Source of the DNA: Mytilus edulis
Lineage: Eukaryota
DNA: 64,000 nucleotides
Direction of reading: 5' to 3'
NCBI RefSeq assembly: GCF_963676685.1
Contig: NC_092345.1
Coordinates: 107,570,001 to 107,634,000, forward strand
Shown: positions 1 through 64,000 of the stretch, piece after piece
How the letters are laid out: each line of letters opens with the position of its first letter
Numbering within the stretch: the first letter of the stretch is position 1
The notes under the pieces: generated by a model
Databases searched by the model: none
Told to the model about the DNA's origin: nothing
Seen by the model: the letters and a program-made list of their open reading frames with translations, nothing else
Made by a program: the position numbers and the translations under genes

Positions 1-1254
1 ATAGTACATGGTAGTATTCAACATTCAGTTCTTAGTAAAAAGGAAGCAGATTATATAGAAATTTCTACTTGTATGTTTACTAATATTGATGACAAATCAT
101 CCTATAGAGCAGTTACTTTGTATGCTTGGGACAGTTTTGAGTTTTTAGAATATCAGATAAGAAAAAGATTAGCTTTTTCATCAAAGGTAAAAGTTCGTTT
201 ATGGTTAATTGTGCAAGAAAATGGAAATGAAATTGTATTTGATAATCTTGAAAAAGTTTCAGGGTCAGTTGTTGCTAAATTATCAGAATATCTCACTTGG
301 CTGTCTGAATTCCTATCCAAGAGAGACCAGCAGACAACTTCAAAAAGTAATGGGGTACGAGATCCATTCCTATTTACAGAAAGGAAGGTTCAAATTGTTG
401 TTGCCATAGAACCTTTAGCTTTCGATTTATATCAAAGTAGAAAAGATGCTGATGGTTGGATGCAGTATGATGTTGACTTGGGAGGAGAGTGTGATAGTAT
501 TGTTACCTTGGCAACAATCAGCAATCACTGGGATGAAATTTTCACCAATTGCCTTGATGAACTCACAAGAGAGATAACTGATATTACCTTGGACAAACGA
601 GCAACTCTTATTAATACAGCAAAGGATATTGTAAACGAAAAGATTTCACAGACAAATATAATCCAGGTGGAAATGGAAAACAAGATAAAGCAGTCGGACG
701 AGAAAGACAAACTTCTGATGAAAAAAGAACGAGAAATGAAGGAAAGAGAAGATGAACTGAAACAAAAGCTTGTTCAGTATAAAGAGGGCCTGGATTCCTT
801 CATGAAAGAAAAGTGTCGTCTTGAATTAGAGTGGAAAAAGGTACAAGAACAAAACATTATAACTGACTCTCAAATCACACTTGATATAGGAGGAGAGAAG
901 TTTACAACTTCCTTAACAACTTTAACTAATGTACAAGACTCTGTCTTTGTTCATTTATTTTGTGGTACCTATATTGCAAAGCCAGGCAAAGATGGCAGTT
1001 TTTTCTTCGACAGAGATGGAACTCATTTTCGTCATATTCTAAACTACCTTAGAAATGGACCAAAAGCAATTGCAAGCATTCCTAATGAAGAAAGTGTTCT
1101 TGAGGAAATATTGAGTGAAGCTAAATATTACATCTTACCCGAGCTGGAAGCTTTGATACAACAAAAACTTGAAAATATGAGTGTACAGTCTGTAGCCATT
1201 GGTGACATGGAATTCATTTCTTATCCTTCATTTTCATCTAACTCCTCTAAATAA
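1..1254 (+). CDS. BTB/POZ (KCTD/T1-type) domain protein with central coiled coil; possibly 5'-incomplete
   Basis: 393-aa ORF 73-1254; the frame is also open from base 1. C-terminal ITLDIGGEKFTTSLTTL...FFFDRDGTHFRHILNYLRNG is the KCTD BTB signature, preceded by an E/K-rich coiled-coil-like segment. AATAAA at 1322. Confidence 0.85.
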   Translation: MVHGSIQHSVLSKKEADYIEISTCMFTNIDDKSSYRAVTLYAWDSFEFLEYQIRKRLAFSSKVKVRLWLIVQENGNEIVFDNLEKVSGSVVAKLSEYLTWLSEFLSKRDQQTTSKSNGVRDPFLFTERKVQIVVAIEPLAFDLYQSRKDADGWMQYDVDLGGECDSIVTLATISNHWDEIFTNCLDELTREITDITLDKRATLINTAKDIVNEKISQTNIIQVEMENKIKQSDEKDKLLMKKEREMKEREDELKQKLVQYKEGLDSFMKEKCRLELEWKKVQEQNIITDSQITLDIGGEKFTTSLTTLTNVQDSVFVHLFCGTYIAKPGKDGSFFFDRDGTHFRHILNYLRNGPKAIASIPNEESVLEEILSEAKYYILPELEALIQQKLENMSVQSVAIGDMEFISYPSFSSNSSK

Positions 1255-1793
1255 GTTTTAAAAGAATACAAATTCAAGACTTAAATAGATTTGAAATTAA
1301 AAAAAAAATGTCTTTGATTTGAATAAAATAACTCTAGTTGGTCATCTGTTCGTTTATACCCTATTGACATTAAACATAAAACCTATATTTAACATCAATT
1401 TGCTGTACTATTGAATGAAATGGTAACCCTTTTTTGTTACAACTATTCAATGCAGTATTGGTTTTAACAATTACTCTAATTGGTACAGTTGTACTTCAGG
1501 CAATAACTGGAATTTGGTACAACTGTTCATTCCAGTATTGAATTAAACATGTACTCAAGTTGGTTCAACTGTTCATTGGACTATTGACTTTACACAATTA
1601 CTGTAGCTGCATTTACATCTGTTCGTCGGACTATTGGCTCTAAACAATAACAACAGTTACAATAGATGGTACATGTGTTTATTACAACACTATTGGCTTT
1701 AAACACTTTCTCGAATTTACATATGACGAAGCTCTGAACTTATACATTGTGTTATTGTTCTATGATAATTTTTGTAGTCTTCAAGACTTGTCC

Positions 1794-2148
1794 TTTTTAT
1801 GTCCCACCTACGATAGTAGAGAGGTTTTCTGGTCTGTCCCTCCGTCTGTTTGTTCGTCTGTTCGTCCGTCCGTCCGTCTGTCCCGCTTCAGGTTAAGGTT
1901 TTGGCCAAGGTATCTTTCTATTTTTAAAGCCAAATCAGACTTCGAGTTTCAGGTTAAAGTTTTTGGTCAATGTAGTTTTTGATGAAGTTGAAGTCCAATC
2001 GACTTGAAACTTAGTACACATGTTCCCTATGATATGATATGTCTAATTTAATGCCAATTTAGATTTTTTTACCCAATTTCACAGTCCATTGAACATGGAA
2101 AATGATAGTGCGAGTGGGGCATCCGTGTACTTTGGGAACATTCTTGTT
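1794..2148 (+). mobile_element. Non-autonomous HINE/DINE-1-like (Helentron-associated) dispersed repeat
   Basis: T-rich start TTTTTATGTCCCACCTACG followed by a (GTCC/GTTC)n microsatellite; ends GGGGCATCCGTGTAC..ATTCTTGTT. A closely similar copy lies at 38432-39379 and a fragment near 13960-14130. Confidence 0.65.
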
Positions 2149-5100
2149 TGTTGTTGAGTGCTTTGTTTATATGCCCTATTGTGTTTCTTTGTTCTTTTTT
2201 TAAACTCTTATGAAATCCACAATAGGCATATAGATAAGCGCAAGAAGGACAAGGGAAATTTTTCTTTAGATTTATGCAGAATATATGCTGAAAAGATTAA
2301 GTTCAGGGTAAAGATTCGGTCACAGTACTTAAAATCATTCAATCCTTATTGGGGGAATTAATAATGATAAATAAAATCGTATAACAAAAAAAGCTACGAA
2401 AGATGGTTGCTAAATTATGTGCTTCTTTGTTTCATATTTTTTATAGTGAAATTAGAACACAATGTTTACTGCTGTACCCCTATCTTGACATTATTTTTTT
2501 TAAAATTATTTCTGGTTGTTTTTGTTCGTTGACAATATAATGGAATTTGATGCCACTGTCATACAAGTGAGAGGTTAAGCTAGCTATAAAACCAGGTTCA
2601 ATTCACCTCTTTTTTACATAAGAAAATCCCTGTGCCAAGTCAGGAATATGGTAGTTGTTATCCATTCGTGTGATGTGTTATGAGCTTTTGATTTTGCCTC
2701 CTAGTTCAATATTTTTTGTAATTTTACTTTTTGGTACTACTGTTTATTACAGTATTGGATTTAAACTGTTACTTTAATTAGTACATCTGTTCATTGGACT
2801 GTTTACTTTAAACAATTACTGTAGTTGCATGGTACATCTGGTTTGGACTATTGGCTCTAAACAATTACAACAATAACAATAGATGGTACATGTGTTTATT
2901 ACACAATCGGCTCTAAACACTTTCTCGAATTTAGTACTACTGTTTATTACACTATCGGCTTTAAACACTTTCTCGAATTTAGTACTACTGTTTATTACAG
3001 TGTTGGCTTTAAACAGTTACTCTAGTTGGTACAGTGTTGGCTTTTACTGGACAAACTACTAGCTTATGGTGTATCTGCACTTTCAGTATCCCCCTTGAAT
3101 TCATATCTTTCTAACAGAAAACAACAAATCAAAGTCAATGGTATTCTGAGCAGTTGTACTGACATACAGAAAGGTTTACCGTGCCTAAAGGTTTAGTTTT
3201 AGGCACTCTATACTATTTAATATGTTCATAAATGATATCTTGCACTTTGCGAAATTGTGATTAAAACATAGGCTAAAAATAAGTTGAGCCGATCACTGAA
3301 AATATTGACTGTAGCGACAGCAACTTTGTGGATTGGCAGTAAATTCCACTTCATCTCCAGAGACGGCATGCACAAAGCTGAGCCCACAAACGTAACGTCT
3401 TCAAATTACAAAAACCATTTACGACGTCGGCATTTCCCCCCAGAAAACGTAAGCGTAACAAACACGCTGGACACTTAGTTTATCACATAACTTTAAACAT
3501 TCACGTTCAACATATTTCTTTTTTTTTTTCGAACAAAAAAGAGCAGCAAATGCACATTCTGAAAATATAAATAAATATATGCTTAGAGCAGTGCAGTGGA
3601 AATAATTAGCGACTATGTCGTGGATCCTTTTCAGAAAATAGCGTTAAAACGACATTTCTTCAGATTGTAACATAATAGCTGGACAATTAAAAAAATCAGG
3701 TGTTCAGTCTGGACTATCGAATCATTCATATGTTGCAGATAATATTAATCATCTGGTTATGCACATTTGGAATACCAAGTTATTTTGAAAATAAAAAGAT
3801 TGCAATTACATACTTTTCTTACCGATTCCTCAATTTTGATTATTCCTTCCAAATTACTACTTCTTACACATAACGAAGATCATTCCAAACTTATCTACCA
3901 TGGTCCTTTTTGATTTCTTTGCGGTAAATTTCATATGATGTCCAAGTCCAAATCTTAACAATTATATGTACGAAAATGCGGGAAAATATGTTGAATTTGT
4001 ATAAGTTAAGGTCAAAAACTCTATTTTATGCTAATTTAATGTTACAAGTTACACTGTATTTTTGGCGTTTTCTATATGTCCGGTTCATGCTTTATATATA
4101 AAATTTTAATTTACCTTACTAGTAATGTGGATTCTAATGGCATGCATTCATCATTTTATCATAAAAAAAAATTCTTCTTCAAAAAATATTATAAACACAG
4201 TTGGATAAAACTATTTAAAAAGCGCATTTTACAGTTGCCGTCAACTTTGTGCACGCCGTATGAGTTATGGTATACGGAAAAAATGAAAATTTATATGTAT
4301 CTTTTTTGTTTGAAATGTATTAGAAAAAGATATTATGTTTATGCGGGTTCTACTGTCTGATAGAATGAGAATATCAGATGGGATTGCTATGATTTCATGT
4401 ACTATTTCGTAGACTGTGACATTATCAATCTTGTGCGTAGTCTTCTTTCTTGTAGTGTGGACCAGTTTAATGAGTTTATCATGTTTGTCAGACTACTGAT
4501 GTTATGTTTCCCGTGTCAGACATACACGTATCTGGCAGTTCGACTTTGGACGGTTGACGTCTGGCAAGGCTATTTTATTTTTTTTTCTGGGTCGCCTTCC
4601 TGATCTCAATTCAAATTTCTAATGGAGTTTGCAACAATAACTAAACATTTAAATACATCATAAAGTATTAAAATATAAAATGTCATACAGTCATGGTTAA
4701 AATTAATATTAATTAGTAGCAACTTCTAAAATAATGAATGGGGAATGTGTCCAACGGGACACAGATGATGCCCCCACTAGCATATAATGTTATAAAGGGA
4801 CATAACTCAAGAACTGTAAAAGTGAAGCTGCCAAAAATTGAACTTAAACTGAGGTTAGGGGACGACCATTTGATATTCTTGGGGGGGGGGGGGGGGGCAG
4901 GAGGATTTTGAAAATAGATAAGTCAGCCTTGATAATCACAAAAATAAATGGTTTGTTCTGTGGTAGTTTGAAAATAAATTACCTGGCTTGCAATGTATAG
5001 AAAATAAATAACTCAGCAGGTCTAATCGAAAGTATGAGATGGCACCAGATTCTTCATAAATTCATCTTTTTTTCCCCAAAAAAATCGGGAAACACTTCCC

Positions 5101-6746
5101 AAGTTTTTTAATAACAAAAGTATAAATATTATTTAAATATACTTGAAATGTCTGAAAATTGGTTTCATTTAACTTGAGTTATATTGTCTCAGGAAACCTT
5201 ACCTCACTTTTATTTTAACAGGGCTATAACTACATGTAGGAAATTTCAAAACCAAACACTTGTCTCCATATCAAATTGTGTTCACGGCCTTGCAAGAAGA
5301 AAGTTCTGTTTTCCCTCAGACTTATAGCCCTGATTTTTCGGGACCAATGTTTCTTATTTATTTGTCTTGTGTTCATTGATTGCCCTTCTGTATTCTGTTA
5401 GTGTTGCATTCTTTTTGTAATCTAGTAATTTTGTTATAAAGTTGATAATGAGTTTAAAAAAAAACAGCAGCCGCAGACTAACTATGTGAATTCCATTTTT
5501 GCTTTATCATGCACATTGGTCTTTTGATGTTGTCCCTAGAAACTTCAGTCTTACACTGAATTTATACATTTGGCTTTGAGACCAAAATATTGTCAAAAAT
5601 TATTAAAACAAAACTTCATTTTCAGATTATGAAAGGGTCTTCGGAACACCCAGAAAGCTTGATTTTGCATCATTTGTCTATAGCTTCTTGGGCCTTCAGT
5701 GGCTCCAAAACCCTTCCAAAAAAAATTTGCCTCGCTCCGCTCGCGGCGTAGTATGTTTGCCAATACATTTAAAAGTGCCTAGTTATAACTAAACTATAAT
5801 ACTATGTATGTATGCAATACATGTATATGCAGTTGGGAATTTAAACGTTTCATTTCTGCAGAGGGCCCGGGGTGGTTGATCTAATTAAATGGTACACAAT
5901 GACTTAACTATACTATATGTATTATTCATAATAAACAAATCCTTTAAAAATTGGATGTTTTCGAATATCAAAAATATAGTTGTGAAAATGAATAATCATT
6001 ATTAAACATTGTGGTACAATTTCAGAACAATTGAAACACTTATATTCAACTTATTCTTGCAATCGATAAATGCTTCTTTGGGCCCTTTGGGCCCCTATTC
6101 TTAAACCTTAGAGACCATAACCCCCAAAATCAATCCCAAACTTCCTTTTGTGGTTATAAACATTGTTTTAAAATTTTATTGATTTCTATTTACTTATACT
6201 AAAGTTATTATCCGGAAACCATCCGTCTTCCGACGAGGCTGACGACGACGACGACGATGCCGACAACGACATTATACAAATATACGACCGCAAAAATTTA
6301 CGACCGGTCGTATAAAACTGTTAAAAATCAGATTGAAATGGTTTGACTCATCAGATCCACACAAAGCATAACTCATAGCTAATGGAAACAAATTATTGCG
6401 CTTCTTAAAAAGAAATTTAAAAACATACAAGAACAACAAAACTCGGGCATATCCTGGCACTAGTCCGACCATTTTCGTATGGGACACGCACTGTTGAAGA
6501 AACCTCTAAAATCGAGATGGTCGGTCATAATTATTTGGACTAGGTTTTATGCAGATAACTTTCTTTTCTTCGTATGAGCTTTCTATTATAAGGAACACCC
6601 CTTATCGGGTAATATTAAAATATTAAAAAGGGGGAAGAAACAGGGATAAAAAATATTACATCAAGGTAAAATCCAGTGGTGGTGTGCTATACATTGACAG
6701 TGAATTGTAAAAAAAAAAGTCATAATAGATAAAAGAAACAATTATA

Positions 6747-7377
6747 ACGTAACGGTACCCAAATTGCACCGAGTACCCAAATTGCACCTATTTAGCAAAA
6801 ATAGCAGCGGAAATCTTACAATATTTCCTAGAGACTAAACAATTTGTATTTTTATTATTTGATACTATGTACGTCTTTCAACATATGTAAAAATATTTAG
6901 ATATACACAAAACGTTCACAGTATTTATCAACAGATGAAGTGTTTACTGAAAAAGCAAAATGTACCGAAACGTCGCCATGCGACGTCATCAAAACGTCAT
7001 CTTTTTAAAATTAGCAAATACAATATGTTTCAAGTATCCATTTCTTAACAAATGAAGAGTTAGTATGGACAAATATTCAATTGTTCAAAATATTTGAAAA
7101 AATTAAACAAAAGCTCTGTTATTCGACTTTTGACGATGCGAATTTAAGCATGGATGCAATTTGGGTACCCCTCCTTTCAGAATTATTGATGGTTTGGAGG
7201 TTAGTTCAGACCAATTTTTCTATGATTCCATATGAATTAAAAATCAAATTGGTGTACCTAAATAATAAAGAAGGACACAGCTACAAAATAAACACCAAAT
7301 GGAAAATTTTGTCTTAATCATAAAAAAACGTAGTTGAAAAAACTATCAAAATAGGTGCAATTTGGGTACCGTCACGT
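6747..7377. mobile_element. MITE with ~25-bp TIRs, TA/TATA flanks
   Basis: ACGTAACGGTACCCAAATTGCACC ... GGTGCAATTTGGGTACCGTCACGT, with TATA on both sides. Confidence 0.75.
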
Positions 7378-8189
7378 TATACATAAAAAAAGATAAACCA
7401 ATCTACAGAAGGTCATATAACCCTAATAATTAGTCATTCATTTTACCAGCAAAAAGCTTTCTTTAAATTATGTAAGAATAAAATTAATGTTACAGAATAG
7501 TGGGATCGATATATATATAGTAACATTCATGATCATTTAAAAATGATCATTTAAAAATTTATCTATAAATAAATATTTCACTTTTTCATTGTCTATGATT
7601 CACTATCCAATTTTTTATGATAATTTAATTGTCAGCCGTCTAGCATTTTCAGAAGAGATAATCTTTTGTAATGTAGCTTGAAACAGAAGTGTCTTGTAAG
7701 CGTTTCCAGTTTAAGAATTAACTCTTCTTTGACATGAAAAAGCTATTTATACTTGTAAGATTCTTGTAAAAATTTGCAGACGACAATATCTCACATGATT
7801 GCATTGCAATCTACTAACCGGAAATGGACTTTGTATCACAACAACCCAGTAGACACAAGTGGCCACAACTGATATATTTTGAAAAACGCAGTGCCTTGAG
7901 TAATTTCATTATTACTTTCAAAGCATTACTGCAAAATATGTATTGCAAAAGTTTTCATAGGGCAGTCAGTGGCAGTGCCACGACGATAAAGGACGATAAA
8001 GGCAAAACAAATAAATTTTTAAATACACCTTATCGCTATTATCCCGACTGACCCTACCGCTTGAACTTTTGACGCATACAGCAATCACTTTTCCATTGTG
8101 GCGTCAGATATTTTGTTTAGTGACGTCAAAAATTTACGGGAACCTGTGTGATATCTAGTAATGGCGGAAAAATAGCGATAAGGCGTTTA

Positions 8190-9792
8190 GGGTCTCCTTA
8201 CACGGTCACCTACATCTACCTAATATTTATTAACTTCAATATGTTAATAATGAGTATATATGTAACACTCTCAAACGTGTCCTTCCCCCCAAACGTGTTC
8301 GATTCCCCCAAACATTTCTTTTCTCCCTAAACTTGTCCGTAATGTTCAATATTCCCCAAACGTGTCCGATTTTATAACCCCCAAACTTGTGTGCTAATTG
8401 TTATTCCCGAAAGCGTGTCCAATATTTAAAGCCAGAATGTCACGTGTTTTATGTATCGCCTAAATAAAATCGCTTATAATGTTTACTGCAATTCTATGAT
8501 GGGGTACAATCACAGGCACTTGTTTCTATCCATAGGAAGGTTTCTATCCATACTAGGAAGGTCGACTATCCATATCCATATAAATAGAATTTATATTCTA
8601 TTTATATGGATAGTCGACCTTCCTATGGATAGAAACAAGTGCCTATGGGTACAATGCACAGGTGATGAAGTTGTTACATGTATTTATCAGATTTAGTTAG
8701 GTCAATGTAATTTTTTATGATTATCATAATTGCAAATTTAATTAGTAATTATTAATTAACTTTTGACTGAATTTGCTTATTGTCCAGTTGAAAGTATTTC
8801 ATATTCATTTAGAGCACACATTATTCTGGAGTTGAATTAGTTGTTAACTTTGTAAATTATTTTGTACTTATAACTCCGATAATGCCTTTTTCATTTATCC
8901 GAATATTGCATGGCGGGCTTTTAGCAGTGTTTTTATTCACTTTTGTCAATACATGTAGTTCTCCAATTGAATTAGTGTGTATTTCAAAAGCTCATCAAAT
9001 TATAAACTGGTTATCCAGTTTTTTAATAAATTTTCCAAGCATCACTAAAGACACACATTAAAGAGACATAACGTCCAGTGCCAAATATTTCTGCATAGGT
9101 TTTATAGATTCTTTTTTTATGAATATGGTTTTTATGTGATCCACGCTGGTTTTAATTGCAAATTTATTTTGTACTGTATAAATAAACTTTAGACTGTTGA
9201 TTACGTAGTCTCCAGTTGCAAGTACTTTATGCATATTTAGAGCGAACAATAGTTTTGCAAGTTTTAATGTTTTTACAGTTGTATAGTTGTAACTAAACAT
9301 GTCTGCTTACAATTTGCATACGACATAACCGAAATGACACCCCCCACTTTAACCCAGTTTATTCTGCCGGTTTGAAAAAGTACAAACATTCCTTATTTAT
9401 ATTTTTAATGAAATGGTAAAATTAGTACCGGTATATGTTAATAAAATGGCAATAACCAAATAACGCTTGTGTTATGGACACATTTGGGGGTTAGTTGAGA
9501 AATGGACACGTTTTGGGCGTTTATACAAATGACACGCTTTGTCGGTGTTTTCAACTTGACATGTTTTGCAGTTCAGTGACGTTGATGTGGACATGTTTGG
9601 GGGAATCCGACACATTTGAGGGGAAGGACACGTTTCTGAGTGTTACATATATATACAAAATAAAAAAAATAAAATTGAAATATTTGTAAACATGTTTAGA
9701 TTTTATTTTTTTCCCTAGTATGTGCCTTCTTGTAATCTTCGACATATTGAAGTTAATAAGTATTAGGTATAGATGAAGGTGCAAGGAGACCC
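8190..9792. mobile_element. Non-autonomous DNA transposon with long imperfect TIRs
   Basis: GGGTCTCCTTACAC..CTACCTAATATTTATTAACTTCAATATG versus CATATTGAAGTTAATAAGTATTAGGTATAG..GCAAGGAGACCC. Subterminal AAACGTGTCC / GGACACGTTT repeats are mirrored; TA flanks. Confidence 0.7.
8514..8644. repeat. Palindromic (hairpin) insertion
   Basis: AGGCACTTGTTTCTATCCATAGGAAGG...CCTTCCTATGGATAGAAACAAGTGCCT. Confidence 0.7.
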
Positions 9793-10858
9793 TAAATGCA
9801 ATTTAAAATTTTTTTTTGCCTTTATGGTCGTGGCACTAGTGCAAATGATTATGATGTCTAGAAAGGCTATTTTATTACTATGCCACTTTACTAATTGACA
9901 AGACGTCTTGAAAAGCTATTTTTTTTTTCAACTAAAATTTGTCATAGGAAGGCGTCACAGATTTTTTTTTTATAGAAGCCATTCTAGACATAATTATTTG
10001 GACTAATATTGATCCTTATAAATGATGTAGGTTACATCAAGTAATTTAGGACTACAATTTCCTTTTTGATGTGTAAAAATGGTAGAGCAGTTGCTTTAAC
10101 TCCCTATTACTGTATCAAACAAGAAATAGCATCTGCTGGTCAATTTTTAATACCTTAATGACTGTTGTAGTTCTAGATCAATCTGTGGCTGCAAAATCAG
10201 AAAATTACCCTGAACACAGAATTCCAATGTCTGGGTAGATGACTATACCCGACTTTAAATAAATCTTTTATGCTTATGCTTTTAATGATGTAGCTTCTTG
10301 CAGAATATTTTTTTGTTTCATGTAAAGAGCTAGCTTGGTGAAAATACAGCTAAGCGTAAAAAGCAGGCCATTCTCCACTAAAACGGCTTTAAAGTATATT
10401 TTAGTGACATCTTGATTTTTTCCAAGCATTCAGTTTATATTCTCCCTACATGTACCTACATAAATATATTCATCTCATTATTTATCACAATTTTTATAAT
10501 CTAAATGTAAAGTCATAACATGGAGCTCATCCAAATTAAGATAGTCCAGGGCAGCCCTATGCTCAATGACTGATGTAGATTTTAGGACTTAATGACGTAA
10601 TATAATGTCTGAAACTAAAAACCCAAAACTTTTACAGAAACATGATGAAAAGAATTTTCAATCTTTCTATAAAAGTTTTAAAGAATTATGAGTATTTAAA
10701 ATGTTAAGCTGCAATCACTGTACGGCATTCAACAATGAGCAAAGCCCATACCGCATAGTCAGCTATAAAAGGCCCCGATAATGTTCTCTTCTTAATGAAC
10801 TAGGTGGCATAGATTTGGAGGGGAAAAAAAAGTTCTTATTGTAATGTTTATTTGTAGA

Positions 10859-10988
10859 ATGGCAGGTAACTTAGATCCAGACCTGATATATAGTACAACT
10901 GAAGAGAAGACATTCAGTAATCAGGATAAATTACCTCCCTTACCTGTACCAGACCTTAGTCATACATTGGACAGATATTTAGATTCTG
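10859..10988 (+). CDS. CROT: CROT coding exon 1
   Basis: MAGNLDPDLIYSTTEEKTFSNQDKLPPLPVPDLSHTLDRYLDS; AG at 10856-57, GTGAG at 10989. Confidence 0.9.
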
Positions 10989-13900
10989 GTGAGTTATAGC
11001 TACGATTATCTCCCTTACCTGTATTCGACCTTAGTCGTAGACTGGACAGATATTTAGATGCTGGTGAGTTATAGCTAGGATTATCTCCTTTACCTGTACC
11101 AGACCTAAGTCATACATTGGATAGATATTTAGATTCTGGTGAGTTATAGCTAGGATTATCTCCCTTACCTGTACCAGATCTTAGTCATGCACTGGACATA
11201 TATTTAGGTTCTGGTGAGTTATAGCTAGGATTATCTCCCTTACCTGTACCAGATCTTAGTCATGCACTGGACATATATTTAGGTTCTGGTGAGTTATAGC
11301 TAGGATTATCTCCCTTACCTGTACCAGACCTAAGTCATACATTGGATAGATATTTAGATTCTGGTGAGTTATAGCTAGGATTATCTCCCTTACCTGTACC
11401 AGATCTTAGTCATGCACTGGACATATATTTAGATTCTGGTGAGTTATAGCTACGATTACCTCCCTTACCTGTATTAGACCTTAGTCATACACTGGACAGA
11501 TATTTAGATGCTGGTGAGTTATAGCTAGGATTATCTCCCTTACCTGTACCAGATCTTAGTCATACACTGGATATATAGATATTTAGATTTTGGTGAGTTA
11601 AAGCTAAGTTTATCTCCCTTACCTGTACCAGTTCTTAGGCATACACTGGTTAGATATTTAGATGCTGGGTAATTAGCTAAGATTATCTCCCTTAGATTCT
11701 GGCGACTTAGTAATTAGGTTTCCCCATCATATATTTGACAGTCATAATATAGTTGTTATCCTGATCGGACGTCCCCATTTGATGAGGGGCCTAAAAGATA
11801 ACCATTGACTCAAGCCTAAGATTGTGATATTATAGTTACTGTTATATGGAAAGATGTAACAATAAGATTTAAAATGCTTTGACTGCAACTTCTGCAAGAC
11901 TAATATATAGAGATTAATACATGGCCTTTTCCATATCAGCCTGGGTATCATCCTGAGACCCCATATCAGCCCGAGACGGAGTCGAGGTGCTGATATGGGT
12001 CTCAGGATGATACCCAGGCTGATATGGAAAAGGCCATGTATTAATCGCTTTATCATATACTTCCGACAATAGTTTTATGTAAGGCAAATAAACTAATGCA
12101 ATAACTAAAACAGTCAAACATTTTATAAAGAAAATTAAAATTATGAATCAAATATACTATAGTTGTCCAACAACAGCATTATACTCCTTATATATTTATG
12201 GTAACATTTCCTATAGAGGCATTTTGAAACATTGAAAATTTGGAAGAGTTTTGCGATCATTACTACTCCATGTTTGTTGTACTATAAAATGATTCATAAT
12301 TGTCAATGGCATTTGTTAGCAAGTATTAAACTATCCCCACAAAAGTTCCCGTAAATTTTGACGTCGTCATAAAAAAACATCTGACGTCACAATGGAAAAG
12401 TAAACAACCGATACCGGAAACATTGGAAGTAACTTGCACGAGAGGCACTGATATGGGTTTTTTGCACGAGAGGCACTTGATATGGGTTATCAGCCCGGGT
12501 GGGAAGATATGGCTTGTGCACTTCCGCCCATTACGCATATGCAAAAGCTATCATATTAATGCTAAGTATATGATAAAGATATTTATTATCTGATGGGTTA
12601 TTCCCCCTCCATGTACATATGTGATTTGAGTAGACATTTTTTATCTGATGGGTTATTCCCCCTGCATGTATGTGATTTGAGTAGACATTTTTTATCTGAT
12701 GGGTTATTCCCCCTCCATGTATGTGATTTTAGTAGATATTTATTATCTGATGGGTTATTCCCCCTGCATGTATATGTGATTTGAGTAGTCATTTATTATC
12801 TGATGGGTTATTCCCCCTGCATGATCTGAGTAAACTTACTAGACAGATGTTTTTGTTCTGCTCTTTGGTTGGGTTGTTGCCTCTTTGACACATTCCCCAT
12901 TTACATTCTCTATTTTATTAACATTCTATAATTATACCTGACCCTTGGTGCGTTAATAGCAAATAATTTTCTTTTTCAGTAAAACCCCACGTAACACCAG
13001 AGCAATATAGACAGACAGAATTTATTGTTCAACAGTTTGCATCTGGTGTTGGCAAACAATTGCACAAGGAGCTTTTAGAAAAGGCTAAACACTCTAGAAA
13101 TTGGGTATGTAAAAGGCCTATTATATTAGGATTTACACTTAAACTTTTTGATTTATAACAGTTTATGTAAAATATCAATATTTATTTCATCAGTTTTTGG
13201 ATCTTCCCTGAATTCTTGTCCTGAGTTTTAAAATTACATTCATCATGTACAATTTATAAAAACTGTCTTATTGTAACTGATGTTAAGAGAAGGTAAATTT
13301 GGACCAGGCCTATAAGAAGATGTGACATAATTGCCAATGAGACATTATCCTTGTTCATTTTGTATCACCTATTATCGAAATAATACCCATTAATTATTTG
13401 TTTTTTTCCTCCCCACCCATATTTTGTTCTTTGCCTTACTACAGCTTTATTTTACTGCTTGGGCATGACAAGACTCTATAGTAAGAAATATCTGTAAAGA
13501 ACTTCATCATCAATACTAAGGTTACTTAATTATTAACTTTATTGTTTTATGGACGAATTGGATATAAATGGCTGATTATTTAATTCTTCAGTTGGAAAGT
13601 TGGTGGGATTCAGCTGCTTACTTAGAGGGTCGATACCCAGTGGCACCTCATGTTAACTTTGGTGGACCTGGACCATATATTCACCATGTCTACCCACCAA
13701 AGGCAGGCACACAAATTCACAGAGCTGGCATGATTTTGCATTCATCACTAAAATTCTGGCAGTTGGTTAGACAGTATGTTAATTTCACAATTATAAAAGA
13801 ATTAACCTTTTAATACTGAAATCTTGTAAAATGAATATAAAAAACAACATGCAAGCATAAGTATGTAACATGATTTAAGAAACAGATCTTAATCGATAAT

Positions 13901-16900
13901 AAAAATTTTAAAAAGATGTTAAAAAATATTTTCATATATACTAAAATTTGTATGGCCCACCTAGTGGCAGCATGTTCTTTTTTGTCTGTGTTCATCAGTC
14001 CTTCTGTTCATCTCTCTGTCTTTACCGCTTTAGTTTGAAGGTTTTTGGTGGTCAAGGTAGTTTTTGACCCCAATTTCACAGTCCAGTGAACATAAAAAAT
14101 GATCAGTGTACTATGGACACATTCTTGTTTTTCTGAGGAGTTTAGTGATAGCTGTTGATGTATCGGGGTATTTTGTTTTTTTCTGAGAAGTTGGGTGATA
14201 GTGGTTGATGTACTGGTGGTATTCTGTATTTTTTTCCCTGAGAAGTTGGGTTCAAGTGGTTGATGTACTGACATGAACATTCTGTATTTAAAATTCTAAG
14301 GAGTCAGGTGCTAGTGGTTGATGTTTTCTGTATTTTTCTTAGGAGTCAGGTCCTAGTGGTTTATGTATTGGGGATATTCTATATTAAACATTCTGAGAAG
14401 TCAGGTGCTAGTGGTTGATGTATTGGGAATATTCTGTATTAAAAATTCTGAGGCGTCAGGTGCTAGTGGTTGATGTATTCTATATTTTTTTTATGATTCC
14501 TGTTAATATATTATTCTTTTTTTCAGAGAAAAATTAAGAATAGATAAAGACAGTAAAGGAAACAAAATGTGTATGAACCAATTCCTCAGAGCATACAGTA
14601 CCTGTAGAATACCAGGGGTTCATGTTGATCATTTGTCCTTCAACTTTAAAACAGGTATGTCACGGGAGAAACTCTGAACTACATCACCTGAGCATTAATG
14701 GCATGCAGATGTCAGCTAAAATGATTTTTCAACTCTTAAACAGATCTGCAAGGAAAAGAAACTATATACAGAGCATAGGAGTAGAATTTCATATAAATCA
14801 AGCTGTTTGTTTTCTCTTTTGAATTATTTCATATTTTGTATTAAATACAGGAAAAGGTATTAAACTCAAATGTTGATGGTTATTGTACTGTTTATAAACT
14901 TCATTTGAGTTACTTTGAGTAAATTCAGCTTCTTGTATCCTTAAATTTTGAACTCAATTATGATAATTGTCAAAAAGTTATAATTAGATATCTACTTTTA
15001 GAATCACAAGGAGACACCCCTAGACATGCTGTTCTGATGTACAAGGAGAGGATATTTACATTTGATTGTGTTGATGAAGATTATGACATTTTAACTCCTC
15101 CAGAAATAAGTCAACAGTTACAAAAAATCAAGGATTTCTGCAAGACACATCCACAGGGTCAAGGTGTAGGGGCACTAACAGCACTCGAAAGAACTCCCTG
15201 GGCAGAGGTAAGGAAAGAATTTACCCCAGGACTAGGAGTTTTAGCCCTTTAATAATGAATTTTACCCAACTTTTGCAAATTAGGTAGAGAGTACCGGTAA
15301 ACAGTACAAAAATTAATCAGCTCAACAAGATTAACAAAAAAGATAATGTTATTCCTGAATGATATTTTAGTCTTTAATGTTGGAGAGTAACGGTAGTTGA
15401 AAATGCTTACAGATCCATGTGAGGGACACCAGCTCCTAAGTACGTCTACTATAGGTGTTGTTTTATACTTTACAGATGAGGAGCAGATTGATGGCTTTAC
15501 ATCCAGAAAATTTTCATTATCTTAAGACCATTGAGACTGCAATATGTGTTGTAACTTTAGATGATGCCAACCCTACTAGTGAAGTTGAAGTAAGTTCCCT
15601 GCTTGATCCTTAGTTTATCAATTGATCTGCTTTAAACAATTGTTGAGGGATAATCTCTCAGTAATTGTTTAATATTCACTGGTATTAAAGAGATAATAGT
15701 AACTGCAATTACGATTATCCCAATATGGCGACGGTAGATATAGGTAAAATCTTTACACTCGCTTTTCTTAAATGTAGCATGTTTTTGTCAATAGTTACTC
15801 AGCTGCAAAGTTTATCTATACCATTACATCATATTTGAATCGTAACGGTGCACTGGAATTGTCTAAGAGCTGTGAAAATAGCCGTTGAAAAATTCAGGAT
15901 GATAATCGTAACTCTATGGTATTTTTCTTCTTTGATAATCGTAATTTTCTTTATATGATAATAGTAACTGAAACATAATAAATGTGTCTTTCAGCATTTC
16001 AATGGTATTTTGTGTGTAAAAAATGTAAATGCCCTGTTAAACGATGACATTAACGCATATAAAAATAAATGAAGAAACTTACAGGTTAATATCTAGGATA
16101 AATTTACCTATATATCTCTAATTGATGAGAAAAAGGATGGATTAGCTATATCCCATATTCCAAAAGTGCAATCCTTTCAATTCATTGCTCAAAATGAAAG
16201 TCACGTATACCACATTTTCATATGTCAAAAAAGATATATGCCTGTTTCATTGATTTCAGGAAGGCATTTGATACTATTAATAGAGATGCCCTCTTTTACA
16301 AATTGTCTTATTACAACATAGATGGTCCCTTTTTTTAGTATAATGAAAGATATGTATAAAGAGGTTTTGTACTTGGTAAAGATCTCGGAAGGTATCACTG
16401 ATTTTTTTAATTCCTCAGTTGGGGTAAAACAAGGGTGTATTTTAAGCCCTACATTATTTTCTTTATATATTAATGATTTACCATCTATTTTTGACTCAAC
16501 ATGTGAACCACCCAAGTTAAATGATAATGATATATCATATCTGTTATACGCTGATGATTTAGTTCTTATCAAGAAATTCAGCCGTCCATATTTTTCCTTT
16601 GGATTCACTTTTTTCTATTTTATACTGATATATGATTTTAAAAATTAAATTCAAATGTTTTGATCAAATTCCCATGTATTTTAGGACGTTTCTTTAAACA
16701 GTGTGGATGGTAAAGGATCTAGAATAGTTACCAGTTTATTGTTACTATTGTTTATTGTCACTTTTGTTTTTTGTTACTTTTGTTTATTGTTACTTTTGTT
16801 TATTGTTACTTTTATTTTTTGTTTTTATTAGCCTTACCTATAGTCTTACGAAGCATTTGACAGACGAAAAAAAACCCACAAATATGTATATTGATAAATT

Positions 16901-19900
16901 ACATCAAAGGGCCAAACATGTAGATTATCACAGTCGGAACTGGTTTAATTACAAAGATTTTTATAGATTTTAAAACAAATATTTTGTGCTTCAGAAAAAT
17001 GCATGAAAATTAGGAAAGGCTAATTTATATTTTCATTTAATAGAAAAGTACTAATCATATGGCAAGTATGCAAATACAAAAATGTTCCTTGTTTAGTACC
17101 TTCAATATTTTTCTCTACAATATCTTCCATGCATATGTATGCAGCATACTTTTCATATACCGAGTATTTATGAATTTTTAATAAGTTTGTTTCTAATTTT
17201 GCGGAATGTGCGTTATTTTATTCTCATCTTTGCAGTCATTCTTTGAATAAGTATTTCTTGTAAGAAAATTTAAAGCTACATCAATTTTATTTTTTGATTT
17301 TCGGGCTTTTGGCCAAACTATAAAAGAACACAAATCCATGTTTGTCAATGAACTCCACGTTACTTAATTTCATAATACACAAAGAATCCCATTTAGGGCC
17401 AAACATTCTCTAGTCTTATATAGCATTAAATGTTTTAAGGATGTCATATTATCATAATTCAAAATTGAATTTGTGTTGTTTATAGTTTATATCTGAGATA
17501 CTGAAATTTCAGTGACAGTCATGAAGTAGCTAATATGAATAAAAAGATGTGGTATGTTTGCCAATGAGACAACTTTCCACAAGAGACCAACATGACTCAG
17601 AAATTAACAAATATAGGTCACCGTACGGTCTTCAACAATGAACAAAGCCCATACCGCATAGTCAGCTATAAAAGAAATGACACTGTAAAACACTTTTCAA
17701 AGTTATCCCTTGTTCATCATAACTTTTAAGTTGTGATATCATCCATGAAAAATGATCGAAGTGACATGAAAACTGTAGCCACTAATTTCTCGTCAAACGG
17801 TTTTTGACGAATACTAAATGTCTTTCCTACTTCGTTATGGCATAATAGGGTATGTTCTAGAATTAAATCAGCAGTGGCTTCCCGGGGGCAGAAATAGCAC
17901 ATATAACCACCTACAATAAAATAATTTAAACAATATTAACTATATTTACTATTTACTTCAGGATAAATTATTTTTTGTTTACTGTCTTAATCAGAAATCT
18001 GATGTAAGGTGACACATGCGTGTCGCCTGACAATTATTGTCATGTATCATAATTTCCATCGCTCATTCACATATTTTGTGGCATACCTAGTTTAATAAAT
18101 TTCTGTATATCAACAAAGTTCGTGTTTTCCCATTTCCAAATTTCTTGAAGCTTGTTCACCCTTCCAATTTTATAATATACTAGCATGTAGCTGTTTTCAT
18201 AAGAACAATTAATTATATATGCATAAAAAGAAATGTCATAAGATGTTGGGACGTTTCGTAAATAATTCATCGCCGTAATTTCATAATATGCTATCAGATA
18301 TACGTTTTTAGTGTCAATATCAATAAAACAGTTTCCAGTTACGATTATTTTTTTTATTTTTGAATACCATAATTACGATTATCTTTTTTCCGAGTTATGA
18401 TTATCATCCCGAATTTTTCAACGGCTATTTTCAAAGCGCTTAGACAATTCCAGTGCACCGTTACGATTCAAATATGATGAAATGGTATAGATAAACCTTG
18501 CAGCTGAGTAACTATTGACAAAAACATGCTACAATTAAGAAAAATGAGTGTAAAGATTTTACCTATATCTACCGTCGCCATATTGGGATAATCGTAATTG
18601 CAGTTACGATTATCTCTTTAATACCAGTGATATTCATAACTCTGACACAAGTTGAAGAATGACATGTGAATATAAAGTGTAGAACAGCATTTTATCAGAA
18701 ATCTTTTCTTCCATCAGTTATTTGATCCTGAAATACTTTTCCGGACAATATCAGATTAAGTCCATCTAAGTTTACACTTAAACATTACCTTAATCAAAAT
18801 GTAAATAATTAAATCTAATTATTTTTTTTTAAATAATCTACTCGTGTTTAAACAGTTCAACAATTTTTAGTAGATTCAAAGTTATTTGGCAAATGGCGTC
18901 TTTTACGGTTATGATAGTGATTTGGGTTAGACAGTCTTGACAAAGCCCTGGAAACACACACCAAAGACTGTAGCTGGTTCCTTACTGTCTATGTTTTGTA
19001 AGCAGGCATAAATGGTTTTGTATTCAATTTGTCTTAAATTTATGACCACTCAGCCCACAGCCATCTAGCACTAGGCAAACACTCTCAATAATTATTACAA
19101 GGTGCATTACTTTATGAGACTCTCACCACTTAAAAAAAATAGAAATATAACAAACTCGAAGAAATGTTTTTAATCATAAGGTTTTTCTTCTTCTCATAGT
19201 ATATTCCTCCTTTCTTGGAGCACCAGTGTCACACAGAGACAAAACTCACACCAATAGAAAAAAAATACTACAAACTAGCACCACTCAAGAAACAATTTAA
19301 ATCATCTGAGAGTTCTAGATTGTCTTCTCTTAGTTGTTTCCTCCATTCTTGGAGTACCTTTAGCATACAGAGACAGAACTTAACTCAAACTTAAAAAAAA
19401 AAAATGCTACAAACTAGCACCACAGAGAAATGTTTTAAAAATCAGTGTTCCATGTTGTCTTCCTTTTCTCTGAGTTATTTCCTCCTTTCTAGGAGTGTAT
19501 CACAGACCGAATCTACTAATAGGACAGTTTGAGAAACACGAACCCAAGCTGTGTATCATCATAAACATTTCAAGTAGTATTCAAGCTCATACTGATTTTT
19601 CTAATGAGATTGAATGTTTGTTTGTTACATTGATTCCTTTAGTGTTTTTATTGATCATGTAGAATATATATCATTTCAGTTGTTTCAAAAATCATTGGGT
19701 GGAACACCGATTGACAAATGGTTTGATAAATCACTCAACCTTATCTTTTTTGAAAATGGAACAGCAGGTTCCAACTGTGATGTAAGTATCTAACATGTAT
19801 CCTACAGGTATCCAAAGTACCCTGTATGTATGCTGGGTATCCACAGAAATTGTACAGGTATCTAACAGACATCCAAGGTATCCTTCAAGTATCCTGTAGG

Positions 19901-22900
19901 TATCCTTGCTATCCACAGATATCCTACATGTATCCAAAACATATCCAAGGTATCCTACATGTATCCAAAGTATCGTGTATGTATCCTGGGTATCCACAGG
20001 TATCTTACAGGTATCTTACAGGTATTCGTAGATATTCAAGGTATCCTTCAGGTATCCTACATGTATCTAACACATATCCAAGGTATCCTACATGTATTCT
20101 ATACATATCCTACAGGTATCCAAAGTTATAGAACAGTTATCCACAGGTATCCTACATGTACATTGTATCTAACACATATTCAAGGTATCCTAAATGTATT
20201 CTACACATATCCTACATGTATTCTATACATATCATACATGTATTCTATCCATATCCTACCTGTATCCTATACATATATCCTGCATGTATCCTATACACAT
20301 ATCCTACTGGTATCCTATACATGTATTCCACAGTTTTCAGGTGCACATGTTCATTTATGATGTGAAATTTCAAAATTACTTGCTAAATTACAGTTGTTAA
20401 CCCTGATCTCATTGTTTCTCTGAACAGAAAATTTAAAGTCATGAATCCAGTAAATTCTCAGGGATAAAGTTTTAAGGCAATGTGTCTAACCAATTCAAAT
20501 TAACACTTTGTACACATGTTAATTGTGATTTGAAGATTAATATTTTGTATACCAAATTATTGTTTTGACCCTGATTTCACAGTTCTGACACTTAAACATG
20601 TAAATGTGATAGTCATGATAGTTGTAGCAGGACATGATGTCCCATGGACACCTTCTCTTGTTTATCTTCAGCAGATTCATATTTTTATTTGTTTTTATGC
20701 GTAATCATAATGTATTGCACAAAAGCAAAAACAATTACTATGAATTCAAATCACATAACAAATTCAAGTTCTGTGACTACAGTTATTCTGTGTCAGAAAC
20801 CTATTATGTGTCAAATATTTAACTACAATCCAAATTCATACCTGTATAAAGTGCGAATATTGTGTCCATGTTTTTACCCAACTGTTCAGGGTTTGACCTC
20901 TGCAGTCATATCCAGCTGTGCTCAGCGAAGCAATTAATTGTTTATTGCTCACAATCACTGATTGTATAGTTTATTTATGTTTTATTTATAGCACAAATCT
21001 GCTGATGGTATTGTCAATATCAGGGCCGTAACTAGCCTCTTTTAATAGTGAGGCAAAATATTTTTAGCCGAGCGTAGCGAGGCGAAAAATTTTGGGCGAG
21101 GCGTCTGGGGGCCTTTGCTGAGAAAAATAACGCAAAATCGTGCATTCTGAGCGTTTCCAAGACTCTTCTTGCATTGAAACGGCTTAATTAATTTTTAAAT
21201 ATTTTTTTGGACAATCAGGTCCCAAAGCAAAAACAAAGATTCATTGTAATTTAAGACGTTTAGGTATTAGAGACAACATTAAGGACCGATATGTAGGATA
21301 AAGCAAAAATCCTAATTCTCATAATTATTAATAGCGTATCCGTCTGTCTGTTATTGTCTTGTATTGTGATAAGACTTTGGTGATTTTTTTTATGACTAGA
21401 TTTAAATATAGTGGCATTGCAGTATTATACTTTAAGTACTAGTACTACTTAAGTCCACACTAGGGACCATCTTCACCTTGTTTTACGATCTTTTACGGTA
21501 TTAATGCTTCTTTAAAAGTATTGTTGAAGACAATCCGGCAACTATCAAGATGAAGAGCAGGAACACAAACTTTGACCATTGATCATTTGTATTTTTCTAT
21601 GCATTGATTTTGTGTGAGATTATGTCCCCATACTCCTTTATTGTCTATTAAAGGGTCTCAACACGACTTAATGCAAGTTTAACCTTTCAATGTAAAAGGT
21701 CATATATGGCAACACCTTGTTTTTTTTCTTCAAATTATTTGATACCGGGAAATATGTGACCTTACTTTAATTCAAACCATGTCAGCTATCTAGTTTTATT
21801 TACAATAAAACAAACTGTTTTGTATTCTTTGATATCAATTTCAATTATCCATGCAGAAAGGACAATTGTATTTTGTGTCCACTGAGTAGCATCGCATGTT
21901 CTTAAAATATATTTCTCGCACAATTCTGGACATCGGTGGACATGCAACATTGCAAAACCACGTTTACAAATGAAAATCAACGCTCAGACTATAGTCATAA
22001 AGTAGGACAATAAACGAACAAAAGACAAACACGGAACACAGAAGTACAAACAATAGACCATCAACTCTGAAAACTAAAAGGAAAATAGAAACATGGATAA
22101 CGAAAAACATCCAGGGGATACACCAGAGAGTGAAGAGAACTTGCTTCTTTCAAGACTCTTTCTGTGAAAACAATTTGATATGAAAACAACCTTTTTTTTT
22201 TTTTTTTTTTTTTTACATGAGGCATTTGCCTCATTTGCCTCAATGTAGTTACGGCCCTGAATATATAGATATAGATTGTACCACTGCATCGAGTGCAATA
22301 TGATATTTATCCACTCCAGACAGTTAAATTTTCAAATTTAAAACGCGAGGCTTGCCCGAGCGTTTTAAATATTTAAAATTTAACTGTTGAGAGTAGATAA
22401 ATATCATATTACACAAGATTTGGTGGTGGAATCTGTTTCTCTAATGATTTTCTAACATTATGCAGGCAAACTTATTCCTTCTTTTCGAATGATCTGCAAA
22501 AAGATGTATTCTTTCTATGTGACATCATCAGACATGGTCGCTTTTTTTCATGTCGTCACAATAGGAAATTCAGAGGAAAGCAAGAAAATTCAACGACATA
22601 ATCAGATTTTAACCAATGAAGTACTGAGAGTTGATTAAATTTCTTTTATACAATGGGTGCAGAAAGGGATAAATTGACGAAGAATTAGAGAAATCTATTT
22701 ATAGAACACACCTGCTGATGTTATAGTTGATATGTTTCTATTTATAGCAACATCATCTAATGGTAAAGTTGATATATTTCTATTTATAGCACTCACCTGC
22801 TGATGGTATGGTCTATATTGTATTTAAGTCTTATGTTGAACTGCTTGTATGCAAAACTAAAGGACATTGGCAGGTAATTGTTTTATGTTTCTATTTATAG

Positions 22901-25900
22901 CACACACCAGTGGATGCAATGGTTCTTGTAGCCAGTACATATTATAATGACCTGTTTATTGCTAAAAATAAAGGAAAATGGCAGGTATGGTTTGATTTGG
23001 CTCCTATCAATCCTGTTTGAGAATCACTTTATAAATTAAAGGTTAAATGAAGTTTACCATGCATAGTTTTGCAATGTAGACACTATATCAAATAACCAAT
23101 TACACACCAAGAGGCTGATATGTCAGAGACAGGGTAACAATGGTTTTTATAAACACTGATATTTAACAATGGACATTGCAAAGGAGTTTAAAGAATTTTT
23201 TTTACTTATTTGGATTTTGGAGTAAACCTTGAGGAGTAAAGGGATGATAGGAGAATATGGAAAATATTTGTGCCCTTCAAAGAAACAGAAAATAACTTTT
23301 AAAAGACCTCTAGGGAAAAACTTTATCAGGCAATTTGAGAAGGTACCTTCTACAGGCCTGAAACTGATAATTTACATTTTATAACCAGTGAGACTGATTG
23401 TTTGGTAGCATATGTTTACCTTCTACAGGCCTGAAACTGATAATTTACATTTTATAACCAGTGAGACTGATTGTTTGGTAGCATATATATGTTTACCTTC
23501 GACGGGCCTGAAACTGATAATTTACATTTTATAACCAGTGAGACTGATTGTTTGGTAGCAATGTTTACCTTCGACAGGCCTGAAACTGATAATTTACATT
23601 TTATAACCAGTGAGACTGATTGTTTGGTAGCATATGTTTACCTTCGACAGGCCTGAAACTGATAATTTACATTTTATAACCAGTGAGACTGATTGTTTGG
23701 TAGCAATGTTTACCTTCGACAGGCCGAAACTAATAATTTACATTTTATAACCATTGAGACTGATTGTTTGGTAGCAATGTTTACCTTCGACAGGCCTGAA
23801 ACTGATAATTTACATTTTATAACCAGTGAGACTGATTGTTTGGTAGCAATGTTTACCTTCGACAGGCCGAAACTGATAATTTACATTTTATAACCAGTGA
23901 GACTTGCTATACATGTTTTCTCTTACAGGGAAGTACTACAAAAAGAGATTTACAAGAACCTATACAACTTATATTCCATGTAGATGATGTTATTAGAGAT
24001 AATATAATCAAAGCTAAAATTGACCATAAACAAGTAGTAAGTATTGTTGTGTAAGATGAACGGGCTATGAAAACTCACTAAGATGAGAAAAAAATATATT
24101 GCCTGAGTGCTACTTTTTAAATTTTATTCTATTCAGAAACTGAGGATCCAAATTTTGTTGTTTAAAGTTGATAGGAGGATAATGAAGGTTCTATAGATGC
24201 TCTATAATCAGGGAGTTGTTATAAGGGGATAAGGGGGTTGAGAATATGCTCTATAATAAAGGAGTTGCTATAGTAAGGTAGTTGAGAAAATGCTTTCTTA
24301 TAATGGAGTTGTTATGATAAAAATGTTGAGAAAATGCTCTGTAATAAGGGAGTTGAGAATAGGCTCTAAAATAGTGGAGTTGTTATGATAAGAGAGTCAA
24401 GTAGATGCTCTATAATAAGGGAGTATTTTTTTTATAAATATTTTAAAGAATGAGCACAGATTTTAATTTAATATTTCTATTTTAGTCAGACAATCTGCAG
24501 TGAAGCACAGATTTTAATTTGATATTTCTATTTTAGTCAGACAATCTGCAGTGGAGCACAGATTTTAATTTGATATTTCTATTTTAGTCAGACAGATTTT
24601 AATTTGATATTTCTTTTTTAGTCCGACAATCTGCAGTGTAATGCAAAGTTTTATACAAAATATGGAAAGACATATTTACGCAGAAATAAACTACATCCAG
24701 ATACACATGTACAACTAGCATTACAGTACGCTTACTACAAACTACACAAAAAGTAAGTATAGGCATAAACAACATCCAGATACACATGTACAACTGGCGG
24801 TACACTTACTATAAAATACACAAAAAGTAAGTATAGGCATAAACTACATCCAGATACACATGTACAACTGGCATTACAGTATGCTTACTACAAAATACAC
24901 AAAAAGTAAGTATAGGCATAAACAACATCCAGATACACATGTACAACTAGCATTACAGTACGCTTACTACAAAATACACAAAAAGTAAGTATAGGCATAA
25001 ACTACATCCAGCACACATGTACAACTGGTGGTACACTTACTATAAAATACACAAAAAGTAAGTGTAGACATAAAATACATCTAAACATACTTGCACCACT
25101 AGAATTACAGTACACTTACTATAAAATACACAAAAATTAAATTCATGGCCCATGTAATTTTGTAGTTTTTTATATAAATGCAAAGTTTCAATTCTATTTT
25201 TCAATGGGAACCAATTTCTTAAATATCTTCTTTTGTTGATAACAAAACTTACATTTCAGACCTGGGCCAACATATGAAACAGCAACAATAAGACGATTTT
25301 ATAATGGACGTACAGAGACAATGAGGAGTTGTACAACTGAAGCTTTGGAATGGAGTAAATCTATGTGCAATAAAAATACCTCCGTAAGTCATCTGTACCG
25401 GTATATAAAAATCTATATGACTTCATTGTAATGGATTTTTAAAAATGATAAGTTTATTTGATACTTATATAAAACTTTTATCTTTAAGACATTTAATATA
25501 AAATCAATAGCCAGTAAAGCAGGGGAGACATTTCAGCTTGTGCACTCTTGCTTGACATTTTACAGTGTTTTTTTTTATAGATATTTGAATGTATTATCTT
25601 ATTCACTTGAGTTGTCCTTCTAGCATCGACTAAAGTGTTGATAAATCCCTTGTATACTCCATCAATTATCTCCCTTTGGACAACTATTTTCATTCTTTTT
25701 TTCACTGGGAGCTTTACATTCAACATTAGGCATTTAGGTTTTTGAACAGTCAGTACTTTTTAATCATTTGTTCAAAAATATCATTATAACTGACAACATT
25801 ATTTTAAAAACCTGTTTGAAAACAAACTTCTATGGAGGAGCATGTAGAGAACAGCTGATAATAGGTCAAATAAAACTGTAAAAATTAAAGATGTTTAATA

Positions 25901-28654
25901 TAGTTTTGAAAATATTTTTTTCCAGGAACAGACAAAATATAATTTATATCTGAAAGCATCAAATAAACATAACAGATTGATGAGTGAAGCACAGGAAGTC
26001 AAAGGTAAGATTTACTTTATAGGTGCTAGATTTATTATCAAATTTTTAAAATCATGGAAATTAACTACTGTAAGATATCTTCATTAAAGATTTTGATTGT
26101 TGATATGCATGGCAAACATGTTCATCCGGCAACGTCTTTGCAAGCCAAGGATGACAATCCAGTCCCCACCTCTCCACCCTTGATGATATAATAGAGAATT
26201 TAGGATATACATGGTAAGGGTTTTATGGATTACAGTTGTAACTGGCTGTGTCCTATCATAAAGCACCTTTGAGAAGATAACTTGTAAATGTAAAAACGTA
26301 AATAAACAAGTTCCATGTGCTGATTGTGCAACAAATCTTAATGACAAATTTTAAAGGTCTTAATCAATCTTATAGTAAGTGTACTGTAATGCCAGTTTTA
26401 CATGAGTGCTGGATGTAGTTTATGCCTTTACTTAATTTTTTGTTCTTGAACAGAATGCTGACCCAAATCTTGGAATGTCAACATACATTTTGAGTCCTGC
26501 TTTAGGAAATTTGTGAACACTATATAGACACAATTGTTTTTACACCTCCACACTGAAGAGATTTCAAGTGCTGCCATTTGTGAAGAATTGTGTAGTCAAC
26601 ATGGGAGTGACTTATGTCTGCCTTTAGAAGGCTCAGCATTGTAATAAAAAAATGTTGGCCTAATCAGCCAAGGGTGGAGAGGAGGGGACAGGATCGTAAT
26701 CCTTGCCTATCCAAGATGATCAGGCACATCAGGAAATTCTTAACGAATTTCAAAAATGACATTTAAATCCTGGAATGTATTGTTTGTATTTTTTGTTTGA
26801 TTATGATTTAAGGATTTACATATTTAGCTCAAATGAAATTAAATCTTGATGTCTTAGTCTATCCTACCTTTTTTATTACATTATGAAAGATAATTACTTA
26901 AAATTTGTTTTCCTCTGATAAATGTCTATCCTAGCCTAGGTGTAATGTATCTAGCTTCTAGATGGTATGTTAAAATTTAATTTTCTGATTTGGTCCATTA
27001 ACGACTTACAATATTATATTAAGAACACCTTGTAAGCATAGTGAAACATTCTGTTCCTACTTTTTCTGTGACAAATATATGTGTAATTTTTAATTTTTTT
27101 TAATTTTAGGTTGTGATCGACATTTACTAGGGCTATACCTGTTAGGAAGAGAACAAGGACTACCTGTTCCACAACTATTTACTGATCCTGCTTTTACTAA
27201 AAGGTATTTTGTAAGACTTCCATCTATATGACTGCATTTACATCTGTTACAGTTAACAGTATGCAAAAAAGGCAGACATTTCAAAGTTCTGTCTGTATTT
27301 GATTTTATACAATGAATGAGACTTCAATAACATCTAAAAAAAAAAAATGCTCTAAACATGCTAAATGTAGATGTAAACCAAGAATATTTTTGGTGTAAAG
27401 AGTATCTAAGTTTTACAAAAAAACAAAACAAAGAGATGTGATCGCAACATTTAAAGTGTACCTAGATTCAGTGGTGGCAGTGGTAACTTTGCCTTGTCTA
27501 CAAGCTTTGTAGGATACACAACAGTTTATGGTGGATTGGTTCTAATGCCTACATCTGTCTGTGTCCTCACTTATTTTTGTTTATTTTCAGTGGTGACAGT
27601 GGTAACTTTGCCTTGTCTACAAGCTTTGTAGGATACACAACAGTTTATGGTGGATTGGTTCTAATGCCTACATCTGTCTGTGTCCTCACTTATTTTTGTT
27701 TATTTTCAGTGGTGGCAGTGGTAACTTTGCCTTGTCTACAAGCTTTGTAGGATACACAACAGTTTATGGTAGAGTGGTTCTAATGCCTACATCTGTCTGT
27801 GTCCTCACTTATTTTTGTTCATTTTCAGTGGTGGGGGTGGTAACTTTACCTTGTCTACAAGTTTTGTAGGATATACAACAGTTTATGGTAAAATGGTTCT
27901 AATGCCTACATCTGTGTGTGTCCTCACTTATTTTATTTATTTTCAGTGGTGGCGGTGGTAACTTTGCCTTGTCTACAAGCTTTGTAGGATATACAACAGT
28001 TTATGGTGGAGTGGCTCCAATGGTGGAAAATGGTTATGGTTGTTTTTATCACATGGAACCCAAACAGTATGTATACATCAAGCTTAAGTGTTAATTCTAA
28101 GGTTATGGAAAGGATTGATATTGGTGGTGAATACCACTATATTATTTCATGGTACTCTGTTAATACTGAGTTTGTGAGTTCAAATCTATTCATGTGGCAG
28201 ATATGCTCAACTCCAATCTTTATTAACCATGATTGTTTGATTTGTTTTCCTGTCGAAGCCTGGAACTGTGGATTCCTCCACCAAAAAAACTTGAACGCCA
28301 CGAAATATCCAATAATGCTAAAAGTGGCTTAACATCAAACAATTAATCTTGTTTACTATATAGCATGTTTAAACTCAACTTCATTATTCCATTCTAGTTC
28401 TACATTTAATTACATATCTGATGATTATTTACAGAATAGCGGCATAAAATCCATCTGATTATATCATAGAAAGCATTCTAATACCAAATGAAATCACATA
28501 TCTGATGATTATTTACAGAATAGCTGCTGTTGTAACAACATGGAGAAGTTGTAAAGAAACAGATTCTGTTGTGTTTATGAATGAAGTTCACCAATGTTTA
28601 ACAGAGATGGGAAACATGATAGAAAAAGGCCAACAAACACATGCTAAATTATAA
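10859..28654 (+). CDS. CROT: Peroxisomal carnitine O-octanoyltransferase, whole spliced gene (15 coding exons, 620 aa)
   Basis: GT-AG exons with consistent phases: 10859-10988, 12980-13104, 13592-13773, 14527-14654, 15002-15207, 15476-15589, 19680-19781, 22901-22984 (or 22790-22873), 23929-24036, 24622-24752, 25260-25383, 25926-26004, 27110-27203, 27947-28066, 28519-28654; total 1863 nt. Motifs: LPPLPVPDL, NWLESWW, KWFDKSL, NCDHTPVDAM, TYETATIRRFYNGRTETMRS, GCDRHLLGL, SGGGGNFALSTS, C-terminal AKL. Confidence 0.93.
10930..11705 (+). repeat. 75-bp tandem repeat of the CROT exon-1 3' end plus donor site (~10 units)
   Basis: Donor GT recurs at 10989, 11064, 11139, 11214, 11289, 11364, 11439, 11514, 11593 and 11669. 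Confidence 0.92.
11912..12578. mobile_element. Non-autonomous element with 135-bp terminal hairpin and asymmetric inverted repeat
   Basis: Near-perfect hairpin 11912-12046; CTTTATCATATACTT (12048-62) is mirrored by AAGTATATGATAAAG (12564-78). Confidence 0.65.
12580..12825. repeat. ~51-bp minisatellite (~5 units)
   Basis: TTATCTGATGGGTTATTCCCCCTGCATGTATGTGATTTGAGTAGACAT repeated. Confidence 0.85.
12980..13104 (+). CDS. CROT: CROT coding exon 2
   Basis: (V)KPHVTPEQYRQTEFIVQQFASGVGKQLHKELLEKAKHSRNW; ttttcAG acceptor, GTATGT donor. Confidence 0.9.
13592..13773 (+). CDS. CROT: CROT coding exon 3
   Basis: LESWWDSAAYLEGRYPVAPHVNFGGPG..., within ORF 13568-13813. Confidence 0.9.
14135..14490. repeat. 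Degenerate ~55-bp minisatellite upstream of CROT exon 4
   Basis: Recurrent GAGTCAGGTGCTAGTGGTTGATGTA..TTCTGTATT. Confidence 0.7.
14527..14654 (+). CDS. CROT: CROT coding exon 4
   Basis: EKLRIDKDSKGNKMCMNQFLRAYSTCRIPGVHVDHLSFNFKT. Confidence 0.9.
15002..15207 (+). CDS. CROT: CROT coding exon 5
   Basis: SQGDTPRHAVLMYKERIFTF...GVGALTALERTPWAE, then GTAAGG. Confidence 0.9.
15476..15589 (+). CDS. CROT: CROT coding exon 6
   Basis: MRSRLMALHPENFHYLKTIETAICVVTLDDANPTSEVE, then GTAAGT. Confidence 0.88.
15677..18629. mobile_element. Non-autonomous DNA transposon with CAC..GTG termini, ~235-bp TIRs and 5-bp TSD (Transib/RAGL-like signature)
   Basis: ATATT|CACTGGTATTAAAGAGATAAT... and ...ATTATCTCTTTAATACCAGTG|ATATT; long near-perfect TIRs. 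Confidence 0.8.
16226..16570 (+). pseudogene. Non-LTR retrotransposon (LINE) reverse-transcriptase fragment
   Basis: ACFIDFRKAFDTINR...(frameshift near 16330)...GVKQGCILSPTLFSLYINDL...LLYADDLVLI. Confidence 0.88.
19680..19781 (+). CDS. CROT: CROT coding exon 7
   Basis: LFQKSLGGTPIDKWFDKSLNLIFFENGTAGSNCD, then GTAAGT. Confidence 0.9.
19790..20330. repeat. Low-complexity short-period repeat (GTATCCTACAT/GTATCCA..) starting just after the CROT exon-7 donor
   Basis: Many GTATCC/ACATGTAT units; these generate the spurious ORFs at 19731-20400. Confidence 0.85.
21021..22259. mobile_element. Non-autonomous DNA transposon with 14-bp TIRs
   Basis: CAGGGCCGTAACTA ... TAGTTACGGCCCTG, flanked by AATAT on both sides. 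Confidence 0.78.
22270..22693. mobile_element. Long-hairpin non-autonomous element (same architecture as 11912-12578)
   Basis: Hairpin AATATGATATTTATC..ACAGTTAAATTTT / AAAATTTAACTGT..GATAAATATCATATT; TTTCTCTAAT is mirrored by ATTAGAGAAA at the end. Confidence 0.55.
22790..22873 (+). CDS. CROT: CROT alternative catalytic exon 8a (candidate mutually exclusive)
   Basis: 84 nt, phase 0/0, HSPADGMVYIVFKSYVELLVCKTKGHWQ; tatttatAG acceptor and CAG|GTAATT donor. Confidence 0.65.
22901..22984 (+). CDS. CROT: CROT catalytic exon 8b
   Basis: 84 nt, HTPVDAMVLVASTYYNDLFIAKNKGKWQ; closer to the vertebrate CROT HAPFDAM motif; CAG|GTATGG donor. Confidence 0.88.
23345..23903. repeat. ~72-bp minisatellite, 8 units, ending ~25 nt before CROT exon 9
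   Basis: ACCTTCGACAGGCCTGAAACTGATAATTTACATTTTATAACCAGTGAGACTGATTGTTTGGTAGCAATGTTT units. Confidence 0.92.
23929..24036 (+). CDS. CROT: CROT coding exon 9
   Basis: GSTTKRDLQEPIQLIFHVDDVIRDNIIKAKIDHKQV, then GTAAGT. Confidence 0.88.
24452..24637 (+). repeat. 51-bp tandem duplication of the CROT exon-10 acceptor
   Basis: ttttAG|TCAGACA copies with AG ending at 24485, 24536 and 24587, before the true AG at 24621. Confidence 0.88.
24622..24752 (+). CDS. CROT: CROT coding exon 10
   Basis: SDNLQCNAKFYTKYGKTYLRRNKLHPDTHVQLALQYAYYKLHK. Confidence 0.9.
24688..25140 (+). repeat. ~79-bp tandem duplication of the CROT exon-10 3' end plus donor
   Basis: CACAAAAA|GTAAGT recurs at 24753, 24827, 24906, 24985 and 25058; the last copy has lost its GT. 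Confidence 0.9.
25260..25383 (+). CDS. CROT: CROT coding exon 11
   Basis: PGPTYETATIRRFYNGRTETMRSCTTEALEWSKSM. Confidence 0.92.
25926..26004 (+). CDS. CROT: CROT coding exon 12
   Basis: EQTKYNLYLKASNKHNRLMSEAQEVK(G). Confidence 0.87.
27110..27203 (+). CDS. CROT: CROT coding exon 13
   Basis: CDRHLLGLYLLGREQGLPVPQLFTDPAFTK. Confidence 0.9.
27465..28010 (+). repeat. 119-bp tandem duplication of the CROT exon-14 acceptor plus first ~65 nt of exon
   Basis: ttcAG|TGGTG..GGTAACTTT copies with AG ending at 27471, 27590, 27709 and 27828, before the true AG at 27946. Confidence 0.92.
27947..28066 (+). CDS. CROT: CROT coding exon 14
   Basis: GGGGNFALSTSFVGYTTVYGGVAPMVENGYGCFYHMEPK. Confidence 0.9.
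28519..28654 (+). CDS. CROT: CROT final coding exon with PTS1
   Basis: IAAVVTTWRSCKETDSVVFMNEVHQCLTEMGNMIEKGQQTHAKL-stop. Confidence 0.88.
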
Positions 28655-31084
28655 ATATTAGCTGGCTCGATACAGGTGTTGTGGATTCATTGTTCATAAT
28701 GTGTTGTGTCTTATCTGGCACTGCCTAAATAGTTATTATTATATGATAAACAGATTTATATAGAATAAATCCAATAAGCAGTCAACTTTAATTATCACAA
28801 ACTTGATGTTCCATACAATAATAATTTTAGATACTAGGAGTAAATATTAGACAAATCTTTCAATTTGGGCCAGACATCTTTCCAGGAAATAACAGGAATT
28901 TTTAAATAAAAGAATTGTGAGATAAGGACAGCAATTGCATGTTATTCTGTCAAACATAATTTGATATTTTGTATGAGGTATATGTGCCATAAATATCCTG
29001 TGAGGATAAGGGTTAACTATTTGCTGGTCCCCTTTCAAATCATATTTCAAAATCTGCACTTTTATATTACTTTTTTGTATCGCATTGCTACCATAGAAAT
29101 CGTTTGGAATCCATTCCTTAGATTGTTTATATAAAAGTAATATGTTGGTTGTTCCACAAACTGTTGAAATCAATTAACCATGCATAATTAAGAATTGATT
29201 AATTTGTTACTGTTTACTTAATATAAACTATCCAAAGTTCAAATGAAGTGGATGTAAGCAATTAATTTCTGCTGGGAAATGATAATTAATCATCCATAGT
29301 CATTCAATTGTTTGGTTTTTTTAAGATAAGAAATAACATTTGTGTTCCTTTAATTGATAAATGAATTTTCTGATTATTGGCAAGAGACAATATTGCTCAG
29401 GGTTATTTCATTAGTAAATTACCTCCGTTTGATGTTCTCTGTGTTTTTTGTCAAGTAATGATATTGTTGAGCATTTATTTAAGAAACTGTAATTTTTGTA
29501 TCTTCACATAGAAAGTATTTTTTTTTACTCTTCTCTAATACCAAAGTTATTTTGTATTTTTATGGCAAACAACATTCCATGTCTTTAAGAATTAAGTAAA
29601 TATAGTTTTAATGAGTGTACTTTTATTCAATATTTTTTATCAATTCAGTGATATGTATTTATTGTTTTAATTGAGAAAAGGGAGACTACCTTGTTTTGTA
29701 AGAAACAAAAGTAAAGCATATTTTATTATGACTCTTGTTGAATTCTGACTTATTTTGTGATTTTCATTCGTCATTTTTTTTGGGTTGTAATGTCATAAAA
29801 TTTGATAACTCTTTTGAAATAACTCATATTTGATTGCAGTATTTTTGTGCTGAAAATGCATTTCATTTTGGTATCAGGGGGTAAAAGTGGGGTAACATGC
29901 GTGGAAATAACCTAAATAAAGAATGAATTTCAAATTCTTCCATGAATGTTTCACGATAACAATTATGATAATTATTTGTGTCAGTTTTTAACTGATAGTC
30001 TTCTTTAATCATATTCCAGAAATAAAAAAGCATAATTAAGCAATAAATCAAAAATTGGTCTGGAAAATTATTTGTTTATTCTCCTGATTTTCTGATTTTC
30101 TTTAATATTTCCTAGAATTACTTTATTGCTATTTTGTGTATTTTCTCTTTGATAAGTTTTTTTTATTTTTGTTTTTCATATCATGCTAACGGCTTTAGAT
30201 AGAAAACTATCGCTAGAAACTAAAGGTGTAAATTCCATTTTCAATGTAAACATCACAACATTATGGAATAAATAGCAATAAACAGATTATCAATGGTCTT
30301 TCAGACGATGTTTCTAGGCCACATCTCATTTCAGGGCTGTCACCCTTCAATGAGATTGTAGCTGAGAAATACAATCTATGAATATTGCATAGAATAACTG
30401 ATATAACATGAATATCTAACTCAGTCTGGAAACCAGTGTATAAATGTTGGAAGCTCCAACATCAAAAGGGATTGTTTCAAAGTGAAAATCAATAAAAACT
30501 GTTGAAGCAAAGTCTTTGAATTGTTCCTTTTAAAATGTTGGTATAAAAGAGCAGCATTGGTAATCTAGCAATATGGTTGTTGAAATATAGTATGTAGACT
30601 TTGTAACAGCACCGATAGCAATAAGGTTGTTGACATATATTATGTAGACTCTGTAATGCTGTTCAAATTTATATTGAAATGATTGATTCAGCTTTAATAT
30701 TTTTTATTGGATTGTAAATGGCTGTATTTTGGTGCATTTAATGTGATTTATTGTATAATTTATATTCATTTAAACATAATGTTTTTTAGTTAGATATTTT
30801 ATAGCAACTGACAATGCAATTAATTTTATTATGTACAAATTCAAAATATTTTAAAATAAAATGATCAGCCCTTTGCTTTTTTTTAATTTAGATAAATTTT
30901 GGAAGGAAATATGATGAAAGTGAGATATAATTTTACTTTTCTCCCATAGTTGTCTAAATCGTCATCACAGAGTGTTTTTGGTCCATTACAGAATAGTGAT
31001 ACTTTCCAACCGGGATATCTCATTTGGTAGGAAGTAAGGAGGCCTATTTTCATACCTACACTCCTTAAAGAAGGGGTATGCTGG

Positions 31085-32170
31085 TTTTTGTCGAGCCTGC
31101 AACTTTTGTTGCAGAAAGCTCGACATAGGGATAGTGATCCGGCGGCGGCGGTGTTAGCTCACTTCTTAAAAGCTTTAAATTTCAGAAGGTGGAAGACCTG
31201 GATGCTTCATACTTTGTATATAGATGCTTCATGTTACGAAGTTTCCGTCAGTCACATTTCCAATGTCCTTGACCTCATTTTCATGGTTCAGTGACCACTT
31301 GAAAAAAAAGTTTAAATTTTTTGTAATGTTGAATTCTCTCTTATTATAAGTAATAGGATAACTATATTTGGTATGTGCGTACCTTGCAAGGTCCTCATGT
31401 CTGTCAGACAGTTTTCACTTGACCTCGACCTCATTTCATGGATCAGTGATCAAGGTTAAGTTTTAGTGGTCAAGTCCATATCTCAGATACTATAAGCAAT
31501 AGGGCTAGTATATTCGGTGTATGGAAGGACTGTGAGGTGTACATGTCCAACTGGCAGGTGTCATCTGACCTTGACCTCATTTTCATGGTTCAGTGGTTAT
31601 AGTTAAATTTTTGTGTTTTGGTCTGTTTTTCTCATACTATATGCAATAGGTCTACTATATTTGTTGTATGGAATGATGGTAAGGTGTACATGTCTAGCGG
31701 GCAGATGTCATGTGACCTTGACTTCATTTTCATGGTTCAGTGGTCAAAGTTAAGTTTTTGAGTTTTGGTCTTTTTATCTAATACTGTATGCCATAGGTCA
31801 ACTATATTTGGTGTATGGAAATATTTTATGATCTTTGTCAGTCTCGCAGGTTTTATTTGACCGTGACCTCATTTTCACGGTTCATTGCACAGTGTTAAGT
31901 TTTTGTGTTTTGGTCTATTTTTCTTAAACTATAAGTAATGGGTCAACTATATATGTTGTATAGAAGCATTGTTAGCTGTACATGTCTGCCTGGCATGGTT
32001 CATCTGACCTTGACCTCATTTTCAAGGTTCATTGGTCTTTGTTTAAGTATCTTGGTTAATGTTAAGTTTATGTGACAGTTGTAATAAAACTAAGCTTTAT
32101 ACTTGGGACTATCAACATAATATCAATGATTAGTATAGAAGGCGAGACATTTCAGCGTGTGCACTCTTGT
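31085..32170 (+). mobile_element. HINE-like element carrying internal tandem repeats
   Basis: TTTTTGTCGAGCCTGCAAC..GCAGAAAGCTCGACA hairpin start, (GGC)n, repeated TGACCTTGACCTCATTTTCATGGTTCAGTG blocks, CTCTTGTT end. A related start is present near 60855. Confidence 0.6.
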
Positions 32171-32647
32171 TCTATCTATCAATCAATGGGGATCTCGGTC
32201 CTTGACACATTTCTGTCACAATTTTCTCAACAACTACCAAACAATTTGACACATTTTCTATTTAACTCCTTCTGTGTTTTTCTTTCTATTTCTTAAATAC
32301 TGATATCTTTATAATATGAACCAAGATATGGTTAACCACTTTTATAATCCTGGTACCTTTGATAACTATTTACACCACTGGGTCGATGCCATTGCTGGTG
32401 GACGTTTCGTCCCCAAGGGTATCACCATCCCAGTAGTCAACACTTCGGTGTTGACATGAATATCATTAATGTGGTCATTTTATACAAACTTCCTGTTTAC
32501 AAAACTTTGAGTTTTTTAAAAAACTAAGGATTTTCTTATACCAGGCATAGATTACCTTAGCCGTATTTGGCACAACTTTTTGGAATTTTGGATCCTAATT
32601 GCTCTTCAACATTTAACTTGTTTGGCTTAATTAATATTTTGATATGA

Positions 32648-32691
32648 GCTTCACTGATGAGTCTTATGTAGACGAAACGCGCGTCTGGCGT
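32648..32691 (+). ncRNA. Type I hammerhead ribozyme (first of 11 copies), predicted cleavage after 32685
   Basis: Core CUGAUGA and GAAA; stem II GUCU/AGAC; minimal stem III with palindromic ACGCGCGU; GUC triplet; stem I GCUUCA/UGGCGU. Confidence 0.9.
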
Positions 32692-33085
32692 AATAAATTA
32701 TAATCCTGGTACCTTTGATAACTATTTACACCACTGGGTTGATGCCACTGCTGGTGGACGTTTCGTCCCCGAGGGTATCACCAGCCCAGTAGTCAACACT
32801 TCGGTGTTGACATGAATATCATTAATGTTGTCATTTTATACAAACTTCCTGTTTACAAAACTTTGAGTTTTTTTAAAAACTAAGGATTTTCTTATACCAG
32901 GCATAGATTACCTTAGCCGTATTTGGCACAACTTTTTGGAATTTTGGATCCTAATTGCTCTTCAACATTTTACTTGTTTGGCTTAATTGATATTTTGATA
33001 TGAGCTTCACTGATGAGTCTTATGTAGACGAAACGCGCGTCTGGCGTAATAAATTATAATCCTGGTACCTTTGATAACTATTTAC

Positions 33086-33149
33086 ACCACTGGGTCGATG
33101 CCACTGCTGGTGGACGTTTCGTCCCCGAGGGTATCACCAGCCCAGTAGT
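33086..33149 (-). ncRNA. Degenerate hammerhead-like motif on the antisense strand of each retrozyme unit (third unit shown)
   Basis: Reverse complement: ACUACUGGG CUGGUGA UACCCUCGGGGAC GAAA CGUCCACCAGCAGUGGCAUCGA CCCAGUGGU. Confidence 0.5.
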
Positions 33150-36100
33150 CAACACTTCGGTGTTGACATGAATATCATTAATGTGGTCATTTTATACAAA
33201 CTTCCTGTTTACAAAACTTTGAGTTTTTTTAAAAACTAAGGATTTTCTTATACCAGGCATAGATTACCTTAGCCGTATTTGGCACAACTTTTTGGAATTT
33301 TGGATCCTAATTGCTCTTCAACATTTTACTTGTTTGGCTTAATTGATATTTTGATATGAGCTTCACTGATGAGTCTTATGTAGACGAAACGCGCGTCTGG
33401 CGTAATAAATTATAATCCTGGTATCTTTGATAACTATTTACACCACTGGGTCGATGCCACTGCTGGTGGACGTTTCGTCCCCGAGGGTGTCACCAGCCCA
33501 GTAGTCAACACTTCGGTGTTGACATGAATATCATTAATGTGGTCATTTTATACAAACTTCCTGTTTACAAAACTTTGAGTTTTTTTAAAAACTAAGGATT
33601 TTCTTATACCAGGCATAGATTACCTTACCCGTATTTGGCACAACTTTTTGGAATTTTGGATCCTAATTGCTTTTCAACATTTTACTTGTTTGGCTTAATT
33701 AATATTTTGATATGAGCTTCACTGATGAGTCTTATGTAGACGAAACGCGCGTCTGGCGTAATAAATTATAATCCTGGTATCTTTGATAACTATTTACACC
33801 ACTGGGTCGATGCCACTGCTGGTGGACGTTTCGTCCCCGAGGGTATCACCAGCCCAGTAGTCAACACTTCGGTGTTGACATGAATATCATTAATGTTGTC
33901 ATTTTATACAAACTTCCTGTTTACAAAACTTTGAGTTTTTTTAAAAACTAAGGATTTTCTTATACCAGGCATAGATTACCTTAGCCGTATTTGGCACAAC
34001 TTTTTGGAATTTTGGATCCTAATTGCTCTTCAACATTTTACTTGTTTGGCTTAATTGATATTTTGATATGAGCTTCACTGATGAGTCTTATGTAGACGAA
34101 ACGCGCGTCTGGCGTAATAAATTATAATCCTGGTACCTTTGATAACTATTTACACCACTGGGTCGATGCCACTGCTGGTGGACGTTTCGTCCCCGAGGGT
34201 ATCACCAGCCCAGTAGTCAACACTTCGGTGTTGACATGAATATCATTAATGTGGTCATTTTATACAAACTTCCTGTTTACAAAACTTTGAGTTTTTTTAA
34301 AAACTAAGGATTTTCTTATACCAGGCATAGATTACCTTAGCCGTATTTGGCACAACTTTTTGGAATTTTGGATCCTAATTGCTCTTCAACATTTTACTTG
34401 TTTGGCTTAATTGATATTTTGATATGAGCTTCACTGATGAGTCTTATGTAGACGAAACGCGCGTCTGGCGTAATAAATTATAATCCTGGTATCTTTGATA
34501 ACTATTTACACCACTGGGTCGATGCCACTGCTGGTGGACGTTTCGTCCCCGAGGGTGTCACCAGCCCAGTAGTCAACACTTCGGTGTTGACATGAATATC
34601 ATTAATGTGGTCATTTTATACAAACTTCCTGTTTACAAAACTTTGAGTTTTTTTAAAAACTAAGGATTTTCTTATACCAGGCATAGATTACCTTACCCGT
34701 ATTTGGCACAACTTTTTGGAATTTTGGATCCTAATTGCTTTTCAACATTTTACTTGTTTGGCTTAATTAATATTTTGATATGAGCTTCACTGATGAGTCT
34801 TATGTAGACGAAACGCGCGTCTGGCGTAATAAATTATAATCCTGGTATCTTTGATAACTATTTACACCACTGGGTCGATGCCACTGCTGGTGGACGTTTC
34901 GTCCCCGAGGGTATCACCAGCCCAGTAGTCAACACTTCGGTGTTGACATGAATATCATTAATGTGGTCATTTTATACAAACTTCCTGTTTACAAAACTTT
35001 GAGTTTTTTTAAAAACTAAGGATTTTCTTATACCAGGCATAGATTACCTTAGCCGTATTTGGCACAACTTTTTGGAATTTTGGATCCTAATTGCTATTCA
35101 ACATTTTACTTGTTTGGCTTAATTGATATTTTGATATGAGCTTCACTGATGAGTCTTATGTAGACGAAACGCGCGTCTGGCGTAATAAATTATAATCCTG
35201 GTATCTTTGATAACTATTTACACCACTGGGTCGATGCCACTGCTGGTGGACGTTTCGTCCCCGAGGGTATCACCAGCCCAGTAGTCAACACTTCGGTGTT
35301 GACATGAATATCATTAATGTGGTCATTTTATACAAACATCCTGTTTACAAAACTTTGAGTTTTTTGAAAAACTAAGGATTTTCTTATACCAGGCATAGAT
35401 TACCTTAGCCGTATTTGGCACAACTTTTTGGAATTTTGGATCCTAATTGCTTTTCAACATTTTACTTGTTTGGCTTAATTAATATTTTGATATGAGCTTC
35501 ACTGATGAGTCTTATGTAGACGAAACGCGCGTCTGGCGTAATAAATTATAATCCTGGTACCTTTGATAACTATTTACACCACTGGGTCGATGCCACTGCT
35601 GGTGGACGTTTCGTCCCCGAGGGTATCACCATCCCAGTAGTCAACACTTCGGTGTTGACATGAATATCATTAATGTGGTCATTTTATACAAACTTCCTGT
35701 TTACAAAACTTTTGAGTTTTTTTAAAAACTAAGGATTTTCTTATACCAGGCATAGATTACCTTACCCGTATTTGGCACAACTTTTTGGAATTTTGGATCC
35801 TAATTGCTCTTCAACATTTTACTTGTTTGGCTTAATTGATATTTTGATATGAGCTTCACTGATGAGTCTTATGTAGACGAAACGCGCGTCTGGCGTAATA
35901 AATTATAATCCTGGTACCTTTGATAACTATTTACACCACTGGGTCGATGCCACTGCTGGTGGACGTTTCGTCCCCGAGGGTATCACCAGCCCAGTAGTCA
36001 ACACTTCGGTGTTGACATGAATATCATTAATGTGGTCATTTTATACAAACTTCCTGTTTACAAATCTTTGAGTTTTTTGAAAAACTAAGGATTTTCTTAT

Positions 36101-37159
36101 ACCAGGCATAGATTACCTTAGCCGTATTTTGCACAACTTTTTGGAATTTTGGATCCTAATTGCTCTTCAACATTTTACTTGTTTGGCTTAATTAATATTT
36201 TGATATGAGCGTCACTGATGAGTCTTATGTAGACGAAACGCGCGTCTGGTGTAATAAATTTTAATCCTGGTACCTTTGATAACTAATTTGACCTAATTTC
36301 TTGTCATGGTCAGGATTCACTGAAAAGATTAACGTTACCCTAATTTTCACTGTCATGTTCAGGAATAAAGGCAACAGTAATACACCGCTTTTCAAAAGTA
36401 AAAAATCGATGATGAGAATTCAAAATAAACCGAGGGAAACACATCATCTATATGAGGAAAACAACGAAACAACAGAAACACTGAAGTGCAAGAAATAATC
36501 AAACGACAATGTAACAAACACAGAAGCGAACTATAAGATAGCATCTGCCATTTTCCTGACTTTTAAGAAAAGTGGTGGGTTAAACATGGTTTTATGGCTA
36601 GCCAGACCTCGTGCTTTTATGGCAATGTTAAATATAACAAGAGCCATCTTTCTCTGAAAAGATTAACCTTGACCTCATTTTCCCTGTCATGGTGAGGATA
36701 CATCTTTCCCTGAGAAGATTTATGTTGACCTAACGATCACTGTCATGGTCAGAATATTTCTCTCCAGCAAAGATTTACCTTGACCTCATTTTCACTGTCA
36801 TGGTCAGGATATTTCTTTCCTGAAAAGATTTACCTTGACATCACATGCACAATGGCAGTAAATAATGACAAAATGTAATATTAAATTTCGGGATAGTGGT
36901 AAGTTTTTAAGACTCTTGGATTCTGGTTGCCTCTCAGAATTATATATTATAGGTTGAAAATGTTTTGTGTAGGTATGTAAATTCTGAACATATATATGAA
37001 CATGTCTACCTGACAGGTTTATTTTGTCTTTGAGATATCATTTCCCTGTACATATAGATATAAGAAGATGAGGTATGAGTGCCAATGTCTCCATCCACGT
37101 CACAAGTTATAAAAGTAAACTAGTATAGGTCAAAGTGCATGCATTCTACATCCATTCAT

Positions 37160-37282
37160 TTGTTTGCCAGCTGAAGGACGTCTCCGTGTGCGGGAATTTC
37201 TCGCTACATTGAAGACCTGTTGGTGACCTTCTGCTGTTGTTTTTTTCTATGGTCGGGTTGTTGTCACTTTGGCACATTCCCC
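37160..37282 (-). repeat. Short dispersed repeat (SINE-like), inverted relative to the copy at 45528-45680
   Basis: CCAGCTGAAGGACG..CGGGAATTTCTCG..ACATTCCCCATTTCCATTCTCAATTTTATT matches the reverse complement of 45528-45680. Confidence 0.75.
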
Positions 37283-37678
37283 ATTTCCATTCTCAATTTT
37301 ATTAGTTTAAAGATAGTATGGTTCTATCAATAAAAACAGTATCTATATATTAATATTTTTCACCGAAAACATATTCTAATGAAAGTCCCCTGCCTAGCAC
37401 TTACTTGCTTTTTCAAATTTTACTAAAAGGTAAAATAACACCACAATTAGTACACTGAAACAGGAACTAGACAAAGAACAGAAAAACTTTCATAACATGG
37501 TCACAGACTATCGAAACTACCGAATTTGTGGAAATTAAGACTTGGTACTGGCATTTTCTTGTGTAGGAAATGGTAAATAAATTAAAAACCTGGTTTAATA
37601 GCTAGCTAAACCGCTCACATGTATGACAGTCACATAAAATGCCATTATATTGACGAATTAGATACAAATTTTATATCT

Positions 37679-37722
37679 GCGCCAGACGTGCGTTTCGTCT
37701 ACAAAAGACTCATCAGTGACGC
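37679..37722 (-). ncRNA. Solo type I hammerhead ribozyme in a retrozyme fragment (~37660-37780)
   Basis: Reverse complement: GCGUCA CUGAUGA GUCUUUUGUAGAC GAAA CGCAC GUC UGGCGC; 6-bp stem I. Confidence 0.85.
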
Positions 37723-39008
37723 GCGAATTAAAAATTGTTAAAAAGGCCAAATAAAGTATGAAGTTGAAGAGCATTGAGGATGACAAGATGTTCATCAAAT
37801 AGTTTTCATATGATTATAGAAACACCAGTATACTATTTTTGTCATTATTTCCATAATAAACAAAATTATCACTACAATATGCGATTGAATTCCACCAGCT
37901 GCTGCTTTAATCATTCGCTAAACGTTATTGCCATGTGACGTAGTCCGAATGGCATTTACATATACTGATTAAGTCAACTGTTTAGCATTGAATGCATAGT
38001 CTTTCTTTGTCACTTGTAATGTTTGTTGATGAGCCATATCTAATTCTAAGAACCACTGATATCCACACATATAGCATTAAAGTTATCTCCGAACAATCTT
38101 GGGGATCGGATACGCATCTAAGACTTAAATGGTAATTTCATTTAGTTTCCGACAATCAATACATAGCCGTCATGATGATTCTTTTTTAAAGCAATGGGAG
38201 CAGACCATGGACCAGATGATTTTTCAATGATCTTCTATGATATTTCTTTGTTAAAATTTCCATTTCATTTTTCAAATTTGCCTCTTTAACAAAGGTATTC
38301 TTCTCGTGTGTTGCGTCATGTAATTTTATAGAATGTATCCCTAACATTGTTTTCCCAGTTTTTCAATTAGGATTTACAGATACCTCTTAGAATAGCATTA
38401 ACATCTTTCAGAATTGATTGATTTCTTAACGTTTTTATGCCCCACCTACGATAGTAGAGGGGCATTATGTTTTTTGGTCTGTGGGTCCGTTCGTTTGTTC
38501 GTCCTTCCGTCCGTCCGTGTGTCCCGCTTGAGGTTAAAGTTTTTGGTCAAGGTAGTTTTTGATGAAGTTGAAGTCCAATCAACTTGAAACTTAGAACACA
38601 TGTTCCCTATGAAATGCCAAATTCTATTTTTGACTTTTTTCATGGTCCACTAAACATAGAAATGGATAGCGCGAGTTTCAGGTTAAAGGTTTTTGATGAA
38701 GTTGAAGTCTAATCAACTTGTAACTTAGTACACATGTTCTCTATGTTATGATCTCTATAATATAAATGCCAAATTAGATTTTTGACCCCAATTTCACGGT
38801 CCGCTCGTTCGTTCGTCCTTCCGTTCGTTATTCCGTCCGTCCGTCTGTCTGTCCCGCTTCAGGTTAAAGTTTTTTGTCAAGGTAATTTTTGATGAAGTTG
38901 CAGTCCAATCAACTTGAAACATAATATTTGGCTATACTTTTTGGAACTTTTAAATTATAGTTCTTCATCTTTTATATAAGCTTGGGATTTTACATATTTT
39001 GGCCACGA

Positions 39009-39049
39009 GCATCACTGAAGAGACATGTATTGTCGAAATGCGCATCTGG
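39009..39049 (+). ncRNA. Hammerhead ribozyme, family 2, 3' arm of stem I truncated
   Basis: GCAUCA CUGAAGA GACAUGUAUUGUC GAAA UGCGC AUC UGG. Confidence 0.75.
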
Positions 39050-39172
39050 AATGTATCTCCCTCATGCAAAGCTCTGATTCCTTTCACGGATTTGGCTATA
39101 CTTTTTGAAACTTTTAAATTATAGCTCTTCATCTTTTATATAAGCTTTGGATTTTACATATTTTGGCCACGA

Positions 39173-39216
39173 GCATCACTGAAGAGACATGTATTGTCGA
39201 AATGCGCATCTGGTGC
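39173..39216 (+). ncRNA. Type I hammerhead ribozyme, family 2, complete; predicted cleavage after 39210
   Basis: GCAUCA CUGAAGA GACA-UGUAU-UGUC GAAA UGCGC AUC UGGUGC; palindromic AUGCGCAU stem III. Confidence 0.87.
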
Positions 39217-40717
39217 AGAAAAATTGGTACCGTTAATGTTATTAATACACATGTTCCCTATGATATGAATTTTTTAATTTAAATGCCAAATTATATTTTT
39301 GGCCAAATTTCACGGTCCACTGAACATAGAAAATTATGGTGCCAGTTGGGCATCCGTGTACTTTGGACACATTTTTGTTCAGTTAATAATTTCTTTCCAT
39401 TAATAAACGTATTGTCCATATATATATATAATTTATAAGCCATCTAATCAAGAAAATTATATAAAATATCTTATAAACGATATAAGACATCTTATAAATT
39501 AGATTTCATATAGGATATCTAATAACGTTTATGCGGTATCTTATTGTTAGAGTAAAAAACAAAACGACTTGCCATATCCCCATTGTCCCACTGGCATTCA
39601 AACCACACTTCCTTATGTCTATATACTAGTAGTTCATAAAGTATTCAGGGCGATCTCAGTGTCCCCTTGCTCAAAGAAATTATATAGTATGCCAGCTGAC
39701 AAGGTATTCAGGAAAATCCACCACATTGTTAGGGGACAATTAGGTACTGATTAAGGAGATGTGGTATAATTGATAATGAAACAACTATCCACCAGAGTCT
39801 TAATGACAAAGATTTAAGAAGCTATAAGTAAATGTACACCCTTCAACAAAATAGCAAACACCATACCATCTAGTCGGCTATAACAGATATAGCAAGTAAG
39901 ACAAGAAAAAAACCAACAAAGGTCAAGATTAATTAATGACCAAAAAAATATATACCTTGGATTCATGACTATTCGGTTGGATAACAATTTTCGTGTCCTT
40001 ATTTAACAGATGAACCATGCAAGGAATAAAAATGTTACCGAAGTACAAAATATCTATTGGCGTATACGAAAACTTTATTAAAAATTACAAAATCTAACAT
40101 CCACGATTTTACATTTGTTCCGTAATCCACGAACCTTGTAATCTACGATAGTAATGATTAAACCAATTGTTAATTCAAAAATCATAACGTGCATTTATTA
40201 TTGGTTTTTTTTTAGAATGGAGAAAACATGCGAGGTCAGTTTTCGCTATTTCGGAAAAAGCTGCATACAGATGTATCTATCATAAATGAGAATGCAAATC
40301 CTTATTATTGCGAAACTCAACCTGTCGCATAATTCGTTTTAATAAAAACATCTATAATAATTGCAGGCTTCACGATCTAACGGAAAATATTGCACTACAA
40401 TAAAAATAGATAAAAAAAAAAAAGATGTATGAAAATTTCAATAATGCGATACAATGAAAAATAATAAAAGGTGATGTGTGTCATACATCAATGAGGCACC
40501 ACAATGGAAATAATAAGATGTGTGAGTCAGTGCCTCATAAAAAGCAAAACAATGAACATACAAAAGGAGATGCAATGTATAAATCCGTAAGGCAACACAT
40601 CAGTTGAAAATAAAAGAGGAGATGTGGGTTTACATCCATCATGTCCATAAGGCAGAATAACTATTTAAATATCACTCTATTAAACCCTCCTTCACTTTTG
40701 CTCTAACTGTTGCAGTT

Positions 40718-41297
40718 TTCCATTTCTAAGTAGCAACATTCCAGCAGCACCTGCATACGGTGTATATATCTCCCAATTGATACGATATTCCCGTGCTTGC
40801 ATTTCCTATCATGATTTTCTTGATAGAGGGTTGTTGCTCACAAGGAAGCTATTCAGTAAATCAAGAGTTCCAAATGGTGAAGTTGAAATCATCTCTTCGT
40901 AAATTTTACGAACGCCAACACGAGTTGGTTGACCGTTATGTAATAACCGTTTTACAAATGATATCGGATATGTTCCTTACGTCGTAACTACAATCCCCTT
41001 CCCTTTCATGAATGTGACCTACAGAATAACAATTAGACTATTTACCGGATTTGTAATCATATAAGCAACACGACGGGTGCCACATGTGGAGCAGGATCTG
41101 CTTACCCTTCCGGAGCACCTGAGATCACCCCTAGTTTTTGGTGGGGTTCTTGTTGTTTATTCTTTAGTTTTCTATGTTGTGTCGACGGTGTATACTATTG
41201 TTTGTCTGTTTTTCATTTTCATTTTTAGCCATGGCGTTGTCAGTTTATTTTCGATTTATGAGTTTGACTGTCCCTCTGGTATCTTTCGTCCGTCTTT
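40718..41297 (+). mobile_element. Penelope-like element fragment (RT C-terminal region plus downstream non-coding end)
   Basis: Translates FPFLSSNIPAAPAYGVYISQLIRYSRACISYHDFLDRGLLLTRKL, then frameshifts to NQEFQMVKLKSSLRKFY; the family assignment is from recall of this motif. Confidence 0.7.
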
Positions 41298-42339
41298 TGA
41301 GAAATAAGCCAAAAACTGTTTGTCCCTGTGTTCTATTTAGCCATATATATAGCGGTCATGTTTGTTGGTGGTTAAAACCTTCGGATATAAACAAACTAGA
41401 CTATCTTATAAGAAAAAGTCAGTTAATAAAGTCACGGTTTGGAAGTATTTGGTCAAGTAGTTTAATTCAGAGATTGTGAAGATTTTTGACAAAGTAATCA
41501 TAGACATGCACAAAAAAATGTAAGAAATAAACGTTTCAAGGACAACAGCTCCTTAAGTAGCCAATTAACTATTTGATCATTTGACTTATTTGTAGATCCT
41601 ATACATATATATATAGGTGAACATGAAGACTTCTTGTTTTTTTAAGTTTTCAAGTGAAAGAATGTTACTATCATTTTGAGTTTTCTTTCTTGTTGCTTGC
41701 TTTTTTTTTTTCTCAAGAAAAGCCCTTTAATTGTGCAGTTCACTATAATGTGAATATAAGAAATGTATGAATAACAAATCGACAGACAAAGTATATAAAC
41801 AAATCAATCTTTAGATTTGTTTATTTTCCCATGTGAATAAATTCCCGGATTTTAAACAACCGTCATTGGCTTAATATTTAGTAATTATTATAAGAAAGAC
41901 AACGTTTGGTTGGTCAATAATCTTTGGTTGTATACTTTTGATAAATTACACCTTACAATTCTCATTTAGCATGTTTAGTATAAAAAACATATTTTTGATG
42001 AATTATTTTGCATTATAATAAAATATTGCAATGAATACTCTAATTAGCAATCAACGTAAGTGAAAAATGCGATTAAATTATGTAGCTAAATTTAGTATCC
42101 AATGAAATCAACCCTTTCATCTTGCACAGATACACCTTGTAATTAATTCAGAAAAATGAAAACGAACAATGTGGAAAACAGGTAAATTTAAATGTTTTCA
42201 TTTTTAAAAGGTAATCACATATTTAATGCTGAAAAGATGATAACTATTCGTATTTTGTGACTACATTTACGATGTAACCATCTATTTTTCAGTCTTTTTA
42301 AAAACCTTAAGTGGCTTTACCTGCTTGAAACAGAAACTG

Positions 42340-42450
42340 GCAATAGATATTTATATATGTGGGTTCGTGGTGTAGTGGTTAAGACCTATGGCTACAGTGC
42401 TGAAGGTCCCGGGTTTGATAATGACTCGGGGCGCTGGAAATTTCAGTACA
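42340..42450 (+). repeat. tRNA-derived repeat (SINE head or decayed tRNA), copy 1
   Basis: A-box TGGTGTAGTGG and B-box-like GGGTTTGAT with tRNA spacing; stems pair poorly; a second copy lies at 45774-45885. Confidence 0.6.
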
Positions 42451-42625
42451 TCACAAGTGTGATCTGCACCCTCCCACTCACTTCTCTGGAACCCTGACCG
42501 CAGTTAAAACTAGAATGTGTACTTTAGGGGCCTCAGTTAGTTAAATTTGTCCCCTGCTTTGATTCAGAGTATATTATAATACATATAATTTTATGATTTA
42601 TTCCTTTAAGCACAGTGGCTTGTAA

Positions 42626-44032
42626 ATACCACAGTCCCACTAGGCCACGATCGCACTACGATCTGTGAAAAAGATAAAAATTTTGACGATCCTAGTGCAC
42701 TACGATCATGGAGATCGCAGTAAGGTCTTAGTACAGGTGTGGTGAGGCCTTCACAATCGTGATGAGCATGGTCAACTTTGGACCTGTTCAAAACAATACT
42801 GGATAAATTGTGGTATGGTCATTATGAGGACGTGATGAGCGTAGGAAAATAGTGATAATCGTAGTGAGATTGCAGAATAAGCATGGTGAGAACGTGGTAT
42901 ATTTGTAGCGGAATTGTTGTAGGAGCATAATGAGGAGGTAGTAGCAATGTGAAAGAAACAAAAATTTACTTTTTCATGTCGCTCACCACGATCTGAATTA
43001 ATTTGAGATCACAGTGAGCGTGGAGTGATCATGGTCTAGTGTAGCTGCGGAACCGTAGCTCTTAGGTCCTTATGTTATTTTTTGACTATTTGCGGACCAT
43101 AGAGCTACAGATTTTTCCTATTTCAAAACGTTCTGAATTGCGACCCAGGTTCAGGTTGCACTTATTTCTCAAAAAAATATTGTTTATAATCCATGCAAAA
43201 CTTGTCAATATATATAGTTCGTTTCGTTAGATATTTTTCTATGATATGACGTACCTATTTATGTTTGAATATTCATTTCCTTAACACTATTATCTAATTA
43301 TATCCATTTGTATACATTCTCCGCCTATTTTATTCGGCCATATTGAATCTCGAAGTGACGTCACGAGAATCAAGAAAAGATAACTCAAATATCCTCGATC
43401 TTCTATGTTGGAGGTGAGGAAAACCTATGAAAAACAAGAACAGATAACTCTTTTAGAAACACGCGTGTTGGTTTGTTTACTTATTTCTAAGCGAGAATCG
43501 AGTGTTTTCAAGACTTTACAACATTAATTCATTCGAAATATTTAAATAGCTTGAAAGAATTATTATTTCCATTAGTATTTAACCTTAATTAAACGTACTT
43601 TCATTCAAAAAGTCATGAAAATAAAATAAAAGACAACGTAAACAAACCAACACATGTTTTCCTATAAGAGTTATCTTTTCTTGATTCTCGTGACGTCACT
43701 ACGAGATTCAATATGGCCGAATAAAATAGGCGGAGAATGTGTACAAATGGATATAATTAGATAATAGTGTTAAGGAAATGAATATTCAAACATAAATAGG
43801 TACGTCATATCCTAGAAAAATATCTAACGAAATGAACTATATATATTGACAAGTTTTGCATGGATTATAAACAATATTTTTTTTAGAAATAAGTGCGACC
43901 TGAACCTGGGTCGCAATTCCGAACGTTTTGAAATAGGAAAAATCCGTAGCTCTATGGTCCGCAAATAGTCAAAAAATAACATAAGGACCTAAGAGCTACG
44001 GTTCCGCAGCTAGGTCTAGTGGGTCTGGGGCT
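42626..44032. mobile_element. MITE (possibly Harbinger-like) hosting a foldback insertion
   Basis: CAGTCCCACTAGGCCACGATC ... GATCATGGTCTAGTG[insertion]GGTCTGGGGCTTTA. Confidence 0.6.
43042..44012. mobile_element. Mutator-like foldback element with ~345-bp TIRs and 9-bp TSD
   Basis: GGTCTAGTG|TAGCTGCGGAACCGTAGCTC ... GAGCTACGGTTCCGCAGCTA|GGTCTAGTG. Confidence 0.88.
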
Positions 44033-45125
44033 TTAGGTCGCCAAACGAGATTTTACTGTCAATGGTGGTTGCTATCCTATATAAGATACCACAATAGTGC
44101 TGAAAGTGGCTTTAATATACAAATCAATCGATAAACTTTTTTTTATGGCTAACCAAGTATGTATAGTATGAAAGTAAATACATGAATATATTGACTGCAA
44201 CTTGCAATCTATGATAATTAGATGAAATATCCTATCATCATGATCATATTTTTAAATTCATTTTTTAGTTTTAATCAATTCAACACAATTATAAATAGTT
44301 AACATGCATAGTGCAAGGTCTATTACTATATGTCATGCATGTACATATGTATGTCACATTGTCATAATTTTCATATATATATGCAATTTTAGGTGATACA
44401 AACCATTGCAGTCTTAAATTATTGCCTTCCACAAATCTTTATTAAATGGTTAACAAAAATGTAATAATGTAATAAATGTATGTGAATTCGAAGCATTTGT
44501 TGTACCTTATTTTACTCTTAACTTAAGACTTTACAATGCAATTTAAGTGACTGGCAACAAAGCTTGCTACAGACTAGTTTAGGTAACTGTTAACATATTT
44601 TACAACAGAGCAACAATCTTTTTCAGTTCAGTATAAACATAGTTTGCACTTACTAATTGTTTTTTATGAAAGTACCATTATATATATATCTATATATTGG
44701 CTTAGATAAATTTTGTCATGTGCCATTTTGAATCCCACTAACCATGCTTACATCATGCAGATGCAGTCTGAGAATATTGACCACTCTATGTACATTATGT
44801 ATGTAATGTATACAGACCATGTTAGTTTTGGACAACTATTTTTTTGTCGATTTTAAATAAGCAGAGAAAATCTAATTAGTTAGTCATGGTATTTTTGTTG
44901 TTAGTTAGAGTTATTCCTCTTTGTCTGGATTGCTTTCTTTGCCTGTTTACAAATGTACATGTACATGTTTTTTTTTATTATAACTGTAAAATCAAGCAAC
45001 AAAAAAGAAAATATAGAAAACAAAGTCTTATTGAGCACCAAAGGACATACTCAGATATGAATATAATTCAGTATTGAGGTATTTATATGTTTTGTTATAA
45101 AATGGTAATATTTGTTTATTGACAG

Positions 45126-45188
45126 ATACCACAGTAAGAAAGCTTGTTTACATATACCACAGTGAAAAATCATGAAGTGACAATGGAG
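45126..45188 (+). other. Possible exon containing the start codon of an unidentified downstream gene
   Basis: ttattgacAG acceptor; ends ATG GAG|GTGAGT. Confidence 0.35.
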
Positions 45189-45527
45189 GTGAGTTGTTAC
45201 TAACATTTGGAAAATCCTTAAAATTATGTTCTGTTGTTATACAGGCTGGCAGTATCAGGTTGAATTGCTGACTTATCTAATTGCATGTCTAGAATTCCAA
45301 CTGTTTTATGATACAATTCTACTACAATTCTTTTCTGAAGATAGAAAAGTACTAAAGGAGGCATGCTACATGTATGTCTGTACTAACCAGAACTCCTCCA
45401 TGAATAGTCAACATGTTTACAGTTTTGATGGATATTTTCTACATTACTGAAGTTTTCTTTAGCAGTCAGTACCTGTTAGCGAATTAGTGAAGTAATCTTT
45501 AGCAGGCACCTGTTAGAGAATTGGTGA

Positions 45528-45680
45528 ATAAAATTGAGAATCGAAATGGGGAATGTGTCAAAGAGACAACAACCCGACCAAATAAAAAACAACAGCAGAG
45601 GGTCACCAACAGGTCTTCAATGTAACGAGAAATTCCCGCACCCGGAGGCGTCCTTCAGCTGGCCCCTAAACAAATATATT
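45528..45680 (+). repeat. Short dispersed repeat (SINE-like)
   Basis: Inverted copy at 37160-37282; a related fragment lies near 12860-12915. Confidence 0.75.
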
Positions 45681-45773
45681 CTTTAGCAGTACCTGTTAGT
45701 GAATTACATTACTTGATTATCTCCTTTAGGCTTGTAATATATATATTCAGACATTTTTGTAAAGAAAAAGATT

Positions 45774-45885
45774 GCAATAGATATTTATATATGTGGGTTG
45801 GTGGTGTAGTGGTTAAGACCTATGGCCACAGTGCTGAAGGTCTGGGGTTTGATTCTGACTCGGGGCGCTGGAAATTTTAGTACAT
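45774..45885 (+). repeat. tRNA-derived repeat, copy 2
   Basis: Closely similar to 42340-42450. Confidence 0.6.
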
Positions 45886-47150
45886 TAGTGAATTAGTGAA
45901 GTAATCTTTAGCAGGCACCTGTTAGAGAATTAGTAAAGTATTCTTTAGCAGTACTATACCTGTTAGTGAATTACATTACTTGATTATCTCCCTTAGGTTT
46001 GTAATATATATATTCCGACATTTTTGTAAAGAAAAAGATTGATAATGATTTTGATAGATAATCAAGGAAACTGACATTTTGTTTCCGTGGATGAATAAAG
46101 AAAAAATGGCTCTGTATTCAGTTGAATTTAAAAAATGGAAGGTCTGTTTTTGTTTTATGTTTTTCTGCTTTGTATTGATCTGATGAGTTAATACCTATTC
46201 AACTTATTTTTGTTGAACCTGCAACATTGATGTAGCGAATGCGAGATATATATCCATCCTAGAATTTTATGAAACTTTTGCAGAAGCTTTTTAATTAGAT
46301 AATGTCTGAGGCAAACTTTTTGAAACTATATTTTCATTTTCAATATACTTCTGATAGATGCATTTAAATTTTTTTGACATGATAATTTTGTAAACTTTCA
46401 TGGATTGATTGCTATGTAAAGAGGAAAGAAGCTTATCGTGAAGACCAAGAAATAGCATCTTAAGAAAATGCATTTTTTTTATTAAATTTTTGTATTTAAC
46501 TGTACATAGCGGTAGGCAAGAAACTTAAAAAAAGTATAGTTTGTTCATATGTTGTGCATTAATAAAACTGACCCAGGTTAGAGTGAGGGTTGAGCCCTGA
46601 CAAACATTTTTAATAACGCCACATTCTCTCTGTGTTCCAAGTCAGGAGTCTGTAGTTCAATGGTGGTCATACATGTCTGTCATATTTGCTTTTTGTAAAT
46701 TGTTTTGTTATACATTAGGCAGTTATATGTTCATAGTCGACTATATGGTATGGGTTTTCTCATTGTTGAAGATTGTACAGTTGCCTATAATTGCTTACAT
46801 CCACTTCATTTGAACTTGAGTGGAGAGTTGTTTCATTGGCAATCATACCTCAATATTTTTTTTTATATTATATAAGCATTCACCATTATCATTTTTGAGC
46901 ATAGAATGAAATGGTTATAGATTATTACATGACATTTTCCATATCAGCCTTTTATTAGCCAGGGACTTCCACATTTGACATTGGATCCCAGGGCTTTTGT
47001 ATGTGAGGGCTGATGTGGCTCTCCAATTGGGAAGCCCATATATTGGTCCAAGCTGTTTGCTTCAGACATGAATATGACTTTGGCAAATCAGTGTTTATTA
47101 CATAAATATACAAAACCCAATGTTTTAGTAACAAATATGTGATAATATCA

Positions 47151-47494
47151 GATTATTACATGGCATTTTTCATATCACACATGTATTATCAGCCCTAGGT
47201 TAAATATCATCCCAAGAGTCGCATGGCTCGAGGGCTGATATTGACCGAGGGCTGATAATACATGCGATATGAAAATTGACATGTTATGATCTTTTTATCA
47301 TATGCTTCAACAATGGAGAAAAATAACAGATTCATATATTGAATACAGATTCTTTCATGTGGTTCCCAAATAGAAGTTCAAAGAGTGAACGTTCACGAAC
47401 GTAGGACCCCAAATTTAGTACATTCGATATGAAATCTTTCTATCATGTGCATCAAAAGAGAAGAAAAACATTTCATAGTCTAAGTATATGATAA
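47151..47494. mobile_element. Long-hairpin non-autonomous element related to 11912-12578
   Basis: GATTATTACATGGC..CATATC hairpin to ~47291; TTATCATATGCTT is mirrored by AAGTATATGATAA. Confidence 0.6.
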
Positions 47495-50400
47495 TTATAT
47501 ATATAAACATGACAAGGCCTCAGAGGTTTTTTTTATATTTGTGTGGTCCAATTATCAGTTGGTGTACCTGCTCTCTAGTTCATAGGCTATTGAATTGAAA
47601 CAAACTGATCTGAATTTTATTACCACAAATCAGTATTGAAAAATTGTTAAACAGACATGTTTATAGATAAAAATGTAATTTGATTGACAAAATCTTGTAA
47701 ATTTGGGAAAGCAGACATAGTTGTTGTGTAATGTTACACTTTGTAGGACAGGTGATCTATTGATTTCTAGCCTAAGGGAGATAATCTAATAGTAGCACAT
47801 CATGTGATGATCAGGACCCTGTACGGAAAGAAATGAAAAAAGTCCAGGAAATATAATGCATAAAAGACTTTTTAAAGTTGTTTTCTGTTTTAAATGAAAG
47901 GCCACATTATCTAAATGTACATTAATAAAGAAAGCAGAATGCATGAAGCAACTTTAGTGTTAACATATTAGTTAAGTTGTTATACATTCAAGATTTCAAT
48001 TGTCATGGGCATACATGTATAGAAAATTGGAAGGCATCTCTTTAGATTGTGTTTGTATGTTTCTGTCTCATTGATCAATATAATTTTAAGATCATTATTT
48101 TTTTTGGGATATTTTGATTGAGACATACAATGAATTGTGAAGAATTTTCCTGATTTAACATAGAAAAAGCTACAATTACATAGCTATGTATTTCTAGTCT
48201 GTATTTTGGTAGTGATTAAAGATTTCTCTGTTTTAGCAAGAGGAGTGATTTTTGTTGTCTCTTTGATAAGAAGTTAATATGTCCTGGAGATATGTTTGTC
48301 CATGGATGACCGGAAGTCTGTTGAGTGGTCTGTCAATATTTACCTGTCATTGTGTGACATTAAACTTACCTGTAAATACAGGTACATGATATTGTGTTAA
48401 TTTGTTTGCCCTTGTAAACACTAATATTGATGGACTTATCCACATCTATCAGCTAAAGAATAATAAGTAAATTAAATGTTCAGTTAATGTATGTCGTACT
48501 TCTTACACCACTCCAAAATGGAGAACTAAATTATAAGAGTATTGACATTGGAGTTGTACTATGGAAAGAAAGGAATTTTAAACTATTTTGATAATAAAGA
48601 AGGCACAGTTAGGGAAGAAGGAAAAGTGGAGTCAGAAACATTTATTTTGAAGTTTATCTGTTTGTGAATTCTGTCATTTAAGATCTATTTACAATTTCTA
48701 AACCATATTTTCAGGTGGAAGTTGTTCTTTTTTTAATCTTAAAGCAAATTGTAAAATGAATAAGTTTCGAATGGTCTGTATAGTCCAACTTCAGAAATGT
48801 TAAAAAGATATATAACAGTTTTACAAATACTTTCTACAAAATCAGGTGTTTTACTCTACAGGTAACAAAGGGTCAAGAGTATTGCTTATTGTTTCCCTCA
48901 GTCACCCTCTAATGTAAAATAGGAAAAAGGAAAGTTATGCATTCATTTTGGATTAAAAAAGGGAAAATATGTTGTAAGGTACATTGTGTTATTAGTTTGA
49001 TTATCATAGTATGTTATCACCTCCATCATACAACACAAGTATGTGTAGGTCCATCATACACATAGGTAAATATCCCTCTACATGATGGAGAAAATATGAC
49101 AAGTATGTAATCTACAGATTACTGATCTCTGACCCTTTGACCTGCTAGATCTGATCCTAGGATTGTATAATACCTGTCAATCATTAAGGGTTAGAGGTGA
49201 TATACCCCAGTAGATATTGACAGATGTTACATGTCTGGTGTGTATTATTAGACTGGTCAGCCCCAAAGGCTTTATTATTAACTGGTAATTATGGTGTATT
49301 AAAGTACTTGGTACATGTTGGCTTTATGGATCATCAACATATTTCTTATAAACTATTTGGATTATAACATGGATTTAGATAACTTGTAATGGAAAAAGTT
49401 GATCCTATAAGAAGTGAGAGAGACAGACACTTGGTAAGAATTTTATGTAAAATATATAAAGATTGAATAATTATAATCATGTATTTATCTCCCTTACAGT
49501 GTTGTTCTCTAATAAGGTGTCCTTTGTGACAAAGTGGTCATTGAATTAGGTCAGAATTCAACAGACTTTGATGTTTTGACTGCTCATTGACAGTGAATAC
49601 ATTTTCTTTTATTTGCATCTTTTAAAGAGATACAAGTAAACATTTTTTTGTAAAAACAGGTAAACAAAGTACAGCAATATTTCCTGAATCCAACTTTCTT
49701 TCAACTTTTTATACGCCCATTTGTTTACAGGACATATTATGGTATACCGTTGTCCATCTGTCTGTCAGTCCGTCGTCAACATGTTGGACAGTAACTCAAA
49801 AACAATTTAACTAATTTGCATGAAACTTTGGTGAATGTATATATCTATTGACGTGAGCTGCCTTTCAAATTTATAAAATTTAGATTTTACATTCCCGAGT
49901 TATGGGGTTTTATTCATTAAAAAGGGGAGATTAACCAGTTTTCAAACAATTACTCAAGAATGCTGTCACCAGCTTACAAGAAATTATAGTGAATTGTTTA
50001 TTTCCATTGGCATGAGCTTCCTTTCTATTTTTCTAAATTTTAGATTTTATTTTTCAGAGAACTCTACAGGGTTTAATTCATTAAAAAAGGGGAGATTTTC
50101 CAGTTTTTGGCCAATAACTTCAGCAATTCTAATGAAAGTTTTGTGAATTGTTATTATCTCTTGATGTAAGCTCCTTTTGATTTTCATAAATTTCTAATTT
50201 GACATTGAGAAGTAATTGAACTTTATTCTGTGAAAATTTGATAGGCTTATCATGTGCGCATGGTGCAGCTGTTTATTGGAAAATAACTTGAAATGAATAG
50301 CGATTTTTACTAAGAAGAAATTAATAAGATTGGACAAAATTTGTACAAAAAGTGCAGGTAGCTTTAGTTAATATATATATGTTGTGTACAAGTTGTAATG

Positions 50401-50858
50401 TTACATATATTCAGTGTTTTGTGAACTACTTAACACAAATGAATGATTTAAGCACACAGTCTTTTGTTTTGCTTATTTCTGTCATATTTTCACAACTACA
50501 TGATACAATCTAATACTGAGCATTGATACAAAAAACATTATAAGACCACAAAAAGACTCTTTATGGATATAAATATGGTATCAGGAGGAAAATACAATTT
50601 GAATTTTAACCATTCAGGTATCCTCATTTCCACTAGCACTAGATGTTAGGTTAAAATATATTAATTTGAATTTAAAACATTAAACTAGTACATTTTAGAA
50701 GATGACTGTATCACCTGGTGCAAGAAGGTATGAGGCAAAAAACTTATAACTTGTACAAAAAATCTGCACAAATAATAATTTGTACAAACTTACATCTTGT
50801 ACACAACATATATATTATAACAATTAAAAATTCTCATGTGATGTTAAACTGCAGTTAA

Positions 50859-51138
50859 AGGTGGTACCTAACACTACAGGGAGATAACTCTGTAAAGTCA
50901 GCTAAACGTTTTAATTACGTTGTGTTGTAAAAGGAATATTAAGCTTCTCAATGATCAAAATTGGTGTTTGTCAAATTGCTATACATGTATAACCAGTGTT
51001 ATTTTTCTGACAAAACGGTTGGTTCAAAAAAATTTTAATTTTTAAATTTTTATTAAAGTTTTAAAGTAAATACTTTGACAAAATTTAATGAAAATTAAAC
51101 GATCCAAATTAATTTTAGTGAAAGTGTTGGGTACCACC
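50859..51138. mobile_element. ~275-bp Kolobok-like MITE, copy 1
   Basis: TTAA-AGGTGGTACCTAACACT ... AGTGTTGGGTACCACC. Confidence 0.72.
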
Positions 51139-51508
51139 GTGTATTGATCTTAGTTCTTCATCAGTGTGGATTTATTGTGAATTAATTAATATATGTCCTG
51201 ATATCTGTATACTTAGCATTAATACAGGATAATAGCATGACACACAGGATACAAATGTTTGGGTTTACTCAGTATACTCACATCAAATAATTATAACTAT
51301 ATTCAAGTATTTAAGGAGGTCTTCTTTCCAATGATCAAATTATAGATGATTAAAAATTGATCCTGTGCAACTTTTCATTGAAATTATTGTAAAAATAATT
51401 CTTAATATAATGCTGAAATTTTATTCTTAAATATCTTAAATGTTTTCTTAAAGTGAACAGTATATTCATACTTAAAATAAAATTATTTTCAGAAGTGTTC
51501 TTTCTTAA

Positions 51509-51781
51509 GGTGGTACCCAACACTTTCACTAAAATTAATTTGGCTCGTTTAATTTCCATAAAATTTTGACAAAGTATTTGCTTTGACCCTTTAAATTTTT
51601 TTTTTAAATTTTAAAAATTTTGAACCAACCATTTTATCAGAAATATTACACTGGTTATATAGCAGTTTGACCAAAACCTATTTTTATCACAGAGAAGCTT
51701 AATATTCCCTTCACAACACAATGTAACTAAAACGTTTAGCTGACTTTACAGAGTTATCTCCCTGTAGTATTAGGTACCACC
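51509..51781. mobile_element. ~275-bp Kolobok-like MITE, copy 2 (inverted)
   Basis: TTAA|GGTGGTACCCAACACT ... AGTATTAGGTACCACC|TTAA. Confidence 0.8.
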
Positions 51782-52972
51782 TTAATAATTTAATTTTGGA
51801 TGTAACACATATCTGATTGGCTGACAGTGTTTATTCTATCAGCTCATAGACATAATTTAAGAGAACCAGCTACCCGCGTTATTAGTCCCCTACTGACAAA
51901 GTTCTTACTTCACACCCCTATAGTCTGTTAATCATACATTTGTTTCTCCAAACATCAACTATTTTGGTTTGTCCTTACTTCACACTCCTATAGCGACTGA
52001 TGTAGCTCCAATGACTGTCTGTTTATCATACATTTGTTTCTCCAAACATCAAACATTTTGGTTTGTCCTTACTTCACAATCTAATTGTCTGATGTATAGC
52101 TTCAATAACTCTGTTTATCATACATTTGTTTCCCCTAACATCAACCATTTTTGTTTGGCCTTAGTTCACACTCCTGTTCTCATTAAAATGTCTGATGTAG
52201 CTACAATGACTGTCTGTTTGTCATAACATAACATTGTTTTCATGCATTGGAAATGCATCATGTGCACTTTCGTGCAGTGACTATTGATTAGTTGTGATAA
52301 GAGGTGCAAACATAGAGGGTGAGTTAATAATTGATACAATATCAGATCTTAATTTCATTTTATTTAATCTAATTGAGTGAATTTAATGAAAATAATTAAA
52401 GTGTAAGGTAAAAGTAAATTTTTAGAAATATTTAAAAATTCTTTAAATCCAGCACAACAATTTTCTTCTTGTGGATTAAAAGGTACTCAAATGGAAATTA
52501 AATGTCTACCTCTAGAATTGGTATAGTTTGAGTTGAGCTTTTGTTTATATAACACACAGTTATATCCATGAGAACTTGAAGTATTATAAATCTAAACTGT
52601 TTATTTCTTAAACCATCATTAGATGTCTTAATTAACCTTGGGCTGACAAGAAATAGCCAGTGTGTTTTAGTTTAAACATATTAATTTAAAGTGGATTAGG
52701 AAACAAGTTATTGCAACTTTGGTTGCGAGTGCTTCCTTGTGGTATTAGCCTGCTCTTTTTCGAAATCTACAAGGGTGTCTTTAAAGTGCAAGAGATATGG
52801 CTCTCTCTAAACACGGGTCAGCCATTTATCGTCCCGTTCCGATGGACTGTCATCGTTGTTAAAGACCATACTTGCAAAGGTGTCAAAGGAGAGCCAAAAA
52901 ATTCAGTCCCTGAGATTTTCACCCCTAAGATCGAACAAGTAACCTTTGTGTTAGCATTAGTCCCTAACCACG

Positions 52973-54705
52973 GTGTGTGCTATTACTTTAACCGTCGTAA
53001 GATGTCATAACCAACCTTGATATGACCAGAAATGGTCAGTGTGTGCTATTACTTTTACCGTCGTAAGATGTCATAACCAACCTTGATATGACTAGAAATG
53101 GTCAGTGTGTGCTATTACTTTAACCGTCATAAGATGTCATAACCAACCTTGATATGACCAGAAATGGTCAGTGTGTGCTATTACTTTTACCGTCATAAGA
53201 TGTCATTACCAACCTTGATATGACCAGAAATGGTCAGTGTGTGCTATTACTTTTACCGTCATAAGATGTCATTACCAACCTTGATATGACCAGAAATGGT
53301 CAGTGTGTGCTATTACTTTTACCATCGTAAGATGTCATAACCAACCTTGATATGACCAGAAATGGTCAGTGTGTGCTATAACTTTTACCGTCGTAAGATG
53401 TCATTACCAACCTTAATATGGCCAGAAATGGTCAGTGTGTGCTATAACTTTAACCGTCATAAGATGTCATAACCAACCTTGATATGACCAGAAATGGTCA
53501 GTGTGTGCTATAACTTTTACCGTCGTAAGATGTCATAACCAACCTTGATATGACCAGAAATGGTCAGTGTGTGCTATAACTTTTACCGTCGTAAGATGTC
53601 ATTACCAACCTTAATATGGCCAGAAATGGTCAGTGTGTGCTATAACTTTAACCGTCATAAGATGTCATAACCAACCTTGATATGACCAGAAATGGTCAGT
53701 GTGTGCTATAACTTTTACCGTCGTAAGATGTCATAACCAACCTTGATATGACCAGAAATGGTCAGTGTGTGCTATAACTTTAACCGTCATAAGATGTCAT
53801 AACCAACCTTGATATGACCAGAAATGGTCAGTGTGTGCTATTACTTTAACCGTCGTAAGATGTCATAACCAACCTTGATATGACCAGAAATGGTCAGTGT
53901 GTGCTATTACTTTAACCGTCGTAAGATGTCATAACCAACCTTGATATGACTAGAAATGGTCAGTGTGTGCTATTACTTTAACCGTCATAAGATGTCATAA
54001 CCAACCTTGATATGACCAGAAATGGTCAGTGTGTGCTATTACTTTTACCGTCATAAGATGTCATTACCAACCTTGATATGACCAGAAATGGTCAGTGTGT
54101 GCTATTACTTTTACCGTCATAAGATGTCATTACCAACCTTGATATGACCAGAAATGGTCAGTGTGTGCTATTACTTTTACCATCGTAAGATGTCATAACC
54201 AACCTTGATATGACCAGAAATGGTCAGTGTGTGCTATAACTTTTACCGTCGTAAGATGTCATTACCAACCTTAATATGGCCAGAAATGGTCAGTGTGTGC
54301 TATAACTTTAACCGTCATAAGATGTCATAACCAACCTTGATATGACCAGAAATGGTCAGTGTGTGCTATTACTTTAACCGTCGTAAGATGTCATAACCAA
54401 CCTTGATATGACCAGAAATGGTCAGTGTATGCTATTAGTTTAACCGTCGTAAGATGTCATAACCAACCTTGATATGACCAGAAATGGTCAGTGTGTGCTA
54501 TAACTTTTACCGTCGTAAGATGTCATAACCAACCTTGATATGACCAGAAATGGTCAGTGTGTGCTATTACTTTTACCGTTGTAAGATGCCATTACCAACC
54601 TTAATATGGCCAGAAATGGTCAGTGTGTGCTATAACTTTAACCATCATTAGATGTCATATACAACCTTGATCTGGCCAGAAATGGTTCAGTCTGAGCTAT
54701 AACTA
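52973..54705. repeat. 66-bp minisatellite, ~26 units
   Basis: GTGTGTGCTATTACTTTAACCGTCGTAAGATGTCATAACCAACCTTGATATGACCAGAAATGGTCA. Confidence 0.95.
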
Positions 54706-55644
54706 TGAATTAATGTCATTCATTGAAAGAGCCTATTGGAATCAAGTCTTTTTTTCAATCAGCTCAAATTTGACTAGTTTTAAACTTTGCAACATTTATT
54801 CTAAGTATAAAATGTATAACATCTTTTTTCCACTTGAATTTATGCCACATATCTATATACATAATATATATATATAATCATTATATGTCAATGAATTTGA
54901 CTTATTCTGTAAGTTTTTTTTAAAGAATTTCTGTTAACAATATCAGATCATGTCTACAATAAAGTCCTTTATATAAAGGGAATGGAGGTTTCTGTCAATC
55001 TTTACTGTCAACTTTGATTGACTTTTCATGGTATGATTCACAGGTTAGTTAATTAATTGTTATCAAGGATATAGATCTCAAGTTTAGGTGGGATATTCAT
55101 AAAGACGTGAGACAAGATTTGAGAAAAAACTTGAAGGTTATACAAAAAATATTACAATTTTAGATGTACTGGATAAGATATCTTTGAAACAGCTGATTAT
55201 CAATTAGATGCATGAACATTTTACCAATTTTCTTCAGTTATTAATTTGTGTACAAACATAAGTTTTTGGTGGATAAATAAGCTATAGACTCTGTACTGAC
55301 AATATGTGTGTGGGGTAATGACTAATGCATGATAAATTCCATAGTGCAGGTGAGAAGCAGATAGTATAGATATTATCATGATTATAGATGAGAATATACA
55401 ATATTGTAGCAACAATTTTTGAAACCATTGATGAAAGGTAAAGGAAATTTTCTATGGAAACACAAATATATGTGTTAGTTTAATGAATGTTTACAGAATG
55501 TGTAAGGCCCAGTCCAGTTGAAATAAGTCTTTAAGAAGAACAATTTTTATATCTCTGACATATATAACAAGTTATATCATATATATATATATACATTGTG
55601 CCTATAATTCCTTTCTATACATGAAATGTATGTGTACTTAGCAT

Positions 55645-58127
55645 GCTTTGGATGCCATTTATCTTTCTATTTGTTGAAAATTCTGTCTTTAGCTCTGACA
55701 AGCTTGTATTAGAGCCTTTGATGTCATTTAACTTTCCATTTGTTGTATAGTCTGTCTTAAGCTCTGACATGATTTGGTGGAACTTTGGATGCCAGTTAAC
55801 TTTCCATTCGTTGTATGTTCTGTCTTAAGTTCTGACATGATTTGGTGGAACTTTGGATGCCATTTAACTTTCCATTTGTTGTATATTCTGTCTTAAGCTC
55901 TGACATGATTTGGTGGAACTTTGGATGTCCGTTAACTTTCCATTTGTTGTATGTTCTGTATTAAGTTCTAACATGATTTGGTGGAACTTTGGATGTCAGT
56001 TAACTTTCCATTTGTTGTATGTTCTGTCTTAAGTTCTAACATGATTTGGTGGAACTTTGGATGCCATTTAACTTTCCATTTGTTGTATGTTCTGTCTTAA
56101 GTTCTGACATGATTTGGTGGAACTTTTGATGTCAGTTAACTTTCCATTTGTTGTATATTCTGTCTTTAGCTCTGACATGATTTGGTGGAACTTTAGATGT
56201 CAGTTAACTTTCCATTTGTTGTATATTCTGTCTTAAGCTCTGACATGATTTGGTGGAACTTTGGATGTCAGTTAACTTTCCATTTTTTGTATGTTCTGTC
56301 TTAAGTTCTGACATGATTTGGTGGAACTTTGGATGCCAGTTAACTTTCCATTCGTTGTATGTTCTGTCTTAAGTTCTGACATGATTTGGTGGAACTTTGG
56401 ATGTCAGTTAACTTTCCATTTGTTGTATGTTCTGTCTTAAGTTCTGACATGATTTGGTGGAACTTTGGATGCCAGTTAACTTTCCATTTGTTGTATGTTC
56501 TGTCTTAAGTTCTGACATGATTTGGTGGAACTTTTGATGCCATTTAACTTTCCATTTGTTGTATGTTCTGTCTTAAGTTCTAACATGATTTGGTGGAACT
56601 TTGGATGCCATTTAACTTTCCATTTGTTGTATGTTCTGTCTTAAGTTCTAACATGATTTGGTGGAACTTTGGATGCCATTCAACTTTCCATTTGTTGTAT
56701 GTTCTGTCTTAAGTTCTAACATGATTTGGTGGAACTTTGGATGCCATTTAACTTTCCATTTGTTGTATGTTCTGTCTTAAGTTCTAACATGATTTGGTGG
56801 AACTTTGGATGTCAGTTAACTTTCCATTTGTTGTATGTTCTGTCTTAAGTTCTAACATGATTTGGTGGAACTTTGGATGCCATTTAACTTTCCATTTGTT
56901 GTATGTTCTGTCTTAAGTTCTGACATGATTTGGTGGAACTTTTGATGTCAGTTAACTTTCCATTTGTTGTATATTCTGTCTTTAGCTCTGACATGATTTG
57001 GTGGAACTTTAGATGTCAGTTAACTTTCCATTTGTTGTATATTCTGTCTTAAGCTCTGACATGATTTGGTGGAACTTTGGATGTCAGTTAACTTTCCATT
57101 TTTTGTATGTTCTGTCTTAAGTTCTGACATGATTTGGTGGAACTTTGGATGCCAGTTAACTTTCCATTTGTTGTATGTTCTGTCTTAAGTTCTAACATGA
57201 TTTGGTGGAACTTTGGATGCCATTTAACTTTCCATTTGTTGTATGTTCTGTCTTAAGTTCTAACATGATTTGGTGGAACTTTGGATGCCATTCAACTTTC
57301 CATTTGTTGTATGTTCTGTCTTAAGTTCTAACATGATTTGGTGGAACTTTGGATGCCATTTAACTTTCCATTTGTTGTATGTTCTGTCTTAAGTTCTAAC
57401 ATGATTTGGTGGAACTTTGGATGTCCGTTAACTTTCCATTTGTTGTATATTCTGTCTTAAGTTCTGACATGATTTGGTGGAACTTTAGATGTCAGTTAAC
57501 TTTCCATTTGTTGTATGTTCTGTCTTAAGTTCTGACATGATTTGGTGGAACTTTTGATGTCCGTTAACTTTCCATTTGTTGTATGTTCTGTCTTAAGCTC
57601 TGACATGATTTGGTGGAACTTTGGATGTCCGTTAACTTTCCATTTGTTGTATGTTCTGTCTTAAGTTCTGACATGATTTGGTGGAACTTTGGATCTCCGT
57701 TAACTTTCCATTTGTTGTATGTTCTGTCTTTAGCTCTGACATGATTTGGTGGAACTGTAGATGTCAGTTAACTTTCCATTTGTTGTATGTTCTGTCTTAA
57801 GTTCTAACATGATTTGGTGGAACTTTGGATGTCCGTTAACTTTCCATTTGTTGTATGTTCTGTCTTAAGTTCTGACATGATTTGGTGGAACTTTGGATCT
57901 CCGTTAACTTTCCATTTGTTGTATGTTCTGTCTTAAGTTCTGACATGATTTGGTGGAACTTTAGATGTCAGTTAACTTTCCATTTGTTGTATGTTCTGTC
58001 TTAAGTTCTAACATGATTTGGTGGAACTTTGGATGCCATTTAACTTTCCATTTGTTGTATGTTCTGTCTTAAGTTCTGACATGATTTGGTGGAACTTTAG
58101 ATGTCAGTTAACTTTCCATTTGTTGTA
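55645..58127. repeat. 68-bp minisatellite, ~36 units
   Basis: AACTTTCCATTTGTTGTATGTTCTGTCTTAAGTTCTGACATGATTTGGTGGAACTTTGGATGCCAGTT. Confidence 0.95.
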
Positions 58128-58589
58128 ACCTCTGACAATTAACTTGTTGTGGATTTCACAGGATCTTTAAGTGATTATGAAAAATTTGTATGTATAGAAG
58201 AATCCAGACAGATTTTTGTCTTGAACATTATTTTAATTTCTTTTGTGATGTTCAAATACATTTATACAAAACTACATAGGGGGACATTACAAATTGAATA
58301 TACAATACAATACAATACAATATTTTTATTTTCCAAATTAAAGGGCCCATTAAGAGCATAACATTAATTACAACATGACATAAACATTACAGAGTGATTA
58401 AAGAAACATAAAATAATAATTGAAATTCAAATGCATGAAGAAAGGATCAGTGGTCAAGGGGAGATAATTTTGATATATTTTAGAGTATCTAACTAATTTT
58501 CTGATTTTCTTAGTTGCAGGCCTTTATCCAGGTATGCATATAAAATAGATAAAAATCTGCTATCTTCATTAATATAGAAGTTGGTAGAT

Positions 58590-58760
58590 ATTCCAAGAGA
58601 ATTATGATTACGTCTTTGTTATAATATGAATGTTGTTGAAGACGGATATCATTTTGTTTTAGTTTGTCCTGTATACAGACCTGTAAGGTCACATTATTTA
58701 CCAAAACTAATGTTCTTGGCAAAATATTTATAAACAAGATCATTTGTTAAGAGCTGTCAA
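58590..58760 (+). pseudogene. LINE ORF2 C-terminal fragment
   Basis: VEDGYHFVLVCPVY resembles the E-D-E-x-H-F-x-x-x-C-P-x-Y Zn-knuckle of non-LTR ORF2. Confidence 0.55.
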
Positions 58761-61700
58761 TAAAACTCTTTACTATAAAATTAGTTAATTTCGTAAGGCG
58801 ACATGGGAAATAAGTTGGATTGCTTTGGTTTTTTCATGTTTTTGTGCATCTATACCTCAAATGAATATAGTATTCAGATGAAATTGGGACAAACAAATTG
58901 ATTTGTAAATTCTAGAATGTCAGTAGGTGTTTCAAAGTTTTGAATTCTGAGCCTTTATACCTGTATTTAAAGTATTCAGTTTTGAAACAATGAACTGCAT
59001 ATTTATTTGGTTTAAAAGTACATTAGGAACAATTAAATAGTTAAACCACAAGATGTGTATTGTGATAAGATACAAAATGTATATTGCCCCTGTCTATGGC
59101 CTCTTCATTCACCTGGACAGTTATACAGCTTAATACAGAGTTGGTTTAATTTTTACACAGGATTATTATTTTAAATTAAAAAACAACTTGGAATTTATTT
59201 CACAAAGGTATGTAGATTTTATTATGTAAAACAAGGTAATTTACCTTTTTAATTAAACCATGTTTTTTAATGGATTGAAGTAAATGGGAAATGTACATGA
59301 TGTTATTATTAATGTGGACAGTAACTGTCATTCTTATAGTTATCCATGTACAGAGATTGTGCAGGACCAGTCACTAGATAAATATGTTATTTCTGTCACA
59401 CATTAAAAGTTTTATGAATAAAGTAGATTAGTCGATAAGCTTTCTTGGTCACAAAAACATCAGACATTTTTATAAATGTTTATATTACAGTATTTGCTAG
59501 TTAAATGAGTTCCCACACATCAGATGGAAACAAAAGTCTATTAAGTCATAAGATACTTAGAGGATGTCAATAAATACCAGATTAAATTTCTATATTTTGT
59601 CATTAAACCACAAATATTTCCCAGGAAAACATTCAGATTTATTTAGTGAATAAAACATTGAATGTCAAGGTTTTCTTTTTACATTAAACAAGAGGGCACT
59701 GTTTAAATCTCAAAACAAAAAGGCACTTATTAACCGTGAATATAAATTGTTCTGTACTGTTTAACCATTAGTTTAACTTATTTTCTTCTCTTCGTCAGAC
59801 TCTAATTAATAATCAAACGTTATATAATTCAGGAGACACCTGCTCTGATTAGTCCCCTTAGTTAGTGAATCATGAAGGAGGGGGGTCTCAAACGTTCAAA
59901 ACTGTTGTATGACAGGCTCCAAATAATATAGTGTTACATGTATATACAATATGTTCGGTGACAGACAACTGCTCTAATGGTTACTTCCCTTAGTTTGGAA
60001 AGGCAGGAAACATTAATGGCATGGGTGTATTTAAATTTCCTCCTATTATCTCCATTCAGTCGATAGTATATATGTTACTTTTCTGACAAGTTCATCAGAT
60101 GTTCCAGTAACCCAGTTATTTTAATCATTTGTGAAAAATCTGACATTTTAAAAAGTTATTTCAACCAGTTCAAAACCTTTTTCAAAAAGATAGAAAAAGG
60201 ATTGTATGGCTGACTGAATGTACAGATAATTTAACCCAAAGGTCACTTATCAAATTAAATTTACAAAAGCTAATCATATCTTTTTTTCACTTAACAATTC
60301 TAAATGTGCTTTAAAGTTTTTACAAAATTAGCAATAGCTTTGTTTATAGAATTATTGTGTTGTTATATATTCATACAACTTTATGTTGGTTTGTGGTCAG
60401 TAAAACAAAACTAAATGGTGAAAAGTTGGTTATGTTTGTAAAAGAATACTCTGCATTGCCATAATTTTTAGGAATGTGAAGAAAAGTAAATATTTGAGTA
60501 TTAAAGTTGGTGTATAAAGGTCAGCTTAGAATCTTAAGCATCTTAAGAATAAACCATCTATAACACATTATACAAACAATTCATGTATAAAACATAAAAA
60601 TAAATACTCTACTTATTGGCCTAGATTATTTATTTTTCCAATTTATAAAGTTGTCAGTATTTTAATTCTTAAGGCAATGAGAAAGAGACATTGTTTTAAT
60701 TTAAATAAGTGTAAAAAACAGTAATTTATGTAGAAAACAAGGATTTTATGTATCCCTCAGGCAATAGTTTAAACATTTCTGTTAAATATTTCAGGCTATC
60801 CTTGACATTATGACAGACCGGTATATAATTATTTGGTAATACTGGGGATTCCTATTTGTTGAGCCTGCAAAATGTTGCAAAAGCAAGACATAGCGATTCT
60901 AGATTCCTTCATTGGCAGAGTAAGCATTTAGGTTCAGTCTATGGTTAAAGTTTGTTTGACATCAATAACTTTGTCATACAGTACCTTCATGGATATTTTG
61001 GAAATTTAGACAGAAGCTTGTTTATGACCAAAATAAATTATGAAAATGTTTATTTTTGGTTTTCCATATTTTACTGATAAATGGAGATACAGTTTGGGGT
61101 TAAAGTTTGTTACACATCAATTACTTTGTCAAACCTGTGAAACTTTGGCAAAAGCTTTTTATTTGCCTGCACAGTAGCCCAGAGTCCGTCCATACATCTT
61201 GAAATTGGTTTTCATTCTGTAAGGTTTTCCTCAACCAAATGTTATGAATATTATGCACAATGCTTGTTACCAGAAAACAAATTTGGGTGGCATCATTTTT
61301 ACCTTTCTAAAGTTATGTCCCTTTACAAATGAATAAATTGCTGAATTTTATCGTTTCCATTCTCTAACTTTAATTTGCCTCAACCAAATGTTATGAAACT
61401 TATACATAATGATTATTACCACAAAACTCAGATCAAGAAGGAATTTGGGTAGTGTCACTTTTACTGTTCTTGAGTTATGCCCCTTAATAACATCATGCAA
61501 GCAGAGGCATCATCTGTGTTCCATGTGGAGTACCATTGTTGTAGACTGTACTATGAATGTTTATAAAATGAAAATGTATGCTTCTCAAATCAGGTTAATT
61601 TGTTTGTTTTTTATGGATCTTTATACATCATTTAATGGTTTTAAAAAAGGATTAAAATGAAATCATGATTATGTAAATTTGTCTATACATTGTAGAAATT

Positions 61701-62498
61701 TTAAATGTGGTGCACCTTAAGGATGTACACCTCTGAGGAGCCTTAAGTTCACATCTCTTTTTTTTTTTTATGTAATCAAGTTCTCTTGTAATTTGATTAT
61801 AACCTAATGACTCCATCATTACTTTATCAATTCAGTGGCCATTGTTGTTTACGATAATGAAAGGTTCTGACATAATGAAAGGTTTTGACGTAGATGAGTC
61901 TTTGATTTGTGACGTAAAGTTCTGTTGATTCCTGATTCTCTGTAACTGGTCGTTGATTTATTGACCTTTGACCTCTTACATGATTACATTATGCTGTTGA
62001 ATTTATAAGATATAAATGATTGAGGGATTATTATTGAGGGATTATTAAAAAGAGATTCTGAAGGATAAATAACACAGATGGTTTGAACATTAATGATCTG
62101 TCTGATATATTTATGGAATATAGTGGTTATGGTTTACAATCAATACTGCTGGAAGATGATATTGGAATATATCTGACATTTGTCTGTACTAGTAAACATT
62201 GTAATATTATGGGATGGAATAACCAGACAGAGAATTGGGATTTCAGGATGGAAATTCTATTTTAATATTTTTTAATAAGTTAATTGTAAACTAAATGATG
62301 ATGATCAACGCAGGTTTGACAGACTGTAAGTAATCAATAATGTAGCAAGATTTCTGGACAAAATAAATTTAAATTCTAAAAAAATAATTATGGGCATGAT
62401 GCTGAACAGCTGAAGGTCAACTTAGTTCATCCCTCAAATATTTGATTAGAATAAACCATAAGGCAGAAATAAAATGTAAATTATTAAAATAAGCAGAT

Positions 62499-63787
62499 GT
62501 ATGGCAAACACGACAACTATCCACTCAGACCTAAGGATTTCACTGTTTGGCAAACATGACAACTATCCACACAGACCTAAGGAGTTCACTGTGTGGCAAA
62601 CATGACAACTATCCACTCAGACCTAAGGATTTCACTGTGTGGCAAACATGACAACTATCCACACAGACCTAAGGAGTTCACTGTGTGGCAAACATGACAA
62701 CTATCCACTCAGACCTAAGGATTTCACTGTGTGGTAAACATGACAACTATCCACACAGACCTAAGGATTTCACTTTGTGGCAAACATGACAACTATCCAC
62801 ACAGACCTAAGGAGTTCACTGTGTGGCAGACACGACAAATTTCCACACAGACCTAAGGAGTTCACTGTGTGGCAAACATGACAACTATCCACACAGACCT
62901 AAGGAGTTCACTGTGTGGCAAACATGACAACTATCCACTCAGACCTAAGGAGTTCACTGTGTGGCAAACATGACAACTATCCACACAGACCTAAGGAGTT
63001 CACTGTGTGGCAAACATGACAACTATCCACTCAGACCTAAGGATTTCACTGTGTGGCAAACATGACAACTATCCACACAGACCTAAGGAGTTCACTGTGT
63101 GGCAAACATGACAACTATCCACTCAGACCTAAGGATTTCACTGTGTGGCAAACATGACAACTATCCACACAGACCTAAGGAGTTCACTGTGTGGCAAACA
63201 TGACAACTATCCACTCAGACCTAAGGATTTCACTTTGTGGCAAACATGACAACTATCCACACAGACCTAAGGAGTTCACTGTGTGGCAAACATGACAACT
63301 ATCCACTCAGACCTAAGGATTTCACTGTGTGGCAAACATGACAACTATCCACACAGACCTAAGGAGTTCACTGTGTGGCAAACATGACAACTATCCACTC
63401 AGACCTAAGGATTTCACTGTGTGGCAAACATGACAACTATCCACACAGACCTAAGGAGTTCACTGTGTGGCAAACATGACAACTATCCACTCAGACCTAA
63501 GGATTTCACTTTGTGGCAAACATGACAACTATCCACACAGACCTAAGGAGTTCACTGTGTGGCAGACACGACAAATTTCCACACAGACCTAAGGAGTTCA
63601 CTGTGTGGCAAACATGACAACTATCCACACAGACCTAAGGAGTTCACTGTGTGGCAAACATGACAACTATCCACTCAGACCTAAGGAGTTCACTGTGTGG
63701 CAAACATGACAACTATCCACACAGACCTAAGGAGTTCACTGTGTGGCAGACACGACAACTATCCACACAGACCTAAGGAGTTCACTG
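62499..63787. repeat. 46-bp minisatellite, ~28 units, with 92-bp dimeric higher-order pattern
   Basis: GTGTGGCAAACATGACAACTATCCAC(A/T)CAGACCTAAGGA(G/T)TTCACT; the ACAC/GAG and ACTC/GAT variants largely alternate. Confidence 0.95.
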
Positions 63788-64000
63788 CGTCGCCATCATT
63801 AATTAGCATAAAGAATATGTTATGGTTAAACATGTTTGTGCTGTTACTATTGTCCCAGGTGTATGTGTAGGGGGTCAGTGTTGATCAGTCTTTAGTTTTC
63901 AATGTTAAGTTTTTGTGTTTCATTTTTTGTTGCTGGAGAAAACCACCGACCTTCCATAGGAAAACTGACAATCCTTGTCAATTAAAATGGAGTCAAGTGC

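What the first reader, a model, noticed from the sequence alone, without database searches (positions are those of the whole stretch)
22790..22984. Two alternative active-site exons in CROT: candidate mutually exclusive swap of the catalytic-His segment
Seen: two tandem 84-nt phase-0 exons, HSPADGMVYIVFKSYVELLVCKTKGHWQ and HTPVDAMVLVASTYYNDLFIAKNKGKWQ. Each has an intact AG and CAG|GT. They are identical at only 12 of 28 aa yet have no indels or stops, keep His, Pro, Asp, Met and the KG-WQ end, and show several conservative changes. The spacer is 27 nt (22874-22900), too short for a normal intron, and ends in an in-frame TAG. Known: H-x-x-x-D/E is the catalytic motif of choline/carnitine acyltransferases, and very short spacers enforce mutually exclusive splicing sterically. 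Inference: one gene may encode two enzymes with different active-site linings and acyl-chain specificities. HSPADG looks more like ChAT/CPT-type motifs, HTPVDAM like vertebrate CROT.
Basis: partly seen in the sequence, partly recalled or inferred. Interest (0 to 1): 0.88.

Follow-up and report, generated by a model that had tools for sequence, protein, structure and literature searches.

The report
Alternative catalytic-His exons in mussel CROT
A mussel (Mytilus) peroxisomal carnitine octanoyltransferase gene has two tandem copies of the exon that carries the catalytic histidine and uses one or the other; this is real, but it is an ordinary kind of alternative splicing and both forms are already in RefSeq.

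Summary
The window is Mytilus, almost certainly M. edulis, and the gene is a CROT-like carnitine acyltransferase. Exons 8a (22790-22873) and 8b (22901-22984) are 84-nt phase-0 duplicates, 12/28 aa and 54/84 nt identical, separated by 27 nt ending in an in-frame TAG.

The mutually exclusive reading is supported. In four Mytilus species, RefSeq lists 620-aa isoforms that differ only in this block, carrying either 8a or 8b. An older M. galloprovincialis annotation also uses 8a. 8b is the conserved ancestral-type copy; 8a is divergent and seen only in Mytilus. 8a still keeps every family-conserved position (p about 7e-4), has dN/dS of about 0.5 against 8b, and folds like mouse CROT.

The only consensus branch site for 8b lies 11 nt after the 8a donor, so steric exclusion is the likely mechanism. 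The clearest change is Leu to Tyr at the residue aligned to mouse Met335, which was mutated to Val in PDB entry 1xmd.

This is a new, unpublished member of a known kind. Drosophila CPT1 exons 6A/6B are a precedent in the same family. Venerid clams show a similar swap at another exon of the CROT-like gene.

The parts
10859..28079 (+). CROT-like carnitine O-acyltransferase gene, coding exons as far as mapped; the last coding exon was not mapped
   Evidence: Exon-wise PF00755 hits. tblastn of M. edulis RefSeq isoforms P0244 and P0237 gives 95-100% per exon, the shortfalls lying at alignment ends.
19680..19781 (+). Exon 7, ends ..GSNCD, donor GAT|gtaagt
   Evidence: It aligns to mouse CROT 294-326.
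22694..22778 (+). Two degenerate 42-nt partial copies of the 8a 3' splice site plus about the first 31 nt of 8a. The second copy holds the CTAAT branch-site consensus (A at 22760), 29 nt before the 8a acceptor.
   Evidence: Tandem Repeats Finder row 22694-22808; unit alignment and yTnAy scan.
22790..22873 (+). Exon 8a: divergent alternative exon, catalytic His + loop + helix; donor CAG|gtaatt
   Evidence: It is 100% identical to residues 330-357 of M. edulis isoform X2 (P0237).
22874..22900 (+). 27-nt spacer. It holds the 8a donor, the only yTnAy branch candidate for 8b (A at 22885), the 8b polypyrimidine tract and acceptor, and an in-frame TAG at 22898-22900.
22901..22984 (+). Exon 8b: conserved ancestral-type alternative exon; donor CAG|gtatgg
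   Evidence: It is 100% identical to M. edulis X1 (P0244) and to a 2,093-nt Logan-assembly contig product (P0126).
23929..24036 (+). Exon 9, common to both isoforms

Best explanation
Exons 8a and 8b are a mutually exclusive pair made by an old tandem duplication of a 111-nt unit (exon plus splice signals) in the Mytilus peroxisomal CROT-like gene.

A transcript joins exon 7 either to 8a and then exon 9, or to 8b and then exon 9. This gives two 620-aa enzymes, identical except for 15-16 residues in the block that holds the catalytic His, the HxxxD loop and the following helix (residues 335-351).

Joint inclusion is blocked in two ways. The 27-nt spacer cannot be spliced out: the 8a donor lies 11 nt from the only consensus branch site of 8b, so U1 and U2 binding would clash. 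Retaining the spacer puts a TAG in frame. Skipping both exons would remove the catalytic His.

8b is the ancestral-type version. 8a keeps the catalytic and structural core but changes helix residues, notably Leu to Tyr at the position aligned to mouse CROT Met335. This probably alters kinetics or acyl preference.

Shown: anatomy, conservation, annotated isoforms and foldability. Inferred: the steric mechanism, regulation and any enzymatic difference.
For: - Anatomy.
- Isoforms: isoform pairs in four Mytilus species differ only at residues 331-355. The window encodes both M. edulis forms.
- Independent annotation: the M. galloprovincialis model VDI69976 also carries 8a.
- Conserved columns: across 124 distinct orthologue segments, 8a keeps every highly conserved column (H1, P3, D5, M7, Y15, G25, W27). 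A/G at position 6 and V/I at position 10 stay within the family range. The chance that 16 differences miss those 7 columns is 6.7e-4.
- dN/dS: Nei-Gojobori gives dN 0.41 and dS 0.85 for 8a against 8b.
- Between species: M. edulis and M. californianus differ at 3/28 aa in 8a and 1/28 in 8b, against 43/592 (7.3%) elsewhere in the protein.
- Models: AlphaFold2 models of both isoforms are equally confident, with mean pLDDT 94.0 and 93.5 and the same helix 335-351. The 8a model superposes on mouse CROT at TM 0.95-0.98 and rmsd 1.0 A.
- Pocket residue: PDB holds engineered M335V and C323M CROT mutants, and M335 aligns to exon position 9.
- Steric criterion: a donor-to-branch distance under 50 bp is an accepted criterion for steric exclusion (PMC5740500).
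Against:
- The spliced Logan products seen all carry 8b: P0126, and five from a related species. 8a may therefore be the minor form.
- Nucleotide identity between the copies is nearly even across codon positions (19, 18 and 17 of 28). With 84 nt, dN/dS is imprecise.
- 8a was found only in the Mytilus cluster.
Confidence: 0.85

Rival explanations
1. 8a is spliced in only at noise level, or was propagated between annotations. It yields a tolerated isoform that is not functionally distinct; the working enzyme is the 8b form.
For: All spliced Logan products seen carry 8b. 8a changes faster between species, 3/28 against 1/28 aa. Codon-position identity is flat. This gene is full of young tandem duplications around splice junctions, so duplicated exon material arises easily here.
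Against: 8a is kept open with intact AG and GT. It is modelled in four species, including M. californianus at 7.3% protein divergence. All family-conserved columns are preserved, p about 7e-4. A dS of about 0.85 between the copies implies long co-retention.
Confidence: 0.11
2. 8a is a decaying pseudo-exon and its open frame is chance. Models that include it are prediction artefacts.
For: An open 28-codon frame has P about 0.12 at this base composition. Only 12/28 aa match 8b.
Against: There are no indels and the phase is the same. The 3' splice-site sequence is identical and the donor is good (8 of 9 consensus positions, my count on the sequence printed). A CTAAT branch site sits 29 nt upstream. 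Conserved columns are intact, and the exon is conserved in four species.
Confidence: 0.03

Closest known systems
Drosophila CPT1 (whd) exons 6A/6B
   Same: It belongs to the same enzyme family (choline/carnitine acyltransferases). One gene makes two major isoforms that differ by a single alternative exon, and the 6A form is more active. The exon choice is regulated by SR proteins and by starvation (PMC10879661; it cites Price et al. 2010, J Biol Chem 285:7857).
   Different: It is a different paralogue (mitochondrial CPT1 rather than peroxisomal CROT) and a different phylum. I could not read Price et al., so I do not know whether the fly exon includes the catalytic His. The mechanism of exclusivity was not compared.
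Mutually exclusive exons enforced by donor-branch point proximity (steric interference), e.g. alpha-tropomyosin exons 2/3
   Same: These are tandem homologous exons separated by an intron too short to be spliced. A donor-to-branch distance under 50 bp is the criterion, and it applies to about 9% of human MXE clusters (PMC5740500). The tropomyosin example is from my own knowledge.
   Different: Here the spacer is extreme: 27 nt, with the candidate branch A 11 nt from the donor. It also carries an in-frame stop as a second safeguard.
Venerid clam CROT-like isoforms (Mercenaria mercenaria X1/X2; Ruditapes philippinarum X1/X2/X3)
   Same: These are CROT-like bivalve genes with equal-length RefSeq isoforms that differ only in one exon-sized block of about 60 aa.
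   Different: The block corresponds to exon 3 (residues about 89-165), not the catalytic-His exon, and Ruditapes has three versions. This is an independent duplication. Their genomic DNA was not examined.
Mouse CROT (PDB 1xl7/1xl8, mutants 1xmc C323M and 1xmd M335V)
   Same: It is 45% identical with the same fold, TM 0.95-0.98. Exon 8 aligns to residues 327-354.
   Different: No alternative exon of this kind is known to me in vertebrate CROT. Position 335 is Met in mouse, Leu in 8b and Tyr in 8a.

Membership tests
Choline/carnitine O-acyltransferase family (Pfam PF00755), CROT subfamily | Carn_acyltransf domain over the whole protein | tested here: met
   Exon-wise PF00755 hits in the window cover most of profile positions 16-550. 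All homologues carry PF00755.
Choline/carnitine O-acyltransferase family (Pfam PF00755), CROT subfamily | Catalytic His followed by the conserved acidic residue (H-x-x-x-D/E) | tested here: met
   Both 8a (H-S-P-A-D) and 8b (H-T-P-V-D) have it. His is invariant and Asp is 96% in 124 orthologue segments.
Choline/carnitine O-acyltransferase family (Pfam PF00755), CROT subfamily | Closest to CROT rather than CrAT, CPT or ChAT | tested here: met
   The best solved-structure matches are mouse CROT (E 5e-73, 45% identity), against 26-30% identity for CrAT, ChAT and CPT2. Sources name the orthologues CROT-like.
Choline/carnitine O-acyltransferase family (Pfam PF00755), CROT subfamily | Peroxisomal targeting signal type 1 at the C-terminus | tested here: met
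   Both isoforms end in -AKL, as do oyster, scallop and one of the two mammalian orthologues checked. Localisation itself was not tested.
Choline/carnitine O-acyltransferase family (Pfam PF00755), CROT subfamily | Medium-chain acyl-CoA:carnitine transferase activity | not testable with these tools
   Needs an enzyme assay of both isoforms.
Mutually exclusive exon pair from tandem exon duplication | Adjacent homologous exons of equal length and phase with intact splice sites | tested here: met
Mutually exclusive exon pair from tandem exon duplication | Mature transcripts contain exactly one of the two | tested here: inconclusive
   Met at the level of gene models: RefSeq isoforms in four species, plus one spliced Logan product with 8b.
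Mutually exclusive exon pair from tandem exon duplication | A mechanism that forbids joint inclusion | tested here: met
   At sequence level: a 27-nt spacer, a donor-to-branch distance of 11 nt, and an in-frame TAG; the criterion comes from PMC5740500. Not tested experimentally.
Mutually exclusive exon pair from tandem exon duplication | Both copies conserved under purifying selection across species | tested here: met
   At protein level in four Mytilus species, with conserved-column retention.

The most novel reading that the evidence does not exclude
Mussels make two peroxisomal carnitine acyltransferases with different acyl-group preference or catalytic rate from one gene, by swapping the catalytic-His helix (Leu/Tyr at the Met335-equivalent position). 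Bivalves have repeatedly evolved such exon-swap isoforms of CROT: Mytilus at exon 8, venerid clams at exon 3. Scallops and a chiton have two CROT-like genes on one contig, one with Ala and one with Gly after the conserved acidic residue. This would mean lineage-specific selection for CROT diversity, possibly linked to diet-derived or unusual fatty acids.
Probability: 0.3. Interest if true: 0.55.

Novelty: new member of a known kind. Interest (0 to 1): 0.38.

Why it matters
This would be a clean natural experiment on how the helix after the catalytic His tunes a carnitine acyltransferase. The two isoforms differ at only 15-16 residues, including a position that structural biologists chose to mutate in mouse CROT. 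It also adds a mollusc example, with an unusually short 27-nt spacer, to the small set of mutually exclusive exons enforced by steric hindrance. The same gene family has apparently evolved exon-swap isoforms independently in insects, mussels and clams. It does not reveal a new mechanism, and the isoforms are already present in RefSeq annotation.

Tried and rejected
- **Orthologous genomic DNA.** Spacer length, splice sites and codon-level dN/dS in other Mytilus species or other mytilids therefore could not be checked.
- **Metagenome scan.** The scan with P0237 found no relative.
- **Region search.** A search around 8a (P0237 residues 318-369) returned only the Mytilus cluster.
- **Papers not held.** The CROT structure paper and Price et al. 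2010 are not held. The role of Met335 is therefore from my memory of the Jogl, Hsiao and Tong 2005 abstract, plus the PDB titles.
- **Literature.** No paper on this Mytilus event was found.
- **Third copy.** A third copy of exon 8 in introns 7 and 8 was rejected; the best other score is 16 against 72.
- **Origin from a paralogue.** Origin of 8a from another paralogue was rejected.
- **ChAT/CPT-type motif.** The idea that 8a is ChAT/CPT-type was rejected.
- **Joined model.** Whole-protein work used database proteins.
Full report
**1. Observation.**
- Window 22790-22873 (8a) and 22901-22984 (8b) are open 84-nt blocks. Both are preceded by the same tctatttatag acceptor and followed by CAG|gt.
- The 27 nt between them end in an in-frame TAG.
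- The two share 12/28 residues and 54/84 bases.
- Their ungapped BLOSUM62 score is 72. The next best of about 128,000 84-nt frames in the window scores 29.
- In the 1.37-Gb genome each exon matches only itself and its neighbour.
- There is no third copy in the flanking introns.

**2. The gene.**
- PF00755 (Carn_acyltransf) matches the window exon by exon from about 12976 to 28070 on the + strand.
- Exon 7 ends ..SNCD at 19781 and aligns to mouse CROT 294-326. Exon 8b aligns to mouse CROT 327-354, starting at the His of the family's H-x-x-x-D motif. Exon 9 is 23929-24036.
- A representative search with one exon, followed by a homologue search, led to a 90%-identity cluster of Mytilus proteins that sources name peroxisomal carnitine O-octanoyltransferase-like.
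- The window encodes the M. edulis RefSeq isoforms; mapped exons are 95-100% identical, with shortfalls at alignment ends. The M. edulis contig length of 108.1 Mb fits the window's position at 107.57 Mb.
- Both isoforms end in -AKL, a PTS1-type signal.
- No exon model joined from the window was sent to any search. Whole-protein analyses used database proteins.

**3. Are both exons used?** In M. edulis, M. galloprovincialis, M. trossulus and M. californianus, RefSeq lists 620-aa isoforms that are identical except at residues 331-355. One carries 8b and the other 8a. An independent M. galloprovincialis annotation (VDI69976) also carries 8a.
- The spliced Logan products I could see all carry 8b: P0126, from a 2,093-nt contig, and five from a related species. 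8a may therefore be the minor form.

**4. Is 8a under constraint?**
- I took the same 28-residue block from 124 distinct CROT-like sequences. The columns with at least 86% conservation are H1, P3, D5, M7, Y15, G25 and W27. Column 6 is A or G, and column 10 is V or I.
- 8a keeps a family-allowed residue in every one of these columns.
- If the 16 differences fell at random, the chance of missing the seven conserved columns is 6.7e-4.
- Nei-Gojobori gives dN 0.41 and dS 0.85 between the copies. The ratio of about 0.5 is imprecise on 84 nt, and identity is nearly flat across codon positions.
- Between M. edulis and M. californianus, 8a differs at 3/28 residues and 8b at 1/28. The rest of the protein differs at 43/592, or 7.3%. 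8a therefore evolves at about the gene's average rate.
- 8b is 89% identical to the next mytilid-like species and 57-79% identical to most of the other bivalve orthologues compared. 8a is at most 15/28 identical to anything outside Mytilus.
- 8b is thus the ancestral-type copy and 8a the derived one. The high dS suggests the duplication is much older than the Mytilus species split, but I could not test other mytilid genomes.

**5. Structure.**
- AlphaFold2 models of both isoforms are equally confident, with mean pLDDT 94.0 and 93.5. For residues 331-340 the values are 86 with 8a and 76 with 8b.
- In both models exon 8 is the catalytic His, a short loop and helix 335-351.
- The 8a model superposes on mouse CROT with TM 0.95-0.98 and rmsd 1.0 A.
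- PDB entries 1xmd and 1xmc are M335V and C323M mutants of mouse CROT. Met335 aligns to exon position 9, which is Leu in 8b (the family majority, 60%) and Tyr in 8a (seen in none of the 124).
- From my memory of the abstract of Jogl, Hsiao and Tong (J Biol Chem 2005; not held here), Cys323 and Met335 lie at the bottom of the acyl pocket and Met335 matters for catalysis.
- A bulkier aromatic residue there is the best candidate for a functional difference. This is inference.
- Other residues unique or rare in 8a are F12, K13, S14, E17 and H26.
Ser2 (20%) and Gly6 (27%) are common in invertebrate CROT-like proteins.

**6. Mechanism of exclusivity.**
- The 8a donor G is at 22874.
- Within 60 nt upstream of the 8b acceptor, the only usable yTnAy branch candidate has its A at 22885, 11 nt from that donor. 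A non-consensus CTAAA lies inside 8a.
- A donor-to-branch distance under 50 bp is the accepted criterion for steric interference (PMC5740500).
- The 27-nt spacer therefore cannot act as an intron.
- Retaining the spacer gives a TAG in frame. Nonsense-mediated decay would be expected from established knowledge; this was not tested.
- Skipping both exons keeps the frame but deletes the catalytic His.
- 8a has its own CTAAT branch consensus 29 nt upstream. It lies in a degenerate partial copy of the 8a 5' end.

**7. Context.**
- The gene holds many young tandem arrays that span splice junctions, noted separately by the scan as s1-834796. One array copy is used as an alternative terminal coding exon in M. 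edulis isoform X3.
- The 8a/8b pair looks like an old product of the same duplication habit that became fixed and useful.
- In the same enzyme family, Drosophila CPT1 uses alternative exons 6A/6B with different activity and nutrient-regulated choice (PMC10879661).
- Equal-length RefSeq isoforms of venerid clam CROT-like genes differ in one block of about 60 aa that corresponds to exon 3. There are two versions in Mercenaria and three in Ruditapes. This looks like an independent mutually exclusive cluster.

**8. Verdict.**
- It is a new, unpublished example of a well-known kind of event: mutually exclusive exons from tandem exon duplication, with steric exclusion. It is already captured by RefSeq models.
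- I found no paper describing it.
- The open questions are expression ratios and regulation, the age of the duplication, and whether the isoforms differ enzymatically.

Noticed in passing
window 10930-11694, 22694-22808, 23344-23904, 24453-24594, 24686-25140, 27467-28022: Young tandem arrays (units 42-119 nt, 2.7-10 copies, 79-97% matches) lie on or next to exon-intron junctions of the CROT-like gene. M. edulis RefSeq isoform X3 (588 aa) reads into the first copy of the 119-nt array (27470-27628) as an alternative C-terminus. The scan has this as s1-834796.
   Followed up: partly
G000:C11:11306827-11307772 (L015 328-1273): A 137-nt unit repeated 6.9 times at 97% identity. Each copy matches PF00755 positions 224-262 on the minus strand, inside another carnitine acyltransferase paralogue. 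It is a young array, not a diverged exon cluster.
   Followed up: partly
proteins P0125/P0257 (Mercenaria), P0128/P0259/P0260 (Ruditapes): Equal-length RefSeq isoforms of venerid CROT-like genes differ only in one block of about 60 aa (residues 89-148 and 107-165), equivalent to window exon 13592-13774. This is a likely independent mutually exclusive exon cluster with two and three versions.
   Followed up: partly
proteins P0114/P0120 (Mizuhopecten), P0131/P0147 (Liolophura): A scallop and a chiton each have two CROT-like genes reported with the same longest-contig length, so apparently on one contig. One has Ala and one has Gly after the conserved acidic residue (D/E-A or D/E-G). Gene duplication there parallels the exon duplication in Mytilus.
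   Followed up: no
protein P0123 (Dreissena polymorpha, 923 aa): A RefSeq model fuses protein kinase domains (PF07714, PF00069) to a CROT-like domain. It is probably a merged gene model.
   Followed up: no
window 32343-36285: Other first-reader notes flag a hammerhead retrozyme array downstream of the gene. I did not examine it.
   Followed up: no

Follow-up and report, generated by a model that had tools for sequence, protein, structure and literature searches.

A hammerhead retrozyme array in Mytilus edulis, likely a non-autonomous parasite of Naiad retrotransposons

The array and its ribozymes

We analysed a window of 64,000 nt from Mytilus edulis (contig NC_092345.1), in which a tandem array of 356-bp units lies on the forward strand (Table 1). 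A carnitine acyltransferase gene ends at ~28651, 3.7 kb upstream of the array, and an intronic location was therefore rejected. TRF delimits the array with a period of 356, 11.1 copies and 98% matches, in line with the original prediction of near-identical head-to-tail units, each with a complete hammerhead core (intact and of type I in 11/11) and an 8-bp UUCG hairpin. The unit is non-coding, as that prediction also held, with a longest stop-free frame of 53 aa, a longest Met-started frame of 24 aa and a GC content of 0.37-0.38. The array had further been said to start and end shortly after cleavage-site equivalents, giving a short terminal redundancy; the ends stand (start at ~+13, finish at +39 to +42), but the redundancy is incidental, a product of the random 5′ truncation point, the 3′ end alone being fixed.

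Table 1 Features in window coordinates; signed positions count from the predicted cut site
Feature	Coordinates	Strand	Details
Retrozyme (family A) tandem array	32342..36285	+	11.1 x 356 bp; 5′-truncated at ~+13; 3′ end is the family's fixed end
Naiad-type 5′ leader, first of 11	32377..32434	+	Two stacked stems and a GGAC/GUCC hairpin
8-bp UUCG hairpin, then ATG	32436..32458	+	Exact in 11/11; three pairs with two-sided changes
First of 11 type I hammerheads	32648..32691	+	Recurs every 356 bp, up to 36209-36252; cut of this first copy predicted after 32685
Hammerhead stems			I, 6 bp; II, 4 bp; III, 2 bp with palindromic tetraloop; compensatory changes between families in I-III
Private G-to-T breaking the fourth pair of stem I	32650	+	Units 1-10 (32650+356n, 35855)
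Exact three-unit duplication	32741..34964	+	32741-33896 identical to 33809-34964
Unit stretch +22 to +131	33063..33172	+	Aligns with the 3′-end/5′-leader junction of Naiad-2
3′ tail past the last cut site	36247..36285	+	Putative first-copied cDNA, ending at the inferred start of reverse transcription
Possible TTT target duplication	36287..36289	+	3 bp; left copy within 32340-32343; chance level by itself
5′-truncated Naiad-2 copy	40714..41298	+	RT C-terminus and 3′ UTR; 4.4 kb downstream of the array

The 11 CUGAUGA...GAAA cores lie on the forward strand at 32654+356n, the last two shifted by +1 owing to an insertion in unit 10. Cleavage is thus predicted after 32685, 33041 and so on to 35533, 35890 and 36246, so that the formula first proposed, 32685 + 356n, holds for nine sites and is off by one at the last two. 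In the Infernal check that had been suggested, each of three copies scanned matched Rfam Hammerhead_1 with 30.3 bits and an E value of 3.8e-5, below the gathering score of 34, and a scan of the whole window at the gathering score returned no match.

Stem III, correctly described as 2 bp and self-complementary, carries a GCGC tetraloop within a palindromic 8-mer, and the palindrome is preserved through compensatory changes. Its assignment to the minimal type had to be dropped: the second pair of helix III is C-G or U-A in 25/25 aligned copies, unlike in the minimal PLE type, and 2 bp with a tetraloop is the canonical invertebrate form. Nor is the proposed dimer dependence established, because a monomeric mussel-family construct cleaves at ~0.1/min (PMC7229834). 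The fourth pair of stem I, G-C in the family, has become a U.C mismatch in the first ten units, with G.U in the last; among 25 aligned copies, 15 have G-C here and 6 have A-U, and the position carries G in 2073/2149 RNA reads. With a computed active-fold penalty of 11.0 kcal/mol for the array's variant, compared to 5.5, the mismatch likely weakens cleavage in units 1-10. Two further ribozyme candidates were rejected: an antisense anti-hammerhead in the GGAC/GUCC hairpin, which has a pairing probability of 0.0 in three folded circles and whose word is absent from families B and C, and a relic hammerhead on the minus strand, which lacks CUGANGA and is unconserved.

Insertion signature of the retrozyme family

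By description and unit length, the array is a member of the non-LTR retrozyme family published for Mytilus. We counted 11,714 exact hammerhead cores genome-wide (0 for the control), and the family's arrays are dispersed over many chromosomes. In RNA, 5693 of 8.7 million records are family reads, with a ~2-6-fold strand bias to the ribozyme sense; these figures come from the raw-read run X24, runs X1, X2 and X4 being presumed RNA. The commonest unit length in the reads is 353 nt (375 reads), and 55/5693 are at least 99% like this locus, the array's private letters being rare in reads that come from another sample. Such reads do not discriminate circles from tandem read-through, and the lack of a read-end pile-up at the cut site is uninformative as the library was fragmented. 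Circular RNAs have been shown for the mussel family, and they predominate over its other RNA in northerns (PMC7229834). What is already known is thus the repeat family and its circRNAs, and what is new is the link to Naiad and the fixed 3′ end.

In 36/40 arrays, the best-scoring 40 of 4335 candidates, the 3′ end falls between +39 and +50 past the cut site, and by eye it is likewise fixed in 19/25 distinct loci drawn from the first 30 unselected cores; loose ends lie at +41/+43 in 4/4 public runs. The 5′ ends of 37 independent loci range from 13 to 354 and are indistinguishable from uniform (p 0.15). Target duplications average 3.8 bp, compared to 2.99 ± 0.16 over 301 permutations (maximum 3.42), and 13/36 reach at least 5 bp against 3.6 expected. 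Fixed 3′ ends, scattered 5′ ends and short target duplications form a pattern as in target-primed reverse transcription, and we found no published account of this combination for the family. Together, the fixed 3′ phase and the target duplications bear out the claim that a plain satellite label would be wrong, a satellite spreading at the DNA level only and ending in any phase. Cut linear monomers were rejected as templates because 5′ ends show no excess at the cut site (41, compared to 47 at the one control offset).

At this locus itself, the possible target duplication is only 3 bp and at chance level. By eye, the flanks of most retrozymes are AT-rich rather than (TA)n, the target that Naiads reputedly favour; the rows for Mytilus Naiads in the published table state no target preference.

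A Naiad-type leader in the unit

The family's 3′ ends lie 4-6 nt upstream of a Naiad-type leader, a Naiad-derived part that the earlier reading of the array, right in seeing a retrozyme, had overlooked. Unit positions +22 to +115 align with the Naiad-2 junction at 79% identity over 96 nt (E 1e-16, with shuffled scores as the reference; nhmmer E 2e-19), and the unit also matches Naiad-1 leaders (E 4e-6), whereas none of six hammerhead-type Penelope families matched it (best E 0.31); the search scored 150 of the 858 GIY-YIG candidates and took in six families other than Naiads. The MFE fold is identical for Naiad-2 and retrozyme leaders, and the position of the UUCG hairpin is, in the alignment, that of the hairpin preceding the first ATG of the Naiad-2 ORF. 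Ends fall 4-6 nt before the leader stem in 39/54, 9/14 and 14/25 copies of retrozyme families A, B and C, and in 20/27 of Naiad-2 and 25/50 of Naiad-1, the latter with a second mode at -2 (20/50). In the Naiad supplement of PMC8557442, an 11-mer from the leader core has 11 occurrences, all of them in 5′ leaders. Within the retrozymes, neither of the two long leader stems has a pair changed on both sides; where pairs did change on both sides, this mostly traces to one split of families A and B from C, and the count of covarying pairs is no better than in shuffles (103/500).

Naiad-2 is a young, hammerhead-free Naiad retrotransposon with a 1000-aa frame in a 3370-bp unit. Its junction occurs 70 times exactly in the genome, a tandem pair of copies shows 2 differences in 3370 nt, and it forms head-to-tail trimers. 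[quoted passage not shown] Few reads cross the Naiad-2 junction (depth ~29). A further locus, L146, matches the N-terminus of the published Naiad_Mgal by eye.

CUGANGA is absent from both strands of the 3370-bp Naiad-2 unit, so that it contains no permuted hammerhead, and an Rfam search of it at E 1 gave no match. A permuted type-SGC hammerhead in the partner was rejected on this ground, the motif being absent from the sense strand of Naiad-1 as well; a hammerhead-bearing PLE with the retrozyme's ribozyme was also sought, and found at 0 of 50 GIY-YIG loci.

Naiad is the likely partner given the similarity at the junction, the same fold and end position, and the lack of a match among the six hammerhead-type families. 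The homology to Naiad in itself speaks for shared descent rather than for current use of a Naiad enzyme. The retrozyme shares its terminal sequence with an autonomous Naiad and, as a family, combines the same 3′ end with random 5′ truncation and a short duplication, as a non-autonomous Naiad should. We found no published account of a Naiad junction inside a mussel retrozyme unit.

It is quite probable, in our view, that the array is one insertion of the non-LTR retrozyme already known from mussels and that this retrozyme, as each unit combines a type I hammerhead with a Naiad end-and-leader junction, is a non-autonomous parasite of Naiad, whose enzyme is predicted to copy its circRNA. Transcription would be mainly in the ribozyme sense, as known at the family level; hammerheads would cut multimers into ~353-nt monomers, to be ligated into circles, as published for the family (with RtcB ligation in vitro). 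A Naiad RT-endonuclease may then bind the leader, which lies immediately 3′ of the start site, and nick T-rich DNA; priming is predicted 41 nt past the cut site and ~6 nt short of the leader stem. Since a linear monomer, once cut, would let reverse transcription proceed for only 41 nt before running off, full units require a circle or an uncut multimer; the enzyme could circle its template up to ~10-12 times and drop off at random, and the variant pattern shows later reshuffling of the array by DNA recombination. By analogy, this geometry matches the internal initiation and ATT nicking of Anolis Poseidon (PMC11167929). We lean slightly towards a wider reading, in which the Naiad 5′ leader would be an ancient RNA origin of reverse transcription, with priming 6 nt upstream, from bivalves to hemichordates. 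Mussel retrozymes would then be viroid-like satellite RNAs that captured this origin, with a hammerhead from elsewhere serving solely for circularization, and would be rolling-circle copied by the enzyme of a ribozyme-less element.

It is highly improbable that the repeat derives from the pseudo-LTR of a canonical hammerhead-bearing PLE (Penelope/Poseidon or Neptune), as in the Xenopus proposal, and is mobilised by that element. Such an origin is favoured by PMC7229834 and bioRxiv 2026.07.22.740005, the genome has several such families with open ORFs, minimal hammerheads and similar AT-rich terminal motifs, and two of them end, by eye, in TAT(T) ~55-60 nt past their own hammerheads; yet none of the six families compared matches the unit, the hammerhead sequences differ, and Naiad matches exactly at the junction. 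It is rather doubtful, too, that the leader acts as a DNA promoter of the repeat and not as a signal in the RNA to which the reverse transcriptase responds. The leader contains what we take to be a B-box-like word, and the family is strongly expressed. It also sits at the Naiad 5′ start, where PMC8557442 places internal promoters of PLEs. However, the 3′ ends keep a fixed distance from the leader stem, the stem arms vary among published Naiads with complementarity retained (by eye), and seven runs of at least 4 T per unit speak against Pol III; the two roles are in any case compatible.

The template might be an uncut linear multimer from a genomic array, with the hammerhead and circles as by-products, which we judge unlikely. 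Naiad-2 makes its trimers with no CUGANGA in the unit, mutation of the Poseidon hammerhead leaves insertion in vitro normal (PMC11167929), and the variants of one array (L054) follow a roughly period-2 pattern. Against this, circles prevail in mussel northerns of the family (PMC7229834), compensatory changes maintain the hammerhead stems across families, and arrays of 8-11 units have at most 7 fixed consensus differences and no shared variants (L034), which points to repeated copying of one monomer. The rolling-circle origin first proposed fits this family pattern, three arrays of 8-11 units (L034, L028 and L023) having 0 variants shared among subsets of units. It does not extend to all 11 units here as the product of one reverse-transcription pass, given the exact three-unit duplication (1156 bp at a lag of 1068, compared to at most 247 bp at other lags) and the 7 variants common to non-adjacent units: the array was remodelled afterwards as DNA, by recombination. 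These same observations, along with a last unit that is the most divergent and retains ancestral letters and one insertion site of which the genome has three copies, with 2.14, 2.14 and 4.14 units (L037, L045 and L049), lend tentative weight to a short insertion of 1-3 units that grew to 11 solely by unequal crossing-over, as a satellite would. We find this somewhat unlikely, as the array would still have ~8 units without the duplication, a size seen in other arrays with star-like variation, 11 consensus differences are fixed in all 10 full units, and the duplication may be an assembly artefact. The stem I defect and the reshuffling make the array probably a poor source of circles.

Comparison with known systems

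The enzyme that copies animal retrozymes and its start on the circle have been open questions since 2020, hammerhead-bearing PLEs being favoured, and a review finds no partner-indicating motif in the repeats (PMC7761336). The partner named here from sequence belongs to a hammerhead-less clade, which agrees with the suggestion in PMC8557442 that hammerheads live off PLEs as parasites and do not serve them. For Naiads, a very abundant clade, this gives a ~60-nt candidate for a cis signal and a prediction of the nucleotide where copying starts, and a minimal system for circRNA-to-genome insertion could serve as a tool.

The non-LTR retrozyme of M. galloprovincialis (Cervera & de la Pena 2020, PMC7229834) likewise consists of 350-390-bp units in tandem that carry a type I hammerhead, is poor in GC and exists in thousands of copies, and its Mg353 construct, at 353 nt, equals the commonest unit length in the reads analysed here; the main text gives no partner, fixed end or insertion signature. 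The hammerheads of minimal PLEs/Terminons and the dimer-dependent ones of axolotl and newt resemble those of the array in their palindromic helix III, which makes pairing between copies possible, whereas helix III here is of the canonical invertebrate form and the mussel monomer cleaves. Vertebrate retrozymes (Li, Clavereau, Pollet, bioRxiv 10.64898/2026.07.22.740005) are also non-autonomous and share terminal sequence with PLEs, but their homology is to Xenopus PLE pLTRs; the main text of that study reports Naiad only in coral and deals neither with molluscs nor with end mapping or a cis signal.

Naiad PLEs (Craig et al. 2021, PMC8557442), Naiad_Mgal among them, are like the retrozyme in their 3′-end/leader junction, end position, 5′ truncation and tandem copies. 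They differ in encoding GIY-YIG and RT and having no canonical hammerhead, whereas the retrozyme has a hammerhead and no ORF. The sections consulted of that paper describe neither a non-autonomous Naiad nor a leader structure, and the family listed for the species is other than Naiad-2. Anolis Poseidon (Frangieh et al. 2024, PMC11167929) is autonomous, with a C-terminal endonuclease and its own hammerhead, and what was seen there in vitro is inferred for the retrozyme; in both, the start is internal and downstream of the hammerhead, RNA 3′ of the start is needed and the nick is at ATT.

The array and its retrozyme families

The array is a plus-strand tandem repeat with a period of 356 bp (Tandem Repeats Finder, 11.1 copies, 98% matches) and 11 hammerhead cores, as originally predicted, and the UUCG hairpin expected in each unit is exact in 11 of 11. 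No reading frame exceeds 53 codons, consistent with the claimed lack of an ORF, and a carnitine acyltransferase gene on the same strand ends at its stop codon about 3.7 kb upstream. Predicted cut sites follow the proposed series, after 32685 and every 356 nt, as far as 35533, but the last two fall at 35890 and 36246. The suggested comparison with Rfam Hammerhead_1 gives 30.3 bits (E 3.8e-5) at each of the three copies scanned, under the gathering score of 34. The right flank opens with sequence resembling the 55-bp unit of a neighbouring repeat.

Across the 1.37-Gb genome (14 large contigs), we counted 11,714 copies of the exact 32-nt core; a related core occurs 5,395 times. Extracted monomers of families A (354-359 nt, including the array), B (365-368 nt) and C (about 350 nt) are homologous along the whole unit, and those of family D (549-568 nt) have only the ribozyme in common with them. 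A profile of the Naiad-type leader that every unit of the array carries, two stacked stems with a GGAC/GUCC hairpin, found no match in family D. One D copy terminates in (TA)n, roughly 250 nt beyond the cut site, and this family may be mobilised by another partner. Separately, a tandem repeat of about 440 bp (L084 99/541, L090 97/537, L088, L102, L103) contains a hammerhead-like CUGACGA...GAAA adjoining what we take to be a tRNA-like promoter word.

Expression is observed at the family level. In a stranded run (X24) from another sample, in which circles and tandem read-through look alike, 5,693 reads of 8.7 million records map to one unit (32520-32875), with a roughly 2-6-fold bias toward the orientation that ribozyme-sense RNA gives in standard stranded libraries and no dip in depth at the cut site. 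The commonest unit length is 353 (375 reads); shorter variants also occur, one group at 318-319 nt (193 reads) and another at 347-352 nt.

Coordinates of the array and associated features (window positions unless a contig is named)
Feature	Location	Strand	Description
Retrozyme array	32342-36285	+	family A
Flanking repeats	31420-32037, 36647-36843		tandem, 147-bp and 55-bp units
Exon-derived repeat	10930-11694		75 bp x 10.2; presumably carnitine acyltransferase coding-exon pieces, splice donor included (by eye)
Exon-derived repeat	27467-28022		119 bp x 4.7; carnitine acyltransferase coding-exon pieces
Hammerhead fragment	37679-37722	-	family B type; helix III loop non-palindromic
Decayed stretch	~38090-38220	-	presumably LTR-retrotransposon RT (by eye)
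Hammerhead	39009-39046	+	family C
Hammerhead	39173-39243	+	family C; keeps the family's fixed 3' end
Naiad-2 fragment	40714-41298		
Naiad-2, L219	G000:C1:407300-416500		1000-aa frame
Naiad-2, L220			1000-aa frame
Family D, L165-L168	G000:C1:4528063-4637144		tandem; hammerhead homologous to other families; palindromic CCGG or CTAG loop
Family D, L088, L093, L095			as above
L054 array	G000:C3:79756146-79760105		six units

A junction homologous to Naiad elements

The retrozyme leader recurs in two families of Naiads, a type of Penelope-like element (PLE), in the same genome. Naiad-2 forms head-to-tail tandems of a 3,370-bp unit, with an N-terminal GIY-YIG and CxC and DKA motifs in its long frame, and its junctions run from the 3' end through the leader to the first ATG of that frame. 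Counted from the ribozyme cut site, positions +22 to +115 of the retrozyme unit match this junction at 79% identity (E 1e-16), and the alignment extends across the hairpin up to an ATG at +131. Searching with a retrozyme-only profile retrieved Naiad-2 (E 2e-19) and three Naiad-1 leaders (E 4e-6), with no match in six other PLE families, and the predicted folds of the Naiad-2 and retrozyme leaders are identical. Copy ends fall 4-6 nt short of the first leader stem in 39/54 cases for A, 9/14 for B, 14/25 for C (7 of the 11 non-conforming ends are probably an artefact of a deletion in the reference used), 20/27 for Naiad-2 and 25/50 for Naiad-1, which has 20 more at -2. Seven metagenome matches to the leader comprise three Naiad-type junctions and four retrozymes, and all 11 occurrences of the leader-core 11-mer in the supplementary data of Craig et al. 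2021 lie in Naiad 5' leaders (CGi, Sglo, Tgra, Pmar, Mcor, Mgal, Bpla, Skow, two Pfla and Cmel), whose stem arms are, by eye, divergent yet complementary (PMC8557442). Homology of the two junctions is shown at the sequence level.

Naiad-2 is a very young family, with 70 exact junction occurrences and two tandem copies differing at 2 of 3,370 nt, and is distinct from the published Naiad_Mgal, which a Naiad protein in this genome matches by eye (PMC8557442). Seven RNA fragments stop within its leader after about 31 nt, a distance equal to the PLE tail. A permuted hammerhead, described for Naiads (PMC10085705), was considered in the partner and rejected for these two families; CUGANGA is absent from both strands of the Naiad-2 unit and from the sense strand of Naiad-1. 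Around GIY-YIG hits (50 loci; 150 of 858 candidates scored), several PLE families carry minimal hammerheads of their own and none a retrozyme-like one. At least five such families are canonical (L060, L065, L070, L086, L092-L094, L098, L107), two with open frames of 755-799 aa.

Insertion, template and array history

We mapped ends in the best 40 of 4,335 candidates (the window array and 39 fetched), a choice that biases the set to young, long copies. The 3' end is fixed, lying 39-50 nt past the cut site in 36 of 40; of the others, one extends beyond the sequence retrieved, a second carries an internal deletion but keeps the end motif, and two have tails to about +57 and +63. Among unselected cores (first 30 of contig 1, 25 distinct loci, by eye), 19 end at this site, 4 continue and 2 stop early, and loose ends occur at +41/+43 in four public runs. 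After three duplicated sites were dropped, 37 5' ends range from 13 to 354 (uniformity not rejected, p 0.15), so the short terminal redundancy pointed out in the original prediction is incidental. Longest flank matches at 36 loci average 3.8 bp against 2.99 ± 0.16 in 301 permutations, with 13 loci at 5 bp or more (3.6 expected); the window array has TTT only, and a 26-bp tail fragment inside a Naiad 3' UTR has a TT duplication. Fixed 3' ends, scattered 5' ends and flank duplications are the signature of target-primed reverse transcription that begins internally. From the shared junction, we infer that a Naiad primes on retrozyme RNA.

Reverse transcription started at +41 would reach the end of a cleaved linear monomer within 41 nt. 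Such a template is rejected, as genomic 5' ends show no excess at the cut site (41 versus 47 two bases inside), implying a ligated or uncut template, which we infer to be circular. Repeated copying of one monomer predicts no variants shared by subsets of units, as found in L034, whose 10 units have 7 fixed differences and 1 singleton, and in the 11-unit L028 and 8-unit L023, so that the proposed rolling-circle origin fits the family. The window array itself departs from it: seven variants are common to non-adjacent units, 32741-33896 is exactly repeated at 33809-34964, and the last unit retains ancestral letters, which points to shaping by DNA recombination, or, for the exact duplication, to an assembly error. 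Elsewhere in the family, a single insertion site is present with 2.14, 2.14 and 4.14 units. L054 and L057 are mosaic as well; L054, with no singletons and a variant pattern of roughly period 2, was possibly copied from a dimeric template.

The ribozyme and known systems

In 25 aligned A, B and C copies, 96.5% of 897 alignment cells are paired; the eight covarying pairs do not beat shuffles (103 of 500), pair changes being mostly one family split. The hammerhead is not the minimal PLE type originally proposed, because helix III is 2 bp with a tetraloop, the typical invertebrate form (PMC7229834). Its 8-mer palindrome is kept in family C and most D copies, so dimer cleavage may still be possible. 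The fourth stem I pair is G-C in A/B, A-U in C and U.C in array units 1-10, a change that one fetched core outside the window also shows, whereas the commonest intact form is present in 144; RNA reads have G in 2,073/2,149. By nearest-neighbour prediction only, this change raises the active-fold cost from 5.5 to 11.0 kcal/mol, the whole-circle active fold costs 9-12 kcal/mol, and the stem II 3' arm pairs across the cut site in two of three whole-circle folds. Cleavage of the window array is probably reduced.

In the openly available literature searched, no paper connects retrozymes with Naiads or reports the leader; a review states that retrozyme repeats show no partner-indicating motif (PMC7761336). 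The value of the array lies in its Naiad-derived junction, which points to the likely mobilising enzyme and start nucleotide. A 2026 preprint tying Xenopus retrozymes to PLEs differs, its main text concerning pseudo-LTRs and no mollusc (10.64898/2026.07.22.740005). Insertion here resembles that of the Anolis Poseidon element, which in vitro starts internally, nicks at ATT and requires RNA 3' of the start (PMC11167929). The family itself is already published, and the array, whose anatomy is described here, is a real, aged copy of it: the mussel retrozyme of Cervera and de la Pena 2020 is a repeat of the same type, with units of 350-390 bp, about 5000 hammerheads, monomer cleavage at ~0.1/min, abundant circRNA and in vitro ligation by RtcB (PMC7229834).
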